64,000 nucleotides of DNA, from positions 76,710 through 140,709 of the forward strand of contig CBDBMW010000009.1 of the NCBI GenBank assembly GCA_965207595.1, written 5' to 3'. Both the position numbers and the translations under genes were made by a program. The notes beneath the pieces were generated by a model. That model saw nothing but the letters and a program-made list of their open reading frames with translations. It had not been told where the DNA came from and searched no databases. How positions within the stretch are numbered: position 1 is the first letter of the stretch; each line of letters begins with the position of its first letter. Source of the DNA: Vicinamibacterales bacterium. Lineage in GTDB: Bacteria; Acidobacteriota; Vicinamibacteria; Vicinamibacterales; UBA8438. Below are positions 1 to 64,000 of the stretch, in pieces.

Positions 1-387
1 CGGCAGACGATGGCGGGCGGGGAGTTCCTCTTCGGGGTGGAGGGCTTCGAGCCGCTCTGCCGCGAGCGGGCGGTCGACGTCATCATGCCGGACGTCAAGC
101 ACTGCGGAGGCGTGACCGAGCTCACGAAGATCGCCACCATCGCGGAGCTCCACGGCGTGCTCGTCTCTCCGCACAACCCGAGCGGCCCCGTCTCCACGAT
201 GGCCTCGGCCCAGGTGTGCGCCGGCCTCCCGAACTTCGACATCCTGGAGTACCAGTGGAACGAGGTGCCGTGGCGCGGCGACCTGATCGATCCACCGGAG
301 CGGTTCACGGAAGGCATCCTCCAGGTACCCGACGGGCCCGGGATCGGCGTCACCCTCAACGAATCAGTCGTCCGCGAGCACCTGTAG
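1..387 (+). CDS. C-terminal part of an enolase-superfamily enzyme (mandelate racemase/muconate-lactonizing family, sugar-acid dehydratase-like); 5' end lies outside the window
   Basis: ORF 10..387 is open to the window edge. The peptide DVIMPDVKHCGGVTE...SPHNPSGPV...GPGIGV is typical of the MR/MLE C-terminal barrel. Confidence 0.75.
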   Translation, partial: RQTMAGGEFLFGVEGFEPLCRERAVDVIMPDVKHCGGVTELTKIATIAELHGVLVSPHNPSGPVSTMASAQVCAGLPNFDILEYQWNEVPWRGDLIDPPERFTEGILQVPDGPGIGVTLNESVVREHL

Positions 388-467
388 CAACCCCCGGCCC
401 GAACGGCGGCCTCAGGGAGGACGGCCGCGCGGCTCTCGAAGCCACAGCGAGCCTCACGGCACGCCGC

Positions 468-749
468 TCACCGTACCGCGGCGCGTCCGAATCGCTCGGC
501 GGCGCGGGCTCGGGCGCGCGCGGCGACCTCGGCGCGGTCCCGCGACGGGGCCGTCGTGACGAGCCTGTCGATCAGGCGTCGCGCCACCTCGGCGACCTCG
601 TCGACCGCGGTGTCGAAGACCTGCTGGTTGGCCTGCGACGGCTTGTTGAAGCCACTGAGCTTGCGCACGAACTGAAGGGACGCTGCGCGCACCTCCTCGT
701 CCGTGGCCGGGGGATCGAAATTGAAGAGCGTCTTGATGTTGCGACACAT
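468..749 (-). CDS. DUF2277-family small protein
   Basis: ORF 468..764. MCRNIKTLFNFDPPATDEEVRAASLQFVRK matches the conserved DUF2277 N-terminus, so the start is placed at the Met preceding CRNIK. Confidence 0.75.
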   Translation of the reverse strand: MCRNIKTLFNFDPPATDEEVRAASLQFVRKLSGFNKPSQANQQVFDTAVDEVAEVARRLIDRLVTTAPSRDRAEVAARARARAAERFGRAAVR

Positions 750-872
750 GGCGACTGCCATCATAGCCGTCGCCCGCCGTTCGTCGCCTGCGGCTCCGCC
801 CGGCGCCCAACCCTATCCTTCAGGAGTCCGCGCCGTTCGACGCCGCAGACTCCTCGCCGTCGGGAAGCGGTC

Positions 873-1352
873 ATGACGGTCGCGCTGGCCGTGCTTGCCA
901 TCGTGCTCGTGATCGTGGGGACCGCCGGCACGGTCCTGCCCGGGCTGCCCGGCGTGCCGCTGGTCCTGGCCGGCCTCGTCGGTCTCGCATGGCTCGACGA
1001 CTTCGCGCGTATCGGACCGTGGACGGTGGCCGTGCTCGTCGCGCTCACCGCGGCCAGCTACGTCGCCGAACTCGGGGCCGCGTTCGGTGCGAGGCGGGTC
1101 GGCGCCAGCCGCTGGGCGATCGTCGGTGCCCTGGTCGGCACCCTTTTCGGCCTCTTCCTCGGCCTGCCGGGACTCCTCATCGGCCCTTTCGCCGGAGCCG
1201 TCGCCGGCGAGTGGCTGGCCCGGCGCAACGTGTCGCAAGCCGCGCGGGCGGGGGCCGGCGCGGGCATCGGACTCGTGGTGGGCACGATCGTCAAGCTCGC
1301 CCTGGTCCTGGCGATGATTGCGATCTCCGCCGGGGCGTTCCTCCTCGGCTGA
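873..1352 (+). CDS. DUF456-like integral membrane protein
   Basis: ATG at 873 inside ORF 216..1352. The peptide has four hydrophobic Gly/Ala/Leu-rich helices (LPGLPGVPLVLAGL..., GPFAGAVAGEW) typical of DUF456. The upstream part of the ORF is Arg/Pro-rich noise. Confidence 0.7.
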   Translation: MTVALAVLAIVLVIVGTAGTVLPGLPGVPLVLAGLVGLAWLDDFARIGPWTVAVLVALTAASYVAELGAAFGARRVGASRWAIVGALVGTLFGLFLGLPGLLIGPFAGAVAGEWLARRNVSQAARAGAGAGIGLVVGTIVKLALVLAMIAISAGAFLLG

Positions 1353-1363
1353 ATCCCTCCCTC

Positions 1364-1393
1364 TTGACCGACCAAGTTGGTCGGGTTTAGTAT
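1364..1393 (+). promoter_or_regulatory. Putative sigma70-type promoter (-35 TTGACC 1364..1369, 18-nt spacer, -10 TAGTAT 1388..1393)
   Basis: Read directly from the sequence in an unusually AT-richer patch, about 85 nt upstream of the ATG at 1478. An operator-like palindrome follows immediately. Confidence 0.35.
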
Positions 1394-1400
1394 CCACGCG

Positions 1401-1419
1401 ACTGAGACTCAGTCTCAGT
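1401..1419. promoter_or_regulatory. Perfect 9-1-9 palindrome ACTGAGACT-C-AGTCTCAGT containing TGAGA-N5-TCTCA; Fur-box-like operator (site 1 of 4)
   Basis: Palindrome verified base by base. It has the same 7-1-7 geometry as the Fur core TGATAAT-N-ATTATCA and matches it at 10 of 14 positions. It lies between the putative -10 and the gene start. Confidence 0.5.
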
Positions 1420-1477
1420 ATCAAGGCACAGCCTCGCGCGCCCGCCGGATCGCGTGTGCGCCAGGCAAGGAGCAGTC

Positions 1478-3697
1478 ATGAGCCCAGCACGGCCCGCGCG
1501 GATCCGTCCCCTTCTCGTTCTCCTCGCCGGACTGGCGATCTCCGAACCGCTGGCGGGACAACCGGCTCCCGAACCCTGGCAGCCACCAGACCTGATCGAC
1601 GCGGTCGCGAGCCTCGGCGCCGCCGTTCACGACGGCTCGCTCTACGTCTACGGAGGCCACGTCGGCCGCGTCCACGCGCACTCGATCGAGAACATCAGCC
1701 CCGGCTTTCGGAGCGTCGCCCTGCGCCCCGACCAGGAGTGGCAGGAGCTGGCCCGCGGACCGCGACTGCAGGGAGCGGTGCTCGTCTCGGACGGAACCAC
1801 CCTGTATCGCGTCGGCGGCATGACCGCGACCAACGCAACCGCCGCCGAGCCCGAAGTGCTTCGCTCGAGTCGCTCCGCGGCCCGCTACGACGCGGCGGCG
1901 GATCGCTGGGACCCACTGCCCGACCTTCCGGCTGGACGCTCGTCGCACGACGCCGTCGTGCTCGACGGCGTGCTCTACGTGGTAGGGGGCTGGGAGCTTC
2001 GCGGCCCCGACGAGGACGCGGTGTGGGCGGACACGCTCCTGGCCCTCGATCTCGAGCGAGGCACGGAGTGGCGACAAATCCCGGCACCCTTCCTGCGGCG
2101 AGCACTGGCGGCCGGGGCGGCCGGGGGGCGCGTATACGCGTTCGGCGGCCTGACGCGGCAGCAGGGTCCCGTCCTCGCGGTCGACGTCTTGGACACGACG
2201 ACCGGCGAGTGGTCCGCCGGTCCCGCGCTACCGCCGGCCGGCAGCCTGCAGGGATTCGGTATCGGCGCCGCCAGCCACCGCGGAGGCGTCTTCGTCAGTC
2301 AAGCCGACGGCAAGGTGTACGGCCTGCGCGGCGACGGCGAGGGCTGGATCCTCACCGCGACCCTGCCCCACCCGCGCTTCATGCACCGGCTGGCCCCGTT
2401 CGGCGATCACCTCCTCGCCGTCGGCGGCGCCGCGCGCGGGGGACACCTCGCAGTGATCGACGTCGTCCCGGTGGGGCCCGACGCGGAGACCTCGTCCGAC
2501 GACGACGCCGCAGATGCGGGCCGCGATCGGGGCACCACCCGCTGGACCGGCTTCCTGGGCGGCACGCTCGGCAACGTGAGCCGTGCGGCGCGACTGCCGC
2601 TCACGTGGTCGGATTCGGAGACGGCGTGGCGGGTGACCACGGCCGGGTTCGGCCAGTCGAGCCCCGTGATCTGGGACGACACGGTCTTCGTCACCTCGCT
2701 CGAGGGCCGGCTCAAGGAGACGCTGCACATCACGGCCCTGGAGCTCGACAGCGGGGCCGAGCGCTGGCGCCGCACGTTCGACGCGGCGGAGCGGCTCGAA
2801 TGGAACGATTACGTCTCCAAGGGAGCCCCGACGCCGGCCGTCGACCGCGAGCACCTGTACGCCTTCTTCGACAGCGGCGATCTGATGGCCCTCACGCACC
2901 AGGGCGACGTCGCCTGGCATCGGGACCTGAGCGCGGAGTTCGGCACGGTCGGAGGGAACCACGGCGTCGGCAACTCCCTGCTCCTGACGGACCGCGCCGT
3001 CGTCGTGCTCCTGACGCGACGGACGTACTCCTACCTGCTGGCCGTCGACCCGGCAACGGGACGCACGCTCTGGAAGACGGATCGCGATCCCGGGGTGGCG
3101 TGGAGCACGCCCGTGCTGGCCCCGGACGGCGGCGAGATCGTGGTCAGTGCTTCCGGCCGCGTCGAGGGTTTCGATCCCGCGACCGGCGCCCGGATCTGGT
3201 CCTTCGACGGCCTGCGCGGCAACCACGTCCCGTCCCCCACCGTGACGGACGATCTCGTCATCGTCGGCGGCATGGCGGTGGCTGCGAATCTCGCCCTGCG
3301 GCGCGGACGCGCCGGCGCTCTCGACGCCGGTGACGTCGCCTGGAAGGTGGAATCCGCCTCCAGCTTCGGGTCTCCCTTCCTCTACCGGGACTGCGTCTAC
3401 TGGGTGAATCCGGCCGGCGCGGCCCGTTGCGTCGCCCCGGACTCCGGCGACGTCCACTGGACGCACCGGCTTCCCGCGTCCACGTGGGCGACGCCCCTCG
3501 GCCACGGGGACCGCGTCTACTTCTTCACGGATAGGGGGGTCACCGAGGTGTTGCGGGCGTCGGCCGCAGCGCCGGAGTCGCTCGCCACGAACCATCTGTC
3601 GGTCGATGCCCCGGTTACGGGGTTCGCTGTGGTCGACGACGCCATCGTCATCCGGGCCGGCCGCGAAGTGATTCGGGTCGGACGTCCGAAGCGCTGA
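1478..3697 (+). CDS. Secreted fusion protein: N-terminal Kelch-type beta-propeller plus C-terminal PQQ-like (BamB-like) beta-propeller
   Basis: AAGGAG lies 6 nt before the ATG at 1478. Signal-peptide-like start MSPARPARIRPLLVLLAGLAISEP. Kelch-like repeats (LYVYGG, LYRVGG, LYVVGG, VYAFGG) are followed by PQQ-like repeats (ETAWRV..., GRTLWKT, GARIWSF, GDVHWTH). Confidence 0.8.
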   Translation: MSPARPARIRPLLVLLAGLAISEPLAGQPAPEPWQPPDLIDAVASLGAAVHDGSLYVYGGHVGRVHAHSIENISPGFRSVALRPDQEWQELARGPRLQGAVLVSDGTTLYRVGGMTATNATAAEPEVLRSSRSAARYDAAADRWDPLPDLPAGRSSHDAVVLDGVLYVVGGWELRGPDEDAVWADTLLALDLERGTEWRQIPAPFLRRALAAGAAGGRVYAFGGLTRQQGPVLAVDVLDTTTGEWSAGPALPPAGSLQGFGIGAASHRGGVFVSQADGKVYGLRGDGEGWILTATLPHPRFMHRLAPFGDHLLAVGGAARGGHLAVIDVVPVGPDAETSSDDDAADAGRDRGTTRWTGFLGGTLGNVSRAARLPLTWSDSETAWRVTTAGFGQSSPVIWDDTVFVTSLEGRLKETLHITALELDSGAERWRRTFDAAERLEWNDYVSKGAPTPAVDREHLYAFFDSGDLMALTHQGDVAWHRDLSAEFGTVGGNHGVGNSLLLTDRAVVVLLTRRTYSYLLAVDPATGRTLWKTDRDPGVAWSTPVLAPDGGEIVVSASGRVEGFDPATGARIWSFDGLRGNHVPSPTVTDDLVIVGGMAVAANLALRRGRAGALDAGDVAWKVESASSFGSPFLYRDCVYWVNPAGAARCVAPDSGDVHWTHRLPASTWATPLGHGDRVYFFTDRGVTEVLRASAAAPESLATNHLSVDAPVTGFAVVDDAIVIRAGREVIRVGRPKR

Positions 3698-3823
3698 CGA
3701 CCGTCTCCGCACACCGGCTGCGGGCAGGGCGCCAACCAACGGTCCGACGCGTCGGCGGCGACGGGACCGCCGAGATCGACGGGGACCGCATCCCGATGCT
3801 CGCGGCCTGAGTTGGAGGGCAGC

Positions 3824-3988
3824 GTGAGAGAAACCACGCGCACCGTCGTCGCCGCGTCGGCGGTCGTGTTGGGCATCCACGTCGGAGCCATCGTTCTCGG
3901 CGGCGAGACCGCCCTGCCCGGCTGGCTGGTTGGGGCTCAGGCCGGCGCCGTGCTCGCCTGGGCCACGAAGCAGCCGAGGAGCCAATGA
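3824..3988 (+). CDS. Possible small two-helix membrane protein (54 aa, GTG start)
   Basis: GGAGGG lies 4 nt upstream of the GTG at 3824. Translation VRETTRTVVAASAVVLGIHVGAIVLGG...GAVLAWATKQPRSQ has high GC3. Its stop TGA 3986..3988 overlaps the next ATG (3985) as ATGA. It is below the ORF-track length cut-off. Confidence 0.3.
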   Translation: MRETTRTVVAASAVVLGIHVGAIVLGGETALPGWLVGAQAGAVLAWATKQPRSQ

Positions 3989-4292
3989 TGGCCATCAAGG
4001 CGCCCCCTGCACCGCGCTGCACAGGCACGCTGCGCGACCGAAGAGGGCCCCGCAGGCTGCACCGGTGGGAGCCCGAGTCGAGGGGAGGCAGCTACCTGGA
4101 CCCGCGACGCGAGCGGTGCCGGGCGTGCGGCGTAGTGCGCGTGTTCTCCGCCGACTGGCGGCGCATCCTGTACTACGAGGAGCCGGCGAGCTGACCATCG
4201 CAGGACGTCGGGCCGTTCTCGCCGGTGGGACCGGCACTCCTGAGTCTGGCGGCTGGGAACGTCCCAATGCAAAGGAAGGACAGGGTCCGCAC

Positions 4293-4676
4293 ATGGGCAC
4301 ACCCTCATTCATCGCGATGAACCGGTTCAAGGTCGTGCGGGGTTCGGAAGACGCATTCGAGGCGCTCTGGCGATCGCGCGAGAGCCACCTCCATGAGGTG
4401 CCGGGATTCGTTTCGTTCCGCTTGCTGCGATCTCCCGCGGGTGAGGAGTACACGCTGTTCGCGTCACACACGATCTGGAGGTCCCAGGAGGCCTTCGTGG
4501 CATGGACCCAGTCGGAGCAGTTCCGCAAGGCCCACGCGCACGCCAATGACCGCGGCACCCAGGCCGCCTATCTCGGCCATCCCGAATTCGAGGGCTTCCA
4601 CGTCGTGCACCAGCTCGACGCCGACCGACCGGTCGCCGCGCCGGCCGCGGTCGCGTCGGCGGCGGGAGTGACGTGA
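4293..4676 (+). CDS. IsdG/HmoB-type heme-degrading monooxygenase (ABM domain)
   Basis: ATG at 4293 within ORF 3930..4676. The peptide carries an Asn-Trp-His triad pattern (AMNRF, HTIWRSQEAF, FRKAH). The gene sits directly before hmuTUV. Confidence 0.7.
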   Translation: MGTPSFIAMNRFKVVRGSEDAFEALWRSRESHLHEVPGFVSFRLLRSPAGEEYTLFASHTIWRSQEAFVAWTQSEQFRKAHAHANDRGTQAAYLGHPEFEGFHVVHQLDADRPVAAPAAVASAAGVT

Positions 4677-5569
4677 TGCGGCGCGGCGCGCGACGGTCGA
4701 TGGGTGGGACCGCGCGATTGGGACACGCCGGGTTGGCCCTCCTCGCCGTCCTCGGCGCGCACTGCCGCGGCGGCGAGCAGCGGGACGACGGGATCATCGC
4801 GATCGGCGGCGACATCACCGAGATCGTCTACGAGCTCGGCGCGGGCGACCGCCTGATGGCCGTCGACACGACGAGCGTGTACCCGCCGGAGGCTCTCGAG
4901 ACGAAGCCGAACGTGGGGTACATGCGCCAGCTCTCCCCCGAGGGTGTGCTCTCGGTCGGAGGCCGGCACGTGCTCGCCAGCGAGGCGGCCGGACCTCCGG
5001 AGACGATCGCGGCGCTCCAGGCATCGTCCCTGGACTACGTGGTCATCCCGGACGATCCGAGCCCGGAGGGCATCGTGGCGAAGGTGCGGGCCGTCGCCGC
5101 GGCCCTCGGCGAGCAGGCCAAGGGAGAGGAGCTCGCGGCGCGGGTCGCGTCCCGGCTCGAGGACCTGGCGGAGAAGCGAACCCGCATCGAAGGCCCCCCG
5201 GTGCGCGTGCTGTTCGTGCTCGCCGTCCGCAACGGGCGCGCCATCGTCGGCGGCGAGGGCTCGAGCGCCGAGGCGGTTATCGAACTCGCGGGCGGCGTCA
5301 ACGCGGTGACCGGCGTGGTCGACTACCGGCCGCTCGGCGACGAGGCGCTCGTGGCGCTGGCCCCCGACGCCATCCTGACCATGAGCCGCACCAGCGAGCG
5401 GCACACCCTCGAGGAACTCGACACCCTCGCCGGCATCAAGAGCACGCCGGCCATGCGCAACGGCCGCATGTACCAGATGGACGGTCAGCGCCTGCTCGGA
5501 TTCGGTTCACGGACGCCGGACGCGGCGGCCGAATTGATGGACCTGCTCTACGGTCCGATCTCCAAATGA
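4676..5569 (+). CDS. hmuT: Heme/hemin ABC transporter periplasmic substrate-binding protein
   Basis: ORF 4673..5569. The GTGATG start overlaps the previous stop. The layout is that of a class III periplasmic binding protein (IIAIGGDITEIVYELG..., LSPEGVLS, APDAILT). Confidence 0.85.
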   Translation: MRRGARRSMGGTARLGHAGLALLAVLGAHCRGGEQRDDGIIAIGGDITEIVYELGAGDRLMAVDTTSVYPPEALETKPNVGYMRQLSPEGVLSVGGRHVLASEAAGPPETIAALQASSLDYVVIPDDPSPEGIVAKVRAVAAALGEQAKGEELAARVASRLEDLAEKRTRIEGPPVRVLFVLAVRNGRAIVGGEGSSAEAVIELAGGVNAVTGVVDYRPLGDEALVALAPDAILTMSRTSERHTLEELDTLAGIKSTPAMRNGRMYQMDGQRLLGFGSRTPDAAAELMDLLYGPISK

Positions 5570-6657
5570 GTCCGGCTGCGCCGGGAGCCTTGGCGGGGAC
5601 ACTGCCGGCGCCGCACGCGACGGCGCGGCGAGCGTCGGCCACCGTGCTGCTGGTGGTGTCGCCGTGCGTCCTGGCGGGCACCATGATCGCGTCGCTGGCG
5701 GTCGGGCCGACGGGCATCTCCCTCGACGCGCTGCCTGCCGTGCTGTGGGCGATGGCGGGGGGCACGGTCGACGCGGAGATCGCAACCGAGCGACTGGTCC
5801 TGCTCGACCTGCGGCTGCCGCGCACGCTGATCGGGCTCTTCGTCGGTGCGTCGCTCGCCCTGGCGGGAGCGATGATGCAGGGGATGTTCCGCAACCCGCT
5901 CGCCGACCCCGGCCTCATCGGGGTCTCCGCGGGGGCAGCCCTCGCCGCCATCTCCACCATCGCGCTGGGCGACACGGTGCTCGCGTTCTGGCCGGCGACC
6001 CTGGGGGTGCACGCGTTGCCCGTGGCCGCCTTCCTGGGCGGGCTGGCGACCACGCTGCTCCTCGTCCTCGTGGCCAACCGCTCCGGCGGCCTCCCGATCG
6101 GCACGCTGCTTCTGGCCGGGATCGCGTTCGGGGCCCTCGCCAACGCCGGGTCCGGCCTCATCGCCTACGTGAGCAACGATCGCGAGCTGCGCGACCTGAC
6201 GCTCTGGTCCCTCGGCTCGCTGAGCGGCGCGAACTGGGACAAGGTGACCGCCATCGTCCCCTTCGCGCTCCTGCTAGCCGTGTTCACACCCGCGATGGTC
6301 CGGGCGCTCAACGGCCTCGTGCTCGGCGAAGCCGAGGCCTTCCACCTCGGAGTCAGCGTCGAGCGAGCCAAGCGCATCCTGGTGACGCTGACGGCGGCGG
6401 CGGTCGGCGCGGCGGTGGCCGTGGCCGGCGTGATCGGGTTCGTCGGCATCGTCGTGCCGCACTTCGCGCGCTTGATCACCGGCCCCGATCACCGCTTCGT
6501 CCTTCCGGCCTCCGCGCTCTTCGGCGGAGTCATCGTACTGACCGCCGACGTCATCGCGCGCCTCATCGTGCAGCCGGCCGAGCTGCCGATCGGCATCGTG
6601 ATGGCCGCCATCGGCGCGCCGGTGTTCCTGCATCTGGTAATCCGGCGCGGGATCTGA
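5566..6657 (+). CDS. hmuU: Heme ABC transporter permease (FecCD family)
   Basis: ATGA overlap with hmuT. Typical FecCD peptide (LLDLRLPRTLIGLFVGASLALAGAMMQG...GIVMAAIGAPVFLHL). Confidence 0.9.
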   Translation: MSPAAPGALAGTLPAPHATARRASATVLLVVSPCVLAGTMIASLAVGPTGISLDALPAVLWAMAGGTVDAEIATERLVLLDLRLPRTLIGLFVGASLALAGAMMQGMFRNPLADPGLIGVSAGAALAAISTIALGDTVLAFWPATLGVHALPVAAFLGGLATTLLLVLVANRSGGLPIGTLLLAGIAFGALANAGSGLIAYVSNDRELRDLTLWSLGSLSGANWDKVTAIVPFALLLAVFTPAMVRALNGLVLGEAEAFHLGVSVERAKRILVTLTAAAVGAAVAVAGVIGFVGIVVPHFARLITGPDHRFVLPASALFGGVIVLTADVIARLIVQPAELPIGIVMAAIGAPVFLHLVIRRGI

Positions 6658-6675
6658 CCTCCGGGGCCGGACCGC

Positions 6676-7536
6676 ATGCTGCAAACCCGCTCGCTCAGCT
6701 ACGCGGTCGGCGGCCGGGCGCTCGTCGAGAAGGCCTCTCTCGACGTCAGACCCGGTTCCCTCACCGTCGTCATCGGACCGAACGGCGCCGGCAAGACCAC
6801 GCTGGTGCGCATGCTCTCCGGCGAGCTGCGGCCGACGGCAGGCCGCCTGACGTTGGACGGCCGACCGTTGCGGGCGTTCTCCGCCAGGGAACTGGCCCTC
6901 CGCCGCGCAGTCGTCCCGCAGGCGGCGCAACTGACCTTCCCGTTCACGGTCGAGGAAGTCGTGCTGCTCGGCCGGACGGTCCCCGGCCTCGACGATCCCG
7001 GGCCCGCCCGCGCCCTCTGCCGCACCGCGCTCGAGCGCGTCGGCTTGCTCGATCTCGCCGGCCGGAGCTACACCGCCCTCTCCGGCGGGGAGCGCCAGCG
7101 CGTGCACCTGGCCCGGGCCTTCGCCCAGCTGGGCGACTGGCGCCGCGACGACGGCACGACCCTCCTGTTCCTGGACGAGCCGACGTCCAACCTCGACCTT
7201 GCCCACCAGCTCTCGATCCTGCGGGAGGTCCGGAAGGACGTCGCGGAGGGTCTTGCCGTCGTGGCCGTGCTGCACGACCTCAATCTCGCATCGTGCTTCG
7301 CCGATCGAATCATCCTGATGAGCGCCGGCCGGATCGCCCGGGTCGGCCCACCCCCCGAGATCTTCCGTGATGAGGTGCTGTCGACGGTCTTCGGCTGCGT
7401 GGTGCGGGCCAATGTCACCCCTGCTCCGGACGTGCCGTTCGTGCTGCCGCAGGCATGCGGGGAAACCGGACGCCGCGGCACCCCGACTCCGGCGCCGCGG
7501 CGTCCGGCTTCGTCAGGCGCTACCCCGAACACCTGA
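6676..7536 (+). CDS. hmuV: Heme ABC transporter ATP-binding protein
   Basis: Walker A GPNGAGKTT, signature LSGGERQR and Walker B LLFLDEPTS. Confidence 0.9.
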   Translation: MLQTRSLSYAVGGRALVEKASLDVRPGSLTVVIGPNGAGKTTLVRMLSGELRPTAGRLTLDGRPLRAFSARELALRRAVVPQAAQLTFPFTVEEVVLLGRTVPGLDDPGPARALCRTALERVGLLDLAGRSYTALSGGERQRVHLARAFAQLGDWRRDDGTTLLFLDEPTSNLDLAHQLSILREVRKDVAEGLAVVAVLHDLNLASCFADRIILMSAGRIARVGPPPEIFRDEVLSTVFGCVVRANVTPAPDVPFVLPQACGETGRRGTPTPAPRRPASSGATPNT

Positions 7537-7596
7537 CGGCCACGCCCTTTGCGCTTGATCGACGGGCGCGGTCTGGGTCACAATGCGCGCTGATAC

Positions 7597-7611
7597 TGAG
7601 ACGCATTCTCA
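7597..7611. promoter_or_regulatory. TGAGA-CGCAT-TCTCA inverted repeat, Fur-box-like operator (site 2 of 4)
   Basis: Coordinates verified against ORF 7455. The wider context GATACTGAGACGCATTCTC matches 13 of 19 positions of the classical Fur box GATAATGATAATCATTATC. It lies 76-90 nt upstream of the CbiX-like gene. Confidence 0.45.
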
Positions 7612-7686
7612 AGACATGTCGGGGGGACCGGTCGGGTGCACACGCCCACGGGCTCCCACGCAGCGGCGCTCCCGTGAACGAGAGAG

Positions 7687-8601
7687 GTGAGGAAGACAGT
7701 GGCGATACGAGCTTGGACGCGGTTGCTGCCTGCCCTGTTGCTCGTGCTGCTGGCGCCCGGCGTCGCCGGGGCCCAGGGCATCCTCCTGCTCGCTCACGGC
7801 GGCCGTGCCGACTGGAATCAGGAAGTCCTGGGCCTGGCGGATCGTGTCTCCTCGAGCGTGCCTGTCGAGGTGGCGTTCGGCATGGCGAACAAGCGGACCA
7901 TCCAGGAAGCACTGGGCCGGCTGGCGGAACACGACGTCACGAGCATCGTCGCGGTTCCGCTGTTCATCTCGTCGCACAGCAGCGTGATGCGGGCCACGGA
8001 GTACCTGCTGGGGAGCCGCGATGAAGCGCCGCCGCAGATGGAAGCCTTTGCCCGCATGGCCGCCCGGCGCGAGTCGGAGGGCGACGCGGCCAGCGACACC
8101 GGCTTCGACTGGACCTCGCCACTGGAGCCGGGAGTACCGATCTCGGTGGGACGGGCCCTCGACGGCCACCCTCTCGTCGCCGCGATCCTGATCTCCCGCG
8201 CCCTGGATGTCAGCGAGGCCCCCGAAGACGAGGTCGTCGTGGTGGTGGCGCACGGACCGAGCTCGGAAGCGGACAACGAGCTCTGGCTGGGACACATGGC
8301 TGTCCTGGTCGACGAAATGCGCAGCCGTACGGGCTTCAGCCGCATCGAGCACCTGACGGTCCGGGACGACGCGTCGGAACCGGTCCGCGAGCAGGCCACC
8401 GAGGAGTTGCGCGCCGTGGTCGGGGCCGCCATCGATGAGGGGAGCTCGGTGGTCATCGTACCGTTGCTCCTGTCCTACGGCGGCATCGAAGTCGGCATCC
8501 GGCGGAGGCTCGAGGGCTTGTCGTACCGCATGGCCCGTCAGGCCCTGCTGCCGGACGAGCGGCTGGCCGAGTGGGTGCTGATGCAGGTGGCCGCGCGGTA
8601 G
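7687..8601 (+). CDS. Secreted two-domain CbiX/SirB-like class II chelatase-fold protein
   Basis: Signal peptide LLPALLLVLLAPGVAGAQG. Two CbiX-like halves start at ILLLAHGGRADWN and VVVVVAHGPSSEADN, with VAVPLFIS and IVPLLLSYG strands. An alternative GTG start at 7699 has a better AGGAAG spacer. Confidence 0.7.
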   Translation: MRKTVAIRAWTRLLPALLLVLLAPGVAGAQGILLLAHGGRADWNQEVLGLADRVSSSVPVEVAFGMANKRTIQEALGRLAEHDVTSIVAVPLFISSHSSVMRATEYLLGSRDEAPPQMEAFARMAARRESEGDAASDTGFDWTSPLEPGVPISVGRALDGHPLVAAILISRALDVSEAPEDEVVVVVAHGPSSEADNELWLGHMAVLVDEMRSRTGFSRIEHLTVRDDASEPVREQATEELRAVVGAAIDEGSSVVIVPLLLSYGGIEVGIRRRLEGLSYRMARQALLPDERLAEWVLMQVAAR

Positions 8602-8667
8602 CGGCGCCCGCCGGAGCGGCCCCGCCCTCCACGCATTTCCTGCGCGCTGAAGAACGACACGGAAGAC

Positions 8668-8710
8668 GGGCGCCCCCGCGGATGGCTTGAGGAACCGCGC
8701 AGGGGCGCCC
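8668..8710 (+). terminator. GC-rich hairpin (9 bp + 2-nt bulge + 5 bp, 13-nt loop) between the CbiX-like gene and the first receptor
   Basis: GGGCGCCCCCGCGG...CCGCGCAGGGGCGCCC paired by hand. There is no U-tract, so it could be an attenuator or stabiliser rather than a terminator. Confidence 0.3.
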
Positions 8711-8764
8711 GGTGAGCACCGGCCCCGCATGGTGCGGCGCCGGAAACCCCGAGGAGTATAGGCA

Positions 8765-11116
8765 ATGCAGTTCCCACCCTGCACCGCCGCGGGCCGCCAC
8801 GCGGCTTCGGCGGCGGTCGTAGCCTTCGCGGCGCTGGGTCTCGCCCTGTCGGCCCCGGCCGCGCTGGCGCAGCCGGCCGAGCCGGCCCAAACGGCGGCTG
8901 GCGCCCAGGCGGCAACCGACCCGGTATCCCCCGGCGGCCAGGCAACCGGCGGTCCGGACGACCCTCTCACCTTTCTCGACTCCGTGACGGTGACCGCCAC
9001 CCTGCGGCCGGCGCCGGTCCGTGATACCCCCGGGATGGTGTCGGTGATCGACGACGTGGCCATCGAGGAACGGCTCGTGCAGAACATGGCCGATCTCGTC
9101 AAGTACGAGCCCGGCGTCTACGTCGAGAACAACGTGACCCGCCTCGGCCTCAACGGGTTCAACATCCGCGGCATCGGCGGCAACCGGGTGATGACCCAGG
9201 TAGACGGCGTCCAGACCTCCGAGCAATTCGACTTCGGGCCCTTCAACGTCCATCAGGTCTCGCTCGACGTCGACACGCTGAAGTCGGTCGAGATCGTCCG
9301 CAGCGCGAACTCGGCCCTCTACGGCAGCGACGCCCTGGGCGGCGTCGTGTCGCTCTTCACGAAGGACCCCGGCGACTACCTCCGGGGACGGCGCTTCCAC
9401 GCCGGCGCCAAGACGACGTGGGACGGGCGCGCCGATGGGTTGAGCGGCAACCTCTCGCTCGCCGCCGGCACCGAGCGCTTCCAGGCGTCGCTGTTCGCCA
9501 GCGCCACCCGGGGCAACGAAATCCGCAACAAGGGGACGGTGGAGACGGCCGACGACACCCGGACGGCGCCCAATCCCCAGGACCTCGTCGGCTCGCAGAT
9601 GCTGGCCAAGATCGTCTTCAACGCCTCGCCCGGCAACATGCTGCGGGCTTCCGCGGAGGTCTACGACACCCGCGTCGAGACGGCGGTCCTGTCGCAGCAG
9701 GGATCCTTGCAGTTCAGCCCGACGTTCGGCATCGACACGACGGACTACGACGCGGTCGACACCCAGGATCGGCTGCGGCTGTCGATCGACCAGACGCTCG
9801 TCGACCGCGGCGGCTTCGACCAGCTCTCGTGGCGCATCTACGGCCAACGGAACGACACCTCGCAGGTCGTCGACGATGCCCGCACGACGTTCGGCTTCGG
9901 GCCGCCGATGGGGTCGCTGCGCCATGGCACCGTCGACTTCGACCAGGCCGGGTACGGCACCTCGGCGCAGGGTCAGAAGTGGCTCGGCGACCCGGACGGC
10001 GGCGTCCTGTTCAGCTTCGGCGCCGCCTACAAGACGGATCACTTCGACGTCCTGCGGGATGCGCGCGAGGTCAACGCTCGCTCCGGCGCCGTGATCCCGT
10101 CCCGGCTGATCTATCCCACGAAGTACTTCCCGGAGAGCGACGTCGCCGAGGCCGGAGCGTATCTGCAGGGCGAGATCCAGCTCGGTCGTCTCACGCTGGT
10201 GCCGGGCGTGCGCTACGACCACTTCACCCTCGACGCCGACCAGGCTGACTCCGTCTTCCTGGCGAGCCTCAACCCGGTGCCCGCCGACTTCTCGGCGGAC
10301 GCCGTCTCGCCGAAGTTCGGCATCGCGGCGCGCCTGAACGACGTCGTCACCGTGCACGCGCAGTATGCGGGCGGCTTCCGGGCGCCGCCCTACAGCAACA
10401 TCAACACCGGCTTCACGAACTTCCGCGGCGGCTACACGACGCTGCCGAATGCGGCGCTGCGCGCGGAGACGAGCGACAACGTCGAGGTCGGCATCCGCTC
10501 CGCGTTCGCCCGCGCCAGCTTCGACCTGACGACGTTCCTCAACTACTACGACGATTTTATCGAGCTGACCAGCCTCGGCTTCAATCCCCGAACGAGGCTG
10601 CTCGAGTTCCAGAGCCAGAACCTCGAGCAGGCGGAGATCAGGGGGGTCGAGATGCGCGGCGAGGCCTACCTCAGCGACAGCGTGACCCTGCGCGGGAGCT
10701 ACGCCCACATCCGCGGCGTCGCCATCACGAAGGACGTCACGGTGCCGCCGCTGGCGCAGGAAACGCCGCTCGGATCCGTCGCCCCGAACGAGGGCGTCCT
10801 CGGTCTCCGCTACGTCCGGCCCTCCGGCCGCTGGGGCGGCGAGGTCTCCGTCCGCATGGTCGAGTCGTACCAGCAGGTCGCAATAGACGGGGTCGACGAC
10901 GATCAGTTCTCGCCGGACGGGTACGCGATCGTCGACCTCATCGGGTTCGCCTCGCTCATGGAGGACCTGACGTTCCGGCTCGGCCTGCTGAACCTGACCG
11001 ACGCCAAGTACTTCGAGTGGTGGAACGTGCGGGGACGGCCGGCGGACGACCCGGTCATCGACCGCTACTCGAGCCCGGGAATCAGCCTGGTCGCCTCACT
11101 GGGGTACGACTGGTAG
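8765..11116 (+). CDS. TonB-dependent heme/hemoglobin-type outer-membrane receptor (copy 1)
   Basis: Signal peptide, then a plug (DSVTVTATLRPAPVRDTPGMVSVID...). FRAP box and NPNL-like box (GFRAPPYS...LPNAALRAE). C-terminal SLGYDW. GAGGAG lies before the ATG. Confidence 0.9.
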   Translation: MQFPPCTAAGRHAASAAVVAFAALGLALSAPAALAQPAEPAQTAAGAQAATDPVSPGGQATGGPDDPLTFLDSVTVTATLRPAPVRDTPGMVSVIDDVAIEERLVQNMADLVKYEPGVYVENNVTRLGLNGFNIRGIGGNRVMTQVDGVQTSEQFDFGPFNVHQVSLDVDTLKSVEIVRSANSALYGSDALGGVVSLFTKDPGDYLRGRRFHAGAKTTWDGRADGLSGNLSLAAGTERFQASLFASATRGNEIRNKGTVETADDTRTAPNPQDLVGSQMLAKIVFNASPGNMLRASAEVYDTRVETAVLSQQGSLQFSPTFGIDTTDYDAVDTQDRLRLSIDQTLVDRGGFDQLSWRIYGQRNDTSQVVDDARTTFGFGPPMGSLRHGTVDFDQAGYGTSAQGQKWLGDPDGGVLFSFGAAYKTDHFDVLRDAREVNARSGAVIPSRLIYPTKYFPESDVAEAGAYLQGEIQLGRLTLVPGVRYDHFTLDADQADSVFLASLNPVPADFSADAVSPKFGIAARLNDVVTVHAQYAGGFRAPPYSNINTGFTNFRGGYTTLPNAALRAETSDNVEVGIRSAFARASFDLTTFLNYYDDFIELTSLGFNPRTRLLEFQSQNLEQAEIRGVEMRGEAYLSDSVTLRGSYAHIRGVAITKDVTVPPLAQETPLGSVAPNEGVLGLRYVRPSGRWGGEVSVRMVESYQQVAIDGVDDDQFSPDGYAIVDLIGFASLMEDLTFRLGLLNLTDAKYFEWWNVRGRPADDPVIDRYSSPGISLVASLGYDW

Positions 11117-11122
11117 CAACCC

Positions 11123-11155
11123 GCCGCCGGCGCGACTCGACGTCGCGCCGGCGGC
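11123..11155 (+). terminator. Perfect 14-bp GC stem / 5-nt loop hairpin between the two receptor paralogues
   Basis: GCCGCCGGCGCGAC-TCGAC-GTCGCGCCGGCGGC starts 7 nt after the TAG of copy 1. Coordinates verified against the 11194 start. Confidence 0.5.
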
Positions 11156-11193
11156 GTCTGGCCAACCAGCGGCGACCTGTAGGACCATGAAGC

Positions 11194-13644
11194 ATGCACC
11201 TCGCCGCCCGCCCGCACGCGCCGCACCGTGCCCGGCGCCGTTCCGGCCTTTGCCTGGTCCGCCTCGCAGCGGTCGCGGTCTCCCTGACCATCCCGCTGCC
11301 TGACGGAGCCCCAGGAGTCTGGGCCGCAGAACCGGCGACGCGCGACGCTCGCGCCCGCGCAGACTCCCACCGCGCCCGTCAGGGCGCGCGGGCGCAGGAC
11401 CGGACCGGCACGGAGACCGACGACGCCCGACCGGCCGATGCTCCCCCCGTCGCGCCGACGCCGGACGCTCCGCCACCGGATGACGCCGTCTCGACCACCG
11501 ATCCGCTGACGTTTCTCGATTCCGTGACCGTCACCGCGACGCTTCGCCCAGCCCCCGTGCGGGAGACGCCGGGCGTGGTCTCGGTCATCGACGAGGAGGC
11601 GATCCAGGAACGACTGATCCAGAACGCGGCCGACCTCGTGAAGTACGAGCCGGGCGTCTACGTCGAGAGCAACGTCACCCGGCTGGGCCTCAACGGCTTC
11701 AACATCCGCGGAATCGGCGGGAATCGCGTCCTCACCCGCATCGACGGCGTCGAGACGTCGGAGCAGTTCGACTTCGGGCCCTTCAACGTCCACCAGGTGT
11801 CGTTCGATGTCGATGCCCTGAAGTCGGTCGAGATCGTGCGCAGCGCGAATTCCGCCCTCTACGGCAGCGACGCGCTCGGCGGCGTCGTCTCGCTGTTCAC
11901 GAAGGATCCCGCGGACTACCTCCGCGGCCGGCGCTTCCATGCCGGGGCCAAGACCACGTGGGACGGCCGCGCGGACACCCTGAGCGGCAACGCGGCCCTG
12001 GCCGGGGGCGGGGAGCGGCTGCAGGCATCGCTCTTCGCCAGCACCTCCCGCGGAGGGGAGATTCGGAACCAGGGGACCGTCCACACGCAGGACGCCACCC
12101 GCACGGCGCCCAACCCGCAGCAGCTCGCCGCCTCCCAGGCGCTGGCCAAGGTCGTGTTCACCGCCGCCCCCGGCAACGTGCTGCGGGCGGCGGCGGAGGT
12201 CTACGACACGCGCGTCGAGACCGAGGTCCTCTCCCAGCAGGGCCTCGTCGAGTTCGGGCCCGCGATCGGCATCGACACCAAGGACGTCGACGCAGTCGAC
12301 ACCCAGGACCGCCTCCGGCTCTCGCTCGATCACACGCTCGCGGGGCGCGTCGGGCTCGATCTGCTCACCTGGCGCGTCCACCGCCAGCGCAGCGACACCG
12401 CGCAGGTGGTCGACGACCGCCGCTCGATCCGCGGCTTCGGGTCGCCGGTCGAGGCGGCACGGCACGGCACGGTCGACTTCGACCAGGCGGGCGCCGGCGG
12501 CTCGGTGCAGGCGCAGAGGCGGCTCGGGGACGCCGACGGCGGCATGCTGCTCACGTTCGGGGCCAGCTACAAGACCGACCACTTCGACGTCCTGCGCGAC
12601 GCCGTCGAGATCGACGTCGCCACCGGAGCCGAGATCCCGCCGCGGCAGACCTACCCGACCAAGTACTTCCCCGAGAGCGACGTGGTCGAGGCGGGATCCT
12701 ACGTCCAGGGCGAGATCCAGCTCGGCCGGCTCACGCTCGTGCCGGGGGTGCGCTACGACCGGTTCACGCTCGACGCCGACCAGGACGACCCGATCTTCCT
12801 GGCGAGCTTCAACCCGGAGCCGGCGGACTTCGCCGCGCACGCCGTATCCCCGAAGGTGGGCGCCGCCGCGCGCCTGACGGACGTCGTCACCGTGCACGCC
12901 CGCTACGCGGCGGGGTTCCGCGCGCCGCCGTACAGCACCGTCAACACCGGCTTCACGAGCTTCAGCGCCGGCTACACGACACTGCCGAACCCGAGCCTGC
13001 GGGCCGAGAAGAGCGACAACCTGGAGGTCGGCGTCCGCACCGCCTTCGCGCGGGCGAGCCTCGACGTCACCGCGTTCGTCAACCGCTACGACGACTTCAT
13101 CGAGCTGGCCAGCGTCGGCATCAATTCCGCGACCCGGCTGCTCGAGTTCCAGAGCCGCAACGTGGAGCGGGCGGAGATTGCGGGCCTCGAGGTGCGCGGC
13201 GAGGCCTACCTGACCGGAACCCTGATGCTGCGCGGCAGCTATGCGCGGATCGACGGGGTGTCGCTCTCGACCACCGCCTCCGGCTCGCCCTTCGGCGAGG
13301 CGCCGCTCGGCTCCATCGCCCCGAGCGAGGGCCAGGTCGGCATCCGCTACGTCCATCCCCGCGGCCGCTGGGGAGGGGAGCTCTCCGCGCGGCTGGTGGA
13401 GGGCTACGGCCAGTCGGATGCCGGCGACAACCAGTTCGCGCCCGACGCCTACCAGGTCGTCGACCTCGTGGGCTTCGCATCGCTCCGCGACGCGCTCACC
13501 CTGCGTCTGGGGCTGCTCAATCTGACGGACGCAAGGTACTTCGAGTGGTGGAACGTGCGGGGACGCCTTCCCGGCGACCCGGCCATCGACCGCTACTCCA
13601 GCCCGGGGACGAGCGCCGTCGCGTCCCTGGCGTACGACTGGTAG
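11194..13644 (+). CDS. TonB-dependent heme/hemoglobin-type outer-membrane receptor (copy 2, tandem paralogue)
   Basis: Long identical runs with copy 1 (DPLTFLDSVTVTATLRPAPVR, LGLNGFNIRGIGGNRV, SANSALYGSDALGGVVSLFTKDP). FRAP and LPNPSL boxes. C-terminal SLAYDW. Confidence 0.9.
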   Translation: MHLAARPHAPHRARRRSGLCLVRLAAVAVSLTIPLPDGAPGVWAAEPATRDARARADSHRARQGARAQDRTGTETDDARPADAPPVAPTPDAPPPDDAVSTTDPLTFLDSVTVTATLRPAPVRETPGVVSVIDEEAIQERLIQNAADLVKYEPGVYVESNVTRLGLNGFNIRGIGGNRVLTRIDGVETSEQFDFGPFNVHQVSFDVDALKSVEIVRSANSALYGSDALGGVVSLFTKDPADYLRGRRFHAGAKTTWDGRADTLSGNAALAGGGERLQASLFASTSRGGEIRNQGTVHTQDATRTAPNPQQLAASQALAKVVFTAAPGNVLRAAAEVYDTRVETEVLSQQGLVEFGPAIGIDTKDVDAVDTQDRLRLSLDHTLAGRVGLDLLTWRVHRQRSDTAQVVDDRRSIRGFGSPVEAARHGTVDFDQAGAGGSVQAQRRLGDADGGMLLTFGASYKTDHFDVLRDAVEIDVATGAEIPPRQTYPTKYFPESDVVEAGSYVQGEIQLGRLTLVPGVRYDRFTLDADQDDPIFLASFNPEPADFAAHAVSPKVGAAARLTDVVTVHARYAAGFRAPPYSTVNTGFTSFSAGYTTLPNPSLRAEKSDNLEVGVRTAFARASLDVTAFVNRYDDFIELASVGINSATRLLEFQSRNVERAEIAGLEVRGEAYLTGTLMLRGSYARIDGVSLSTTASGSPFGEAPLGSIAPSEGQVGIRYVHPRGRWGGELSARLVEGYGQSDAGDNQFAPDAYQVVDLVGFASLRDALTLRLGLLNLTDARYFEWWNVRGRLPGDPAIDRYSSPGTSAVASLAYDW

Positions 13645-13796
13645 CCGAGCTCGCCGCGGACCTGCGCGGAAACCCGGCCGTTGGCTGGAAGGCCGCCGGC
13701 CGCTACCGCGGCGAGTACGCGCCGTCCGCGGCTCCCTGCGGGAGCGCTGCGGGCCGTAGGGGCGCCTGAGCGACGCTGCGGGCGGGGCCGAGCGCG

Positions 13797-15425
13797 TCAG
13801 CCCGCGGCGGCCGGGAAGTAGCGGCGCAGCGTCGCCGCCCCCGGCCCCGGGGTCAGCCGCGACACGACGAACATCAGCAGCGACGAGCCGATGAGCATCG
13901 GCAGGACGGGCATGTAGCCGAGCACCGCGGTGCCGCCGGGCGTGCGCGTGATCAGGTCCAGCCCGCCGAGGGTCCAGATCGGGACCACGGTGCCCGGCGG
14001 CGGCGCCGGAACGACCGCCTGCAGGATCGCCACCGCCGTCATCGTCGCCGCCGTCCACAGCACGACGGCGAGCGCGCCCCACTTCGTGCTGCCCCGCCAG
14101 AAGAGCGCCGCCACGAGGAGCGGCAGCAGCGTCGTGAACCCGGAGAAGGCGTACTGCACCGCGATGCCGAAGATGCCGGGCGGTGCCTGGAGCGCGATCG
14201 CGTAGGCCACGAGCGCGATCAGCACCACGAACAGCCGCCCCGTCTGTACCTGCACCGCGGAGCCGAAGCGCGACTTGCCGCCGTAGTAGGCGAAGACGTC
14301 CTCGGTGAACATCGTCGACAGGGCCAGGATCTGCGAGTCGCTGGCCATCACCGCGGCCATGATGCCCGCGCCGAGCAGCCCCGCCAGCCACAGCGGCGCG
14401 TAGTGCTCCAGCATCAGGATGATGACGTCGTCGCCGGCCGCCGCGCGCTGCAGCTCGGCCGTCTCCGCCGGCGTCCGCCCGCCCGGGTCCGCCGCGAGCT
14501 CCGCCCGCGCCTCCAGCTTCGACTCGATGCCCGGAACGTCGGTCATCGCGTTGGCGGCCAGGCCGAGGAACGTGCAGGGCAACCAGATGGCCAGGATGCA
14601 GAGGGGGTAGAAGATGACCGTCTTTCGGAACTGCCCCATCCGGCGCGCGGTGAGACAGAAGATGGAGATGTGCGGGAACATGATCGTCGACAGCGGGATC
14701 AGCATGTAGCTGAAGAAGAACCGCGGCGAGATCTGCTCCCGCGTCAGGAGCGGCGCCGACTCGGGATTGCCCGCGAGGCGCTCCATCGCGGCCGGGAACC
14801 CGCCGATGCTGACGCCGATGAAGAGGATGGCGGCGGCCCCGAACGTGAGGAACAGCACGGTCTGGAACGTGTTGACCCACGCCGTGCCCCGCATGCCGCC
14901 GAAGAACACGTAGCTCATGACGACGGCGGCCACGATCAGCCCCCCGAACCAGTACGGCACCACGCCCCCGCTGACCGCGTTCAGCACGGTGCCGCCCCCC
15001 ATCACCGCGATCACGATGTAGGGCACGAGCAGCGTCGCCTGGACGGCGAAGATGGCGGTTCCGATGTGCCCGCACTCCCATCGGTCGCGGTACATCTGCA
15101 CCGGCGTCATGAAGCCGTGGCGCTTGCCGAGCGCCCACACGCGCGTCCCGAACAGGTAGAGCGTGATCGGAATCAGGAACGCCGACGACGACCCCATCAG
15201 GCCGTAGGTCACCACGCCGTTCGCGAACGCGTGGCCGGCCGACCCGAGGATGGTGAACGCCGTCATGTTGGTGCCGAAGAGCGACAGCAGGAAGACGTAC
15301 TGGCCGAGCGAGCGGTTGGCGAGGAAGTAGCCCTCGGCGCCGCCGCCCCCCGGACGCCGGAACGCGAAGATGCCGATGTAGAGGACGACGCAGAGATACA
15401 GGAAGACCACCAGCGCGGGGATCAC
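13797..15425 (-). CDS. Sodium:solute symporter family (SSF) transporter
   Basis: GTG at 15425 ([24 protein letters not shown]...YFLANRSLG), about 13 hydrophobic segments. The longer ORF to 15821 is an Arg-rich extension. The GTGA overlaps the upstream DUF3311 stop. Confidence 0.85.
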
Positions 15426-15676
15426 GTGCGCGCCTCCTCCGGCGGCTCCTCGTCGGCCGCATCGCCCGCCTCCAGCGGCGCCTCCAGGTGCGCGGGCCAG
15501 GCGTAGCGCACCAGCGCCCACATCAGCCCGGCCACGGCGAGCGAGTAGACCCCGTGGTAGAAGAGCCCGATGGGGAGGAATCCGAACACGAGCGGCCGCG
15601 CCGAATCCCAGAACCAGACGTCCTGGTGCAGCAGGTAGAGCGCGGCGACGGCGGCGGCGAGCAGCCAGTTCCTCAT
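15422..15676 (-). CDS. DUF3311-like small membrane subunit commonly preceding SSF transporters
   Basis: [41 protein letters not shown]... has two TM helices. It is translationally coupled to the symporter. Confidence 0.65.
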
Positions 15677-15942
15677 GGGCTTGCGCGGGCTGGTGCCGGG
15701 CAAGAATACACCGGCCGCCCCGACGCCGCCCGCCGTGGGCAGCGGCAGCGACGCGACAGGTCCGCGCGAATCCCCGCCGGCTCATCCCGGCTCGGGCCGC
15801 GCCGGCGCGCGGCGCCGGCAAGGGGCGCAGGTGCCGCCGCGCGGCTTGTCAGCCGGGCGCCACGCACCGGACAATACTGGCGCCAGCGGTCCCGGCAGGG
15901 GCCGGCGACCCCGTTTCCAGGCCATCCAAGGAGATCAGTCGC

Positions 15943-16398
15943 ATGACGTGGACGTTGTTCGTGCTCGGAGCAGCCCTGTCGTGGGGCGCCTACGGCGCCA
16001 CCCTGCACACCGGCCAGGCGCAGCTCGGCAGCGGCCTGCGCGCCCTGCTCTGCGTCGGTATCGCCTACTTCCTGATCGCGGTCGTGATCCCGGTCATCAC
16101 CCTCGGCAGCCAGGGGCAGCTCGGCGCGAGCGGCTTCAACGCGTCGGGGACGACGTGGGCCATCGGCGCCGGCGCGCTCGGGGCCATCGGCGCGGCGTGC
16201 ATCACGTTCTCGTTCATCACCGGCGGCCGTCCGCTCTACGTCATGCCGCTCGTCTTCGGAGGCGCGCCGCTCATCAACGTCCTCGTCTCGATGGTGCTCC
16301 ACCCGCCCAAGGAGGCCCCGAGCCCGATGCTCTACCTCGGGTTCCTCATCACGGCGGCGGGCGCGGCGATTGTCCTCTACAACCGGCCACCGGCATGA
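15943..16398 (+). CDS. Small polytopic membrane protein (EamA-half-like), function unknown
   Basis: 151-aa ORF with 4-5 hydrophobic helices and high GC3. No specific motif recognised. Confidence 0.5.
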   Translation: MTWTLFVLGAALSWGAYGATLHTGQAQLGSGLRALLCVGIAYFLIAVVIPVITLGSQGQLGASGFNASGTTWAIGAGALGAIGAACITFSFITGGRPLYVMPLVFGGAPLINVLVSMVLHPPKEAPSPMLYLGFLITAAGAAIVLYNRPPA

Positions 16399-16552
16399 CA
16401 TCGGCCGCCGCCATCACACCAGCCGCCATCACTCCAGTCGCCGCCGGGCTCACGTGCGGGGATGATCGGGCGCGCCCTCACGGGCGCGTCGGGTGTCCGC
16501 GCGGGCTCGTGGCCTCCCGCGCCGCCCATCCGTGGCGCAGACTCGGGGCGTG

Positions 16553-19052
<2,500 letters not shown>

Positions 19053-19098
19053 GCACGGGCGTGGGTGCTTCGCGCAAGCGCGGGCTCCGAGCGCACCG

Positions 19099-19884
19099 TC
19101 AGGGGGCGCCTGCGGCCCGGAGTATCCGGTCGCGGTCCTGGGCCGGGAGGTACTTGACCGCCTCGCGCCGGGTCACCCCGGACGCGCGTCCGGCGCGCGG
19201 CAGCAGCCAGTCGACGACGAGCGCCGGGCGCTTCTTCCCCAGCTCGCGCAGCACCCAGCCGATCGCCTTGCGGATGAAGAACTCGCGCTCGTCGAGCATC
19301 GCGTCGGCGTAGCGGCTGAAGCGCGGGAAGTCACCTCCGCCGCGGCGGAGGGGCGGAAGCAGCGCCAGCAGCGCCGAGCGGCGCACCCAGAAGTCCGGGT
19401 CGCCGGCCCAGCGATCGAGCGCCGACCCGAGCTCCGGCAGGCGCTCCACGAGCGCGCCGGCGACCGGGATGGCGAGCCAGTCGACGAGCGCCCAGGTGCC
19501 CGACTGCCGGATGAAGCGCTCAACGAGGGCCAGATCGGCCGGTTGCAGCAGCGCGGTGTGCCGATCCAGGAGATCGATGGCGGCGCAACGCCGCTCGTGC
19601 ACCGGCGGCGCCCAGAGCGCGCGCGCCGCCGCGAGCGCCCGACGCCGGTCCAGCAGGCGCGCCGGCCCTGCGGATTCCGCGCGCTCCGTCGAGCCCGCTC
19701 GCTCTTCCAGTACGGCGCCCACGATCTGCCGGATGCCCGGCCGACCGACGCCGTAGAAGGTCAGGTCGCTCTTGAGGTAGCGCTTCTCGCCCTCGGCGCG
19801 CTCCTGGACGCCGGCCCGGCGCAGCCGCGCACCGACGGCCGCGGCGAAGTCCGCCGCCGAGGGACGGGCACGTTTCGCCGACAT
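19099..19884 (-). CDS. DNA alkylation repair protein (AlkD-like HEAT-repeat family)
   Basis: EKRYLKSDLTFYGV and FFIRKAIGWVLRELGK are motifs typical of the DNA alkylation repair enzyme family. Confidence 0.8.
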   Translation of the reverse strand: MSAKRARPSAADFAAAVGARLRRAGVQERAEGEKRYLKSDLTFYGVGRPGIRQIVGAVLEERAGSTERAESAGPARLLDRRRALAAARALWAPPVHERRCAAIDLLDRHTALLQPADLALVERFIRQSGTWALVDWLAIPVAGALVERLPELGSALDRWAGDPDFWVRRSALLALLPPLRRGGGDFPRFSRYADAMLDEREFFIRKAIGWVLRELGKKRPALVVDWLLPRAGRASGVTRREAVKYLPAQDRDRILRAAGAP

Positions 19885-20003
19885 CGCAACTCGCTCGATC
19901 GCGGTGCGCCCCGGGACTCGGAGTCGCTACCGCTACCCTGCAGACTCGTTGGGGTCGGCGCCGGCGCGAGACTCTGGCGTCGCCCGATCTGCGGCGCAAG
20001 CTC

Positions 20004-22529
20004 CTAGAGGCGGAAGCGCACCTCGAGCAGCACCGTCCGCCGCAGGATGTCGCCGAAGATGTGCTGCTTGATGTGCCGGTTCAGCAGGTTCGTCCCCTTC
20101 AGGACCGTCGTGATGGCCCCGTCCTGCCAGCGCATCCCGACGCTCCCGTTCACCATCGTGTAGCCGCTGGAGTAGCCGTGGTACTCGCGCGTCAGGACAT
20201 CGCTCCAGAACGCGTCGGTCGCCGCACTGACCGAGGCGCTCGCGATGTAGCGGGGTCCGTTCCAGGAGATGCCCGCGTTTCCGCGATGCGTCGGGGGCAG
20301 CGTGAGCTCCTCCGGGAGGTAGGGATTGTCGGACTCCAGGATCTCCGGCTCCCCCTGCCACGAGTAGTTGATCCAGGCCGAGGCCGAACGCGAGAAGCGC
20401 TGGTCCCACCACAGCTCGGCGCCGACCTGGCGGGTAGGTCCGAGATTGAAGTACGTGAACGCCGTCCGCGGCAGAAAGATGCCGAACTGGGCCATCTGCT
20501 GCAGCAGGAGGCCCGGCACCTGGGCCGCCAGCGGCGCCGGGAGCTGGTCCGCGCCGAGGTAGGCGGCCCACCCGGGCGGCAGGTTCTGCGGCGTGTAGGG
20601 GTCGACGTCGGACGCCACCGGGACGAAGTTGATCGGATCGTCCCGCCGGTTGAGGTAGGCCGCCGCTCCGATCGTCCCTCCCGGCCACAACGTCCCGGTG
20701 TAGCTCACCTCGTACGCCGTGAGCGACTCCTCCTGGAGTGGACGGCGCTCCGTCTCCCCGATCGGACGGTCGCTGCCCGCGGCCCGGACCACGAGCGGGA
20801 ACGGCTGCGCCAGGCGCGGGCCGATGACCGGGCGGAGCGCCGCCGGCACGAAGGGCGCCAGGGCGCTCAGGTCCACCGGGTTGAGGATGTTCATCTCCAG
20901 GAAGTTGTTGATGATCGAGGGGCCCCGGAAGGCCCGGTTGTAGGAGAAGGTCAGCGACTGGTCGGGGCTCGGCTTGATGATGAACGCGAGCCGCGGCGAG
21001 AAGGTGGGAGTGGCGAGGTTGCCGAACTTGTCGACCCGACCGCCGAGCACGAAGCGGAACGGGTCGAGGAAGATCTCGTCCTGCAGGTAGGCCCCCGCCT
21101 CCAGGCGGTCCTCCGCCAGGGGCGCGATGGTGATGTCGAAGCTGTTCTGGCGGACGTTCCCGCCGTAGGTCAGCAGGTGCCGGTCGCCGAGGAACGTGGA
21201 ATGGCCCATCTCGGCGTCGAACGTGTCGGTGCGGAAGCCAAGCTGCACCGGCTGCCCCGTGGCCGGGTCGGGCAGCAGCAGGTTCGGCGCGTCCCCCCGC
21301 AGGAAGTTCGCGAAGACCTGAGCGTGGAAATCCCCCCGCGTGTAGTTCACCCTGCCATAGCCGAGGTAGGAGCCGGGCTGGATGTCGAACGGCCCGACCC
21401 CCGAGTGCACGATGCCCTCGGTGCCCGCCACCCCGGCCGCGTAGGTCAGGCGCCCGTTCGTCAGCTCCTGATCGACGCGCACGTCGAACTTGGGCTGGCT
21501 CGTGCCGCGGTTGGCGAACGCGGCCGCCCCGAACGCGCCCGGCGCGTCCGTGGGATAGTACGCGCCCCCGACCAGCCGCCCGGGCTCGCGGGGGTCGAAG
21601 ACCACGGGGATGCGGCCGGTCGGACGCGGGAACGCGTCCGACGTGAAATAGCCGGCGCTGACGCGATACGCAAGCCGGTCCGTCGGCGCCCGCGTGACCG
21701 TCGCGTTGGCCCCGAAGAGCGTCCCCGGGCTCCGCCCCGCGGTCGACCCCGCGTCCCGATCGATCACTCCGCCGGTGAAGGTCACCGTCGTGCCCACCGA
21801 CTCCCGCGGCGACTTGGTGAGGATGTTGACGGCGCCGGTCATGGCGTTGGCGCCCCACGTCGCGGAGGCCGGGCCGCGCACCACCTCTATCTGCTCGATG
21901 TCGTCCGTGTTGGCGGGGAGGAGATCCCACAGCACCAGCCCGAAGAAGTCGAGATAGACGCTCCGTCCGTCCATCAGGACCAGCTGCGAGTTGGCCACCG
22001 CCCCCGTCGCCTGGCGGCTGGTCACGTTGACGTCGCGCGCCGAGAGCTGGACCACGTTGACGCCGGGCACGGTGCGCAGCACGTCCCCGTAATTGGTGGC
22101 CGGCGACGCCTCCAGCGTGTCGGACGAGATGACCGACGTCGTGACCGGCGCGTCGACCAGCCGGACCTCGCTGCGCGAGGCGGTCACGACCACCGTGTCC
22201 CCGAAGCTCGCGATCCCCAGCGTGATGCGCCCGAGGTCGACGGGGTCATCCGCTACGACCACCTCCTGCGTCCCGGGCGAGAAGCCGGACAACTCGGCCG
22301 TCAGCGTGTACGTCCCTGCCGGCAACCCGTCGAGGATGAACGCCCCGGCTCCGTCCGTCTGCACGACGCGCGCCAGACCGGGACCGGTCAGCGTCACCGT
22401 GGCCCCGGGGAGAGCCCCCCCGGTCTCGTCGACGACGTCACCGGCGACGCGGCCGGATTGCGCCGCCGCGAGCGGCGCCGAACCCAGGAAGGCCAGAAGG
22501 ACGATTCCCGCCAAGCCTCGCGCCATCAT
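20004..22529 (-). CDS. TonB-dependent receptor with N-terminal carboxypeptidase-regulatory-like domain
   Basis: GGAGGGAACC precedes ATG 22529. Signal peptide, then GRVAGDVVDETGGALPGATVTLTGPG (CarboxypepD_reg), then a plug and a 22-strand-type barrel ending in ...LEVRFRL. Confidence 0.9.
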   Translation of the reverse strand: MMARGLAGIVLLAFLGSAPLAAAQSGRVAGDVVDETGGALPGATVTLTGPGLARVVQTDGAGAFILDGLPAGTYTLTAELSGFSPGTQEVVVADDPVDLGRITLGIASFGDTVVVTASRSEVRLVDAPVTTSVISSDTLEASPATNYGDVLRTVPGVNVVQLSARDVNVTSRQATGAVANSQLVLMDGRSVYLDFFGLVLWDLLPANTDDIEQIEVVRGPASATWGANAMTGAVNILTKSPRESVGTTVTFTGGVIDRDAGSTAGRSPGTLFGANATVTRAPTDRLAYRVSAGYFTSDAFPRPTGRIPVVFDPREPGRLVGGAYYPTDAPGAFGAAAFANRGTSQPKFDVRVDQELTNGRLTYAAGVAGTEGIVHSGVGPFDIQPGSYLGYGRVNYTRGDFHAQVFANFLRGDAPNLLLPDPATGQPVQLGFRTDTFDAEMGHSTFLGDRHLLTYGGNVRQNSFDITIAPLAEDRLEAGAYLQDEIFLDPFRFVLGGRVDKFGNLATPTFSPRLAFIIKPSPDQSLTFSYNRAFRGPSIINNFLEMNILNPVDLSALAPFVPAALRPVIGPRLAQPFPLVVRAAGSDRPIGETERRPLQEESLTAYEVSYTGTLWPGGTIGAAAYLNRRDDPINFVPVASDVDPYTPQNLPPGWAAYLGADQLPAPLAAQVPGLLLQQMAQFGIFLPRTAFTYFNLGPTRQVGAELWWDQRFSRSASAWINYSWQGEPEILESDNPYLPEELTLPPTHRGNAGISWNGPRYIASASVSAATDAFWSDVLTREYHGYSSGYTMVNGSVGMRWQDGAITTVLKGTNLLNRHIKQHIFGDILRRTVLLEVRFRL

Positions 22530-22674
22530 GGTTCCCTCCTGCTCGCCGATGCCCGAATCTCCAGAATAGCAGGAGACGTCGCGCATCCGGCCCGCTTCCC
22601 GCCCCGCCCGGGGCGGGCGCCTTGCGACGAGCGACGGTGGCGGTTCCGGGTGCGGTTGGACGGAGACCACGGGA

Positions 22675-22689
22675 TGAGATTGCGTCTCA
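22675..22689. promoter_or_regulatory. TGAGA-TTGCG-TCTCA inverted repeat, Fur-box-like operator (site 3 of 4)
   Basis: Lies in the divergent intergenic region, 26 nt upstream of the bfd ATG and 146 nt upstream of the receptor start. Coordinates verified against the 22715 ATG. Confidence 0.45.
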
Positions 22690-22714
22690 ATCTCGGACGG
22701 GATAGGATCGCGCG

Positions 22715-22963
22715 ATGCCGTTGGCGATGCCTGCCGAGAGCGTGCGGCCGACCGCCGGAGCGACCGGCTTCGTCTGCACCTGCCTGCGGATCACGGAGCG
22801 CGAGTTGCTCGGAACGCTGTCGCATCCGGGCATCCGCACGCTCCGCGACCTCCGGCGCTCCATCGGCGCCGGCGACGGCTGCACGGCCTGCCACCCGGTG
22901 CTGCAGCGCTACCTCGACGCGCGCGCTCAGCCGTCGTGCCCGCCCATCTGCTCCGCCAGGTAG
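22715..22963 (+). CDS. bfd: Bacterioferritin-associated ferredoxin, BFD-like [2Fe-2S] protein
   Basis: Cys pattern FVCTCLRITE...GDGCTACHP. The gene is adjacent and convergent to bfr. Confidence 0.8.
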   Translation: MPLAMPAESVRPTAGATGFVCTCLRITERELLGTLSHPGIRTLRDLRRSIGAGDGCTACHPVLQRYLDARAQPSCPPICSAR

Positions 22964-23406
22964 TTCTGGATGCCGACCTTCTCGATGCGGAAGAGCTGCG
23001 TCTCCAGCCAGTCGACGTGCTCTTCGGACTCGACCAGGATGGGGGCCACGAGCTCGCGTGTGCCGTTATCGCCCAGCCTTACGCTCAACTCGACCAGCGC
23101 GTTGTAGTCCGCGACGCCCTTCATCTCGAGCTTCAGGTCGTTCTCGAACTGCTCCCGCACGTCCGTGCCGACCCGGATGACGTCGTAGCGGGCGATCTCG
23201 GGGATTCCCTCCAGGAAGAGGATCCGCTCGATCAGCTTCTCGGCGTGCTTCATCTCGCCGATGGACTCTTCGTGGTGCTTCTTCGCCAGGTCGTGGAATC
23301 CCCAGTCCGCGCACATCTTCGACTGACAGAAGTACTGGTTGATCGCCGTCAGCTCGATGGTCAGGGCGCCGTTCAGCCCCTCGATGATCTCCGTTTGTCC
23401 CTTCAC
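22927..23406 (-). CDS. bfr: Bacterioferritin
   Basis: GTG start preceded by GGAGGAGGAGG. Peptide (M)KGQTEIIEGLNGALTIELTAINQYFCQSKM...EEHVDWLETQL. Confidence 0.95.
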   Translation of the reverse strand: MKGQTEIIEGLNGALTIELTAINQYFCQSKMCADWGFHDLAKKHHEESIGEMKHAEKLIERILFLEGIPEIARYDVIRVGTDVREQFENDLKLEMKGVADYNALVELSVRLGDNGTRELVAPILVESEEHVDWLETQLFRIEKVGIQNYLAEQMGGHDG

Positions 23407-23472
23407 GGCCTCCTCCTCCCTTGTCGCGGCAACGCCGCCATCTCGAACGTACAGCGCGGCCGCCCGGAGAGG

Positions 23473-23487
23473 TGAGACTGCGACTCA
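23473..23487. promoter_or_regulatory. TGAGA-CTGCG-ACTCA, one-mismatch copy of the Fur-box-like operator (site 4 of 4)
   Basis: Lies 67-81 nt upstream of the bfr start. Coordinates verified against ORF 23421. Confidence 0.4.
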
Positions 23488-23503
23488 ATCGCGGGGGTCG
23501 TCT

Positions 23504-24991
23504 CTACAGGGGTGCCTCCGCTCGGCCCGTCCGGCGACTCGATCCTTTCCGGAAGCGGAAGGCTACGAGGACGATCGCCGTAGCGACGACGACGCCAACG
23601 ACGGCAAGGACGGCGAAGCCGAGACCCGTCCGCACCGTCGCGCCCCGCGTTCCGTCGAGGGCGGCCGGCGGCTCCGTCGCCGCCGCCGGTGCCGGCGACG
23701 CCGCCTCCGCCACTACCGGCGGGCGGCGCTCGCCGATCGCGTAGAGGTGGCCGGTGGTCCGGATGAAGATCTGGCCCTCCGAGATCGCCGGCGAGCTGAG
23801 GCAGTAGTCGTCGAAGTCGTTCTCGGCCAGCACCTCGAACTCGGGACCGGCCCGGAGGACCGTTGTGACCCCGTCCTCGTTGGTCACGTAGATGCGGCCG
23901 CCGGCCAGGACCGGCGACGCGCTGTAGGTGCCGCGTCGGATCCGCTCCGGGCCGTACACCGGCTCTCCGGTCTTGGCGTCGGAGACGAAGACGATTCCGC
24001 GGTCGTTGACCACGTAGAAGTACTCGCCGTCGGTTACCGGCGTCGGCACGTCCGGGCCGTCGTCCGTCGACCAGACCACGTGGCTGTCGAGGACGTCGCC
24101 CCGTCCGCCCGGCCTGAGGGCCAGCAGCGGCCGGACCCGCGTCGGCGCGTAGATGAGCCCGTCGCGGACGAGCGGCGACGCAACGATGCGGTAGTCGCGC
24201 TGGCGCGTGGGGTTCAGCCCGTCTGCGCGCCACAGCTCGCGGCCGGTCCCGGGGTCGTGCCCCGTGACGGCATCGCCGCCGGTGATGACGATCTCCTTCA
24301 CGCCGTCGTACTCGAGGAGCGCAGGCGTCGTGTAGGAGTCCGGGGACTCCCGAACCGCCTCCGTCGGCCGCTCGACCCGCCAGACCGTCTCGCCCGTGTC
24401 GCGGTCGATCCGCAGCACGTACGACGGATCGTCCGTGCGCATCCCATGCAGCACCTGCACGTAGAGCGCCGGGCCGTCCAGGAGGGGCGACGAGGCGTAG
24501 CCCCAGTTCAGCCCGAACGGGCCGTACGACGCCGGGATGTCGCGCATCCAGAGCTCGGTGCCGTCGAAGTCGAACGCCTTGAGGATGCCCGTGCCGGTCA
24601 TGACCCACACCCGCTCGCCGTCGGTCACGGGCGACGGCGACGACAGGTTCTGTTTCCGCAGGCGGCGGTTCCCGTCGCTGAGGTGTCGCTTCCAGAGCGG
24701 CTCGCCCGTGTCCCGGTCGAGGCTCCAGAGCTCGATGCTGTCGTCGTCGACGGCCACGTTGAGGAAGATCCGGTCGCCCCAGACGATCGGCGTCGACCCC
24801 GACCAGGCCGGCATCGCGAGCTTCCAGGCGACGTTCCGCTCCGTGTCCCACTCGACGGGCAGGTTCGTCTCGGTGCTCACGCCGTCGCCCGTGGGTCCCC
24901 GCCAGGCCGGCCAGTGCTCGGCCCGCGCCACCGCCGGAACGACTGCCGCGGCCAGGAGCGCGGCCGAGACGCGGATTGCGATGGGTTGCAT
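23504..24991 (-). CDS. PQQ-like beta-propeller protein with signal peptide and C-terminal membrane anchor
   Basis: MQPIAIRVSAALLAAAVVPAVARAEHWPAWRGP... The repeated W-containing blades include NVAWKL, PLWKRH, ELWMRD, TVWRVE and ELWRAD. The C-terminus is GLGFAVLAVVGVVVATAIVLVAF. Confidence 0.8.
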   Translation of the reverse strand: MQPIAIRVSAALLAAAVVPAVARAEHWPAWRGPTGDGVSTETNLPVEWDTERNVAWKLAMPAWSGSTPIVWGDRIFLNVAVDDDSIELWSLDRDTGEPLWKRHLSDGNRRLRKQNLSSPSPVTDGERVWVMTGTGILKAFDFDGTELWMRDIPASYGPFGLNWGYASSPLLDGPALYVQVLHGMRTDDPSYVLRIDRDTGETVWRVERPTEAVRESPDSYTTPALLEYDGVKEIVITGGDAVTGHDPGTGRELWRADGLNPTRQRDYRIVASPLVRDGLIYAPTRVRPLLALRPGGRGDVLDSHVVWSTDDGPDVPTPVTDGEYFYVVNDRGIVFVSDAKTGEPVYGPERIRRGTYSASPVLAGGRIYVTNEDGVTTVLRAGPEFEVLAENDFDDYCLSSPAISEGQIFIRTTGHLYAIGERRPPVVAEAASPAPAAATEPPAALDGTRGATVRTGLGFAVLAVVGVVVATAIVLVAFRFRKGSSRRTGRAEAPL

Positions 24992-25147
24992 GAACTCCTC
25001 CCGCGACGATTCTCCGGCGCGCCCCGGGGGCCGTCGCTCGTCTCCTGACGGCTCCGCCCGGCGCCCCAACCGACCTCGAGGAATCGTCGCCGTTCCACGG
25101 CGCGGAGTCCCACCCCGCCAGACAGCGGCCGGGTCGCGCCGGTCCGG

Positions 25148-25399
25148 TCAGGCCACGTCGCGATCGCGACGGCCGGCGAGGAAACCGTCGAGCGAGCCTT
25201 CGAGTCTGGCCATCCGCTCGCGCAGGTCGGCCATCTCGCGGATGACGGCGTCGAATCGCTTGTTCACGTCGTCGAATCGCTTGTTCACGTCGTCGAATCG
25301 CTTGTTCACGTCACGCCGCAACTCGCTCATGTCGTGCCGCAGCCTTGCGAACAGGGCAACCACCAGAGCCGGTGTGAGCCAAGGTGTCAGCGCCTCCAC
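25148..25399 (-). CDS. Small N-terminally anchored coiled-coil protein with three tandem DVNKRFD heptads
   Basis: 83-aa ORF. It has a hydrophobic N-terminus (LTPALVVALFA), then a heptad-like charged helix and a LEGSLDGFL tail. Confidence 0.5.
   Translation of the reverse strand: MEALTPWLTPALVVALFARLRHDMSELRRDVNKRFDDVNKRFDDVNKRFDAVIREMADLRERMARLEGSLDGFLAGRRDRDVA
25250..25312 (-). repeat. Perfect 21-nt tandem repeat x3 (plus strand GTCGAATCGCTTGTTCACGTC) inside the small CDS
   Basis: Three identical units read directly from the sequence. They encode DVNKRFD at aa 30-36, 37-43 and 44-50. Confidence 0.9.
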
Positions 25400-25497
25400 G
25401 TGTGCAGCGTAGAAGCTTGCGCCGGAGAACGCAACAGAGTGAGCCGGACCACCGCAGCGAGAACGCGGCGGGCCCGGCTCCGTATACTCTACGGACG

Positions 25498-26994
25498 GTG
25501 ACTGTGGCAGGACTCCCCCGCGGCCCAGCTCTGCACACCCTCCCGGCCCTGACGCTCGTCGCCGCGCTCGCAGCGGGCGGCGCGTCCGCCCAGCCGGGGC
25601 TCGAGCTCGACGACTGCCGGCTCGACGGCGTCTCCGTTCCGGCGCGATGCGGGTCGCTCGCCGTCTTCGAGGACCGCGCGGCCGCCTCGGGGCGCATGAT
25701 CGACCTCGAGATCGTCGTGATTCCGGCCGTCTCCGACAACGCCCAGCCCGATGCGCTGTTCTTCCTCGCCGGAGGCCCCGGTCAGGCCGCCACCGAGCTG
25801 GCGGGGCCGACGCTGCCGCTCTTTGCCGACGTGCGGCGGTCGCGCGACCTGGTCTTCGTCGACCAGCGGGGCACCGGCGGCTCCGGCCGGATGCGCTGCG
25901 GGTTCTTCGAGAGCGCCTCGGACGAGGAGGCGGTCGGTGAATCGCTGCAGATCGACGCGCTGCCGCTCGACGAGCTGCAGGAGTGCCTGGCGGAGGTGGA
26001 GACGGCGGCCGACCCGCGGCAGTACACGACGCCGATCGCCATGGACGACCTCGACGACGTGCGCGCCGCGCTCGGCTACGAGCGCATCAACCTGTACGGC
26101 GGCTCGTACGGCACCCGCGCCGCCCTCGTCTACCTGCGGCGCCATCCGGAGCGCGTGCGGACCGCCGTGCTGGACGGCCTGGCTCCCGTCGCCATGCGCC
26201 TGCCGTCGAACATGAACGCCGACGCGCATCGGGCGCTCGACCGGCTGTTCGCCGACTGCGCGGCCGACGCCGGATGCCGCGAGGCGTTCCCCGATCTGCC
26301 GCAGACGTTCGCGGCCGTCCTCGAAGAGCTCGAGGCCGATCCGCGCCGGCTCGATACGATCCACCCCCGAACCGGGGAACCCTTCTCGCTGGAAGTGAGC
26401 GCTCTCGGCTTCGCCAGCGGCCTGCGCGCCGCGCTCTACAGCACCACCCTGTCGAGCCTCGTGCCCTGGACCGTCGTCCGAGCCGCCGCCGGCGATTTCG
26501 CCCCCTTCCTGGCCCAGCTCACGCCGCTGGTCGAGACCGGGGAGGCGATCAACCTGGGGATGTTCCTCTCGGTCGTCTGCGCCGAGGACGTCTCGCGGCT
26601 CCCGGCCGGGGAGGCCGAGCGCCTCGCCGGGGAGGGCACGCTCGGCCGGCTGTCGATGGAGGTCACGGCCGGCGCCTGCACGGTCTGGCCGGCCGCCGAG
26701 CTCCCGGCGAGCTACTTCGAGCCGGTCCGGTCCGACGCGCCGGCGCTGCTCCTCTCGGGCGACCTCGATCCGGTGACCCCGCCCCATTGGGGGGAGACGG
26801 TGATGGCAGGGCTGACCGATGCGCTCCACGTCGTCGCGCCGGGGGTCGGGCACGGTGTCCTGCCGCGGGGCTGCACCCGGGACGTCGTCGCCGAGTTCAT
26901 CGATGCGGGTACCCACGCCGGGCTCGACGTGAGTTGCATCGAGCGACTCCGGCGGCCTCCGTTCCTGCTCTCCGCGGCCGGAACCGACCCCTGA
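25498..26994 (+). CDS. Secreted alpha/beta hydrolase (S33 / TAP-like C-terminal type)
   Basis: GTG at 25498 or 25504. Signal peptide LTLVAALAAGGASAQP. Motifs FFLAGGPGQA and NLYGGSYGT (nucleophile elbow GxSxG). The start is uncertain. Confidence 0.75.
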   Translation: MTVAGLPRGPALHTLPALTLVAALAAGGASAQPGLELDDCRLDGVSVPARCGSLAVFEDRAAASGRMIDLEIVVIPAVSDNAQPDALFFLAGGPGQAATELAGPTLPLFADVRRSRDLVFVDQRGTGGSGRMRCGFFESASDEEAVGESLQIDALPLDELQECLAEVETAADPRQYTTPIAMDDLDDVRAALGYERINLYGGSYGTRAALVYLRRHPERVRTAVLDGLAPVAMRLPSNMNADAHRALDRLFADCAADAGCREAFPDLPQTFAAVLEELEADPRRLDTIHPRTGEPFSLEVSALGFASGLRAALYSTTLSSLVPWTVVRAAAGDFAPFLAQLTPLVETGEAINLGMFLSVVCAEDVSRLPAGEAERLAGEGTLGRLSMEVTAGACTVWPAAELPASYFEPVRSDAPALLLSGDLDPVTPPHWGETVMAGLTDALHVVAPGVGHGVLPRGCTRDVVAEFIDAGTHAGLDVSCIERLRRPPFLLSAAGTDP

Positions 26995-27013
26995 CGACGC
27001 CCGAAGTCCGGCG

Positions 27014-27127
27014 CCCGATGCTCGATGCCCGATGCCCGATGCCCGATGCCCGATGATTCGATGCCCGACGCCCCGACTCGGCGCCACGACGAGCGGCGCC
27101 CGATGATTCGATGCCCGACGCCCCGAC
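27014..27127 (+). repeat. Intergenic microsatellite: heptamer C(C/T)CGATG x6 (27014..27055) merging into a 30-nt direct repeat GCCCGATGATTCGATGCCCGACGCCCCGAC (27048..27077 and 27098..27127)
   Basis: Indexed from the hydrolase stop (26992..26994). Further CCCGATG units follow up to about 27150, just upstream of natA. Confidence 0.85.
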
Positions 27128-27183
27128 GAGCGACGCCCGATGCCCGATGACTGCCGGAGCCGCCGCCTGATCGAGCCCGCCCG

Positions 27184-27915
27184 ATGATCGAGGTCCGCAA
27201 CCTGGAACGGCGCTTCGGGGAGGTCGTGGCCGTCGACGGCGTCAGCTTCACGGCGGCCGACGGCCGCATCACCGGGCTCCTCGGCCCGAACGGCGCGGGG
27301 AAGACGACCACCCTGCGCACGCTCTACGGGCTGCTGCGCCCGGACGCCGGCGCGGCGACGATCGACGGCATCGACGCCGTGGCGGAACCACTGGCGGTGC
27401 AGCGCCGCATCGGCGTGCTGCCCGACGCCCACGGCCTCTACGTCCGGCTCACGGTCCGGGAGCACCTGCGCTACGTCGGCGAGCTGCACGGCCTCGACGG
27501 CGACGCCATCGCGTCGTCGATAGAGCGCCTGGTGGCGCGCCTCGACATGGGCGCGATCATCGACCGCCGCGTCGAGGGCTTCTCGACCGGCGAGCGGATG
27601 AAGGTGGCCGTCGGGCGCGCGCTGGTGCACGACCCACCCAACCTGCTGCTCGACGAGCCGACGCGGGGCCTCGACGTGATGAGCACGCGGGCCATGCGGG
27701 ACCTCATCCGCCAGCTCCGGGCGGACGGGAAGTGCGTCCTCTTCTCCAGCCACGTGATGCAGGAGGTATCGGCCCTCTGCGACGAGATCGTGATCGTCGC
27801 GCGGGGGCGGGCCGTCGCCCACGGCACGCCGGACGAGCTCTGCCAGCGGGCCGGCGAGGACGACCTCGAGGAGGCGTTCGTGCGGATCATCGGCAGCGAC
27901 GAGGGGTTGCAGTGA
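27184..27915 (+). CDS. natA: ABC transporter ATP-binding protein (NatA-like, ABC-2 subfamily)
   Basis: Walker A GPNGAGKTT, signature FSTGERMK and Walker B LLLDEPTRGLD. Confidence 0.85.
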   Translation: MIEVRNLERRFGEVVAVDGVSFTAADGRITGLLGPNGAGKTTTLRTLYGLLRPDAGAATIDGIDAVAEPLAVQRRIGVLPDAHGLYVRLTVREHLRYVGELHGLDGDAIASSIERLVARLDMGAIIDRRVEGFSTGERMKVAVGRALVHDPPNLLLDEPTRGLDVMSTRAMRDLIRQLRADGKCVLFSSHVMQEVSALCDEIVIVARGRAVAHGTPDELCQRAGEDDLEEAFVRIIGSDEGLQ

Positions 27916-29105
27916 GCGCGCGGCAACCGGGCTTCGGCGCCCAGTTGCGCGCCGTCTTCCGGAAGGAGGTCCTCGACGCCCTCCGAGACCGGCGGTCGCT
28001 CCTGTCGGCGCTCCTCTACCCCATCCTGATGCCGCTGATGATCACGGTCGTCTTCGGCGCCGTGGCCCGGCTGCAGGGCTCCGAACGGCCGCTCGAGGTG
28101 CCGATCGTGGGCCAGGACCGCGCGCCCAACCTGGTCGCCTGGCTCGAGGAGCGCGGGGTCGTCATCCAGGACCCGCCCGCCGACCCCGACGCCGCCGTGC
28201 GCGACGGCGACGTCGACCTGGTGCTGGTGATCGACGAGGACTACGGGGAGCAGTTCCGGTCCGTCGAGCCCGCCGTCGTGCGCATCGTGCACGACAGCTC
28301 CCGGACCGCCTCGCTCTCGAGCATCCGGCGCACGCGCAACCTGCTCCGCGGCTACAGCAGCGAGGTGGGCCTGCTGCGCCTGCTGGCGCGCGGCGTCAGC
28401 CCGGGGGTTATGCAGGCGGTGCGCGTCGACGACCTCGACCTCGCGACGCCGGCCCAGACCGCGGCGCGCTTCTTCTCCATGCTGCCGATGTTCCTCATCC
28501 TGGGGTCGTTCATCGGGGGGCTGAACGTCGCCATCGACACGACGGCCGGAGAACGGGAACGTCAGTCGCTGGAGCCGCTGCTGGTCAACCCGGTGTCGCG
28601 CAGCGCGCTGACGGCCGGCAAGTGGCTCACCACGACCGTATTCAGCCTCGCCTCCGCCTGGCTGACGCTGGCGGCGTTCGTGTTCATGATGCGCTACGTG
28701 CCGCTCGAGGAGCTCGGGATGCAGCTCAGCCTCGGCGGGCAGCAGCTCCTGCTGATGGCGGTCGCCTGCGGTCCGATGGCGCTCTTCGCGTCGTCGCTGC
28801 AGATGTTCGTCGCCACCTTCGCCCGCAGCTTCAAGGAGGCGCAGACCTACGTCAACCTGCTCATCTTCGTGCCCATGATCCCGGGCATGGTCGCGCAGGT
28901 CTACCCGCTCCAGCCTGCCGTCTGGATGATGCTCGTCCCCGCCCTGTCGCACCAGCTCCTGCTGATCGACGTCATGGGCGGCGAGCCGGTGACGGCGCTG
29001 AACCTGGCCCTCTCGACCGTCGCCACCACCGCGCTCGGCGCCGCCTTCTTCGGCCTCACGGCGCGCATGCTGCGCCAGGAACGGATCGTCTTCGGCCGCG
29101 GGTAG
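27912..29105 (+). CDS. natB: ABC-2 type permease (NatB-like)
   Basis: GTG 27912 overlaps the natA stop (GTGA). N-terminal FRKEVLDALRDRRSLLSALLYPILMPLM, a large loop and then five C-terminal helices. Confidence 0.75.
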   Translation: MSARQPGFGAQLRAVFRKEVLDALRDRRSLLSALLYPILMPLMITVVFGAVARLQGSERPLEVPIVGQDRAPNLVAWLEERGVVIQDPPADPDAAVRDGDVDLVLVIDEDYGEQFRSVEPAVVRIVHDSSRTASLSSIRRTRNLLRGYSSEVGLLRLLARGVSPGVMQAVRVDDLDLATPAQTAARFFSMLPMFLILGSFIGGLNVAIDTTAGERERQSLEPLLVNPVSRSALTAGKWLTTTVFSLASAWLTLAAFVFMMRYVPLEELGMQLSLGGQQLLLMAVACGPMALFASSLQMFVATFARSFKEAQTYVNLLIFVPMIPGMVAQVYPLQPAVWMMLVPALSHQLLLIDVMGGEPVTALNLALSTVATTALGAAFFGLTARMLRQERIVFGRG

Positions 29106-29121
29106 CGCCACGCGGACCGAC

Positions 29122-30087
29122 TCAGCGCTCGGAGTACTCCGTGAGGTGCTCGACGAGCAGCGCGGACATCTTCTCGGCCGCCATCTCCGGAATCCAGTGG
29201 TCGATGCCCTCGAGGACCTCGAAGCGGTACGGTCCGTCGACGTACTCCGCGGTGAGGACCGCGCCGTCGATGCACAACGCCGTGTCGCCGTCGCTCCAGG
29301 TGAACATCGTGGGCACGGTGACCGCACCGGTCGCCGGACGCTGCAGGTTGCGATCGCCGATGTTGGCGCGGTACCAGTCGAGGGCGGCGCCCAGGGCCGG
29401 CTTGGACCCGAGGACGCGGAGGTACTCGGCGACCGCGTCCTCGCCCATTCCGGCGTAGAGCCCGCGCAGCAACGCCTCGTCGTTGGCGAGGAAGCCGTCC
29501 TCCGAATCGGGCTGGACGAACACGTCGAAGTAGGAAGACGCCGCGACCTGGCACGACTCCGGGTCGCTCAGCACGCGGGCGAACGCGTCCGGGTGCGGAA
29601 CGGAAACCGGGTTCGCGGTGATGACCCGGTCCGCCGCCGCAACCGCCACCGCCCAAGCCACGATGGCGCCCCAGTCGTGGCCGACGATGTGGAAGCGCTC
29701 GGCGCCGACCGCGTCCGCGAGTCCGAGGACGTCCTCGACCAGGAGCGGCAGCGCGTAGTCCGCGGTGTCCGTCGGCCGCGCCCCCGCCGAGTAGCCGCGC
29801 TGATCGGGCGCCACGACCCGGAACCCGGCCTCGGCCAGCGCCCGGATCTGGTGCCGCCACTCGTAGGAGGTCTGCGGGAACCCGTGGAGGAGGATCGCCA
29901 CCTCGCCGTCTTCCGGCCCCGCCGTCCGCACGTCGAACGTGAGATCGCCCAGCGCGATCTGCGCCATCGCGATGTCGCCCGCCGCTGCGCCGGATCCGGC
30001 CGCCGCGCTCTGCGCCGCCGCCGTTCCGCTCACGAGAATCCCCGCCAGCCCCAACGCCGTCGTCGCCGTTACCATTCGTCTGGTCAT
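29122..30087 (-). CDS. Secreted alpha/beta hydrolase of the epoxide hydrolase / haloalkane dehalogenase type
   Basis: ATG 30087 (MTRRMVTATTALGLAGILVSGTAAAQ). Motifs HGFPQTSYEWRHQ and the Asp nucleophile elbow VGHDWGA. The longer ORF to 30723 is Arg-rich noise. Confidence 0.85.
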   Translation of the reverse strand: MTRRMVTATTALGLAGILVSGTAAAQSAAAGSGAAAGDIAMAQIALGDLTFDVRTAGPEDGEVAILLHGFPQTSYEWRHQIRALAEAGFRVVAPDQRGYSAGARPTDTADYALPLLVEDVLGLADAVGAERFHIVGHDWGAIVAWAVAVAAADRVITANPVSVPHPDAFARVLSDPESCQVAASSYFDVFVQPDSEDGFLANDEALLRGLYAGMGEDAVAEYLRVLGSKPALGAALDWYRANIGDRNLQRPATGAVTVPTMFTWSDGDTALCIDGAVLTAEYVDGPYRFEVLEGIDHWIPEMAAEKMSALLVEHLTEYSER

Positions 30088-30116
30088 CTTCGATTTTCTT
30101 TCAGCGGCGCAAGCTC

Positions 30117-30953
30117 CTAGCCGTCCACGAGCGGCGCCAGGTCGGTGATCGCCGCGACGACGCGATGCGCGTCGAAGCCGAGCTCCTCCGGGGGTTCGGC
30201 GGCGGCGCGCTGGATCCAGAACGTGATCAGGCCGGCCGAGGCGGCGCCGGCGACGTCCCAGGCGTTCGACGAGACGAACCCGAGCGCCGACCGGTCGACG
30301 CCCAGCCGTTCGACCCCCAGGTTGTAGACGCGCGGGCTGACCTTGAAGATCTTGACCTCCTCGACGCTGATGATCGTGTCGAGCAGGGTGTCGATGCCGG
30401 CGCTCCGCGCCGCCGCCTCCAGCATGCGCGGCTCGCCGTTCGAGAGGATGGCCAGCCTCACGCCCCGGTCGCGAAGGGCTTCGAGCCCCGGGCGCACGTC
30501 CGGGAACGCAGCCAGGGAGAGATAGGCGTCCATCAACCGCTCGCGGCGGGCCGGCGTCAGATCGAGGCCCAGGCTGCGCGCGGCGTAGACCAGGGCATCG
30601 CCGGTCACCACCCAGAAGTCCCGGTGCCGGCCCATGAGGCTGCGCAGGAGGCTGTACTGGAGTTGCTTGGCGCGCCAGCGCTGCGACAGCGCGTCGCCGT
30701 TCCCCGGGAAGAGCTCCTCGCACAGCGCCGTCACCGAGAAGACATCGAAGAGCGTCCCGTAGGCGTCGAACGCGAAGGCCTCGACGCCCTCTGCGCCGCC
30801 CGCCGGCTGCACGAGAGGCGCAGTCGTCTCCGGCCCGGCCGCGGCGCTCTTCGACCCGCCCGCGCTCGCCGCGGCCTCCCCCGCTGCCGCCCCCGCGGCG
30901 CCGGCCGCTGCCGCGCCCACCGCCCGGACGAACGCCCTGCGGCCGGTTCGCAT
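30117..30953 (-). CDS. Type II haloacid dehalogenase (HAD superfamily) with twin-arginine signal
   Basis: MRTGRRAFVRAVGAAAAG (Tat-like RR motif), FDAYGTLFDV (DxYGT motif), ILSNG, FVSSNAWD. Confidence 0.85.
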   Translation of the reverse strand: MRTGRRAFVRAVGAAAAGAAGAAAGEAAASAGGSKSAAAGPETTAPLVQPAGGAEGVEAFAFDAYGTLFDVFSVTALCEELFPGNGDALSQRWRAKQLQYSLLRSLMGRHRDFWVVTGDALVYAARSLGLDLTPARRERLMDAYLSLAAFPDVRPGLEALRDRGVRLAILSNGEPRMLEAAARSAGIDTLLDTIISVEEVKIFKVSPRVYNLGVERLGVDRSALGFVSSNAWDVAGAASAGLITFWIQRAAAEPPEELGFDAHRVVAAITDLAPLVDG

Positions 30954-31038
30954 GGTCCTCTCCTTCCGCTCGCGCAACTCATCACGATACTACGATGCTC
31001 CCGCCCGGGGCCGTCCAGCCAGCCGCCGTCCGCACGGC

Positions 31039-33438
31039 TCACCCGCCCGCCGGGCCGCGCTCCGCCGCGCCCGCCAGGTCGAGCAGGAAGGCGTACTGCA
31101 GCGCCGTCTCGCGGTACTGGCGGTAGCGTCCCGACGCTCCGCCGTGGCCGGCCTCCAGGTTGGTACGGAGCAACAGGCGGCGCCCGTCGGCGGGCTGCAT
31201 CGCGCGGCGCTTCGCCACCCACTTCGCCGGCTCCCAGTACTGCACCTGCGAGTCGTGCAGTCCGGTCATGACCAGCAGGTGGGGCCACGTCACGGGCGCC
31301 ATGTTGTCGTAGGGGGAGTAGGCACGTATGCAGGCGTAGTCGTCCGGCTCGTTCGGGTTCCCCCACTCGTCGTACTCGCCGGTGGTGAGCGGTATCGAAT
31401 CGTCGAGCATCGTCGTCAGCACGTCGACGAAGGGCACCTGGGCGACCACCCCGTGGAACAGCTCGGGGCGCAGGTTGATGACCGCTCCCATCAGGAGGCC
31501 GCCCGCGCTTCCGCCCATCGCGAAGAACCGCTCGGGAACGGCGAGGCCCTCCGCGATCACATGCTCGGCGCAGGCGATGAAGTCGGTGAACGTGTTCTCC
31601 TTCTTCCGGAGCTTGCCGTCTTCGTACCAGCGGCGTCCGAGCTCCTCGCCACCCCGCACGTGCGCGATGGCGTACGTGAACCCCCGATCGAGCAGGCTCA
31701 GCCGAGACGACCGGAACGTCGGCTCCATGCTGATCCCGTAGGCGCCGTACCCGTAGAGCAGCAGCGGAGCGGCGGCGTGCGACGCCCCACCGCCCGGCGC
31801 GGCTCCCTCCCGAATCGCCGGACCACCGCCGGTCGATCGGTCCCGCTGGCCGCCGTCGGCGTCACCGATGTGCGCACTGCCCGTCAGCTTCCGAGTCCCC
31901 TCGTGCGCGGGTGGCAAGCCGCGCCGCCGGACGAGGGAGATCGGGACTCGCACCCCGTCCCGCGCCGTCGCGAACACGCGCCGCGTCTCGTAGCGCGCCG
32001 GGTCGAAGTCGCCCAGCACCTCCTCGCGCTTCAGGAGCGTGCGCGTACGGGTCGTCATGTCGTAGTCGTAGACCGACCGCGGGGTGGCGAGCGAGCTGTA
32101 CTCGAAGCGCAGCGTCGCGGTGTCCGGCTCGCGGTTCGTGCCGATCCAGACCGCGTAGGCGGCCTCGTCGAACGAGACGTGGTGCTCGCAGCCCCCGCCC
32201 TCCGCCTCGCCCGCCGCACCGCCGTCCGCGCTGCCGGCGCCGGATGCGTCAGCCTCCCAGGGGCGCACGCGGAGCCGCGTCAACCCCGCGTGCCGCTCCG
32301 CGACCACGAGGTGATCGCGGAAGATCTCGAACCCCTCGACCAGCACGTCGTCCCGGTGCGGCACGAGCTCCCGCCACGCCGCCCGCTCCGTCCGCTTCTC
32401 GTCGGCCTCCAGCAGGCGGAAGTTGCGGGCGCCGGCGTTCGACCGGATGGTGAAGCGCCCGCGGTAGTGGTCGATCTCGTACTCGTGGCCCCGCTCGCGG
32501 GCCAGGAAGATCGCGGGGGCCGCCTCGGGGTCCTCCGCGTCGAGGTGCCGGACCTCGGTCGTGACCGTCTGGAACGAGCCGATCAGCACGTAACGCTTCG
32601 ACCGGCTGCGCCAGACCGCGCACGAGAACGTCGGGTCCGTCTCCTCGTAGACGAGGCGATCGCCCGCCGGGTCGTCACCCAGTCGGTGCCGCAGGATCTG
32701 GTACGGGCGGAGCGTGGTCGGGTCGTGGCGCGCGTAGAAGACGATGTCGTCGCCGGCCGCCCAGGTCACGTTGGCGGTGACGTTCGGGATGACGTCCGCG
32801 AGGTCGGCGCCCCGGGCGAGGTCGCGTACACGGATGGCGTACTCACGCCGGCCGACGGTGTCGACCGCGTAGGCGAGCAGGCGGCCGCTCGGGCTCACGA
32901 CGCGTGATCCGACCTGGCAGAAGTCGTGCCCCTCGGCGACCTCGTTGACGTCGAGCAGCACCTCCTCGTCCGCGGATGCGGTCGGCGGTGGCCCGCCCCG
33001 GGCGTCAGACGGCGCGGTCGGGGGTGGCCCGCCCGGGGCGTCAGGCGGCAGCGCGGCCGACGGTGTCGGGTCCTGCGCGACCGCCGGTGACGGCCCCGGC
33101 GCGATCGGCCCGGTCCGGGCGCCGACCGGCTGCCGACAGTGGATGGCGTAATCCCTTCCATCTTCGAAGCGGTGGTAGTAGCAGTACCTCCCCTCGCGGT
33201 ACGGCACGGACATGTCCGTCTGCCGAATGCGTCCCTTGATCTCCTCGAACAGCCGCTGCTCCAGATCGGCGGTGGCGGCCATCGACTCCCGCTGATGGGC
33301 GTTCTCCGCCTCCAGGTAGGCGCGGACCTCGGGATCGTCGCGCTCGCGGAGCCAGTGGTAGTCGTCGACGCGGACCTCGCCGTGCCTCTCGTGGCGGTGC
33401 GGGCGCCGAGCGGCGCGGGGCGGCGGCGCAGTCTTCAT
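31039..33438 (-). CDS. ptrB: Oligopeptidase B / S9A prolyl-oligopeptidase-family serine protease
   Basis: N-terminal DDYHWLRERDDPEVRAYLEAEN. Catalytic GGSAGGLL. Pro/Gly-rich insertions are present. Confidence 0.9.
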   Translation of the reverse strand: MKTAPPPRAARRPHRHERHGEVRVDDYHWLRERDDPEVRAYLEAENAHQRESMAATADLEQRLFEEIKGRIRQTDMSVPYREGRYCYYHRFEDGRDYAIHCRQPVGARTGPIAPGPSPAVAQDPTPSAALPPDAPGGPPPTAPSDARGGPPPTASADEEVLLDVNEVAEGHDFCQVGSRVVSPSGRLLAYAVDTVGRREYAIRVRDLARGADLADVIPNVTANVTWAAGDDIVFYARHDPTTLRPYQILRHRLGDDPAGDRLVYEETDPTFSCAVWRSRSKRYVLIGSFQTVTTEVRHLDAEDPEAAPAIFLARERGHEYEIDHYRGRFTIRSNAGARNFRLLEADEKRTERAAWRELVPHRDDVLVEGFEIFRDHLVVAERHAGLTRLRVRPWEADASGAGSADGGAAGEAEGGGCEHHVSFDEAAYAVWIGTNREPDTATLRFEYSSLATPRSVYDYDMTTRTRTLLKREEVLGDFDPARYETRRVFATARDGVRVPISLVRRRGLPPAHEGTRKLTGSAHIGDADGGQRDRSTGGGPAIREGAAPGGGASHAAAPLLLYGYGAYGISMEPTFRSSRLSLLDRGFTYAIAHVRGGEELGRRWYEDGKLRKKENTFTDFIACAEHVIAEGLAVPERFFAMGGSAGGLLMGAVINLRPELFHGVVAQVPFVDVLTTMLDDSIPLTTGEYDEWGNPNEPDDYACIRAYSPYDNMAPVTWPHLLVMTGLHDSQVQYWEPAKWVAKRRAMQPADGRRLLLRTNLEAGHGGASGRYRQYRETALQYAFLLDLAGAAERGPAGG

Positions 33439-33486
33439 GCTGCTGTGCGGTGCGGCGTTTGCGCCGGCTGCGCTCCTGCGCCGGCT

Positions 33487-36138
33487 TCACTCGGCCGACG
33501 GGAGCAGCGCCGGCCAGTTCAGGATGACGGAGACCGGAGGGTTCGAGTCGTTCCGCGCGGTGACGAAGCGGCCGTCCGGTGCGACGTCGTAGGAGGGCGG
33601 CTGCTCGAACACGGGGAAGTCGGCTTCCAGAAGGCGCACGGCCGCCTCGAACTCGAACCGGTTCGACGCCTCGACCGCGACCCGCATCAGGGTGCGGCGC
33701 CCCTGGACGTAGTACAGCGCCGCGCCGTCCCGCGCCCATACCGGCTCCGTACCGCCGGCCGGCGAGACGCGGACCGGCGCGCCCGGACCGGCGTAGGGTC
33801 GCACCCAGACCTCGAGCGCCCCCGTCGCGTCCGAGGTGTAGGCCAGCCACCGTCCGTCGGGCGAGAGCGCGGCCGAGAAGCCTTCGTTCGCGGGCGACGG
33901 GAACATCTCGCGCGCCTCCGAGTCGGGGGCGGCCGCGAACTCGACCAGGCGCACCTGCTCGCCGGAGATGGAGGCGGCAATCAGGTTGCCGTTCGGAGCC
34001 CAGGCATGCGCGTGGTAGTGCCCCCGCGGCCCGACCCGTTCCGGCTGGCCCGCGCCGTCCGCGGACACCGAGTACAGCGACCCGTCGCCCTCGTAGACGA
34101 TGCGCGCGCCGTCGGGCGTCCAGAGCGGCGACGCGGCGTCGCCCTCATCGAACGTCAGTCGAATCGGTGGTCGCCCCTCGAGGTCGAACACCCAGATGTC
34201 GTCGTCCACGACGAGCGCCAGGCGGCGGCCGTCGGGTGACAGGCGGGGGTTCTCGGGGTCGTCGAGCCCGTCCATGGCGGTCGCTCCGGATTCCTGCCCC
34301 GTCGGCTCGATCCAGAGCACCGAGCGCGTCGCCTCGGCGCCGCGGAAGGCGAGCACGCCGTTGCGGGAGACCGAGAACGCGGCGAACACGTCGTAGGCCC
34401 CGACTCCCTCCGTCACGACCGTCGGGTCGCCGGCAAGGTCCAGGCGCTGTTCGTCGAAGGGTTGCGCCAGGAGCCGATCGCCCTGCAGCAGGAGCAGCTG
34501 GCCGGGCGCGGCCGGACCGGCCGAGGGCGCATGCGTCCCGTTCTGACGCGTCGCCACGAGCCGGTCGGGATTCTGCTCCACCGGATCGACGTCGAGGGAG
34601 CCGACGTAGAGCCCGGAGACGGTCGAGTCCGACGATGCCCGCAGGTAGAGGAAGTGCCGGCCGTCCGGCAGGAAGCGGGGTGCGACGTGGCCGAGCTCCC
34701 CGCGCGCCGAGTCGACCCGCGTCAGGGGAACGGGGTTCCCGCCCTCCGCCGGGACCCGCATGATTCCCGAGATCCCCCCGAACACGATGACGCCGTCGGC
34801 GTTCCAGCTGCCGCCGAACAGCCGCGGCGTATCGCACACGGTCTCCACCGCCCCGCTCGCGAGATCGACTCGCCGCAGGGAGCCGGCGTCCGAGAAGGCC
34901 ACGAATCGGCTGTCGGGGGACCAGAACACCGTGAAGCCCGAGGTGTCGGCCGCGGCAAGCTCGCGGGCCTGCCCGCTCTCGAGCGAATGGACCCACAGCC
35001 GCGCCTCGCGCCCCTCGTCCGACTCCAGGTAGGCGAGATGGCGGCCATCCGGCGACAGCTCGACGAACGGCACCATGTTCGGCGCAGCCGGGATCGTGAA
35101 GCGCACCGGGAACGCCACGGCCGGCGCGGGCGGCGTCACGATCCGGACGGCCGGCCCGACCGCCACCGCGGCGATGACGACGGCCGCGCCCGCCAATCCG
35201 ACCCAGTACCGCTTCCACCCTCCCCCCGCACCGGTCGGCGCGCCGTCCGCGGGCGGCGCCGTCACGCGCCGCGCGGGGTCCTCGAACCCGCCGAGCAACC
35301 CCAGCCGCACGTCGCCGATGTCCCGCATCCGCTCCCTGGGGTCCTTCTGCAGGCAGCGGCGCAGGACGCCGGACACCGCCGGCGGCACGTCGACGGACAG
35401 CGTCGCCCAGGCCGGCTCGGTCTTGATCACCTCCGCCAGGATGCCGGTGACGTCGTCCCCCGCGAATGCCCGCCGCCCGGTGAGCATCTCGAAGAGCACG
35501 GCGCCGAACGCCCAGACGTCGGTCCGCCGGTCGACCGTCCTTCCCCGCGCCTGCTCCGGAGACATGTAGGCGGCCGTGCCGACGATGAACCCCATCCGGG
35601 TCGCGGCCGTGGCCAGGGTCGGCGACGTGTGCGGATCTCCGGATCCGGCTCCCGCATCCAGAGCCTTCGCGAGCCCGAAGTCGAGCACCTTGACCGTGCC
35701 GTCTTCCCGCACCTTGACGTTGGCCGGCTTGAGGTCGCGATGGACCACCCCGGCCTCGTGCGCCGCCTCGAGCGCATCCGCGACCTGCGTGGCAATGTCC
35801 AGCGCGTCGTCGAGCGAGAGAGGCCCGGACGCGATCCGCTCCTCCAGCGTCGGGCCCTCGACCAGCTCCAGCACGAGCGCCCGCGTTCCGCCCTCCTCCT
35901 CGATGCCGTGGATCTGCGCGATGTTCGGGTGGTTGAGCGATGCCAGGAGCTCCGCCTCCCGCTGGAAACGGGCCAGGCGGTCGGGATCGGCGGCGAAGGC
36001 GTCCGGGAGGATCTTCAGGGCGACGGCGCGGTTCAGCCGGGTGTCGCGGGCGCGGTACACCTCGCCCATGCCGCCCGCCCCGAGCACGGCCGTCACCTCG
36101 AAGTGCCCGGCGAACCGATCGCCGACGGTCAGCGACAT
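33487..36138 (-). CDS. Ser/Thr protein kinase with one TM segment and a C-terminal TolB-like beta-propeller
   Basis: GAGGMGEVYRA, HRDLKPANV, DFGLAK, SPEQ. The C-terminal blades are SPDGR/WSPDS repeats. Confidence 0.9.
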   Translation of the reverse strand: MSLTVGDRFAGHFEVTAVLGAGGMGEVYRARDTRLNRAVALKILPDAFAADPDRLARFQREAELLASLNHPNIAQIHGIEEEGGTRALVLELVEGPTLEERIASGPLSLDDALDIATQVADALEAAHEAGVVHRDLKPANVKVREDGTVKVLDFGLAKALDAGAGSGDPHTSPTLATAATRMGFIVGTAAYMSPEQARGRTVDRRTDVWAFGAVLFEMLTGRRAFAGDDVTGILAEVIKTEPAWATLSVDVPPAVSGVLRRCLQKDPRERMRDIGDVRLGLLGGFEDPARRVTAPPADGAPTGAGGGWKRYWVGLAGAAVVIAAVAVGPAVRIVTPPAPAVAFPVRFTIPAAPNMVPFVELSPDGRHLAYLESDEGREARLWVHSLESGQARELAAADTSGFTVFWSPDSRFVAFSDAGSLRRVDLASGAVETVCDTPRLFGGSWNADGVIVFGGISGIMRVPAEGGNPVPLTRVDSARGELGHVAPRFLPDGRHFLYLRASSDSTVSGLYVGSLDVDPVEQNPDRLVATRQNGTHAPSAGPAAPGQLLLLQGDRLLAQPFDEQRLDLAGDPTVVTEGVGAYDVFAAFSVSRNGVLAFRGAEATRSVLWIEPTGQESGATAMDGLDDPENPRLSPDGRRLALVVDDDIWVFDLEGRPPIRLTFDEGDAASPLWTPDGARIVYEGDGSLYSVSADGAGQPERVGPRGHYHAHAWAPNGNLIAASISGEQVRLVEFAAAPDSEAREMFPSPANEGFSAALSPDGRWLAYTSDATGALEVWVRPYAGPGAPVRVSPAGGTEPVWARDGAALYYVQGRRTLMRVAVEASNRFEFEAAVRLLEADFPVFEQPPSYDVAPDGRFVTARNDSNPPVSVILNWPALLPSAE

Positions 36139-36148
36139 GCGGCCCTTC

Positions 36149-38602
36149 CTACTCCACGCGCAGGGCGTGCATGGGATCGATGCGCGCCGCGCGACGCGCC
36201 GGCAACCAGCTCGCCAGGAGGCACACCCCGACCAGAATCGCCGAGACGCCCAGGAAGACGGCCGGGTCGAGCGGACTGGTCTCGAACAGCAGCGCCTGCA
36301 GGCGCCGGGTCAGCGCCACCGCGGCACCGATGCCCAGGGCGGCTCCGACTACGGCCAGCCCGCCCGCCTCGGTCAGCACGAGCCGGCCGACGTCGGCCGC
36401 CCGGGCCCCGACCGCCATGCGGATGGCGATCTCCCGCCGGCGCTGCGCCACGGTGTAGGAGACGACCCCGTAGAGGCCGACCGAGCCGAGGAGCAGCGCG
36501 AGCCCGGCCGCGATGACGAGCAGCACCATGACGAACGCCCGCTCTGCGCGCGCCCGGCCGACGAGCGTCTCCAGCGTCTCCACGTCGGCGATCGGCAGCG
36601 TCGGGTCGAGCCCGCGCACCGCCTCCCGCACCGCCGCGCCGAGACCGGCGGCGCTCCGGGCCCGCACGGCGTAGCGCATCGTGGCGGGGGCGCCCGCGTC
36701 GCCCGCGGTCCCGGGCAGCGGGTAGTAGACCATCGGGAGCGGGTCCTCGTGCAGCGTCGTCTCGTGCACGTCGCCGACGACGCCGACGATGCGGGACCAT
36801 TCCTGATCCTCACCCTCCGGCGGGCCTCCCGCCCGGATGCCCTTGCCCAGCGCGCTCTCCCCCGGCCAGTAGGCGTTCGCCACGGCTTGCGACACGACGA
36901 CCACCGAGTCTCCGCGCTCGCCGTCCAGGGGATCGAAGCGCCGCCCCTCCGCGAGCTCGATGCGCAGCGTGTCGAAGTACTCCGGCGAGACGGTCTTCGA
37001 CATGAACACCGGCGGCACCTCGCCGTCGTCCAGGGGACGCCCCTCGATGCTGTAGCCCGAGCCGGACACCGCGCCGCCCAGGGGGACGGTGGAGACCGCC
37101 GCCGCGTCGCTGGCGCCCGGCAGCGCACGCAGGCGCTCGACCAGTTGCCGGTGGAATCCGAGACGTGCGTCGGCGCCGTAGTCGCGCTCGGGCAGCGCCA
37201 GCCCGAACGTCAGCACGTCGACGGGATCGAACCCGGGGTCGACCGCGGCCAGCCGCCCGAACGAGCGCACGGCCAGGCCGGAGCCGACCAGCAGGGTCAG
37301 GGCGAGCGCGATCTGGACCACCACCAGGCCGCGGCGGGCGAGCTGCCGTTCCCGGCCCGCGCTCGCGCCCCGCGCGCCGGCCGTCATGTGGCCGGCGGCC
37401 CCGGCGGCGCTCGCGCGCAAGGCCGGCAGAACGCCGAAGAGGAGTCCCGCCACGATCGACACCACGAGGCCGAACGCCAGGACCGCGGCATCGGCGGAGA
37501 TCTCGTCGAGGCGCGGCAGGGCCTGCGGGCCGAAACGGACGACCAGCCGCACGGCCAGGAGCGCGAGCGGGAGCGCGGCGATTCCCCCGGCCACGCCGAG
37601 GACGACGCTCTCGACGAGGGCCGACCCCGCCAGCCGGCCCCGGCTGGATCCCAGGGCGGCGCGGATCGCCGCCTCGCCGCGGCGGGCCTCGGAACGGACC
37701 AGCAGCAGGTTGGCGACGTTGGCGCACGCGATGAGCAGCAGGAAGCCCACCGCGCCGAGCAGGATCCAGAGGGTCGGCTCGATGTCGCCGACGACGACCT
37801 CGCGGGCGCGATCGACGAGCGGGCGGAAGCCGGCCGCGGCAAGGACCTGCGCCGCCGCCTCGTCGGGGAAGACCTCGGCCAGGTTGGAGAGCAGCGTGGC
37901 GAGCTCGGACTGCGCCTGCTCCAGCGTCGCCCCGTCCGCGAGGCGCGCCACGCCGGCAATTCCGAAGGCGCCGAGCTGCGTGTCGTCCCGATCGAGCTGC
38001 AGCGGGCGCCACAGCTCCGCCTCCGGCTGCGAGAAGGAGAACCCCGGCGGCATCACCCCGACCACCTCGACGCGGGTTCCATCGATGTCCGCCATGCGCC
38101 CGATGACGCCCGGGTCGCCGCCGTAGCGGGCGTGCCACAGGCCGTCGCTCAGCACGATGACGGGCGCGGCCCCCGGCCGGTCGTCCTCCGGCGTGAACGT
38201 CCGCCCGAGTTGGGGCGGGGTCCGCATCACCTCGAAGAACGACGCAGTGACGGCGGCCGCCTGGACTCGTTGCGGGTCGTCCGCCCCGGTGAAGCTCGCC
38301 TGCAGGGGCTGGTACGCCGCCACGCCCTCCAGCGTCCGGCTCTCGGCGGCATAGAGGAAGTAGAGCGCGTCCGACAGGGGCAGCTCGTCGAGCTCCGTCA
38401 GGCCCGGGGCCGCGTGGCGCAACAGCACCAGCCGCTCGGAGTCGGGCATCGGAAGCGGCCGCAGGAGCACCCCGTTCACGACGGTGAAGATGGCGACGTT
38501 GGCGCCGATCCCGATCGCCAGCGTCGCCAGCGAGACCAACGTGAAGCCGGGGCTGCCAACGGCGCGGCGCCAGAGGAGACGAAGCTGCAGCGAGAGCGAC
38601 AT
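36149..38602 (-). CDS. ADOP-family duplicated orphan permease (MacB-like periplasmic domain + FtsX, twice)
   Basis: N-terminal RLLWRRAVGSPGFTLVSLATLAIGIGANVAIFTVVNGVLLRPLP and C-terminal WLPARRAARIDPMHALRVE are the signature ADOP termini. Confidence 0.9.
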   Translation of the reverse strand: MSLSLQLRLLWRRAVGSPGFTLVSLATLAIGIGANVAIFTVVNGVLLRPLPMPDSERLVLLRHAAPGLTELDELPLSDALYFLYAAESRTLEGVAAYQPLQASFTGADDPQRVQAAAVTASFFEVMRTPPQLGRTFTPEDDRPGAAPVIVLSDGLWHARYGGDPGVIGRMADIDGTRVEVVGVMPPGFSFSQPEAELWRPLQLDRDDTQLGAFGIAGVARLADGATLEQAQSELATLLSNLAEVFPDEAAAQVLAAAGFRPLVDRAREVVVGDIEPTLWILLGAVGFLLLIACANVANLLLVRSEARRGEAAIRAALGSSRGRLAGSALVESVVLGVAGGIAALPLALLAVRLVVRFGPQALPRLDEISADAAVLAFGLVVSIVAGLLFGVLPALRASAAGAAGHMTAGARGASAGRERQLARRGLVVVQIALALTLLVGSGLAVRSFGRLAAVDPGFDPVDVLTFGLALPERDYGADARLGFHRQLVERLRALPGASDAAAVSTVPLGGAVSGSGYSIEGRPLDDGEVPPVFMSKTVSPEYFDTLRIELAEGRRFDPLDGERGDSVVVVSQAVANAYWPGESALGKGIRAGGPPEGEDQEWSRIVGVVGDVHETTLHEDPLPMVYYPLPGTAGDAGAPATMRYAVRARSAAGLGAAVREAVRGLDPTLPIADVETLETLVGRARAERAFVMVLLVIAAGLALLLGSVGLYGVVSYTVAQRRREIAIRMAVGARAADVGRLVLTEAGGLAVVGAALGIGAAVALTRRLQALLFETSPLDPAVFLGVSAILVGVCLLASWLPARRAARIDPMHALRVE

Positions 38603-38776
38603 GTCCCTTTGCCTACACGGCCCGCCGAGCCGCGGGGCGAGCAGATTGGCGATGGTCCCTGCTGTCGAGGCCGTACGAGGGCCCGGCGCCGACGCTGGGC
38701 CCGCCCGCCAACTGGGCGCCGGTCTGCAGGATGTCGCCGTCGGACATACGAGGAAGATGGTCCACGCGTCGTGCCG

Positions 38777-39250
38777 TCATCGTCCGGGTCGCAGGGCGGA
38801 GAGAAAACGCTCGAGGTCCCGCGCGAACGCGTTCCGGACGCCGCCGACGCCGGCCGCGAGAGCGGCAATCCTGACCGAATCCAGATCCGTGCCGTATGCG
38901 TGGCGAAACAGATGCCGGAATCGCCGCAACTCGTCGAGGTCGCGAGCGGTCGTCTCGGACAGCAGCGCCGGGCGGATGCCCCGAATGTCGAGTTGCATCC
39001 GCCGAATCAGGTCGGCGTGATAGCGCGCGTCGTCGACGCGGTTCTCGAAGAAGCGCGCGACCTCCTCGAAGAGCTGTTCGAACGCGCCGTAGAGATTGTG
39101 GAGCTGGTACCCCATGCTGTCGATTGCCTCTGCGCCGCGGACCTCTGCCGCCCGGCGTTCCTCGATGCGATCGCCGACGCGGTCGATGTCCCGGCGCCGC
39201 GCCTGCAGAGCGGCTTCGAGAAGCGCGAACGCTCCCTCCTCCATTCTCAT
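38777..39250 (-). CDS. hepT: HepT-like HEPN ribonuclease toxin (type VII TA)
   Basis: ATG 39250 overlaps the upstream MNT stop (ATGA). The peptide RRFRHLFRHAYG contains the HEPN motif Rx4HxY. Confidence 0.7.
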   Translation of the reverse strand: MRMEEGAFALLEAALQARRRDIDRVGDRIEERRAAEVRGAEAIDSMGYQLHNLYGAFEQLFEEVARFFENRVDDARYHADLIRRMQLDIRGIRPALLSETTARDLDELRRFRHLFRHAYGTDLDSVRIAALAAGVGGVRNAFARDLERFLSALRPGR

Positions 39251-39594
39251 CCGTAGATCTTGATTCCAGCCCGGACACACGCTTCCGGGAACGGGTGCCG
39301 GTCGAGGTCGATCACGTCCACCGCGCGCCCGGTCACCTTCTCGAGTGCCTTCATTACCTGGAGCACCTCGTGCGAGCTCCCCCCCACAGCCACGTCGACG
39401 TCCGACGCCTCGCGCCACAGCTCGGGTGAGCGGAGCGATCCGATGACGTACGCGGTGCGGACGCCGAGCCGTTCCCGAAGCCCGAACAGGGCGCTCCGCA
39501 CCTTCGACAGCACGGCCGCCTGCTCGACCCCCAGGCGCCGTCGGCGCGCGCGCATCGCGCTATCGCGGACGCTGGTGTCGAAAGGGGTTCGCAT
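39247..39594 (-). CDS. mntA: MNT-type minimal nucleotidyltransferase antitoxin
   Basis: GSLRSPELWREASDVDVAV matches the pol-beta pattern GS-x10-DxD. It is coupled to hepT. Confidence 0.8.
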   Translation of the reverse strand: MRTPFDTSVRDSAMRARRRRLGVEQAAVLSKVRSALFGLRERLGVRTAYVIGSLRSPELWREASDVDVAVGGSSHEVLQVMKALEKVTGRAVDVIDLDRHPFPEACVRAGIKIYG

Positions 39595-39612
39595 GCGTCC
39601 GAGCCACCTCCA

Positions 39613-39954
39613 TCACAAGTCGCGAAACACCGGATCGAGCGCGAGCTGAACGCGAATGGCCTCCTCGACGCGCCGCATGTCCTGCGCGGCGATTCGTCCC
39701 ATCCGCTGCGTCAGGCGGCGCTTGCTCGCCGTGGTCAACTGGTCGGCCAGGGCCTTGCGCCGAGAACCCCGAAGCATGACGAGCGCCTCGCTGGGGAACA
39801 CCCGGTCGGCGGAACTGGTCAGAGGAACGACCTGCACCCGGTTCAGGTGCCGGTTGGATTCGTCGTTGCTCACGACCACGGCCGGGCGCCTCTTGCGAAT
39901 CTCACCGCCGACCGAGGGGTCGAAGCTCACCCACCACACGTCACCGCGTCTCAT
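39613..39954 (-). CDS. mazF: MazF/PemK-family endoribonuclease toxin
   Basis: MRRGDVWWVSFDPSVGGEIRKRRPAVVVSND...VVPLTS. Confidence 0.9.
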   Translation of the reverse strand: MRRGDVWWVSFDPSVGGEIRKRRPAVVVSNDESNRHLNRVQVVPLTSSADRVFPSEALVMLRGSRRKALADQLTTASKRRLTQRMGRIAAQDMRRVEEAIRVQLALDPVFRDL

Positions 39955-40171
39955 CGCCGACGTCCCCGATCATCGCGTCCGCCCACTCCACGGCGTCCGC
40001 CTCGCGCTGCTCTTCGGCAGCCATCTGCCGGTACGCCGAGTCGAGGTGTCCTCGGAGCACGTGGGGTCGCACCAGCCTCTCTATGAACTGACTGATCCGG
40101 CCGCGACCCACGACGTCGTGAAGGCGCTCGTACACTTCCGCGTCGATCGTGATGGTGAGCTTCCTCTGCAC
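39941..40171 (-). CDS. Ribbon-helix-helix antitoxin partnered with MazF
   Basis: (V)QRKLTITIDAEVYERLHDVVGRGRISQFIERLVR. It overlaps the mazF start by 14 nt. GTG at 40171 is preferred; the ORF track extends to 40237. Confidence 0.65.
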   Translation of the reverse strand: MQRKLTITIDAEVYERLHDVVGRGRISQFIERLVRPHVLRGHLDSAYRQMAAEEQREADAVEWADAMIGDVGDETR

Positions 40172-40172
40172 A

Positions 40173-40194
40173 GTTACACGTATGTTACACGTAT
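40173..40194 (-). promoter_or_regulatory. Tandem 11-nt direct repeat GTTACACGTAT x2 (plus strand) abutting the antitoxin start; putative TA operator
   Basis: Read directly from the sequence. It sits in a locally AT-rich patch, and each unit contains an ACGT core. Confidence 0.35.
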
Positions 40195-40252
40195 TGACCG
40201 GCGACGCGGACGCCGGGCGTCTCACCACCTCGGACATCCCGAAGGCGGCAGT

Positions 40253-43564
<3,312 letters not shown>

Positions 43565-43600
43565 CCTGCCTCCTCGGTCCGTCCGACACAGAGATCCATC

Positions 43601-44366
43601 CTACGTGAAGAGCGGGCGCGGACCCCGCCCCCAGGCCGAAGCGAGCAAGTCCCGGCATCGTGCCACCAGTCGTTCGGCGTGCGCAGCCGCCGGAATGCAC
43701 GAAGTAGGCGCGTGAGGTCCCGCGTCGGTACCGCGCCGCGAACGCTCCGCACGCGCCCGCGAAGCGCCGGCGCAACTCGTCGAGGCGCGTGGCGATCTGT
43801 TCCTCGGCAGATTCGTTGCGGGCGATGTGCTGATAGATGACGAGGCTCTGCCCTCGACGCCAGCACGGAAGCAGGTCCTCGTAGAAGGCGTACTTCGGCC
43901 CCTCTCCTGAGAGGGGACCCTTGCTCGAGACCTCGAGGCCCGTATCGGGATCCGCGAACACGAGGTGGGCGTCCTTCACCGCGCGGAGCCCTGTCTCCAC
44001 CCAGTCGCGGCGGTTCGACGCTCTGGATGCTCGCTTCTGATACGGCTCGAAGACCAGCTTGTCGCGGAAGAACACGGTGTTCGCGGGAAGCGCTCCGCAC
44101 GCCTCCACGAAGGCAACCGACCGCGCGCCGCCGTGCACCACCGAGCGCATCTTCTCGAAGAGAGCGGGATCGCAACGACGAAACTCGTCGTTGAGCGGCG
44201 GATCGAGATAGTCGAGTTTCTCACCGTCGCCGGGCTTCGCATCCTCGGTCAGATACCAGAGCACTCCGAGACGGAACTCCGGCCCATGCGCGTCCCGGCG
44301 ACACAGCCGGCGCAGCAAGCCATACTTGCCGTAGTCTCCCACGTCCCCCGCGTAGCGATCCTGCAA
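43601..44366 (-). pseudogene. Operon gene 5: conserved-looking protein of unknown family, apparently frameshifted near 43695
   Basis: AGGAGGG-N4-TTG at 44366. Motifs [24 protein letters not shown] and [12 protein letters not shown]. After ...SRAYFVH the frame degenerates. The frame shifted by one nt reads [30 protein letters not shown] and stops at TAG 43601..43603. Confidence 0.5.
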
Positions 44367-44379
44367 CGGTCCCTCCTGC

Positions 44380-45102
44380 CTACCCGTCAGTGCACGTCTT
44401 GGCAAGGGGCGTCAACGGCATATCGCGCCCCTCCCGCTTCGCCCTCTGAGCCGTGAAGACCGCCATCTCCACGTCCCTCGCCCGCCATGCGCGTCCAGTG
44501 AGCTCGGTCAGCCTCCGCGCCGTGAACCGACACCAGCGGATCCACGATTCGACGAACGGCCAGTGACTCTCCATGACCTGCTCGCCCTGCAGGTCCGGGA
44601 TACACGCGAGCGCGGGGCCCCCGACGGCCGAGTAGTCGTGCGACGCACCGTTGTCCCAGGCCCATCGCGTAATCTGTGTGTCGACCATCGGGAAGCTCTC
44701 CGGGCACAGGAACGCCGGAAACGTGGCGGCGGTCGCCACTCGGGGAGTGTCGAACAACTTCGCCCGAAAGGCGCTGAACGACTGCCTCCGAGGATTCTCG
44801 ACGTACTCCATGCAAAGGGACCACACCTCGGCGACGGCAACGTCGTGAGCAAGCACTGCCCGCGTTGTGTTGTTGCGCGCTGGCGGCATCGTGTAGAGCT
44901 TCCAGAACACCACCTCGGCCCACGGTTCGAGACGACGACGCGCCTGCCGCCGGAACCGAGTCTCGAAGGCCATCGTCTGGATCGGATCGCCCCGATCGAT
45001 GTTCAGGTCGAACCAGCCGGCGTGGTCCGGAGCGCCGGAGAACTCCCGCAAGTCGACGGGATACCGGTATGCGTCGAGCGCCCTCGTCCAGGTGTGGGGC
45101 AC
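44380..45102 (-). CDS. Operon gene 4: hypothetical 240-aa protein, no family recognised
   Basis: GTG 45102 lies one nt after the upstream TGA. The ORF is intact: [21 protein letters not shown]...[21 protein letters not shown]...[19 protein letters not shown]. The sequence upstream of 45102 in the ORF-track ORF is out-of-frame ARH sequence. Confidence 0.55.
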
Positions 45103-45103
45103 G

Positions 45104-46059
45104 TCATACCCTAACGGCTTTTGCGCGGCCCGCTTCCCCCCGCCGCCAGAAGCCGATCCCGTACGACTCGGCCCCCCTCCGGATCTCCGCGACCCGGCGC
45201 CACCGCGCAGGAATCGCCTCGAGCCCGAACCGGGCGCCGAGCAGCGCAGCCGCCGCCGCACCGTTCGTGTCCTGTCGCCGCCGGCTTCGGATGACGTCGC
45301 GCAGGCCCTGTTCGCAGATCTCCGCGCGCCAGCAGCGCGATCAGAGGCGTCGGGAGCGTGTAACCCTCGAGTCTCCATCGGCCAGTACATGCTCGATCTC
45401 GACCTCGGACGCCTCGCGCACCGCACTGCGGCCAGACCCGGTATGCGCGCGTCGTAGCCGAACCACCCCAGCCCCGGCAACGCCGCCTGCACGGCGTCCA
45501 CGGCGGTCTCGAGGAGTACGTCGAGCGGGAGGGATTCTCCGCGGAGCGCCGCCGCGGCGAGGTTCGCCAACGCCAGGACCAACCGCAACGCGGATCCCAA
45601 TGGGTCGCGGCGGCGCTGACGACGCCGTTCCGCGCGAGCGCTTCCGGCGTGCGATTCCGCCGACGCCGTCCGAGAGGCCTCCAGGATGCGAAGGCCCGCC
45701 GGCTCCCGTGCCTGCCCGCAGGCGCCGCGCGGCCAGGAGCTGCGGGGCGTCGCCGCCGTGGAGTTCAAGGACGTAGCCCGTCAGCCCCCCGCTGCCGACC
45801 CCATTCGCCTCCGCCCAATACCGCAGACGCCGGCCGAGATCGTCCACGTCGAGCGGACCCGCCTCCGCCGCCTCGGCGATCACGCTCGCCTGGGCCACGC
45901 CGCCATCATCCGGGTAGCCAGGGCGGGCCGCGTTCTCGCGGACACCGGATACGTCTCCGCGACTCGCCGCTTCGGCCATCCCTCCTGCACGATCCCGAGC
46001 AGATTGCCTGCCGTGATTCCGGCCATCAGGTCCCGGGCGCGGTCGCTGTCGCTTCTCGT
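45104..46059 (-). pseudogene. Operon gene 3: ADP-ribosylglycohydrolase-like gene broken by multiple frameshifts
   Basis: ARH-like peptides are scattered over all three minus frames: DSDRARDLMAGITAGNLLGIVQEG, ARPGYPDDGGVAQASVIAEA...LRYWAEANG, PEALARNGVVSAAATHWDP, LGSALRLVLALANLAAAALRGES, EGYTLPTPLIALL, EAGGD and DTNGAAAAALLGARFGLEAIPARW. There is no in-frame start. Confidence 0.6.
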
Positions 46060-46121
46060 ACCGGACGGGCCTCTGGGGAGGATGCCGCGAACTCGAGGAA
46101 TCTCCGAAGGTTCTCCCTTCG

Positions 46122-46784
46122 CTATTGCCGGATGTGGCCAAGTGACGCGACATCAGGCACTCCACCTGCCGTCTCGGGAACGCCCCGCTCGCTGGTCGGT
46201 TGCGCCGAAGCACACTCCCGCAACCTGTCGGCAAGTAACTCGACCCACCCGACCCTCTGCTCCGCCGATAGCGCGTCCACTTCGGCGACGTCCAGCCGGG
46301 CGCCGGTGATGTCGGCCACAACTGTCGCGTCGAAAGCCTGCCGCAGGTCCATCGAATACTGACCTTTGACCGAGGGCAATGGCAACAATCCGCCCACGCG
46401 GAAGCGAAACTGAATCGCCAGGTCCAGAAGTCGCCCGTACAGCAGGCTCGCGAAATCGCGAGACGAGCCGTCATATATCGTAATGTGCGGATGGAAGCCG
46501 AAGTCCCTCTTCAACCAGACTTCTCGGAGTTCCCTGGAATGGCATCCGATGAAGACCGTGTTCTGATCACCGTCAAAGAACGACCCCGCGCCGTCGGTCA
46601 CGATCTCCGTATCACGGATCTTTCGATCCAGGCCGCGGACATCGTACCTCTGACGGTACGGGCCTCTTATCGTGATGTGCGCTCTGCTTTTCTCATGCGG
46701 ATTCGCGATGAGCCGCATCGCGTCGAACGCGGCCTGAAGCCGCTGGTTACGGAAATAGACGACGTAGAATACCCGCTTCGACAT
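46122..46784 (-). CDS. Operon gene 2: 2H phosphoesterase superfamily protein (LigT / cyclic- or 2',5'-phosphodiesterase-like)
   Basis: Two HxTx motifs (RAHITIRGPY and FHPHITIYDG) at the spacing expected for the 2H fold. The 220-aa ORF is intact. Confidence 0.7.
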   Translation of the reverse strand: MSKRVFYVVYFRNQRLQAAFDAMRLIANPHEKSRAHITIRGPYRQRYDVRGLDRKIRDTEIVTDGAGSFFDGDQNTVFIGCHSRELREVWLKRDFGFHPHITIYDGSSRDFASLLYGRLLDLAIQFRFRVGGLLPLPSVKGQYSMDLRQAFDATVVADITGARLDVAEVDALSAEQRVGWVELLADRLRECASAQPTSERGVPETAGGVPDVASLGHIRQ

Positions 46785-46787
46785 CGC

Positions 46788-47775
46788 TCACACCACCAGG
46801 AACCTCATGGTGTCCGTCTCCGCCGTCACCTCACACAGGAGTCGGTATATTTGAGTACCAAACTCCCGCCCTCTGCGGAACGCGTCGTCTCTGGTTGCAG
46901 ATTCCGAAATCCAGCCGATTGCGTCCTCCTTCCCCCGAGCCGTCTCGTCGAGGAACCAGGCGTACGCCCTCTTGATCTCCTTCACCTGTTCTCCCGTTCC
47001 TGGTACCTCTTCGGCAACCCGGTCGAGACGAATCGAGCGGCGTGAGCCTAGCGATTCCCAACAACTCTTCAGGGCTCACGGAATCGCGATTGACCGAGAG
47101 CAGGACGACCGCGGAATGGCAAGTGAGCAATCGACTGAATCTAAGCTTCAGATTCTTAAGGTCCCTTCTGTGGCGGCCGTCAGGATCTTCCGCGGCGTGA
47201 TTCCGTCGGTACTCGTAGTTCAGGCACAGCGTGCGCCAGAACCGCATGATGTCGTTCGTCAGGAACAGAGGACGAAACGACGCCTCGTGGTTGGGATAGT
47301 CGCGCCAATAGCTGTCGATGATCTCCTTCAGAATCCCCTCGTAGAGGACGTCGTTGAACAAGGGCTGGCTCTCAAGCAGCAGTAGCAGGCGAGCCGTGAA
47401 GAAGTTCCTGAAGTCGTCGTCCGGTCCACCCATCGCCCCGCGGATGTCGTCGAGATAGTGGACCGTGAGGTACTCCCCGTCGTTCGAAAACTCTGGGAAC
47501 TGCAAGTCCTGTACAGCGCGAATCAGGTCGGCGTCCAGAAGTGTCTTCCGAATCCGCGGGATCGAGTTCGAGCTGGAGGATCCTCTGTGGACGAAGAACA
47601 GATCCAGATCGGAGTACTCCGACGCCTCCAGTCGACCAAAGGAGCCGGTAACGTAGATGCACAAGTCCGGAAAGACGTCTCCCTTGACGATGCCCTCGAC
47701 TCTGGAACGCACCTCCTCGAGCCGTCGCTTCGAGTAGTCGCGTCGCGACGAAAGTCGGTCGAGGGGATCACTCAC
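46788..47775 (-). pseudogene. Operon gene 1: pol-beta-fold nucleotidyltransferase with helical C-domain, one frameshift near 47035
   Basis: GTG 47775 with GGAG upstream. Motif GSFGRLEASEYSDLDLFF (G[SG]...DxD). After ...LGIARLTPL the sensible reading continues in ORF frame 46788..46985 (RLDRVAEEVPGTGEQVKEIKRAYAWFLDE...). Confidence 0.65.
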
Positions 47776-47832
47776 TCCAACGACTCCTGCACCGGATTCA
47801 CCCGCACCTTCAAGGAACGCCCGGTACGCTCT

Positions 47833-48585
47833 CTACTTCCGGAGCGTGCGGTCCACGTAGGCGCGGACGGCGTCCTGCACGCGGGTGGACATCCAGGCCT
47901 CGAGCACCTCCCCGTCGACCGACCGCGTGTACTGCACGACGCGGTCCCGGCTGGGCTGCCGGATGGTCCGCTTGGTCAGCGCGAACGAGGCCGGCGGCAG
48001 GGAGCCCAGCCGGGCCGCCATCTCCACCGCGCGGTCGACGAGCGTCTCGGGCGGCGCCAGCTCGTCCACGAAGCCGTTGGCCAGCGCCTCGTCCGGGGTG
48101 CAGGTCAGCCCGCGGTAGACGACGGACTGCAGCCGGTGCCCCGGCACGATCAGCCGCAGGATCTCCATCGCCATGGTAGGAAAGGGCACCCCGATCGACA
48201 GCTCCGGCGTCCCGATCCGGCCCGTCCCCGCCGCCATGACCCGGTAGTCGCAGGCGCACGCCAGGATGCAGCCGCCGGCGATGGCGTGCCCGTTCACCGC
48301 GGCTATCAGGGGCTTCGGGAACGTGAACGTCTTGAAGAAGGCGTCGCCCAGGAGCGGCAGGAACGCCCGCACGTACTCGCTGCCGCCCTCCGTCAGGCGC
48401 CGCAGATCGACGCCGGCCGAGAATACGGTTCCCGTGCCGGTCAGGACGACCGCCGCCGTGTCCGCCTGCTCCAGCCGCGCGAGCTCCGCCGCCCAGCCGC
48501 GCATCAACTCCGAATCGAACGCGTTGACCTTGCCGTGCTCCAGCCGAACCACCGTCACGTCGTCACGAGACTCCGTCGTGATCAT
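47833..48585 (-). CDS. Enoyl-CoA hydratase/isomerase (crotonase) family protein
   Basis: VVLTGTGTVFSAGVDL, AAVNGHAIAGG. Confidence 0.9.
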   Translation of the reverse strand: MITTESRDDVTVVRLEHGKVNAFDSELMRGWAAELARLEQADTAAVVLTGTGTVFSAGVDLRRLTEGGSEYVRAFLPLLGDAFFKTFTFPKPLIAAVNGHAIAGGCILACACDYRVMAAGTGRIGTPELSIGVPFPTMAMEILRLIVPGHRLQSVVYRGLTCTPDEALANGFVDELAPPETLVDRAVEMAARLGSLPPASFALTKRTIRQPSRDRVVQYTRSVDGEVLEAWMSTRVQDAVRAYVDRTLRK

Positions 48586-48687
48586 TCCGTCTCATCCTCC
48601 GTTCGCCAAAGTGCGTCTTCGGGCCGGGGCGGCGTGCCCGCCTCGCGCTCGCCGCTGCGTCTTCCCAAGCCACCGACGGCCCGGCCG

Positions 48688-49077
48688 TCACCCCGACGGC
48701 GGCCCGTGCAGGCGCAAGCCGGGTACGCGGTCGAAGTCGCCGTCGAGGGTATAGACGACGCAGTCGTGCTGAATGGCGAGCGCGGCGGTCAGACAGTCCG
48801 CGAATCCGATCAGTCTACCCTCCTGCCTCAGGCGCTGCCGAAGGCGACCCACCAGCGCCCAGGTCTCGCGGTCGACCTCCAGGTAGTCGAGCGCTTCGAA
48901 GCGCGCGACCATCGCGTCGAGCTCCAACTCCGTCCGCAGTCCCTGCATCAGTTCGGCGAGCACAGGCCCCACCATCGCGATCTCGCGTCCGTCGTACAGA
49001 CGCCAGAACTCCGTGGCGTCCGGAGACCGGGGCCGGCGTTGCGCGTTGATCCAGACCGAGGTGTCAGCTATCACCAT
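48688..49077 (-). CDS. vapC: PIN-domain toxin
   Basis: MVIADTSVWINA...ADCLTAALAIQHDCVVYTLDGDF carries the acidic PIN residues. Confidence 0.85.
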   Translation of the reverse strand: MVIADTSVWINAQRRPRSPDATEFWRLYDGREIAMVGPVLAELMQGLRTELELDAMVARFEALDYLEVDRETWALVGRLRQRLRQEGRLIGFADCLTAALAIQHDCVVYTLDGDFDRVPGLRLHGPPSG

Positions 49078-49309
49078 CCACCGCTCGCAGGCGATCCAGG
49101 AAACGCTCGCGTCTGGCGTCGGCCGCCCGGGCCTCGGGCCGGACGTCGTCCGTGCGCGCGGCGAGCCACGCGTCCTTGAGCTCGCGCAGCTTCTTCCGCC
49201 GCAGGTACTCCGCTGCCGCTCTGTTCAGGGCGGCGCTTCGAGAACGCTCACCGGTTGCCGCCACCAGCTCGTCCAGCACTTTCCCATCGATGGTGATCGT
49301 GGTACGCAT
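49064..49309 (-). CDS. vapB: VapB-type antitoxin
   Basis: MRTTITIDGKVLDELVAATGERSRSAALNRAAAEYLRR. It overlaps the vapC start by 14 nt. Confidence 0.75.
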   Translation of the reverse strand: MRTTITIDGKVLDELVAATGERSRSAALNRAAAEYLRRKKLRELKDAWLAARTDDVRPEARAADARRERFLDRLRAVDGDS

Positions 49310-49398
49310 CGGCTATCTTCATCCACCGGGATCACCATCACTATACACGCCGTACTTCATACACCTCAGGGCCGTGGCCGCGGGAAGCCCGAGCCCAT

Positions 49399-51960
49399 CT
49401 ACTCGACCCGCAGCGCCTCCATCGGGTCGATGCGCGTCGCGCGCCGTGCCGGCAGCCAGCAGGCGACGAGAGCGACGCCGACCAGCAGGAGCGGAGCCGC
49501 GACGAAGGTCAGCGCGTCACGGGGAGCGACCCCAACCAGGAAGCTCTCCACCAGGCGGCTCGACAGGAACGCCCCGAGCATCCCGGCGATGGCCCCGACG
49601 GCCACGAGCAGGGCGCCCTGCCGCACCACGAGAGCCACGATGTCGCTCCGGGCAGCCCCCAGCGCCATGCGGATGCCGATCTCGCTGCGACGTTGCGCCA
49701 CCGTGTAGCTGAGCAGGCCGTAGACGCCGAAAGCGGCCAGCAGCAGCGCGAGCCCCGCGAACCCGCCGACCAGGACGGCGTAGAAGCGCGGCTGCACGAA
49801 CACGGCCGCCAGCCGGGCATCCATCGTCATCACGTCGACGACCGTCGCGCCCGGGTGCGCCTCGGTCACGACCTCCCGGAGGAAAGGAACGACGGCGAGC
49901 GGGTCGCCAACCGTCCGCACGCTGACGAACGACATGCCGAAGAAGGAGACCGGCGCGCGGTCGGCCTGGCGCCAGGGCACGAACATCTCCGGCTCCGACT
50001 CGCCGGTGGGCGCGTTGCCGTACGCCAGGTCGGCGATCACCCCGACGATCTCCCAGGACTCCTCGCCGCCTCCCCAGGGGCGGCCGAGGAGCAGTCGTTG
50101 TCCGGCGGCGGGCTCGCCGCCGAAGACCTCGCGGGCCAGCGCTTCGTTGACCACCACGACCCCGGGGCCGCCGACGCCGTCGAGCCGCGTCGGGAGGCGC
50201 CCCGCGCGCAGTCGCACGCGCAGGACGTCGAACCAGCCGGGGCTCGCCACCCGGACCGTCGCTCGGGGAACCTCGCGCGGATCGGCCGGCGCGAGGCGAC
50301 CGGCGATGCTGAGTGCGACCTGCATCATGCCCCCGGCGGCGAGCGGAACGTTCGACGAGAGTCCGACCGCCGTGGTGGCGGGGAGGGCTGCGAGGCGCGC
50401 CGCCCCGTCGCTCAACGCAGCGTTGAAGCGCTGGTTGGCGGCTTCGACCGCTTCCCGGGCCTCGCGCGTCATCACGCCCGGCCTGAGTCGCGCGTCGGGG
50501 TTCAGGGTCCGCGCCGTGATCACGTTGGCGGGGTCGTACCCGCGATCGACGGTCACCAGCGCCACGAAACTGCGGAGCAGCAGGCCCGCCCCCACCAGCA
50601 GCACCATGGCCAGCGCCACCTGCGCGACGGCCAGCACGGCCCGCGCGCGGTTGGCGCGCAGCAGCCGGAACCCGCCGGCCGCCTGCGCGCTTCCCTCGTT
50701 GAGGACGCGGACGAGGTCCAGGCGGGACCACTGGAACGCCGGGACGGCGCCGAACGCCAGGCCGACCAGGACCGAGAGCCCGAGCGTGAACGCGAGCACC
50801 TCGCCGCCGACGCCCACCTCTGCCAGCCGCGGGACGTCGCCGGGGACCAGCGCCGGAACCGCGCGCAGCACGGCTGCGGCCGCGCCCAGACCGAGCGCGC
50901 CGCCCAGCAGGCCCAGGATGACGCTCTCGGTCAGGAGCTGCCGCACCAGCCGGCCGCGGGCCGCTCCCAGGGCCGCGCAGACGGCCAGCGCCCGCTGACG
51001 CGACACGCCGCGCGCGAGCAGGAGCCCGGCCACGTTGATGCACGCGATCAACAGCACGAGCGCCGTCGCCCCGCTGAGCGCCAGCAGCGCCGGCCGGTAC
51101 TCGGCGGTCATCTCCTCCTGCAGTGGAACCACCCGGGTCTCGAAGGCCGGCGCACCGCTCGCCTCCGCGTCGCCGCCTTGCGAGCCTCCGAACAGCGGAT
51201 CGTCGCGGCGCTCCAGCAGGGTCGCGGCCTCGGCCTCGGCCTGCTCCGGCGAGACGTCCGCGCGGAGTCGCCCCAGGCCGGAGACGGAGACAAAGACGAA
51301 GGTCCGGGCATCCTGGTCGCCCGCGCTCGACGGAGCCGGCGGCTCGAAGGCCGGCAGCACGAGGGGGGTCCAGATCTCGTTGTCGGGGCTGGGAAAGTAG
51401 AACCCCTCGGCGAGGACCCCGACCACCGCGCGCGCTACGCCGCCGATCTCGTGAACGGTCCCGACCACGTCCGGATCCGCGCCGAAGCGGGCAGCCCAGG
51501 TGTCGTAGCTCAGCAGCACCACCTGGTCCGCGCCGTCCCGGGCCTCGTCCTCCGTGAAGAGCCGCCCGAGGTGCGGCCTCGCCCGCAGCAGCGGAAACAG
51601 CGCCGGGGAGACCGCCGTTCCCTGCAGCCTGACGCTCCCCTCCCGAACCGCCCAATCGGCCTGGAGCGGCGTGTACGCGGCGAGGTGCTCGAACGACTCG
51701 GCCTCCTCCAGCAACTGCATCGAGTAGTTGTTCAAGGCCAGGGTCGAACGCGGTATCCCCGTCGGCACCTGCCCGACGCGAACGATGGCGTCGGCATGGG
51801 GATACGGCAGCGGGCGGAGAACGAGGCCGTAGACGATGCTGAACATCGCCGCGTTGGCCCCGATGCCGAGCGCCAGCGTGGTGAGCGCGGCCAGCGTGAA
51901 TCCGCGCTGCCGCGCCAGGGACCGGACGGCGCGGCGAACGTCGCGCAGCAGCGTGTCCAT
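49399..51960 (-). CDS. ADOP-family duplicated orphan permease (paralogue of 36149..38602)
   Basis: N-terminal LLRDVRRAVRSLARQRGFTLAALTTLALGIGANAAMFSIVYGLVLRPLPYP. C-terminal WLPARRATRIDPMEALRVE. Confidence 0.9.
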   Translation of the reverse strand: MDTLLRDVRRAVRSLARQRGFTLAALTTLALGIGANAAMFSIVYGLVLRPLPYPHADAIVRVGQVPTGIPRSTLALNNYSMQLLEEAESFEHLAAYTPLQADWAVREGSVRLQGTAVSPALFPLLRARPHLGRLFTEDEARDGADQVVLLSYDTWAARFGADPDVVGTVHEIGGVARAVVGVLAEGFYFPSPDNEIWTPLVLPAFEPPAPSSAGDQDARTFVFVSVSGLGRLRADVSPEQAEAEAATLLERRDDPLFGGSQGGDAEASGAPAFETRVVPLQEEMTAEYRPALLALSGATALVLLIACINVAGLLLARGVSRQRALAVCAALGAARGRLVRQLLTESVILGLLGGALGLGAAAAVLRAVPALVPGDVPRLAEVGVGGEVLAFTLGLSVLVGLAFGAVPAFQWSRLDLVRVLNEGSAQAAGGFRLLRANRARAVLAVAQVALAMVLLVGAGLLLRSFVALVTVDRGYDPANVITARTLNPDARLRPGVMTREAREAVEAANQRFNAALSDGAARLAALPATTAVGLSSNVPLAAGGMMQVALSIAGRLAPADPREVPRATVRVASPGWFDVLRVRLRAGRLPTRLDGVGGPGVVVVNEALAREVFGGEPAAGQRLLLGRPWGGGEESWEIVGVIADLAYGNAPTGESEPEMFVPWRQADRAPVSFFGMSFVSVRTVGDPLAVVPFLREVVTEAHPGATVVDVMTMDARLAAVFVQPRFYAVLVGGFAGLALLLAAFGVYGLLSYTVAQRRSEIGIRMALGAARSDIVALVVRQGALLVAVGAIAGMLGAFLSSRLVESFLVGVAPRDALTFVAAPLLLVGVALVACWLPARRATRIDPMEALRVE

Positions 51961-52041
51961 GGCAATCCTCGGGGCCGCCCGAGTCGCGGGCCTGACTCTG
52001 CCGGCCCGGGAGACCCGCCCGCGCCCGCGCCGGGCGATCCG

Positions 52042-55000
52042 CTACTCCGCGCGCAGCGCGCCGAGGAGCGGCGACCGCACGGCGGCGACCGTGGCGGCCA
52101 GCGACGCGGTCAGCCCGGTAGCCACCACCACCAGGAGCAGACCGCCGAGGGAGAGCACGGGCACGCCGCCGCCCCGCTCCAGCCAGGCCGGCGCGATGGC
52201 GATGATCGCGCAGCCCGTGCCCGCCGCCAGCCCGGCGAAGAGAAGGAAGGCGTTCTCGGCCAGCACCATGAGCGACAGGTGCCGGGCGTTGTAGCCGACG
52301 GCGCGCATCAGCGCCAGCTCCCGGCGGCGCTCCAGGACGTTCCGCAGCAGGACCGCGCCCAGACCGAAGGTGCCGAGGATGAGGCCCAGCCCGCCCAGCG
52401 TCTGGAAGGTCGCCAGGTAGGTGTTCTCGACGCGGTGGAACGCGGCCAACCGCTCGCCGGCCGAGACGACGTCGAAGCCGAAGTCGGCGAGGCGGTCCTC
52501 GAGGGCCGCGCTCACCTCGGCCATGCGCGCCGGAGGGGCGTCGATGAGGAAGAACCGGTAGCCCTCGTAGTCGGGGAACACGCGCTCGAAGTGCGTCTCG
52601 CCGATCAGCAGCTCGCGCTGGAAGATGCTGTCCGAGAGCGCCCCCACGATGCGCAGCGTGATCGGCCGGTCGGTGTCCCGGTTCAGCACGAAGTCGTCGC
52701 CGATCCCGATGTGGAGCGCGTAGTTCAGCGAGGTCGAGTCGGCAATGGCCGGGATGGCGCCGTCCTCGAACTCGCGGTCGAGCAGCAGCCAGGGGTTCGC
52801 TTCCTCCTCCGGCGTCTCCGCCGCCGTCGCGCTGAACGCGAAGCGCCCCTCGGCCACGAAGGCCGGCGTCGGGGCCAGGACGCGCGGGTCCTTCGCCTGG
52901 TAGAGGTTCAGGCAGCTCGCGTCCTCGCCCGGCCGCAGGCGGAAGCGCTCGAGCCCGACGCCGGCCAGCGCCTCCCCCTCCTCGAACAGATCGGCCACGA
53001 ACAGCTCGTCCTGCCCCTCAAGTGTGGACGGGTCGTGCACGATCGGCAGCAACGCGTCGGCCAGCAGCGTGTAGCCGCCCGTGCCGCCGGCGCGGTCGAG
53101 CACGTTCCCCCCGCCCTCCCGGCGGAAGGCGTCCACGGCGACGATGATGAACGCGGCCGAAGCGATCAACGCGATGCAGAGCACGCTGCGCCCCGGCCGG
53201 TACGAGGCGTTGCGGAAGCCGACCTGCGGCACGGACCACTGCGCGGGGGCGGGAACGCCGGGGCGGGCGCCGATCCACGCCCAGGCGAAGACGAGCATGG
53301 CGACGAGCAGCAGCAGGCCGCCGCCGAAGAAGCCCTCGGTCGCGCCAACGACCCCCGCCGACGCGAGGGCGACCGCCGCGACGCCGGTTCCCAGCAGGCC
53401 GAACCCGATGCGCCAGGCGCGCGAGGCAGGGGCCGCCTCGCCCTCGGTGGCCGCGGGCAGGCCGGTCACCTCGGCCACCGCCCCCGTCAGGAGGCTCCGG
53501 GGCGAAGCAGGCGCTAGCGCGCGCAGCGTCCAGCCGATGGACCCGAACGCGGCGAGCACGCCGCCCGCCGCGCCGGCGGCCAGCATCGCGGGCGAGACCT
53601 CGAGGGCCAGCCGCGTGGTCCCGACCGCATCGACCCACCAGGTACGGAGCCCCCACATGACGAGCTCGGCATAGCCGATGGCGCCCAGCACGCCGATGGC
53701 GCTTCCCAGCACGGACAGCACGGTGGCCTCGCCGAGGAACACGCGGCGAATGGCCGCCGCGGGGTAGCCGGCCGCCCGCAACAGCCCGAGCTCTCGCAGG
53801 CGCTGCTCGACCCCGAGCCGGAAGAAGAGGCTGGCCAGCAGCAGGGCCGAGACGACGAGGAAGAAGCTGAAGTAGATGAAGTACAGGCCGAAGTCCGTGA
53901 CGCCCGCCGACGCCTCCACCGCGAGCGCACGGGCCGGATAGACGACGAAGCCCGTCGCGAGCGGGTCGATGGCCGACCGGAACGCGTCGCGCACGTCGGC
54001 CGCCAGCGCCGCCACGTCTGCGCCTGCAGCCCCCGCCTCAAACGAGGCTCCGGCCGCCGCCGGAACAGCCGCCGCCGCGGAATGAAGCCGGATCGAGGTC
54101 ACCTCTCCCCAGCGCGAGCCCCACAGGCGCTGGCCGTCCGCGAGCGGGATGAACGCCTTGGGCGTCGTGCGGTGCTCGTCCCAGTACTCCTCGTCCGCCG
54201 GGCGGATCAGGTCCAGGTCGATGTCGAACGGCGGATCCCAGTCGGTGACGTCGGTGGCTTCCGTGATGCCAGGGTAGTCGGGGGCGAGGTCGCGGTCGTC
54301 GGCCGCGCCGGCGATCGGCACGACGTCGGCGACGCGGAACTCCGCCTCGTGCGTGACCAGGCGCCCCTCGTCCTCCCAGACGAAGTACTCCAGCGTCAGC
54401 GTGTCGCCGGGCGCGGCATCGAGATCGTCCGCCGCCCAGCGATTCAGAACCGCCGGCGGCGCAGTGGCGGCCTCGTCCCCAGCGCCCGCCTGGCCCTCGG
54501 CGGCGCCCGCCTGGCCCCCGGCGGCACCCGCCTGGCCCCCGGCGGCGCCCCGTTCACCTGGCGCGCCGGCGCTCTCCTCCGAAGCGACCTCGCTCACGGC
54601 ATCGAGGGCGCGCGCGGTCACCAGGGAGTACGGCGTCAGCCGGTCACCGACGCGGAGCGCGTTGGCCAGGTAGGTCAGCACGGGCTCGGCGCGCAGACCG
54701 AGCGTCCCCGCGACGGACTCCGCCGCCGCGGCGGTCTCGTCGTTCACGAGCCCGGCCGACGACTCGATGCTGACCACGCCGTGCTCCGGGAGCGCGCGCA
54801 CGCGGAGGCCCAGGTCGTCGAGGGTCGCCACCGAGCGCAGCGCCGACTCGGCTGTCGTCAGGCGGGCGGCGGCCGGCCCCGGAGCGTCCGACGCCCCGCC
54901 GGCGGCCGCGAGGAGGATCGTGTTGACCCGGCCCTCCTGTTCCAGGTCGCGCTGGAGCCGCGCCAGCGACACGAAGACGGAGCGCGCCAGCCCCTGCTGC

Positions 55001-55602
55001 GGCCGGAACGAGAACTCGCCCAGCTCGTCCGGCGGCAGGACCCGCAGGACGCCGAGCCGCAGGGTCCGGCCGATGTCGTCGCGGCGCCCGTGGAGGGAGC
55101 TGATCGGGACCTCCGACGGTTTCTCCACGCGGACCAGCAGCGCATCGCCGTCCGCCGCACCCAGCTCGTCCGCCAGCCCCGCGCTGACGAGGACGTCGTT
55201 GCGCCCGAGCTCTCGCGGCGCCGCGTCGAGGCCGTGGAACTCCCAGAAGCGATGGTCCACCCCGTACACCTGGATGCCCGACGCCCGGCGTCCGCTCGCC
55301 TGGTGCGTGACGAAGCCCTCGACCGCGACGATCGGCGCGGTGCCCGCGAAGGCGGACGCCATCCCGTCGGCCTCCTGCAGCTCCGCGGCCAGCTCCTCCC
55401 GCACGAACCCGAGGCTGGTGACCACCTGGTCGATGGCCCCCAGCCGCTCGAGAGCCAGGGTCCGCAGGCTCGCCCGGACCGACGAGCCGACGAGGAGCGC
55501 GCCGGCCAGGACCGCCACCGCGACGGCCACGCCGCCGATGACGGCGAGATTGGTGGGCCAGAAATGAACGATGTTGCGCCGGACGAGCGCGAGCAGGGTC
55601 AT
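52042..55602 (-). CDS. Very large FtsX-type ABC permease (about 1185 aa, two FtsX modules with large extracytoplasmic domains)
   Basis: ATG 55602 (MTLLALVRRNIVHFWPTNLAVIGG). C-terminal FtsX helices and ...AAVRSPLLGALRAE. The start is uncertain, with a 140-nt gap to the ATPase gene. Confidence 0.8.
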   Translation of the reverse strand: MTLLALVRRNIVHFWPTNLAVIGGVAVAVAVLAGALLVGSSVRASLRTLALERLGAIDQVVTSLGFVREELAAELQEADGMASAFAGTAPIVAVEGFVTHQASGRRASGIQVYGVDHRFWEFHGLDAAPRELGRNDVLVSAGLADELGAADGDALLVRVEKPSEVPISSLHGRRDDIGRTLRLGVLRVLPPDELGEFSFRPQQGLARSVFVSLARLQRDLEQEGRVNTILLAAAGGASDAPGPAAARLTTAESALRSVATLDDLGLRVRALPEHGVVSIESSAGLVNDETAAAAESVAGTLGLRAEPVLTYLANALRVGDRLTPYSLVTARALDAVSEVASEESAGAPGERGAAGGQAGAAGGQAGAAEGQAGAGDEAATAPPAVLNRWAADDLDAAPGDTLTLEYFVWEDEGRLVTHEAEFRVADVVPIAGAADDRDLAPDYPGITEATDVTDWDPPFDIDLDLIRPADEEYWDEHRTTPKAFIPLADGQRLWGSRWGEVTSIRLHSAAAAVPAAAGASFEAGAAGADVAALAADVRDAFRSAIDPLATGFVVYPARALAVEASAGVTDFGLYFIYFSFFLVVSALLLASLFFRLGVEQRLRELGLLRAAGYPAAAIRRVFLGEATVLSVLGSAIGVLGAIGYAELVMWGLRTWWVDAVGTTRLALEVSPAMLAAGAAGGVLAAFGSIGWTLRALAPASPRSLLTGAVAEVTGLPAATEGEAAPASRAWRIGFGLLGTGVAAVALASAGVVGATEGFFGGGLLLLVAMLVFAWAWIGARPGVPAPAQWSVPQVGFRNASYRPGRSVLCIALIASAAFIIVAVDAFRREGGGNVLDRAGGTGGYTLLADALLPIVHDPSTLEGQDELFVADLFEEGEALAGVGLERFRLRPGEDASCLNLYQAKDPRVLAPTPAFVAEGRFAFSATAAETPEEEANPWLLLDREFEDGAIPAIADSTSLNYALHIGIGDDFVLNRDTDRPITLRIVGALSDSIFQRELLIGETHFERVFPDYEGYRFFLIDAPPARMAEVSAALEDRLADFGFDVVSAGERLAAFHRVENTYLATFQTLGGLGLILGTFGLGAVLLRNVLERRRELALMRAVGYNARHLSLMVLAENAFLLFAGLAAGTGCAIIAIAPAWLERGGGVPVLSLGGLLLVVVATGLTASLAATVAAVRSPLLGALRAE
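54487..54549 (-). repeat. In-frame 21-nt tandem repeat x3 encoding GAAGGQA-GAAGGQA-GAAEGQA
   Basis: aa 388-408 of the ORF-track protein. The near-identical units are visible in the DNA (GCCCGCCTGGCCC(C/T)CGGCGGC). Confidence 0.8.
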
Positions 55603-55741
55603 GCGGACACCTCGTACGGATCCGCGGCCGGGCCGCGCGCAGCCGGGCCGCGCCGGTTCGTGCCGATGCGCGGCCGAGCCGATCCGCGGCGAGCGGCGGC
55701 GGGACCGCACCGCGCCGCGACCGGATCGCCACGCGCCGCGG

Positions 55742-56407
55742 TCATGCCGCTTCCAGCCGCCGGTTCTCCAGGCGATATCGCGTGGGGCAGCGCGCCGCCA
55801 GCGCGGCGTTGTGCGTCACGATGAGCAGGATGTTGCGGTGGGTCTCGTGCAGCGTGAACAGCAGCGACCCGACCGTCTCCGCCGACGCGGGATCGAGGTT
55901 GCCGGTCGGCTCGTCGCACAGGACGAGCGGCGGCTCCTGAATCAGCGCCCGCGCCAGCGCCACCCGCTGGCGCTCGCCGCCCGAGAGCTCGGCCGGTCGA
56001 TGGTCGAGGCGATGCTCGAGGCCGACCTGCTCGAGGAGCGATTCCGCCCGTTTGCGCACCGCGGCACCGGGCTGGCTCACCAGCGTCGGCACCAGCACGT
56101 TCTCGAGGACCGTGCACTGCGGCAGCAGCAGGTGATCCTGGAAGACGAAGCCGACGCGCGAGTTGCGGAAGGCGGCCAGCTCGCGCTCGCCCAGCCCGAA
56201 CGGATCGGTGCCGTCCAGCGTCACCCGGCCGCTGGTCGGCGGCTCGAGCGCCCCGGCCACATAGAGCAGCGTGCTCTTGCCGCTGCCGGACGGCCCGACG
56301 ATCGACGCCGCATCCCCGCGCTCGAGCGCGAACGAGACATCGTCGAGGATCGGCAGCGGCCCGCTCGGGGTCGCGTACTGCTTCGAGAGCTCTGTGACTT
56401 CGAGCAA
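55742..56407 (-). CDS. ABC transporter ATP-binding protein (LolD/MacB-type)
   Basis: GPSGSGKST, LSGGERQRVALARAL, LVLCDEPTGNLD. Confidence 0.9.
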   Translation of the reverse strand: MLEVTELSKQYATPSGPLPILDDVSFALERGDAASIVGPSGSGKSTLLYVAGALEPPTSGRVTLDGTDPFGLGERELAAFRNSRVGFVFQDHLLLPQCTVLENVLVPTLVSQPGAAVRKRAESLLEQVGLEHRLDHRPAELSGGERQRVALARALIQEPPLVLCDEPTGNLDPASAETVGSLLFTLHETHRNILLIVTHNAALAARCPTRYRLENRRLEAA

Positions 56408-56437
56408 AGGGGGCCGACCCTCTCCCGCCCCGCGCGC

Positions 56438-57859
56438 CTACGAGGCCATCTGGAACGCCCGCGGCCGGAAGAGGAAGTCGACGATGTTCCCTTCGTGCGG
56501 CTGCAGCCAGTTGAGCTTGATCGTCGGTATGGGGCCCAGATTCAACCGGTCGATGTTGCGCGCGTCGAGCAGCGACAGCCGGAACGCGTTGTCGTTCGTG
56601 AGCGCCGTCGCGACCAGGGTCGGCCCGATCGCCCCGAGCATCTTCCGCTGCTCGCACTCGACGACGGTCACGAAGGGGAACATGTACTCCTTCTTGGCCA
56701 TCGCGACGTCCGGGGACGGGCAGTAGACGACGGTCGGACGGACGTAGTCGCAGCGCTCGCGCGACACCAGGCGGCCGTTCGCGTGATGCCGGGCCGTGAC
56801 CTCGTCGACCCCGTCCTCGCCGAGGGCGGCATCGATGTCGGACGAGATCGCGGCGGCCTGCCCGGGCACGGTGAACGCGGCGAGGGCCGCGTTCGGATCC
56901 TCCGGCGGCAGCGGCTCGATGGGGCCCAGCCGCTCGGCCAGCGCCTCGGCGATGGCCTTGCCGTGTCGCGGCGTCCAGATGCCCGAGCAGTTGATGCAGC
57001 TCCGGCCGCTGTTGACGAGCACGCTGTCGACCATCAGGTCGAGGTGGCGCTCCCAGTTGTCGGCCTCGTCGTCGCCGAGCAGGATCTTGCTGAATCCCGG
57101 GCCGTGCACCTGCACGCCGGGGTTCCCCGCGTACTGCTCGACGGTGGCCGTTCCGCCGAAGATCAGGCTCCGCGAGCAGTTGTTGAGCACGGCGGCGCCG
57201 ACGTCGCCCAGTCCCGGGTAGAGCGACACCGCCTCGCGCGGCACTCCCGCCTCGAAGAACGCCTGCGTCATGCGCCACGGCGTCCAGGGCTCCTGCGGCC
57301 CGGGCTTGAGCACCAGCCCGATCTGCAGCGGGATGATGGGGAGCCAGAGGCTGTGCACCCCCGGCGAGTTCGACGGCAGCACCATGCCGAGCACCGGCGT
57401 CGTCGCCTGGTAGCTCCGCATGACGCCGTCCTCCTCGCCGTAGCCGCGCGAGAGGATGTCGGGATCGAGGCGCCGCGTCAGCGAGATCAGGATCTCGTCG
57501 AGGTGGTCGAGCACGTACCGCAGCTTCTCCATGTTCATGCGGCACATGTGCTCGGGGAGGCCGGTCGTGGCCGACTGCTGCCGGACGAACTCGTCGGGCG
57601 TCTGGCTGCCGTCGCCCAGCGGCAGCTCCGCGGACGAGAAGAGCTCGGCGGCCTTCTTCACCCTCGCGAGCAGATCGGCGACCGGCACCTCGCGCAGCGC
57701 GGCCCGGGCGCGCGGCGCCTTGCGCAGATCGCGCGCGACGATGCCGGGGTTGGCCTGGCTCACCTCGGCCACCGGCTCGCCGGTGTCGAAGTGCACCACC
57801 TTGTCGACGTCGAGGCTCCGGTAGGGCTCGCCCCACCGGAGCGCGGGGAAGTGAATCAC
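56438..57859 (-). CDS. Aldehyde dehydrogenase superfamily protein (divergent; acyl-CoA/acyl reductase-like)
   Basis: ALDH-like core VNSGRSCINCSGIW with a candidate catalytic Cys, GFSKILLG and LKPGPQEP. The N-terminus is atypical. Confidence 0.7.
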   Translation of the reverse strand: MIHFPALRWGEPYRSLDVDKVVHFDTGEPVAEVSQANPGIVARDLRKAPRARAALREVPVADLLARVKKAAELFSSAELPLGDGSQTPDEFVRQQSATTGLPEHMCRMNMEKLRYVLDHLDEILISLTRRLDPDILSRGYGEEDGVMRSYQATTPVLGMVLPSNSPGVHSLWLPIIPLQIGLVLKPGPQEPWTPWRMTQAFFEAGVPREAVSLYPGLGDVGAAVLNNCSRSLIFGGTATVEQYAGNPGVQVHGPGFSKILLGDDEADNWERHLDLMVDSVLVNSGRSCINCSGIWTPRHGKAIAEALAERLGPIEPLPPEDPNAALAAFTVPGQAAAISSDIDAALGEDGVDEVTARHHANGRLVSRERCDYVRPTVVYCPSPDVAMAKKEYMFPFVTVVECEQRKMLGAIGPTLVATALTNDNAFRLSLLDARNIDRLNLGPIPTIKLNWLQPHEGNIVDFLFRPRAFQMAS

Positions 57860-57925
57860 GATGCTCTCTCCGCTCCTGCCGCAGTGCCGGACATCGGGGG
57901 CCGACGGCGCCCGCGCGCAGGCGAC

Positions 57926-58387
57926 CTACTGCCCGTCCGTGACCTCGATGCTGATCGTCGCGCAGAGGCCTTCCTGCGTCCGGTGCTGATCGTCGCCGAT
58001 CTGCACCGTGAGCTCGTACGTGCCGGCCGGGGCGTTCTCCAGCGTCGTCGTGCTCGAGCCGTCCCCGAAGTGCTGCCACCCCTCGCCCTGCGGGATGATG
58101 ATGCCCACGTCGAGGCAGCCGGTGTTGTATCCGAGGTGGTAGTGCCCCACCCCGTCGCGCGGGGTGCCGGTCTCCTGATCGAACCCTTCGGGGATGGCGG
58201 AGATCGGGTAGTTCTCGGCCCCGAACTCGATGGTGATCACGTCCTCCGAGTGCTCGGAGCCGTCCGCCGGCGACACGAAGAAGACGCGCGCCTCCTGCGC
58301 CGCTCCCGGGGCCGCACCGACCAGCAACAGGACGAGAGCCGCACCGGCCACCACGCCCGACCGCATCCACACGCTGTCAATCCGCAT
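57926..58387 (-). CDS. Secreted DUF4399-like protein (copy A)
   Basis: GGAAGGAAGG precedes ATG 58387, followed by a signal peptide. Shared motifs with copy B: RVFFVSPADG, VGHYHLG, GTYELTVQ, LCATISIEV. Confidence 0.65.
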   Translation of the reverse strand: MRIDSVWMRSGVVAGAALVLLLVGAAPGAAQEARVFFVSPADGSEHSEDVITIEFGAENYPISAIPEGFDQETGTPRDGVGHYHLGYNTGCLDVGIIIPQGEGWQHFGDGSSTTTLENAPAGTYELTVQIGDDQHRTQEGLCATISIEVTDGQ

Positions 58388-58599
58388 CAGTATTCCTTCC
58401 TTCCACGGTCCCGGTGCCGCGGTCGTCGCACGGCGCGGGGACCCGAATCGCCGTTCCGCAGGAGCGGACCAGGCGCCGCTGCGGGCCGGCACGGGTCCGA
58501 GCGGCCCTGGCCTCGCCGAATCGCAAAGCTCCCAGCCCACCACTCGTCGCCCGACGGCTCCGCATGGTGCGCAACCAACCCTCCAGGACCCGCGCCGTT

Positions 58600-58615
58600 C
58601 TGCGGCGCAGACTCC
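58600..58615 (-). repeat. 16-mer CTGCGGCGCAGACTCC (copy 1), whose last base is the first base of the CTA (TAG) stop of the DUF4399-B gene
   Basis: Verified against the ORF 58414 codons. Confidence 0.9.
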
Positions 58616-59127
58616 TACACGCCGTCCGCGATCTCGATGGTGATGGTCTCGCAGAGCCCGTCGAGGGCCTCGTTCGCGTCGTTCGCCACCTGAACCGTCA
58701 GGTCGTACGTCCCGGGCTGCCGCTGCAGGGTGTATCTGTTCGAGCCGTCGTCGAAGTCCACCCGGTCGTCCCCCTCCGGGATCACCTCGCCGCCCGGCAC
58801 GCAATCGGTCCCGACGCCGAGGTGGTAGTGCCCCACGCCCTCGCGCACGGCCTCCGCGGCCGCGGGCGGAGGCGAGATCGTCAGGTTCTCGACGCCGAAC
58901 TCCAGCTCCACGTCGTGGTCCGCCGACAGGATGTCGCCGTCCTGGGGGGCGACGAAGAAGACGCGCGGCGGGCCGGTCGGCGCGGCCGCAGGCTCGGGCG
59001 CCGGTTCCGCTTCCGTCTCGGCCATGCCGCCGGACTCGCCGCCGCCGCAGGCGGCGAACGCGACGAGCGGGAGCAGCAGGAGGCACGCGACCAGGGTCCG
59101 GTCTCCGCGGTGCTGTTCGAGTCGCAT
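58615..59127 (-). CDS. DUF4399-like lipoprotein (copy B)
   Basis: Lipobox LVAFAAC. Motifs RVFFVAPQDG, VGHYHLG, GTYDLTVQ, LCETITIEI. Confidence 0.65.
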   Translation of the reverse strand: MRLEQHRGDRTLVACLLLLPLVAFAACGGGESGGMAETEAEPAPEPAAAPTGPPRVFFVAPQDGDILSADHDVELEFGVENLTISPPPAAAEAVREGVGHYHLGVGTDCVPGGEVIPEGDDRVDFDDGSNRYTLQRQPGTYDLTVQVANDANEALDGLCETITIEIADGV

Positions 59128-59245
59128 CGGTTGGGCTCTCTCCTGAGACGTGAAGAAGGTACGGCGCGAGGCAGCCGACTCCGCTAGCGCGCCCTGACGG
59201 GCGCATCGGGAGTCTGTGTTGGCACGAACTCCTGCATGGCACGCT

Positions 59246-59261
59246 CTGCGGCGCAGACTCC
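59246..59261 (-). repeat. 16-mer CTGCGGCGCAGACTCC (copy 2), abutting the TAG stop of the PaaK-like gene; its CAGACTCC end is inverted with respect to GGAGTCTG at 59209..59216
   Basis: Indexed from stop 59261..59263 and from the GTG at 59240..59242. Confidence 0.9.
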
Positions 59262-60367
59262 TAGTAGACTCCGACCGTCGTCGATGACGCCAGCGCGCTG
59301 AACGGACGGACGCCGCTCACCCCGTCCCACGGATACCGCTCGCACGGCCGCTCCCGCTCGCCCTCGTCCCGCTCGAGGAAGCGGGGCACGAAGAACTCGC
59401 GCGTCAGCGTGGTCAGCATCACCCGGCCGGTCTCGCCGTAGTCGACGACCTGCTCGGCGTCGTCCGGATCGACCACCTGCAGGACGGCGCGCGGCTGCGG
59501 GGCGTGGTACGTGATCTTGTAGCCCTCGTCCGGGCCGCTCGGCGGACTCCCGGCCAGCCCCATCAGCGTGTTGCCGTAGGTCGGGGTCATGTAGACGCCG
59601 TCGAGCAGCTCCTCGTTGGCGAAGCGGTTCCACTGCGGGGTGAACTCCGTGCCGCCGGCGAAGATGCCCGTGATGCCGGTTTCCTTGATGCTCGAGCCTT
59701 CCTCCTCCAGCCGGTTGGCGAGGGCCTCGATGAGCTTCGGCGTCGAGAAGAGGCACTTGATGTCGTGGCCGGCCGAGAGCACCGTCAGGGCCTGGTCGAT
59801 CACGTGGGCCTGGTAGGCCTTCAGGTGGTCCATCCAGCCCTTCTTGATCAGCTTGATGACCCAGCGCGGATCGAGGTCGACGCAGAAGCAGATGCCGCCG
59901 CGGTGCTGAGCGAGGTGCTCCACCGCGAGGCGCAGCCGCCGCGGGCCGCTCGGGCCCAGCATCAGCCAGTTGGCGCCCTTCGGGAAGCACTCCTCGGGAA
60001 GCGTCTCCGAGAACAGCTCGTAGTCGGTCCGGAAGTCGTCGATCGCGACGCGGCTCTTCGGGATGCCCGTCGTCCCGCCGGTCTCGAAGACGTAGATCGG
60101 CCGGTCCGCGTAGGCCTTGGGCACCCAGCGACGGACGGGACCGCCGCGCAGCCACTCGTCCTCGAAGTGGCCGAACTTGTGCAGGTCGTCGAAGCCGTGG
60201 ACTTCCTGGCGCGGATCCCAGCCCGCCTTCGCGGCCCAGTCGAGCCAGAACGGACTGCCGGTGGCCGGGTCGAAGTGCCACGCGACGATCTCGCGAACCT
60301 GCTCGTCGAGCGACGCCCGCGCCGCGTCCACCCTTCCCTGTAGATCGGACACCGCTGTACTCATCAA
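59261..60367 (-). CDS. PaaK / coenzyme-F390-synthetase-like adenylate-forming enzyme
   Basis: P-loop-like FETGGTTGIPK (compare SSGTTGKP). At 368 aa it is shorter than classical PaaK. Confidence 0.65.
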   Translation of the reverse strand: MMSTAVSDLQGRVDAARASLDEQVREIVAWHFDPATGSPFWLDWAAKAGWDPRQEVHGFDDLHKFGHFEDEWLRGGPVRRWVPKAYADRPIYVFETGGTTGIPKSRVAIDDFRTDYELFSETLPEECFPKGANWLMLGPSGPRRLRLAVEHLAQHRGGICFCVDLDPRWVIKLIKKGWMDHLKAYQAHVIDQALTVLSAGHDIKCLFSTPKLIEALANRLEEEGSSIKETGITGIFAGGTEFTPQWNRFANEELLDGVYMTPTYGNTLMGLAGSPPSGPDEGYKITYHAPQPRAVLQVVDPDDAEQVVDYGETGRVMLTTLTREFFVPRFLERDEGERERPCERYPWDGVSGVRPFSALASSTTVGVY

Positions 60368-60537
60368 CCGGCGATCTTACACTAGGAGCGGAGCCGTCAG
60401 CGACGAACGGCGGGCTGGTCTCGCGGCCGGCCGCGGCCGGTCCGCGCGCCGGCCGGGAGGCCAGCGAGGGCCGACGGCCGCCGCCGCAGGCGCCGACACC
60501 GCCGGGGAAAGGGCGTGCGGGCGCCCGGGGAGGAACG

Positions 60538-61023
60538 ATGAGCACGACGGGACGCCTCGAGCGCATCTGGATCAAGCGCGTCCATCGCGGCCCGATGGAC
60601 GCGGTGGAGCGGGCCGAGCTCCACGCCGGCCGCGGCCTCGCCGGCAACGCCAACCAGGGCGGGCGGCGCCAGGTGACCCTCATTGCGCGCGGTCGCTGGG
60701 ACGACGTCAACGAGACGTTGGCCGACGACGTCGACCCCATGCTCCGGCGGGCCAACGTTCTCGTCTCCGGGATCGACCTCGCGCACACCCGTGGCCGCGT
60801 GCTCCGCCTGGGACCCTGCCGGCTCCGCATCAACGGCGAGACGCGCCCGTGCGAGCGGATGGACGAGGCGTGGCCCGGCCTGCGCGCCGCCCTCGAGCCC
60901 GAGTGGCGGGGCGGGGTCTACGCCGAGGTGCTCGACGACGGCGAGATCGCGGTGGGCGACGCCGTCGGCTGGGAAGCGCCGACCGACGCCCCGGAGTCTG
61001 CGCCGCAGAGCCCGACCGAGTGA
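60538..61023 (+). CDS. MOSC domain protein
   Basis: GLAGNANQGGRRQVTLI...RANVLVSGIDL...RLRINGETRPCERMD contains the conserved MOSC Cys. Confidence 0.85.
   Translation: MSTTGRLERIWIKRVHRGPMDAVERAELHAGRGLAGNANQGGRRQVTLIARGRWDDVNETLADDVDPMLRRANVLVSGIDLAHTRGRVLRLGPCRLRINGETRPCERMDEAWPGLRAALEPEWRGGVYAEVLDDGEIAVGDAVGWEAPTDAPESAPQSPTE
60993..61008 (+). repeat. 16-mer in inverse orientation (GGAGTCTGCGCCGCAG, copy 3) inside the last codons of the MOSC gene
   Basis: Indexed from the TGA at 61021..61023. Confidence 0.9.
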
Positions 61024-61247
61024 GCCCGCCGCGCAAGCTCTGGGCCACGGACCGGGCCCTGCGACGCGCTGGCGGCGCGAGCAGCCACGGTCGTGAATCC
61101 CGCGAAGACTCCCGACGCGTCCGCGGGAACGCTCCGGGGCCGGGGGGGAGTGCGGGGGCACTTCCCGCGGCCCGCCGCCTACAGGCCGGGACGCGATCGG
61201 CCGAGACTCCCGTGTGCAGGCCTCCGCGCCGGCACGGGAGGGACGAT

Positions 61248-61817
61248 TTGCGACTTCGGCTGTGCGCGTCGGCGCTGGGTGCTCTGCTGCTGACGGGCTG
61301 CGAGGCGGGCGGCTTCTCGCCCTTCAACGTCTTCTCGCCCGCCGCCCCCACGGCCGTGACGACGGATACGACCGCTCCGGCGGACGTCTCGGGGACGTGG
61401 ACCGCCGTCCTCTCCGCGTCGACGGACGACATCCAGGGCGGGGGTTGCGCCGGCAGCGTTGCGCGCGCCCTCCGGAGCAGCATCACGCGCAGCACGACCG
61501 TCACGCTCACCCAGAGCGGCAGCACCCTCGCGGCCACATCCGTCACCATCAACGGGATGACCTGCCAGTTCCGGGGCTCGGTCAGCGGAACGACGGTCAA
61601 CGCCACCGTCGACGCCTGCACCCCGGACACGATCGCCCTCGGCGTGCTCGCCGGCTGCGGCTCCGACACCTGGAGCCTGGCCTCGCCCTCGCTCACGATG
61701 GCCGCCACCGCGACCGGGGACACCATCACCGGCACCCCGACCGCAAGCGGGACGGCCACCAACGGGAGCGAGTCCCACCCCGTGTCGGCGACGGCCGATC
61801 TCACGATGACCCGCTGA
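61248..61817 (+). CDS. Thr/Ser-rich lipoprotein, function unknown
   Basis: GGGAGGG-N4-TTG at 61248. Lipobox LLLTGC. The mature part contains six Cys. Confidence 0.55.
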   Translation: MRLRLCASALGALLLTGCEAGGFSPFNVFSPAAPTAVTTDTTAPADVSGTWTAVLSASTDDIQGGGCAGSVARALRSSITRSTTVTLTQSGSTLAATSVTINGMTCQFRGSVSGTTVNATVDACTPDTIALGVLAGCGSDTWSLASPSLTMAATATGDTITGTPTASGTATNGSESHPVSATADLTMTR

Positions 61818-61883
61818 ACGGGTGCGCCCCGGCGCGGGCGCGTTCGGGAACCTGCGCGGGCGCCATCTCCCGCGTCGCACGTC

Positions 61884-61899
61884 CTGCGGCGCAGACTCC
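61884..61899 (-). repeat. 16-mer CTGCGGCGCAGACTCC (copy 4) in the convergent intergenic region between the lipoprotein gene and vapC
   Basis: Verified against the ORF 61822 codons. Confidence 0.9.
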
Positions 61900-61933
61900 C
61901 GGTGGACAGCCGCGCCCTCGTGGCTGGCGAGGG

Positions 61934-62341
61934 TCAGTCCGGCTCCGGCGGAGGAACGGCGAAGCGGCAGGTTGGGCCGGGGGCGCGCGCGAGCCGCCCA
62001 TCGAGCGTCGCCAGGGGGCAGTCGAGGTCTTCGGCCAGCGCCACGTACCATGCGTCGTAGCTCGTCAGATTGGCCCGCAGTGCCCATACGCGATCCGCGA
62101 AGGGCTCGAACGGAAACAGCGCGATGTCGACTTCCAGCAGATCCCGATGTGCGGTCGCCGCCTCGAGCCGCGAGAGAGCGCCGGCCGCCTCGAATCGGCG
62201 AAGGACGTTGCTGGCCTCGGCCAACGCCAGCTCCGGGCCGGCCAGCTCGCCGGCCGCCAGTTGCGCTTCGGCCCAGCGACCGTCCCGACCCGAGTCCACG
62301 AGCCCCGCGACGATCACCGAGGCATCGACGACGGCCCTCAC
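61934..62341 (-). CDS. vapC: PIN-domain toxin
   Basis: GTG 62341 overlaps the antitoxin stop (GTGA). Peptide (V)RAVVDASVIVAGLV...SYDAWYVALAEDLDCPLATLD. Confidence 0.8.
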   Translation of the reverse strand: MRAVVDASVIVAGLVDSGRDGRWAEAQLAAGELAGPELALAEASNVLRRFEAAGALSRLEAATAHRDLLEVDIALFPFEPFADRVWALRANLTSYDAWYVALAEDLDCPLATLDGRLARAPGPTCRFAVPPPEPD

Positions 62342-62574
62342 CTTCGATCCGCGTCGCGGGCGCTCAGGATGCTCGCAGCCGGCACTCTCGTGCCCGCCGC
62401 GGCCTTGCGCTCGCGGACACGCTCCAGCCACTCCGCGACGGAGGGTCGGGACGCGATTCGCTCGAGCTCGCCCCGCAGGAACCCCTGCATCGACTGGCGC
62501 TGCCGCGCAGCACGGACCGCAAGGGCGTCGCGCACCGCTTCGGGAACGTCGCGAATGGTGATCTGGACCGGCAT
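62338..62574 (-). CDS. vapB: FitA/Arc-type RHH antitoxin
   Basis: MPVQITIRDVPEAVRDALAVRAARQRQSMQGFLRGEL. Confidence 0.8.
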   Translation of the reverse strand: MPVQITIRDVPEAVRDALAVRAARQRQSMQGFLRGELERIASRPSVAEWLERVRERKAAAGTRVPAASILSARDADRR

Positions 62575-62884
62575 GCCCGCATTCTGCCAGCATCGACAGC
62601 AGGGAGCAACTTCTCCGTGGCGCCCTGCGCAGCCGCCGGGAACGCGTTGGCTACCCGGGCCTTACAGGAGCTGCGACAGCAGCGTCCGGGCCGGGACCAC
62701 GAGGGGCGGGCCGCGCCACTTGCTCTGGGGCCATGCGGAGCGTCGACCTACCTGCAGGTGGGGCGCAATGTGGTCCGGGCCGCCCACGGCGACGAGGCGC
62801 CTCTGGTGGTGGACCCGTTCTAGACCACGCCTCCCGTCCAGACGTGGCCGGCGGCGACGACAGGCGATTCGATTCCCGTCTCCG

Positions 62885-63253
62885 TCACGTCTCTTCCACT
62901 CGGTTCGATAGGCGGATACGCAGCCTGCCGCGCGAGACGACGAGCAGGGCGCCGTCGCGCAGATGCGACTCATGGCGGTCGAGCAGCTCCCGCATCGCCT
63001 TCACCTGCTCGGTCACGCGCATGTCCACGAAGCGAATGATGCACGGGTGCGGCAAGCGCCGCACGAACACCAACTCGCCGAAGTCCTTGTCGGCGGTGAC
63101 GAGAATCCGCTGCTCGTCGCGCGCCAGGATGAGCAGGACTTCGTCAGCGGCGCGCGGATCCACTTCCGAGGCCGACACGACGTCGTGCCCGAGCTCGTCC
63201 AGCAGCGCGCGCAGGCTCCGGGACGCCGCACAAGCGTCGAGCAGGAACCTCAC
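62885..63253 (-). CDS. DUF5615-like PIN-like domain protein (putative toxin)
   Basis: MRFLLDACAASRSLRALLDELGHDVV...ILVTADKDFGELV. Confidence 0.7.
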   Translation of the reverse strand: MRFLLDACAASRSLRALLDELGHDVVSASEVDPRAADEVLLILARDEQRILVTADKDFGELVFVRRLPHPCIIRFVDMRVTEQVKAMRELLDRHESHLRDGALLVVSRGRLRIRLSNRVEET

Positions 63254-63256
63254 GGC

Positions 63257-63502
63257 TCAGCGCGATGCCAGGCGTTCGTGCACCTGTTCGCCGGCGATGG
63301 CGCGGTGCGCGAACAGCAGACACGCCTGGACGTCCTCGGGCTCCAGCGCGGGATACTCGCTCAGTATCGTGTCCGGCGCATCGCCCGCAGCCAGCATGGC
63401 GAGAACGTGTTCCACCGCGATTCGCATGTCGCGAATGATGGGCTTTCCGCCGAAGACGTCGGCCCGCACCGTGATGCGGCCAAGCAGCTCGGATTCAGTC
63501 AT
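63257..63502 (-). CDS. DUF433 domain protein (putative antitoxin)
   Basis: VFGGKPIIRDMRIAVEHVLAMLAAG...ILSEYPALEPEDVQACLLFA. There is a 3-nt gap to the DUF5615 gene. Confidence 0.8.
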   Translation of the reverse strand: MTESELLGRITVRADVFGGKPIIRDMRIAVEHVLAMLAAGDAPDTILSEYPALEPEDVQACLLFAHRAIAGEQVHERLASR

Positions 63503-63569
63503 CGATGTCCTCTGTGGCGCCTCGAGCGTCGTGGCTGCCGGCGGTCGCGGCTGGCGCCGCCCCGGTCGC

Positions 63570-63815
63570 TCACGCCGTCGTCCCGCAGTGACTGTGCACG
63601 TACCTGACGACCTCGTCGACGGGAAGCGCCCGGGTCCCGTTCCCGACGCGCAGGTAGAAGAGGGCCTCCCTCTGATGCTCCACGTAGATCCTGCCTCTCA
63701 GGTACGGCTTGCCGTTCTTTCCGTACACGGTGCCGGGCAGGGCTCCGACGTTGCGGACGAGTCGGCTGACCACGGCTTCATCCAGGCTTCCCTCGACTGC
63801 GGCCGAGATGGTCAT
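63570..63815 (-). pseudogene. Mosaic remnant: Toprim/DUF4276-like N-terminal piece fused to an AlbA_2 (Schlafen-type DNA-binding) C-terminal piece
   Basis: MTISAAVEGSLDEAVVSRLVRNVG...GKNGK resembles DUF4276/Toprim starts. FYLRVGNGTRALPVDEVVRY resembles the AlbA_2 core strand. At 81 aa it is too short for either family. Confidence 0.35.
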
Positions 63816-63840
63816 TGTCGCCGCCAAAGCCGCTGCCGGA

Positions 63841-64000
63841 GAGAGCGACGTCGCGGAGGAAGCGGAAGGCGTCCAGAAGGTTGGACTTCCCGGCGGCGTT
63901 GGCGCCATGAGAAACAGGCGATCCTGGACCGCCACCTCCACCTGCAGGAAGTTCTTCCAGTTGCGCAAGCGCAGACGCCGGAAACCGCAGATCCCTGCTC
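63841..64000 (-). pseudogene. N-terminal fragment of an AAA/RecF-like ATPase (OLD- or DUF4276-partner type) with a frameshift in front of the Walker A; runs off the window
   Basis: One frame reads RLRLRNWKNFLQVEVAVQDRLFLM. The next frame reads GANAAGKSNLLDAFRFLRDVAL, and the ATPase body is missing after that. Confidence 0.45.

Follow-up and report, generated by a model that had tools for sequence, protein, structure and literature searches.

A probable Fur operator in a GC-shifted spelling heads an iron and heme locus of a Vicinamibacterales bacterium

Introduction

Which regulator reads the palindrome that stands between a predicted promoter and a run of heme and iron genes in a Vicinamibacterales bacterium, and how far downstream would its control reach? 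The question concerns a stretch of 64,000 nt (hereafter, the window) from a member of the Acidobacteriota, a phylum that abounds in soils and in association with sponges and is largely uncultured. In a preliminary description of this DNA, the palindrome at 1401-1419 was taken for a Fur-like operator lying downstream of a promoter and repeated before other iron genes, and the whole of 1478-7536 was proposed to be a single iron-repressed transcription unit.

The canonical Escherichia coli Fur box is the 19-bp GATAATGATAATCATTATC, which has been reread in Bacillus subtilis as the 7-1-7 inverted repeat TGATAAT-N-ATTATCA. DtxR/IdeR boxes are 19-bp palindromes of 9-1-9 geometry with the consensus TTAGGTTAGGCTAACCTAA, and the IRO box of RirA, from Rhizobiales, is formally TGA-N9-TCA. 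Here, we weigh the window palindrome against these systems by means of its recurrence, its conservation in related loci and its distribution in metagenomes.

Materials and Methods

The related set comprised 79 loci (1.47 Mb) fetched by homology to the Kelch/PQQ protein encoded next to the palindrome; loci are designated by L numbers. Coding and intergenic matches were compared in the 66 GC-rich loci among these 79 (1.32 Mb, about 83% coding), with genes called by codon usage. A position matrix was built from 73 unique sites of the related loci. Metagenome contigs were scanned for the exact 21-mer TGAGACTCAGTCTCARTWTCA, a pattern that positions 1403-1423 of the window fit.

Results

The sequence at 1401-1419, ACTGAGACTCAGTCTCAGT, reads as a perfect 9-1-9 palindrome, just as the preliminary description had it, and is the only one in the 64 kb. 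Base-composition shuffles of the window contained 1.07 such palindromes on average and 5 at most, so that the palindrome by itself is statistically unremarkable; recurrence, position and conservation, and not the palindrome itself, are what take the feature beyond chance. A direct count confirmed that its core, TGAGACT-C-AGTCTCA, agrees with TGATAAT-N-ATTATCA at 10 of 14 positions. The promoter-like sequence noted just upstream, TTGACC-N18-TAGTAT, was also confirmed, being the sole sigma-70-like match in 1200-8000, where 0.1 would be expected. Since the box starts about 7 nt past the predicted -10 hexamer TAGTAT, it would cover the likely transcription start, and site 1 thus has the promoter adjacency of a Fur box, the promoters being predicted. 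The first gene past site 1 is the Kelch/PQQ gene, with a ribosome-binding-site-like AAGGAG ahead of its ATG.

With up to one mismatch allowed, TGAGA-N5-TCTCA matched the window exactly four times, without mismatch at 1403, 7597 and 22675 and with one mismatch at 23473; shuffles yielded 0.74 matches on average, and one in 100 of them reached four. These are the very sites (7597..7611, 22675..22689 and 23473..23487) at which the core had been said to recur. All four are intergenic, and the Pfam and NCBIfam assignments of the genes that follow sites 1-4 make the labels "iron-related" and "heme" correct, in agreement with the earlier claim that every copy precedes iron-related genes. The matrix ranked the same four sites (Table 1) and found nothing else above 6 in the window except their own 6-nt-shifted copies. 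A weak match at 47131 (score 6.0) falls in a low-GC stretch and was set aside as irrelevant. The segment 46000-48000 has a GC content of 0.61, compared with about 0.71 elsewhere, carries minus-strand genes and may be horizontally acquired.

Table 1. Positions of the boxes, predicted promoters and neighbouring genes in the window
Feature	Position	Strand	Description
Promoter-like element	1364..1393	+	TTGACC (1364-1369), 18-nt spacer, TAGTAT (1388-1393); precedes Kelch/PQQ gene
Second palindrome	1368..1384	.	CCGACCAA-G-TTGGTCGG; in -35/-10 spacer of Kelch/PQQ promoter
Site 1, Fur-type box	1398..1423	.	Matrix score 36.4, top of window
Site 1, 19-bp palindrome	1401..1419		
Site 1, 15-bp core	1403..1417		TGAGACTCAGTCTCA
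Site 1, right flanking hexamer	1418..1423		GTATCA
Kelch/PQQ gene	1478..3697	+	Exported, 739 aa; Pfam Kelch propeller (N-terminal) and PQQ/BamB-like propeller (C-terminal)
hmuQ	4293..4676	+	ABM-fold heme-degrading monooxygenase; NCBIfam HmuQ 150 bits (cut-off 130); Pfam ABM
hmuT	4673..5569	+	Heme ABC importer; Pfam Peripla_BP_2
hmuU	5566..6657	+	Heme ABC importer; Pfam FecCD
hmuV	6676..7536	+	Heme ABC importer; Pfam ABC_tran
Putative promoter	7555..7584	+	TTGATC, 18 nt, CACAAT; before CbiX-like gene; laid out as Kelch promoter
Site 2, Fur-type box	7591..7611	.	TGATAC-TGAGACGCATTCTCA; matrix score 28.4
CbiX-like gene	7699..8601	+	Exported protein; Pfam CbiX
Receptor gene, first	8765..11116	+	Heme/hemoglobin-type TonB-dependent receptor; Pfam Plug, TonB_dep_Rec
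Receptor gene, second	11194..13644	+	Heme/hemoglobin-type TonB-dependent receptor; Pfam Plug, TonB_dep_Rec
Site 3, Fur-type box	22675..22689	.	TGAGATTGCGTCTCA; matrix score 23.7
Site 4, degenerate hexamer array	23468..23492	.	TGAGAC-TGCGAC-TCAATC; matrix score 21.2

The promoter ahead of the CbiX-like gene is putative only, because it agrees with the consensus at 8 of 12 positions and falls under the scan threshold. Site 3 lies between the divergent genes of a TonB-dependent receptor (20004-22670, minus strand) and bfd (22736-22963, plus strand), and an orthologous box, TGATATTGCGTCTCA, precedes bfd in at least six related loci. Site 4 stands 67-81 nt before bfr (22927-23406, minus strand), with similar arrays at the orthologous position before bfr in nine related loci. 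The genes bfd and bfr are convergent, and their 3' ends overlap by 37 nt. Counterparts of sites 1, 3 and 4 at orthologous positions occur in several related loci; site 2 has a counterpart in L017 only, and is without an equivalent in the matching spacer of L001 and L006, two loci that are also without hmu genes.

The heme label of the locus proved sound, since HmuQ, the heme ABC ATPase and the heme-type receptors all score above curated NCBIfam cut-offs: HmuV reached 294 bits against the heme ABC ATP-binding protein model (cut-off 261), and the two receptors 342.6 and 336.0 bits against TIGR01786 (cut-off 323.75). For the Kelch/PQQ protein more than 100 homologues were found, the nearest in the metagenome-assembled genome COS1_bin_16 (96% protein identity); among functionally characterised solved structures, none matched this protein or the CbiX-like protein. 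An Rfam scan of the window matched no RNA family, and by this null result a cobalamin riboswitch before the BtuCD-like transporter was ruled out at the gathering threshold. A 99-nt tRNA-Val (GAC) that ARAGORN calls within the Kelch/PQQ reading frame (1972-2070) is in all likelihood spurious.

In the 66 GC-rich loci, the core pattern gave 91 intergenic and 3 coding matches, and matrix scores of at least 14 were reached at 175 intergenic and 2 coding positions. The box precedes the Kelch/PQQ orthologue in 50 loci and bfr in 9, and was also present before receptor and CbiX-like genes; its copies vary at the central bases and keep the TGAGA/TCTCA arms. Within Vicinamibacterales loci, the Kelch/PQQ gene is the one most consistently preceded by the box, a ranking biased in its favour because the loci were fetched by homology to its protein. 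Furthermore, Verrucomicrobiota and Planctomycetota loci have the same core ahead of bfd, of Kelch/PQQ and receptor genes and of genes for AraC-type regulators.

With its flanks, the consensus reads tGAaAy-TGAGAC-T-S-A-GTCTCA-rTtTCa, a 6-nt periodic hexamer array in which 7-1-7 repeats overlap at 6-nt offsets; the inner part, aAy-TGAGAC-T-S-A-GTCTCA-rTt, usually has more TGAnAn/nTnTCA hexamers on either side. The form expected of a Fur box, an inverted repeat TGAnAnT-N-AnTnTCA or an array of NATWAT-like hexamers at 6-nt intervals, was seen in the core (10/14), in the 73-site consensus and in the 6-nt-shifted copies, which also score. As to the regulon, the box recurs before genes of iron acquisition and storage in the window, in the related loci and in metagenomes.

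The exact 21-mer was found at 54 metagenome loci with GC contents of 0.40-0.73, and the genes adjoining it code for FeoB, FeoA, FTR1, PepSY_TM, bacterioferritin (bfr), TonB-dependent receptors, ZnuA-like proteins and an ABC ATPase. Four loci, L082, L097, L101 and L117, have the box 9 nt ahead of the ATG of a 168-aa Fur gene (PF01475); this fur gene lies behind a promoter TTGACA-N17-TAGACT and is followed by FTR1. Autoregulated Fur proteins usually show themselves by such a box ahead of their gene. In L134, a Fur orthologue with 80% identity keeps the box, which there overlaps the -10 hexamer of fur. Homologues of the box-linked Fur, where named in their sources, belong to Acidobacteria or Thermoanaerobaculia. 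The recognition helix of the acidobacterial Fur (ATVYRTLELL) is that of the B. subtilis Fur query sequence, and because the two are the same, the G/C preference of the box is left unexplained.

Regulator genes of the lineage itself were sought in several ways. Queried by tblastn with Fur of E. coli, DtxR, IscR and PerR of B. subtilis, the window returned no regulator. For the 79 related loci the query set gained B. subtilis Fur and E. coli Zur and lost IscR; no Fur-family gene appeared, the sole find being a DtxR-like gene next to feoB. Among homologues of the acidobacterial Fur, no Vicinamibacterales Fur was recognised; all were at least 78% identical, and the named ones came from Thermoanaerobaculia or unclassified Acidobacteria. 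A search of cluster representatives gave 150 unannotated sequences, among which no Vicinamibacterales Fur was recognised, and the named relatives of the most GC-biased representative (P0288) were Thermoanaerobaculia or Deltaproteobacteria. In L004 (20535-21578), and also in L003, L005 and L032, the gene of a 347-aa DtxR-like protein fused to a FeoA domain lies directly upstream of feoB; the region ahead of it (L004 21579-21640) has the palindrome ATACAA-N4-TTGTAT and no Fur-type box, so that feo may answer to a metal regulator of its own there.

Between the Kelch/PQQ stop and the hmuQ start there is a gap of 596 nt. The preliminary description had found no site ahead of the heme monooxygenase and hmuTUV, which the matrix corroborated, its best score in 3650-4700 being -10.4. 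The scans of 3698-4292 gave no box, no predicted promoter and no predicted terminator, so that read-through from the Kelch promoter is possible. The gap holds two short ORFs (region 3825-4194), of which 3988-4194 (69 aa, third-position GC 0.87) may be coding; an in-frame start read near 3825 was not borne out, as the translated frame began with a stop. Homologues of hmuQ, hmuT and hmuU were found in none of the 79 related loci, and hmuV had generic ABC-ATPase matches only, at about 30% identity. In L001 and L006, whose Kelch/PQQ protein is 96% identical, the CbiX-like gene follows 193 nt after the Kelch gene with no internal box. At 12413-13893 of L001, only 145 aa of the CbiX-like gene and 348 aa of the first receptor gene are left, as if a deletion had fused the two.

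At the right end of the hmu block, site 2 and its promoter-like element are laid out like the Kelch promoter, and no convincing direct repeats flank the block. A GC-rich inverted repeat at 7462-7511 (21 nt, 90% complementary, 8-nt loop) lies within the 3' end of hmuV, just ahead of the site 2 promoter, and could be a terminator without a T run.

The Kelch/PQQ promoter holds a second palindrome in its spacer (Table 1). The -35/spacer/-10 arrangement is kept in about 40 orthologous Kelch/PQQ promoters, as are the palindrome arms, CCGACC-N5-GGTCGG, which lie about 30-45 nt upstream of the box (L001-L056) and change symmetrically, for example to CCGACT..AGTCGG in L056. Intergenic matches to the exact core CGACC-N5-GGTCG in 1.3 Mb all fall in Kelch/PQQ promoters, except one at L049 5233. 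A terminator scan flagged 1368-1384 only because a weak T run follows; this reading was rejected, because L001 and L006 keep the element and have no gene upstream of it on the same strand.

Discussion

What we observe directly is the motif, where it lies, how it is conserved and which genes its regulon holds, fur of other Acidobacteriota among them. On these grounds, we consider that the palindrome at 1401-1419 is a Fur operator covering the likely transcription start, with a probability of about 0.85, and that it is very probably an iron switch of the ordinary sort rather than a novel type of element. Fur as the binding protein, repression as its effect and iron as the signal are what we infer. 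The earlier proposal of a Fur-like operator downstream of a promoter, repeated before iron genes, is thus well supported by the array form, the conservation, the likeness to a Xanthomonas box and the fur and iron genes of the metagenomes.

Like the canonical Fur box, the present element is a 7-1-7 inverted repeat with invariant TGA...TCA ends, 6-nt periodic flanking hexamers and overlapping sites; it likewise overlaps the promoter or transcription start of iron-uptake genes and occurs before fur itself. An overlapping 7-1-7 layout was reportedly described for Fur by Baichoo and Helmann in 2002 (cited in PMC1790865). The two boxes differ at half-site positions 4 and 6, which are G and C here (TGAGACT) and T and A in the canonical box (TGATAAT). 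It weighs against the Fur reading that 4 of the 14 core positions depart from the canonical box and that the box-carrying fur genes belong to a different class of Acidobacteriota. Neither the window nor the Vicinamibacterales loci yielded a gene of the Fur family, so that the lineage's own regulator is one that we infer.

A closer likeness is found in Xanthomonas campestris, whose receptor genes are Fur-repressed, as established with a fur mutant and its complementation (Blanvillain et al., 2007; PMC1790865). The motif AATGAgAATcATTctCATT was found computationally in that study, and its authors propose it as the Fur box of the species (PMC1790865). Site 1 shares 15 of 19 positions with this box, and site 2 has the same right half, ATTCTCA, as the Xanthomonas box. 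Both elements are 19 bp long with 9-1-9 geometry and TGAGA/TCTCA arms, both come from GC-rich genomes, and the genes that follow them include those of TonB-dependent receptors, bfd and feoA. They differ in phylum and in the inner bases, which are C/G here (GAC-T-S-A-GTC) and A/T in Xanthomonas (GAAT-C-ATTC); moreover, Fur dependence was established by a fur mutant for the Xanthomonas target genes, whereas here it is presumed. A literature search with motif strings and for Fur boxes of Acidobacteria and Verrucomicrobia found only the Xanthomonas paper (PMC1790865). From its sequence, the box is very probably a GC-shifted spelling of the Fur box used by Acidobacteria and some other phyla, with the Xanthomonas variant as its nearest relative.

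Under the Fur reading, Fe2+-Fur would occupy 1398-1423 when iron is plentiful and block initiation by RNA polymerase from the promoter at 1364-1393, the box covering the likely transcription start and probably the first 20 or so transcribed bases. Because 7-1-7 sites overlap at a distance of 6 nt, two Fur dimers would probably bind on overlapping sites. When iron is scarce, Fur would leave, and the Kelch/PQQ gene, with anything co-transcribed, would be expressed. The same switch would operate at the CbiX-like and heme-receptor genes, at the divergent receptor/bfd pair and, in a degenerate form, at bfr. Bacterioferritin is normally made when iron is plentiful, and the bfr box for that reason does not fit simple repression.

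It is unlikely, in our estimate, that the box is the operator of another iron-responsive regulator, of the DtxR/IdeR or the Rrf2/RirA type, and merely resembles a Fur box. Such a reading could draw on the lack of a fur gene in the window and the 79 loci of this lineage, and on a 347-aa gene product with Fe_dep_repr_C and FeoA domains, 29% identical to DtxR, whose gene adjoins feoB in L003-L005 and L032. The present box also shares with DtxR/IdeR boxes the 19-bp 9-1-9 geometry, the iron genes and the occurrence in GC-rich bacteria, some relatives having a DtxR-like gene, and with the RirA IRO box the TGA-N9-TCA spacing and the position before iron genes. However, its sequence is unrelated to the IdeR/DtxR consensus given above, and a direct comparison with TWAGGTWAGSCTWACCTWA left only the geometry in common. 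The feo operon that starts with the DtxR-like gene is without the box and has the different palindrome ATACAA-N4-TTGTAT instead, which makes DtxR an unlikely binder. With regard to RirA, no Rrf2 candidate is linked to the motif, whereas fur genes of the same phylum carry it directly ahead of them; to our knowledge, RirA (Rrf2 family) is confined to Alphaproteobacteria. The 6-nt periodic array is, furthermore, characteristic of Fur.

Binding by a Fur-family paralogue with a signal other than iron, for instance Zur, PerR or an Irr-like protein responding to heme, appears very unlikely. The box-linked Fur-family protein of L101 does fail to reach the curated cut-offs of all NCBIfam models for Fur, PerR, Irr and Zur, two metagenome matches precede ZnuA-family genes, and several targets in the window are heme-specific. 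Nevertheless, this box-linked regulator scores highest against Fur models and its gene is co-transcribed with that of the FTR1 iron permease, while the targets form a classic iron regulon (feoAB, FTR1, PepSY_TM, bfd, bfr and receptors of siderophore or heme type), among which neither ribosomal-protein paralogues nor COG0523 or catalase/peroxidase genes were seen.

A palindrome due to chance, or one of structural use only, such as a 5' mRNA stem-loop or terminator to which no regulator binds, is effectively refuted by the comparative data: although base composition alone would give about one perfect 9-1-9 palindrome in 64 kb and a transcribed palindrome could fold at the mRNA 5' end, the motif recurs four times, is intergenic in 91 and coding in 3 of its matches in 1.3 Mb, lies upstream of genes and not after them, is conserved ahead of orthologous and non-orthologous iron genes in three phyla with arms kept while the centre varies, and was neither called by the terminator scan nor matched by Rfam.

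Returning to the Fur operator, the reach of its control may be narrower than first proposed. Because hmu genes are absent from the 79 loci, L001 and L006 included, the hmu block (about 3740-7640, about 3.9 kb) seems to be an insertion peculiar to this lineage that separates the Kelch/PQQ gene from the CbiX-like gene, and for the same reason the box at 1401 would ancestrally belong to the Kelch/PQQ gene and not to hmu. Site 2 and its promoter-like element may restore control of the CbiX-like and receptor genes after the insertion. The single transcription unit of 1478-7536 suggested in the preliminary description is weakened by this comparison of loci.

The spacer palindrome at 1368-1384 may be the operator of a second regulator. 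More tentatively, and with some doubt on our part, the box could mark an undescribed heme/iron-extraction module whose promoter, with its second conserved palindrome, is under dual control. Its members may be the exported Kelch/PQQ propeller protein, the exported CbiX-like protein of chelatase fold and the heme-type TonB-dependent receptor, the CbiX-like protein (class II chelatase fold) possibly acting as a periplasmic heme dechelatase. If this were true, the Kelch/PQQ promoter would answer to Fur and to a second regulator, for example a heme-sensing one. Double-propeller and CbiX-like proteins accompany heme-type receptors and carry Fur-type boxes, and Verrucomicrobiota and Planctomycetota also have propeller homologues with this box; the observation covers 1478-3697 and 7699-8601 of the window, L063 7860-10070 and L074 9278-10924.

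Conclusion

For gene regulation in general, a Fur-type box at this locus is the expected kind of element and would hold no surprise for a specialist. To judge by the sequences compared, Fur recognition would tolerate G/C at the inner positions as long as the TGA-N9-TCA frame is kept. The matrix would flag several uncharacterised genes as iron-regulated, namely those of the Kelch/PQQ double-propeller, the exported CbiX-like and the PepSY_TM proteins. For the Acidobacteriota, the consensus offers a usable Fur box, with which iron regulons would be readable directly from metagenome-assembled genomes by means of the matrix.

Follow-up and report, generated by a model that had tools for sequence, protein, structure and literature searches.

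Judged from its sequence, the protein encoded between hmuTUV and two haem-type TonB-dependent receptor genes in the window (the whole 64-kb stretch of DNA analysed here) is a member of a large, unnamed family of the CbiX/SirB lineage of class II chelatases (1022 clusters at 50% identity; E-values up to 0.001). Its probable role is in handling haem that arrives in the periplasm, because its gene adjoins, and is sometimes fused to, those of outer-membrane haem receptors. Our preferred reading, to which we attach a probability of roughly 45%, is that it is a Fur-regulated, Sec-exported partner of these receptors that takes incoming haem, holds it in its cleft and hands it over. Simple binding followed by hand-over seems to us a little more probable than catalysis, with dechelation or metal exchange as a close rival. 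Exported chelatases of the CbiK type are already known; the present family appears to be a new variant, from the CbiX/SirB lineage. Abundant among Acidobacteriota of soil and marine origin, it bears on two matters that are only partly understood: the oxygen-free release of iron from haem, and the path of haem from outer-membrane receptor to inner-membrane importer. The known candidates are HmuS of the Bacteroidota and the CbiK-type IhtB/FetB; this family would be a third, and phylogenetically broad. Some carriers (e.g. Fodinibius roseus and Gracilimonas mengyeensis) are culturable, which makes the question testable.

The features of the locus are collected in Table 1. An earlier note on this DNA had placed the chelatase-fold gene between hmuTUV and two haem-type receptors, with a cytoplasmic IsdG-type enzyme nearby, and this arrangement was found, the enzyme being HmuQ. 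Receptor 1 scores 342.6 bits against TIGR01786 (cutoff 323.75) and barely passes TIGR01785 (317.3 bits; cutoff 316.85). The exported Kelch/PQQ protein matches only generic Kelch and BamB proteins in the PDB. A sigma-70 promoter scan of positions 3600–14000 found none, and a single terminator-like match, fewer than shuffled sequence would lead one to expect.

Table 1. Features of the haem locus, in window coordinates
Feature	Position	Strand	Basis or remark
Overlapping Fur-like palindromes upstream of Kelch/PQQ gene	1398..1422	.	12–13/19 matches
Exported Kelch + PQQ/BamB-like double beta-propeller protein	1454..3697	+	Pfam Kelch_1, PQQ_2
hmuQ, IsdG/ABM-family haem-degrading protein, cytoplasmic	4293..4676	+	NCBIfam HmuQ equivalog, 150.2 bits (cutoff 130); Pfam ABM
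hmuT-like periplasmic binding protein	4673..5569	+	Pfam Peripla_BP_2, E 9.5e-25
hmuU-like FecCD permease	5566..6657	+	Pfam FecCD, E 8.6e-86
hmuV-like ABC ATPase	6676..7536	+	Pfam ABC_tran, E 7e-27
Fur-like operator upstream of chelatase-fold gene, GATACTGAGACGCATTCTC	7592..7610	.	14/19 Fur consensus matches
Exported CbiX/SirB-lineage class II chelatase-fold protein	7687..8601	+	304 aa from GTG 7687
Sec-type signal peptide, residues 1–29	7687..7773	+	Predicted cleavage between AGA and QG; read from sequence
TonB-dependent receptor 1, haem/haemoglobin type	8765..11116	+	Plug + barrel
TonB-dependent receptor 2, paralogue of receptor 1	11194..13644	+	Plug + barrel; TIGR01786, 336 bits, above cutoff

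The likelier start of the chelatase-fold gene is the GTG at position 7699, which is preceded by AGGAAG and gives a protein of 300 aa; the database protein P0001, 99% identical, is also 300 aa long. A signal peptide had been read at the N-terminus, and it stands up to closer inspection. Residues 1–29 (MRKTVAIRAWTRLLPALLLVLLAPGVAGA, followed by QG) comprise a basic n-region, a hydrophobic core (Kyte–Doolittle 11-residue mean 2.98) and an AGA-Q site, all ahead of the first strand of the fold. Comparable N-terminal extensions with a hydrophobic core occur in 110 of the 150 family cluster representatives (median 33 aa), and the remainder are mostly fragments. Export is, as far as such signals predict it, a family-wide trait, and members are almost always exported.

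Both of the CbiX/SirB-like halves that had been proposed are real, because three lines of evidence converge. Pfam CbiX (PF01903) matches residues 40–168, the N-terminal half only (E 5.5e-13; 49.6 bits against a cutoff of 22). The AF2 model (pLDDT 93.1, pTM 0.87) has two beta/alpha domains, the secondary structure being a beta–alpha pattern repeated twice. And the best Foldseek match in the PDB, Bacillus subtilis SirB, aligns over ~285 columns (E 1.6e-8; TM 0.70 on the target). The model thus has the class II chelatase fold of the CbiX/SirB/CbiK/HemH superfamily: two Rossmann-like domains and a cleft. Foldseek assigns a probability of 1.00 to SirB, DR2241, CbiK-P, FetB, CbiK and CpfC alike; periplasmic CbiK, FetB, CbiK and CpfC score below SirB. 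The family profile finds CfbA (6e-11) and SirB (1e-6) in the PDB, and FetB (9B86) at 0.25; the single protein finds weak CfbA matches only (E 0.012). Pfam searches of the protein return neither PF06180 (the CbiK family) nor Peripla_BP_2.

The best structural and profile matches, SirB and archaeal CfbA/CbiX-S, are cytoplasmic sirohydrochlorin chelatases. An ordinary biosynthetic enzyme of that kind, lying next to haem-uptake genes by chance, would account for the Pfam CbiX match, and one source does name a homologue ‘sirohydrochlorin ferrochelatase’. We regard this as very improbable. Unlike SirB and CfbA, the window protein is exported, as its family is, lies in an uptake locus, carries Met in place of Glu43 of the metal triad, and falls well below the NCBIfam cutoffs of 120 bits (43.5 bits for CfbA and 37.9 for PRK00923). 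Cytoplasmic chelatases are encoded with genes for sirohaem, B12 or F430 biosynthesis; the neighbours here are uptake genes, and in the loci examined no sirohaem or B12 gene adjoins the chelatase-fold gene, except hemD in locus L052. Finally, gene fusions attach the domain to receptors at their periplasmic end.

These fusions to the TonB-box end of a receptor are an unusually direct clue to the site of action and to the partner. Five proteins (P0124, P0135, P0203, P0249 and P0260) consist of a signal peptide, the chelatase fold, a TonB box, a plug and a barrel, and the same order is found on a complete chromosome (L028:14918-17998). The linker of this last fusion keeps the TonB-box motif DDPLTFL(D/E)SVTV(T/S)AT and has no second signal peptide. 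A gene-calling artefact was considered as their source and rejected: the five proteins are different and come from independent samples, and one further case lies on a complete chromosome and keeps the TonB-box linker. The N-terminus of TonB-dependent transporters is periplasmic, and the chelatase domain, fused directly ahead of the TonB box, would therefore be periplasmic too.

Haem-type receptors recur beside unfused genes as well. In ~25 of the 42 Acidobacteriota loci the chelatase-fold gene has a receptor orthologue (65–73% identity) next to it, and a receptor lies within 10 kb in 36 of 65 loci. The usual module in Vicinamibacterales is Kelch, receptor, chelatase, with the Kelch/PQQ gene first; Kelch/PQQ homologues (65–96% identity) adjoin the receptor in ~18 related loci, and most orthologous loci hold only these three genes. 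The order in four Balneolaceae loci is receptor, HmuY, then the chelatase-fold gene, and on a Methylococcaceae contig (L060) the gene follows receptor-TonB-HemS-ExbBD. The L060 chelatase-fold gene holds the slot after exbD, which in the hut loci of Vibrio is often that of a gene for a haem-binding protein. The linkage to haem genes on which the earlier note had relied survives in part: receptors recur across lineages and in fusions, but hmuTUV and hmuQ are not conserved partners. By tblastn these genes lie near the chelatase-fold gene in the window only, with the exception of hmuU/V, found also in seven loci of Thermoanaerobaculia, Multivorans and unclassified Acidobacteria; an hmuTUV-like importer is present near the gene in Thermoanaerobaculia. 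For most orthologous modules, no gene for an inner-membrane haem importer lies within 10 kb. For further conserved neighbours, clustering of stop-to-stop ORFs gave merged frames, and antisense ORFs besides, in this 71% GC DNA. As a separate observation, the close orthologues in L001, L003 and L005 have no receptor within 10 kb, which counts against a receptor partner.

Uptake of cobalamin or other corrinoids was considered and rejected. There is no cobalamin riboswitch in the 64-kb window, nor upstream of the receptor-HmuY-chelatase operons; the sole one found (L044:11337-11475) lies downstream, before metE.

The Fur-like box that had been reported ahead of the gene fared well. It is the best Fur match in the 64-kb window, and shuffled sequence gives 0.005 sites that good. 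Similar palindromes lie ~150 nt upstream of the orthologues in L001–L005, and the motif upstream of the Kelch gene recurs ahead of that gene in L006, L014, L018, L026 and L041. Sites with at least 13 matches number 38 in 888 kb of related loci, against ~2 expected, and many are just upstream of the module. The fusion genes adjoin a FUR gene, and a DtxR-type repressor with ferritin. A putative promoter operator kept in orthologues, as expected of a Fur regulon, is therefore present at the sequence level, and we predict that the chelatase-fold gene is Fur-regulated through it.

The active site departs from that of SirB, whose metal triad is His10, Glu43 and His76. His37 of the window protein (SirB His10; CfbA His9) is kept in 92% of cluster representatives. 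The Glu43 position is Met66, Met being found in 85% of representatives and in all genome-locus homologues, and the His76 equivalent, His97, although present in the window protein, occurs in 52% of the family (Tyr in 22%; Glu, Asp or Ser in Gammaproteobacteria). The catalytic His/Glu set whose conservation the earlier note proposed to check is thus kept only at its first His, and the family does not carry the SirB triad. A further His, His189, sits at the second CfbA His9 position, that of SirB Arg134, and is kept in 93%. The family is a natural monomeric class II chelatase fold with His at both symmetric positions; the authors of a SirB engineering study knew of no natural monomer whose active site contains all four His (PMC11301274). 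Glu61, Glu182, Asp227 and Asp228 are conserved besides both His, and ~14 polar residues are identical in every complete genome-locus homologue, across ~5 phyla. Compared with SirB and CfbA, the protein has an extra loop of ~40 residues (110–150). Many family members have His/Met-rich loops; that of the window protein is devoid of His.

According to our preferred reading, the protein would accept the metalloporphyrin (haem) on its exit from the receptor and hold it in the cleft between the domains. The strongly conserved residues assigned to the cleft, which would line the bound haem, are His37, Met66, His189, Trp43, Trp200, Arg171 and Arg226. As in IsdE-type proteins, the ligands may be His and Met; bacterial haem-binding proteins usually have His/Met or His/Tyr ligation (PMC6200708). 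In the window locus, the haem would then pass to HmuT-HmuUV and be degraded in the cytoplasm by HmuQ. The haem-binding proteins of cluster A (HmuT and IsdE type) are likewise two-lobed and periplasmic and hold haem in an interdomain cleft, although this is an analogy only: the window protein has no Peripla_BP_2 domain, and the window encodes a separate HmuT.

The closest functional precedents are IhtB/FetB of Porphyromonas gingivalis and the periplasmic CbiK-P of Desulfovibrio vulgaris (PDB 2XVX/2XVZ). The general statement that class II chelatases act in the cytoplasm needs qualifying, since these two are known exported exceptions. Both have exported class II chelatase folds, as here, and their genes too accompany a TonB receptor and/or an iron/haem ABC importer; Foldseek matches FetB and CbiK-P to the window protein with E-values of 1e-5 and 7e-5. 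Export from an uptake locus is a way of working held in common with the CbiK type, and does not imply common membership. FetB and CbiK-P belong to the CbiK branch, and the window family to the CbiX/SirB lineage; its conserved site (His37, Met66, His189) differs from theirs. FetB is a surface lipoprotein, whereas the window protein has a plain Sec signal, and receptor fusions, seen in the window family, are not described for CbiK-type proteins in the FetB/CbiK-P literature found. Haem binding is known for both precedents, and a role as reverse ferrochelatase or haem carrier has been suggested for each (PMC13065792, PMC12094164). IhtB/FetB, whose structure has been solved (9B86), has Co/Mn chelatase activity but no reverse activity on haemin (PMC13065792).

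We rank binding over catalysis because both characterized exported class II chelatases bind haem and removal of iron has been shown for neither, and because Met stands where the metal-binding Glu would be, and the second His varies across the family. The alternative is a periplasmic enzyme that removes the iron from receptor-delivered haem, or exchanges it, and we think this possible but less likely. The His37 site would be the metal acceptor and His189 the proton donor; Fe(II) would be released and protoporphyrin left, or the metal swapped, and the freed iron would enter through a general ferrous transporter. Several features suit such an enzyme. His occupies both pseudo-symmetric positions, together with the conserved acidic residues; CfbA uses one pair of His to bind the metal and the other as base, and the R134H change in SirB, which puts His at the position of His189, reportedly raises Ni-chelatase activity (PMC11301274). 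The ~14 invariant polar residues fit an enzyme better than a carrier, and so count against a haem acceptor. The minimal conserved module is receptor plus chelatase-fold protein, and the lack of an inner-membrane importer within 10 kb of most modules suits periplasmic processing better than hand-over. The His/Met-rich loops and metal-efflux neighbourhoods of relatives point the same way, as does the forward chelatase activity that FetB and periplasmic CbiK retain. Against it stand the incomplete metal triad, the inactivity of FetB on haemin, and the lack of an evident reductant source in the window locus. Cytoplasmic proteins of haem degradation are encoded in the window (HmuQ) and in L060 (HemS) as well, and haem evidently enters the cell intact.

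HmuS, which the earlier note had invoked as a parallel, bears on the same alternative, since periplasm-directed removal of iron from haem is its accepted model (PMC10100974). The parallel holds for genomic context: HmuS too belongs to a chelatase family and is encoded, with HmuY and HmuR, in an operon for haem uptake (hmuYRSTUV), and in Balneolaceae the place after receptor and HmuY, which is that of HmuS in the hmu operon, is taken by the window family. It fails for structure. HmuS belongs to the CobN-type class I chelatases, and its fold is unrelated to that of class II (PMC13227078). It is large and membrane-anchored, with the six-domain architecture of CobN/ChlH; the 304-aa window protein has none of this, and a CbiX match only. 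It is possible, though not the likeliest reading, that the family is a widespread, CbiX/SirB-derived group of periplasmic, oxygen-independent haem dechelatases or porphyrin metal-exchange enzymes that dock at the periplasmic side of TonB-dependent haem receptors and are in some cases covalently fused to them. If so, a class II chelatase would have been recruited to haem uptake a second time and independently, in a family spread over Acidobacteriota, Balneolaceae, Bacteroidota, Gammaproteobacteria and Aquificales-labelled MAGs, with a monomeric active site that keeps His at both ancestral CfbA pseudo-symmetric positions and adds a conserved Met.

A last reading dispenses with porphyrin altogether: a periplasmic metallochaperone or acceptor with a remnant chelatase metal site, which would be supplied with iron or some other metal by the receptor, in the way that TbpA supplies FbpA, and elsewhere would buffer copper or other metals. 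We consider it improbable. Neighbours specific to haem (HmuY, HemS, HmuQ and HmuTUV) are found repeatedly, in four lineages, the loop of the window protein itself has no His, and a tetrapyrrole cleft would suit both the fold and the conserved Trp and Arg residues. For it speak the receptors, which score best on a haemoglobin/transferrin/lactoferrin family model, and the His/Met-rich loops of many members. The surroundings of some relatives also point to the handling of free metal. Flavobacteriaceae homologues with the same conserved site and His/Met-rich loops sit in heavy-metal efflux clusters, between genes for a P-type ATPase (HMA + HMBD) and a DUF3347 protein, with a CusB-like gene adjoining, and the gene for P0226, a His-rich relative, lies near SCO1, COX1, CtaA and a pair comprising MerR and a copper-type ATPase.

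There is good support for the view that the chelatase-fold protein encoded at 7687-8601 works in the periplasm, under iron control, as a partner of haem-type TonB receptors. The open reading frame is real and translates into 304 residues. Translation more likely starts at the GTG at 7699, because an AGGAAG motif precedes this codon and P0001, a database protein 99% identical, has 300 residues; residue numbers follow the 304-residue version throughout. Pfam CbiX matches residues 40-168 (E 5.5e-13), and no NCBIfam chelatase model matches the protein at cutoff. Given a 67-sequence alignment, AlphaFold2 returned a confident model (pLDDT 93.1, pTM 0.87) of two successive beta/alpha domains. In a Foldseek search of the PDB, B. 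subtilis SirB ranked top (E 1.6e-8, target TM 0.70), ahead of DR2241, periplasmic CbiK of D. vulgaris, FetB of P. gingivalis, CbiK and coproporphyrin ferrochelatase. The family profile finds CfbA/CbiX-S at 6e-11, SirB at 1e-6 and FetB at just 0.25. From these scores and the first place of SirB, the protein has the class II chelatase fold in two domains and belongs to the CbiX/SirB lineage, not the CbiK lineage. The structure prediction proposed in the earlier note thus yields the fold, in the two halves that the note had read from the sequence.

The signal peptide claimed earlier reads as Sec-type over residues 1-29: a strongly hydrophobic core follows two or three basic residues, the cleavage site falls between AGA and QG, and a twin-arginine motif is absent. 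Two residues beyond the predicted cut, the first strand of the fold begins (GILLLAHGG). Among 150 representatives drawn from 50%-identity clusters, 110 have the AHG motif preceded by an N-terminal extension that contains a hydrophobic core (median length 33 residues; a lipobox-like motif in nine), and the rest are mostly fragments. Judged from these sequences, predicted export is a family-wide feature. Receptor fusions point the same way. In five single proteins (P0124, P0135, P0203, P0249 and P0260), a signal peptide is followed by the chelatase fold, a short linker, a TonB box, a plug and a barrel; P0130 is a further, truncated, representative. These proteins derive from independent samples. 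One of the fusion genes directly follows a FUR-family gene, and another is transcribed divergently from genes for a DtxR-type repressor and a ferritin. A fusion also occurs in a complete Vicinamibacterales chromosome (OZ253664.1; locus L028, 14918-17998). Its barrel is ~70% identical to receptor 1 of the window. Its linker contains no second signal peptide and retains DDPLTFLESVTVSAT, the motif found ahead of the plug in the receptors of the window. TonB-dependent transporters expose their N-terminus and TonB box to the periplasm, so the fusions put the chelatase fold there, tethered to the receptor on its exit side. The same chromosome encodes a stand-alone paralogue, ~4 kb upstream of the fusion.

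Genes and Fur-like palindromes of the window
Feature	Coordinates	Strand	Evidence or remark
Exported Kelch plus PQQ/BamB-like double propeller	1454-3697	+	domain matches
hmuQ	4293-4676		NCBIfam HmuQ equivalog cutoff passed
hmuT-like binding protein	4673-5569
hmuU-like permease	5566-6657
hmuV-like ATPase	6676-7536
Chelatase-fold gene	7687-8601	+	Pfam CbiX
TonB receptor 1	8765-11116		TIGR01786 (haemoglobin/transferrin/lactoferrin) cutoff passed; TIGR01785 (haem/haemoglobin) just passed
TonB receptor 2	11194-13644		TIGR01786 cutoff passed
TonB-receptor-like ORF, 888 aa	20004-22670	-
Fur-like palindrome	7592-7610		14/19 positions; gap just before chelatase-fold gene
Fur-like palindrome, weaker	1398-1422		before Kelch/PQQ gene
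Fur-like palindrome, weaker	22676-22694		12/19; directly upstream of 888-aa ORF

The gene order thus agrees with that described from sequence, hmuTUV on one side and two haem-type receptors on the other, and the cytoplasmic IsdG-type oxygenase noted there is HmuQ. Both receptors have a FRAP box (GFRAPPYS) and an NPNL-like box (LPNAAL or LPNPSL). A His between these boxes is typical of classical haem receptors; by eye the window receptors lack it, so that haem is assigned as their substrate only from model scores and context.

The Fur-like box postulated ahead of the gene is the best consensus match in the 64 kb; shuffles yield 0.005 sites of this quality. Together with its weaker copies it may mark a local Fur-type regulon. 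No Rfam family reaches threshold within the window. The related loci (888 kb) hold 38 Fur-like sites with at least 13 matches, versus ~2 expected, and by this count the palindrome is conserved among them. Where the chelatase-fold gene stands alone (L001-L005), the site lies ~150 nt upstream of it; in three-gene modules it lies upstream of the Kelch gene instead.

The family is large: a word-indexed search gave >1162 relatives, of which the best 120 are 71-99% identical, ~300 residues long and mostly unnamed, and an exhaustive search gave 1022 clusters at E <=0.001 (135 at E <=1e-30). Neighbourhoods were sampled in 65 genome loci with 10 kb flanks. In Vicinamibacterales the recurrent order is Kelch/PQQ protein, haem-type receptor (65-73% identical to those of the window), chelatase-fold gene; the usual first gene encodes a predicted exported Kelch propeller followed by a PQQ/BamB-like propeller. 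An orthologous receptor is present in ~25, and the Kelch/PQQ gene in ~18, of 42 Acidobacteriota loci. In Thermoanaerobaculia and Candidatus Multivorans, a Peripla_BP_2/FecCD/ABC importer and a Ppx gene precede the chelatase-fold gene; in four Balneolaceae loci (including Fodinibius roseus and Gracilimonas mengyeensis), a receptor and HmuY do; and in one Methylococcaceae contig, a receptor, TonB, HemS/ChuX, ExbB and ExbD. The co-occurrence expected by the earlier note therefore holds for receptors, which a Plug-domain HMM finds within 10 kb in 36 of 65 loci, mostly directly adjacent and on the same strand; it mostly fails for hmuTUV, which, like hmuQ, was not found in most 10 kb flanks of the Acidobacteriota. 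For some close orthologues the 10 kb flanks encode no receptor, yet the Fur-like boxes are kept. In locus L044, a cobalamin riboswitch (11337-11475) separates the chelatase-fold gene from a downstream metE; it belongs to metE, and was rejected as part of the receptor-HmuY-chelatase operon.

Across the 150 representatives, strongly conserved residues include Trp43 (98%), Trp200 (96%), His189 and Arg171 (93% each), His37 (92%), Ser95, Ser96 and Ser98 (88-97%), Arg226, Asp227 and Asp228 (82-91%) and Met66 (85%). In complete homologues from the genome loci (~5 phyla), 14 of 16 tabulated positions are identical bar a handful of single substitutions; the variable ones are 97 and 264. Position 97 (His 52%, Tyr 22% of representatives) is His in Acidobacteriota; Bacteroidota and Balneolaceae have Tyr, Phe or His there, and gammaproteobacterial and unassigned contigs Glu, Asp, Ser or His. 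Aligned with SirB, His37 corresponds to His10, Met66 to Glu43, and His189 to Arg134, where the symmetric CfbA site has a second His9. The known metal triad is thus altered, yet His is retained at both pseudo-symmetric positions; of the catalytic His and Glu anticipated earlier, the His is kept and the Glu replaced by Met. SirB and CfbA are cytoplasmic sirohydrochlorin chelatases, and it is very unlikely that the present protein is an ordinary biosynthetic chelatase. According to a SirB engineering paper, class II chelatases that are monomeric and carry all four active-site His are not known in nature (PMC11301274); three of these four occur in the Acidobacteriota members. Loop 110-150, by alignment the counterpart of the His-rich CfbA loop, is His/Met-rich in Bacteroidota members and not in the window protein.

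Our preferred mechanism, to which we give a probability of roughly 45%, is that of a haem acceptor. Haem leaving the receptor would be taken into the interdomain cleft and handed to HmuT-HmuUV, and HmuQ would then degrade it. Several points favour this: both characterized exported class II chelatases bind haem; reverse activity of FetB on haemin was not seen (PMC13065792); Met replaces the metal-binding Glu, and His/Met is a usual haem ligand pair (PMC6200708); position 97 is often His or Tyr; and the same loci hold cytoplasmic haem-degrading genes. The enzyme-like residue conservation, the two symmetric His, the modules without an inner-membrane importer and the metal-rich relatives speak for a close rival, a dechelatase or metal-exchange enzyme, which we rate as somewhat less likely. 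In Flavobacteriaceae, homologues that share the conserved residues are flanked by genes for a heavy-metal P-type ATPase and DUF3347, with a CusB-like gene adjoining. A porphyrin-free metal-binding role would account for such contexts, and is improbable.

Class II chelatases that are exported and encoded in haem or iron uptake loci have precedents: IhtB/FetB, whose operon also encodes a receptor and an ABC importer, and periplasmic CbiK (PMC12094164, PMC13065792). These share predicted export and locus type with the present family, but belong to the CbiK branch; the family appears, from its sequences, to be a separate recruitment from the CbiX/SirB lineage, set apart by its own conserved site, wide distribution and receptor fusions. 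A full-text literature search, which covered subscription literature in part and is not proof of absence, found no paper describing this family.

Some relatives occur outside haem loci. One is flanked by redoxin and TonB genes, with two receptor genes upstream. The Flavobacteriaceae homologues with the conserved residues, from two MAG loci (L047:5564-12269 and L053:1923-6795), have long His/Met-rich loops; the heavy-metal efflux clusters around them comprise CusB-like, HMA/HMBD P-type ATPase, DUF3347 and DUF4440 genes. The relative P0226 (L070-L072) has a His-rich insert immediately after the AHG motif. SCO1/SenC, COX1 and CtaA (haem A synthase) are encoded a few genes upstream of it, and two of its three loci also have a MerR and copper-type ATPase pair nearby; this context may point to oxidase biogenesis or copper handling. 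Large multidomain proteins make up the more distant relatives. They contain tandem chelatase-fold and FmdE domains together with a copper-amine-oxidase N-terminal domain, the latter typical of Gram-positive wall-associated proteins. Four of these (P0185, P0213, P0222 and P0199; 1100-1600 aa) combine tandem chelatase-fold and FmdE-like repeats, bearing a CVCGSFAFRAM motif, with C-terminal copper-amine-oxidase N-terminal, NosD or GLUG-type domains, an architecture that suggests an extracellular version of the family.

Follow-up and report, generated by a model that had tools for sequence, protein, structure and literature searches.

A mobile nucleotidyltransferase/2H phosphoesterase gene pair beside a partly decayed insertion in a sponge-associated Acidobacteria genome

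Are five genes packed almost end to end on one strand the parts of a single conflict system, or do they belong to separate insertions? The question is raised by a 64,000-nucleotide stretch of Vicinamibacterales DNA (the window), in which five tightly packed genes, G1 to G5, were originally predicted to form one operon-level conflict system. They are listed here together with the neighbouring gene pairs; L001 is a 99.5 %-identical metagenome contig and L003 a sister metagenome-assembled genome (MAG).

G1, 46788..47775, minus strand: nucleotidyltransferase (NTase); GTG start at 47775, TGA stop at 46788-90
G2, 46122..46784, minus strand: 2H phosphoesterase-superfamily protein; ATG start at 46784, TAG stop at 46122-24
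G3, 45104..46121, minus strand: ADP-ribosylglycohydrolase (ARH) pseudogene; TGA stop at 45104-06, overlapping the G4 GTG
G4, 44380..45102, minus strand: orphan gene; GTG start at 45102, TAG stop at 44380-82
G5, 43601..44366, minus strand: orphan gene; TTG start at 44366, TAG stop at 43601-03
VapBC toxin-antitoxin pair, 48688..49309, minus strand: its L001 orthologues match Pfam PIN and RHH/VapB
MazF-like toxin with small antitoxin, 39613..40237, minus strand: translation read by eye only
MNT/HepT pair, 38777..39594, minus strand: orthologous, at 85 % nucleotide identity, to L003 genes that match the Pfam families Polbeta and HepT-like_2

Checked against the sequence, the packing, start and stop coordinates and spacer sequences proved correct as first described, including the AGGAGGG-N4-TTG (TTG at 44366) that follows the G4 TAG, and all reported codons, motifs and lesions are present; the MazEF, HepT/MNT and VapBC pairs named as neighbours were located as well. 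Three of the five genes are indeed damaged. G1 and G5 carry one 1-bp insertion each relative to L001 (at 47032 and 43697), where both are intact (328 aa and 254 aa), and G3, with at least three frame switches and no start codon, is equally broken in L001, in an identical indel state. Since its NTase is frameshifted, the G1-G2 cassette is probably inactive in this particular genome.

The boundary between G2 and G3

The reading of the five genes as one system is not supported, because their homologues are not co-located in other genomes. Relatives of G1 number 355 in 185,579 species-representative genomes; at the best 80 of these, drawn from many phyla, whose neighbourhoods were read, G2 lies immediately 3' of G1 in 61 (gaps of -29 to +35 nt) and G3, G4 and G5 in none, so that the pair recurs and the remaining three genes do not. 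The corresponding slot of sister Acidobacteria MAGs consists of enoyl-CoA hydratase, G1, G2, Lactamase_B and tricorn genes, a metallo-beta-lactamase gene standing in place of G3-G5. In a blastn comparison with L003, homology is lost at the G2 stop and regained shortly upstream of where the tricorn gene starts (breakpoints 46129 and 43512). The GC content is 0.58-0.60 in G1 and G2, 0.66 in G4 and G5, and 0.71-0.74 in host genes. G3-G4-G5 is a separate, partly decayed 2.6-kb indel, in which two orphan genes accompany an ARH gene that is dead. Other stretches also lack a counterpart in L003, namely 49403-48601, a separate insertion corresponding to the VapBC region, and 40251-39582, another lineage-specific insertion that carries the MazF-like gene and its antitoxin. 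As a whole, the locus is best explained as a mosaic, a reading that we consider probable; it would occupy a gene-insertion sink between the enoyl-CoA hydratase and tricorn-type peptidase genes of a sponge-associated Acidobacteria genome.

The dead ARH gene and the two orphan genes

The predicted ARH-like peptides of G3 are present and its ARH origin is confirmed: Pfam PF03747 matches at E 9e-10, and the stitched translation covers residues 3-298 of the T. thermophilus ARH 2cwc (E 8e-5), with a colinear, full-length similarity that extends to DraG. By comparison with these enzymes, G3 is a pseudogene. No in-frame ATG, GTG or TTG is found between 46152 and 46062, and the metal-binding motifs are degenerate (PDDGG for TDDT, RRQDTN for GGDADT); together with the frameshifts and the missing start codon, these motifs rule out an intact ADP-ribosylglycohydrolase.

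G4 and G5 had been said to fit no family, and family and fold searches indeed gave no significant assignment for either. G4, intact in the window, encodes an all-helical protein of 240 aa (AF2 pLDDT 96) with 484 homologues, none of them named, and no conserved neighbour of its relatives was found in 80 metagenome loci. Its Foldseek matches are non-significant (best E 0.9, TM at most 0.38) and are headed by MjOgg, MutY, Tm1821 and Qng1, a weak likeness to HhH-GPD DNA glycosylases; hhalign against a sequence taken as E. coli Nth aligned only MVDTQ with AVDTH, at a probability of 0.1 %. G5 is predicted to be an alpha/beta protein (AF2 pLDDT 94) with 628 homologues and no significant structural match in PDB or BFVD. 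The PADLOC MTase_II model gives a marginal match around FADPDTG (E 0.034), methyltransferases are scattered among its non-significant Foldseek matches, and hhalign against a sequence taken as E. coli Dam returned E 0.028 and a probability of 1.7 %; a glycine-rich SAM loop was not seen in G5. Outside this Acidobacteria lineage, none of the 80 metagenome loci of G4 relatives has G5 or an ARH gene alongside, and G4-G5 adjacency is confined to the orthologous loci of the lineage. The similar GC of G4 and G5 suggests that they possibly arrived together; their mutual independence is inferred from other loci and not from the window itself.

Two larger groupings of these genes have to be weighed. It is highly improbable that G1-G5 form one nucleotide-signal/ADP-ribose conflict operon in which the NTase would make a signal, the 2H protein erase it, the ARH process ADP-ribose and G4 and G5 serve as sensor or effector. 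Close packing and translational-coupling signatures argue for such an operon, as do the biochemical link between 2H and ADP-ribose-processing enzymes in the metabolism of RNA 2'-phosphate / Appr>p (PMC9503650) and the Macro-domain genes that adjoin G5 relatives. However, co-directionality is not peculiar to the five genes, as the genes on both sides (ABC permease, VapBC, enoyl-CoA hydratase, tricorn peptidase) share the minus strand and are just as closely spaced; moreover, the sister MAGs hold G1-G2 without the other three genes, homology breaks exactly at the G2 stop, the GC classes are unequal, and neither the G1 loci (0/80 for G3, G4 and G5) nor the G4 loci (0/80 for G5 or ARH) reproduce the arrangement. 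The ADP-ribose idea fails for a G1-G5 system and is weakly upheld for another gene pair, that of G5 relatives and Macro-domain genes on two IMG/VR contigs. Less remote, though still unlikely, is a history in which G3-G4-G5 are what is left of another conflict module, independent of the first and concerned with ADP-ribose/DNA modification; G5 would then be a DNA-directed modifier or effector whose action the ARH would reverse, as in DarTG, and G4 a glycosylase-like accessory. Consistent with this are the neighbours of G5 relatives, which include directly adjoining Macro-domain genes, found in either gene order and close to McrBC (L176, L177), GmrSD (L175), an N6_N4 methylase whose gene precedes the G5 relative with an overlapping start (L087, L088) and two GIY-YIG nucleases with the G5 relative between them (L182). 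In L094, moreover, a G4 homologue has the N-terminal fragment of an ARH, with 70 % identity to G3, fused upstream of it, the G3 stop overlaps the G4 start, and the GC of G4 equals that of G5. Against it stand the restriction of G4-G5 adjacency to orthologous loci, the lack of significant fold or family assignments, the low identity of viral-contig relatives of G5 (only 28-35 %), and one locus (L184) in which G5 is intact and G4 frameshifted, the reverse of the window.

The NTase-2H cassette and its distribution

The motif GSFGRLEASEYSDLDLFF is present in G1, which pairs a pol-beta-type NTase with a helical C-domain, and the original assignment is borne out by the signature GSFGR...SDLDLF, in which G44, S45, D56 and D58 do not vary among 20 homologues (alignment A1, which shows GS...DxD and 58 invariant columns). 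Pfam NTP_transf_2 matches G1 at E 9e-4, just under the cut-off, and the cores of PDB NTases fall on this stretch as well. G2, intact and 220 aa long, likewise carries the two motifs described for it as a 2H phosphoesterase, HITIRG and HITIYDG; in the family alignment (A4), H36 and H100 are invariant and T38 and T102 at least 90 % conserved. Of 35 family members, 27 are matched by PF13563 (1.7e-10 at best) and 6 by LigT_PEase, while G2 of the window itself scores 22.6 bits with PF13563, short of the 27-bit cut-off. About 90 % of G2 proteins are stand-alone, of roughly 200 aa, and without an effector domain.

G1 and G2 constitute a two-gene cassette that is self-contained and moves horizontally; its NTase has the catalytic GS/DxD, and a 2H protein with both HxT motifs comes only a few bases behind. 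The pair is kept across at least 10 phyla, has a low GC content and is under purifying selection (dN/dS against a sister MAG of 0.13 for G1 and 0.23 for G2). No other neighbour family recurs at the 80 loci, where the flanking genes, named by eye, are mostly housekeeping ones such as ribonucleotide reductase, RelA, RlmN and FtsZ. About 14 genomes, mostly Solirubrobacterales and Nitrospirales, have an intact G1 orthologue and no 2H gene within 8 kb, which is awkward for signal and toxin-antitoxin readings alike. Related NTases occur with other phosphoesterase partners, a DEDD exonuclease or a histidine phosphatase, and one distant G1 relative is housed in a glycosyltransferase/MFS cluster, so a metabolic role is possible for part of the superfamily.

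Fusions, known systems and possible functions

The G2-type 2H domain is also found as an N-terminal fusion on other proteins, and in every fusion locus examined a G1-type NTase gene lies immediately upstream. The partners are Type IIG restriction enzymes (PDLC03603, 5e-177), Type II methylases (PDLC03328, 4e-125), a GNAT protein adjoined by an ASCH gene, and a SPARTA TIR-APAZ protein (3e-75 against 8qlo) in a SPARTA-like locus whose upstream NTase matches the G1 HMM at 1.7e-121. HsdR-like genes lie directly upstream in L053 and L032. The 2H-fused SPARTA and restriction-modification proteins are otherwise complete, canonical enzymes; Type IIG enzymes and SPARTA are autonomous systems with triggers of their own. 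The window G2 differs from these literal fusions to SPARTA, Type IIG and Type II RM proteins in being free-standing, with no RM or pAgo gene attached. Taken together, the fusions to defence proteins and the upstream NTase suggest that the pair has a conflict function of the writer/eraser or signal type.

In line with the original reading, G1-G2 resemble a conflict module and match no named defence system: a PADLOC scan of the five proteins returned only the marginal MTase_II match of G5 and PDC-M70A. The latter model matches G1 over nearly its full length (E 4.8e-28) and all 20 G1-family members tested. PDC-M70 is a PADLOC phage-defence candidate, a two-gene cassette (CAS_00217) predicted from its embedding in BREX or DISARM loci or in those of Type I RM (Payne et al., bioRxiv 10.1101/2024.01.29.577857). 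It resembles G1-G2 in having two genes, the NTase first, and in its tie to DNA-modification-based defence loci. However, the match of G1 is distant (about 95 bits, against 495 bits for a true member) and the partners differ. A genuine PDC-M70 pair scores 3e-149 and 3e-106 with the A and B models, whereas PDC-M70B matches none of 35 G2-family proteins, on which ground the identification of G1-G2 as PDC-M70 was rejected; an HxT 2H signature is missing from a true M70B protein (L188), whose locus gives no match to the G2 HMM.

Enzymes of the 2H class, such as the 2'-5' phosphodiesterase and phage Acb1, cleave 2-5A and cyclic oligonucleotide signals. G1-G2 resembles the OAS/2'-5' phosphodiesterase and CBASS/Acb1 pairings, in which a pol-beta-fold NTase with a helical C-lobe faces a 2H phosphodiesterase. 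In CBASS/Acb1, in contrast, the 2H enzyme comes from the invader, while here the same cassette encodes it and most cassettes have no identifiable effector. CBASS, Pycsar, Thoeris and type III CRISPR, each defined by a signature synthase (CD-NTase, PycC, ThsB TIR or Cas10) with its effector, were ruled out, as PADLOC found no match to CD-NTase, Cap or other models of these systems in the five proteins. With DarT/DarG, MenT and AbiEii, the pair shares the order of writer then eraser, a would-be enzymatic antidote and a toxin-antitoxin-like genomic behaviour; DarT/DarG nevertheless relies on ADP-ribosylation and a macro domain, as opposed to the predicted nucleotidyl transfer and phosphodiester hydrolysis of G1-G2, and no sequence relationship was detected. 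DarTG itself was ruled out, neither a DUF4433 DarT nor a macro-domain DarG being matched by Pfam or PADLOC in the five proteins.

We propose that G1 and G2 may act as a writer/eraser pair. The NTase product would be either a signal in the form of a short oligonucleotide, linked 2'-5' or 3'-5', or a nucleotidyl tail added to the 3' end of an RNA; the 2H domain would bind and hydrolyse it and, in the fusions, could link it to the attached Type IIG, Type II methylase, GNAT or SPARTA TIR-APAZ effector. That the pair is a signal with its sensor/eraser is put forward tentatively. A toxin-antitoxin-like guard is a rather doubtful alternative, in which the NTase toxin would nucleotidylate RNA 3' ends and the 2H antidote trim the adduct; fusing the antidote to a defence protein would make loss or inhibition of that protein lethal. 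Its analogues would be MenT and AbiEii for RNA 3'-end nucleotidylation and DarT/DarG and TUT1/USB1 for the writer and trimmer. The distribution argues for it, that of a two-gene cassette among housekeeping genes, here in one patch with VapBC and MazEF, likewise lineage-specific insertions, as do the writer-then-eraser order, the 3'-trimming RNase activity possible for 2H domains (PMC5512222) and the state of the window, with the presumed toxin frameshifted and the presumed antidote intact; the intact solo G1 genes and the absence of a PADLOC match of G1 to AbiE or MenT-type models argue against it. Clearly less probable is RNA-end healing, where 2H would open the ends that metal-independent RNase toxins leave as 2',3'-cyclic phosphates and the NTase would rebuild the 3' end, the cassette guarding against abundant HEPN, MazF and PIN toxins and not being a defence system. 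2H enzymes have the established role of clearing 2',3'>P termini once RNases have attacked (PMC9503650 section 3.7.3; PMC5512222), and RNase-toxin modules surround the locus. Nevertheless, no ligase, kinase/phosphatase or Tpt1 partner accompanies the pair, the NTase has no detectable likeness to CCA-adding enzymes beyond the core motif, and the fusion partners are not RNA-repair enzymes but SPARTA, methylases and restriction enzymes directed at DNA. A function other than signalling, guarding or healing is as doubtful as the guard.

In its widest form, the writer/eraser proposal would make the NTase-2H pair an undescribed plug-in module of prokaryotic immunity, with a nucleotide or oligonucleotide product made by a dedicated NTase and read and destroyed by the 2H domain, and independently attached to effector or defence proteins of at least four kinds, to which it would add a second trigger or guard function; as a joint claim, this is speculative and somewhat unlikely to hold in full. 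The four kinds are the Type IIG enzymes, the Type II methylases beside HsdR-like helicases, the GNAT protein and the SPARTA TIR-APAZ protein. If the plug-in reading is true, the free-standing form found in the window would be the minimal version of the module.

Architecture and history of the five-gene stretch

Every gene coordinate of the original prediction, which read five tightly packed genes (G1 to G5) as a single nucleotide-signal/ADP-ribose conflict operon, is upheld by six-frame translation and codon checks.

Genes of the locus, in window positions
47775 to 46788-90, minus strand: G1, NTase; GTG start, TGA stop
46784 to 46122-24, minus strand: G2, 2H phosphoesterase; ATG start, TAG stop
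ending at 45104-06, minus strand: G3, ADP-ribosylglycohydrolase (ARH)-like region; TGA stop, overlapping the GTG of G4 at 45102
45102 to 44380-82, minus strand: G4, orphan; GTG start, TAG stop
44366 to 43601-03, minus strand: G5, orphan; TTG start in AGGAGGG-N4-TTG, after the G4 stop; TAG stop

The reading of these genes as one system is not supported by their distribution. An alignment of 20 G1 homologues, used for a profile scan of one genome per GTDB species, retrieves 355 relatives, the best 80 of which were taken as loci; these span Acidobacteriota, Alpha-, Gamma- and Deltaproteobacteria, Bacteroidota, Planctomycetota, Chloroflexota, Actinomycetota, Nitrospirota, Gemmatimonadota, Verrucomicrobiota and others. 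By tblastn with all five proteins, G2 lies directly downstream of G1 at 61 of these best 80 of 355 (gaps of -29 to +35 nt, mostly -4 to +12), and four of the other 19 loci are cut off by the end of their contig; G3, G4 and G5 are each found at 0 of the 80. Clustering of all neighbour ORFs in the 80 loci gives no third recurrent gene family beside G1-G2, the flanks being mostly unrelated housekeeping genes identified by eye, such as class II ribonucleotide reductase, RelA/SpoT, RlmN, malate synthase, FtsZ and RluA.

The local history is settled by the closest relatives, sister Acidobacteria MAGs that lack G3, G4 and G5. On four of their contigs the order is enoyl-CoA hydratase (ECH), G1 (88% identical), G2, Lactamase_B and tricorn-type peptidase; nucleotide homology to the sister MAG covers 48601-46129 (ECH, G1 and G2; 87%) and 43512-40251 (tricorn; 90%), and window positions 46129-43512, which are exactly G3-G5, have no nucleotide match there. 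Base composition agrees with separate insertion of G1-G2 and G3-G5: GC is 0.58-0.60 in G1/G2, 0.66 in G4/G5 and 0.71-0.74 in host genes (host GC3 0.92-0.96), the window averaging ~71% and falling to 61% at 46-48 kb. A check at the G3-G5 insertion for repeats (tandem ones included), promoters, terminators, tRNA genes and Rfam families gave nothing informative. The VapBC, MNT/HepT and MazEF-like pairs that had been proposed as neighbours are all present nearby; neither VapBC (48601-49403) nor the MazF-like/antitoxin pair (39582-40251) has a counterpart in the sister MAG L003, whose gene order otherwise agrees, and both are likewise insertions of the window lineage. At least three small cassettes have independently entered the stretch between the housekeeping genes, and tight co-directional packing in such a toxin-antitoxin-rich insertion sink should not be annotated as a system. 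The tricorn-type peptidase gene (40253-43564) itself carries an acidic Gly/Asp/Glu-rich low-complexity insert at 41736-41969 (…[33 protein letters not shown]…).

The damage proposed for G1, G3 and G5 is real, but it is uneven, single-base insertions in G1 and G5 standing beside old decay in G3. Intact G1 and G5 (328 and 254 aa) are found on L001, a metagenome contig of 13.9 kb that matches window 40304-52500 at 99.5% identity and has G1 at 6386-7372 and G2 at 7376-8038; relative to it the window has one-base insertions at 47032 (G1) and 43697 (G5). Since neither lies within a homopolymer run longer than 2 and none of the four indels that separate the window from L001 is in a housekeeping gene, sequencing error is an unlikely source of these frameshifts. 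G3 is an old pseudogene: it shows no indel difference from L001, can be read through only with three or more changes of frame, lacks an in-frame start codon and reads PDDGG and RRQDTN at the ARH metal-binding TDDT and GGDADT motifs, although when stitched it aligns end to end with the T. thermophilus ARH. The window locus is a decayed mosaic, and the frameshift in the NTase probably leaves its G1-G2 copy inactive.

The NTase-2H cassette and its partners

G1 combines a pol-beta NTase signature with a helical C-domain of ~200 residues that holds many invariant positions. Public models detect only its NTase core, and a PDB sequence search with the G1 profile likewise returns generic NTase cores only. 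G2 belongs to the 2H superfamily, with H36 and H100 invariant and T38 and T102 nearly so; PF13563 matches 27 of 35 family members, and a PDB sequence search with the G2 profile gives nothing significant. The G2 family is a small, specific one, with 447 clusters in a set of 1.84 billion representatives. The catalytic residues of both enzymes are conserved, and the two genes are genetically coupled and selected: compared with the sister MAG, the window lineage has a dN/dS of 0.13 in G1 and 0.23 in G2 (0.10 in the adjacent ECH), and purifying selection acts on both. Viral contigs contain one G1 relative and phage GenBank records none.

The expectation that the locus would match no known defence system holds for named systems when all five proteins are scanned against PADLOC, Pfam, NCBIfam and PHROGs; a candidate model, PADLOC PDC-M70A, does match G1 over almost its full length (4.8e-28), as it does 20 of 20 family members. 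The two-gene candidate PDC-M70 was proposed by 'guilt-by-embedding', from its position within loci of the BREX, DISARM or Type I RM kind (10.1101/2024.01.29.577857). For a true PDC-M70 pair, encoded by a Sinorhizobium plasmid, the A and B models give 3e-149 and 3e-106; by comparison, G1-G2 shares the M70A-type NTase, but no G2 protein matches the M70B partner. The window pair is thus a sister arrangement with a different partner rather than a member of PDC-M70. In the literature, neither PDC-M70 nor an NTase + 2H defence system was found beyond the PADLOC candidate list. The data support a genuine, widespread, uncharacterised cassette of conflict type, a variant of a kind known so far only as a computational candidate.

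Some family members physically link the 2H domain to a defence effector. At 12 of 66 G2-bearing loci this domain makes up the first ~200 residues of a far longer protein, whose gene comes right after that of the NTase: a Type IIG restriction-methylase (~1240 aa; PDLC03603, 5e-177 over residues 198-1229), a Type II N6-methylase (720-760 aa; PDLC03328, 4e-125) or a GNAT acetyltransferase (~910 aa) followed by an ASCH-domain gene. An exhaustive search adds two classes. One is a 2H domain with a C-domain of ~280 residues, with the NTase upstream at the one locus examined (L191); the other is a 680-aa 2H::TIR-APAZ protein with a G2-type 2H N-terminus, whose residues 218-657 match SPARTA TIR-APAZ structures (3e-75).

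SPARTA-like locus
L189:439-4997 (Logan SRR33230171 contig): G1-family NTase (HMM 1.7e-121), 2H::TIR-APAZ, 506-aa protein

The 506-aa protein is presumed to be a short pAgo; a plasmid homologue, 50% identical, is encoded after a TIR gene, as in SPARTA.

Several partners were noted alongside these fusions. In three Chloroflexota genomes the ASCH gene overlaps the end of the 2H::GNAT gene (L014:11680-12264, with L017 and L036 at the same position), a pairing that hints at RNA acetylation/deacetylation. A conserved ~212-aa protein, membrane-spanning by eye and with no Pfam match, follows the 2H::methylase fusion directly (L047:4957-5598, L053:11226-11861, L069:11237-11875) and could be an effector, and HsdR-type helicase-nuclease genes lie directly upstream of G1 at L053 and L032. 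On a prophage-like contig (L180:4276-5978, IMG/VR) the partner of a distant G1-like NTase is a DEDD 3'-5' exonuclease, whose gene precedes and overlaps the NTase start, taking the place of the downstream 2H gene; a divergent HTH + ImmA/IrrE-like regulator, identified by eye, adjoins the pair. Another distant G1-like NTase pairs with a histidine phosphatase. The recurring logic is that of a nucleotidyl-transferring 'writer' and a phosphoester-cleaving 'eraser', repeatedly joined to defence proteins.

The orphan families G4 and G5

G4 (240 aa) has 484 unnamed homologues and a confident all-helical model, and scans of Pfam, NCBIfam, PHROGs and PADLOC assign it to no family. Foldseek against the PDB gives no significant neighbour, the top non-significant matches being HhH-GPD glycosylases; its invariant MVDTQ resembles the EndoIII catalytic motif VDTH, and hhalign against E. 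coli EndoIII is motif-level and not significant. The resemblance is a lead and not an assignment. Across 80 metagenome loci clustering finds no conserved neighbour of G4, and never G5 or ARH; viral contigs hold no relative. Some homologues carry or come after an EcsC-like segment, and at L094 one is fused to an ARH N-terminal fragment 70% identical to G3. Two tandem same-strand paralogues of 265 and 240 aa occur at L095:4189-5693 and L096:4189-5693.

G5 (254 aa; dN/dS 0.24) has 628 homologues, an invariant N-terminal QDRYxGDxGDxxKYGLLR and a DPD motif, and a confident alpha/beta model. The same four family scans find no family, Foldseek against the PDB and BFVD no significant match, and hhalign against E. 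coli Dam a non-significant, motif-level alignment only. Its neighbourhoods are DNA-conflict flavoured.

Neighbourhoods of G5 relatives
L087:5105-6786 and L088:5108-6771 (Chloroflexota contigs): N6_N4 DNA methylase followed by G5 homologue, stop/start overlap
L176:2711-5723 and L177:25-3933 (IMG/VR contigs): distant G5 relatives and a Macro-domain protein, by McrB/McrC

The methylase-G5 pair sits inside a his operon, between IGPD and inositol-monophosphatase-family genes. The Macro protein has a C-terminal helical domain and occurs with G5 in both gene orders, which suggests a functional pair. Viral contigs hold five distant G5 relatives; on a third IMG/VR contig one adjoins GmrSD, and on an Ensifer plasmid a G5 homologue lies between two GIY-YIG nucleases. 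G4-G5 adjacency was observed only at the orthologous locus of this Acidobacteria clade, where the two decay independently, G4 being frameshifted and G5 intact at L184 and the reverse in the window. Both orphan families have hundreds of members, confident fold models and neighbourhoods with a DNA-conflict flavour, which makes them reasonable targets for function discovery.

Possible roles of the NTase-2H pair

In the proposed mechanism, the NTase would generate a product that the 2H domain would recognise and hydrolyse. Known 2H enzymes act on 2',3'-cyclic phosphate RNA ends, 2'-5' oligonucleotides and cyclic nucleotides, or serve as 3'-trimming RNases (PMC5512222, PMC9503650). A signal maker with its sensor/eraser ranks first among the readings, and tentatively so; a toxin-antidote guard comes second and is rather unlikely, and RNA-end healing, in third place, is improbable. 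Two observations speak against any simple reading: ~90% of G2 proteins are stand-alone, and in ~14 genomes an intact G1 has no 2H gene in the 8 kb around it.

In immunity the 2H fold is so far known mostly from viral enzymes that erase host signals, as in Acb1 and the 2-5A phosphodiesterases. If the NTase-2H pair is a conflict module, the host itself would by contrast make use of the 2H domain, in fusions with restriction enzymes and with a TIR effector associated with Argonaute. What makes the cassette a concrete experimental lead is its attachment to Type IIG enzymes, methylases, GNAT and SPARTA components, and testable constructs are offered by the SPARTA-type locus L189, by the Type IIG fusions and by the intact free-standing pair of L001; if real, such a module would represent a new wiring of nucleotide chemistry into immunity.
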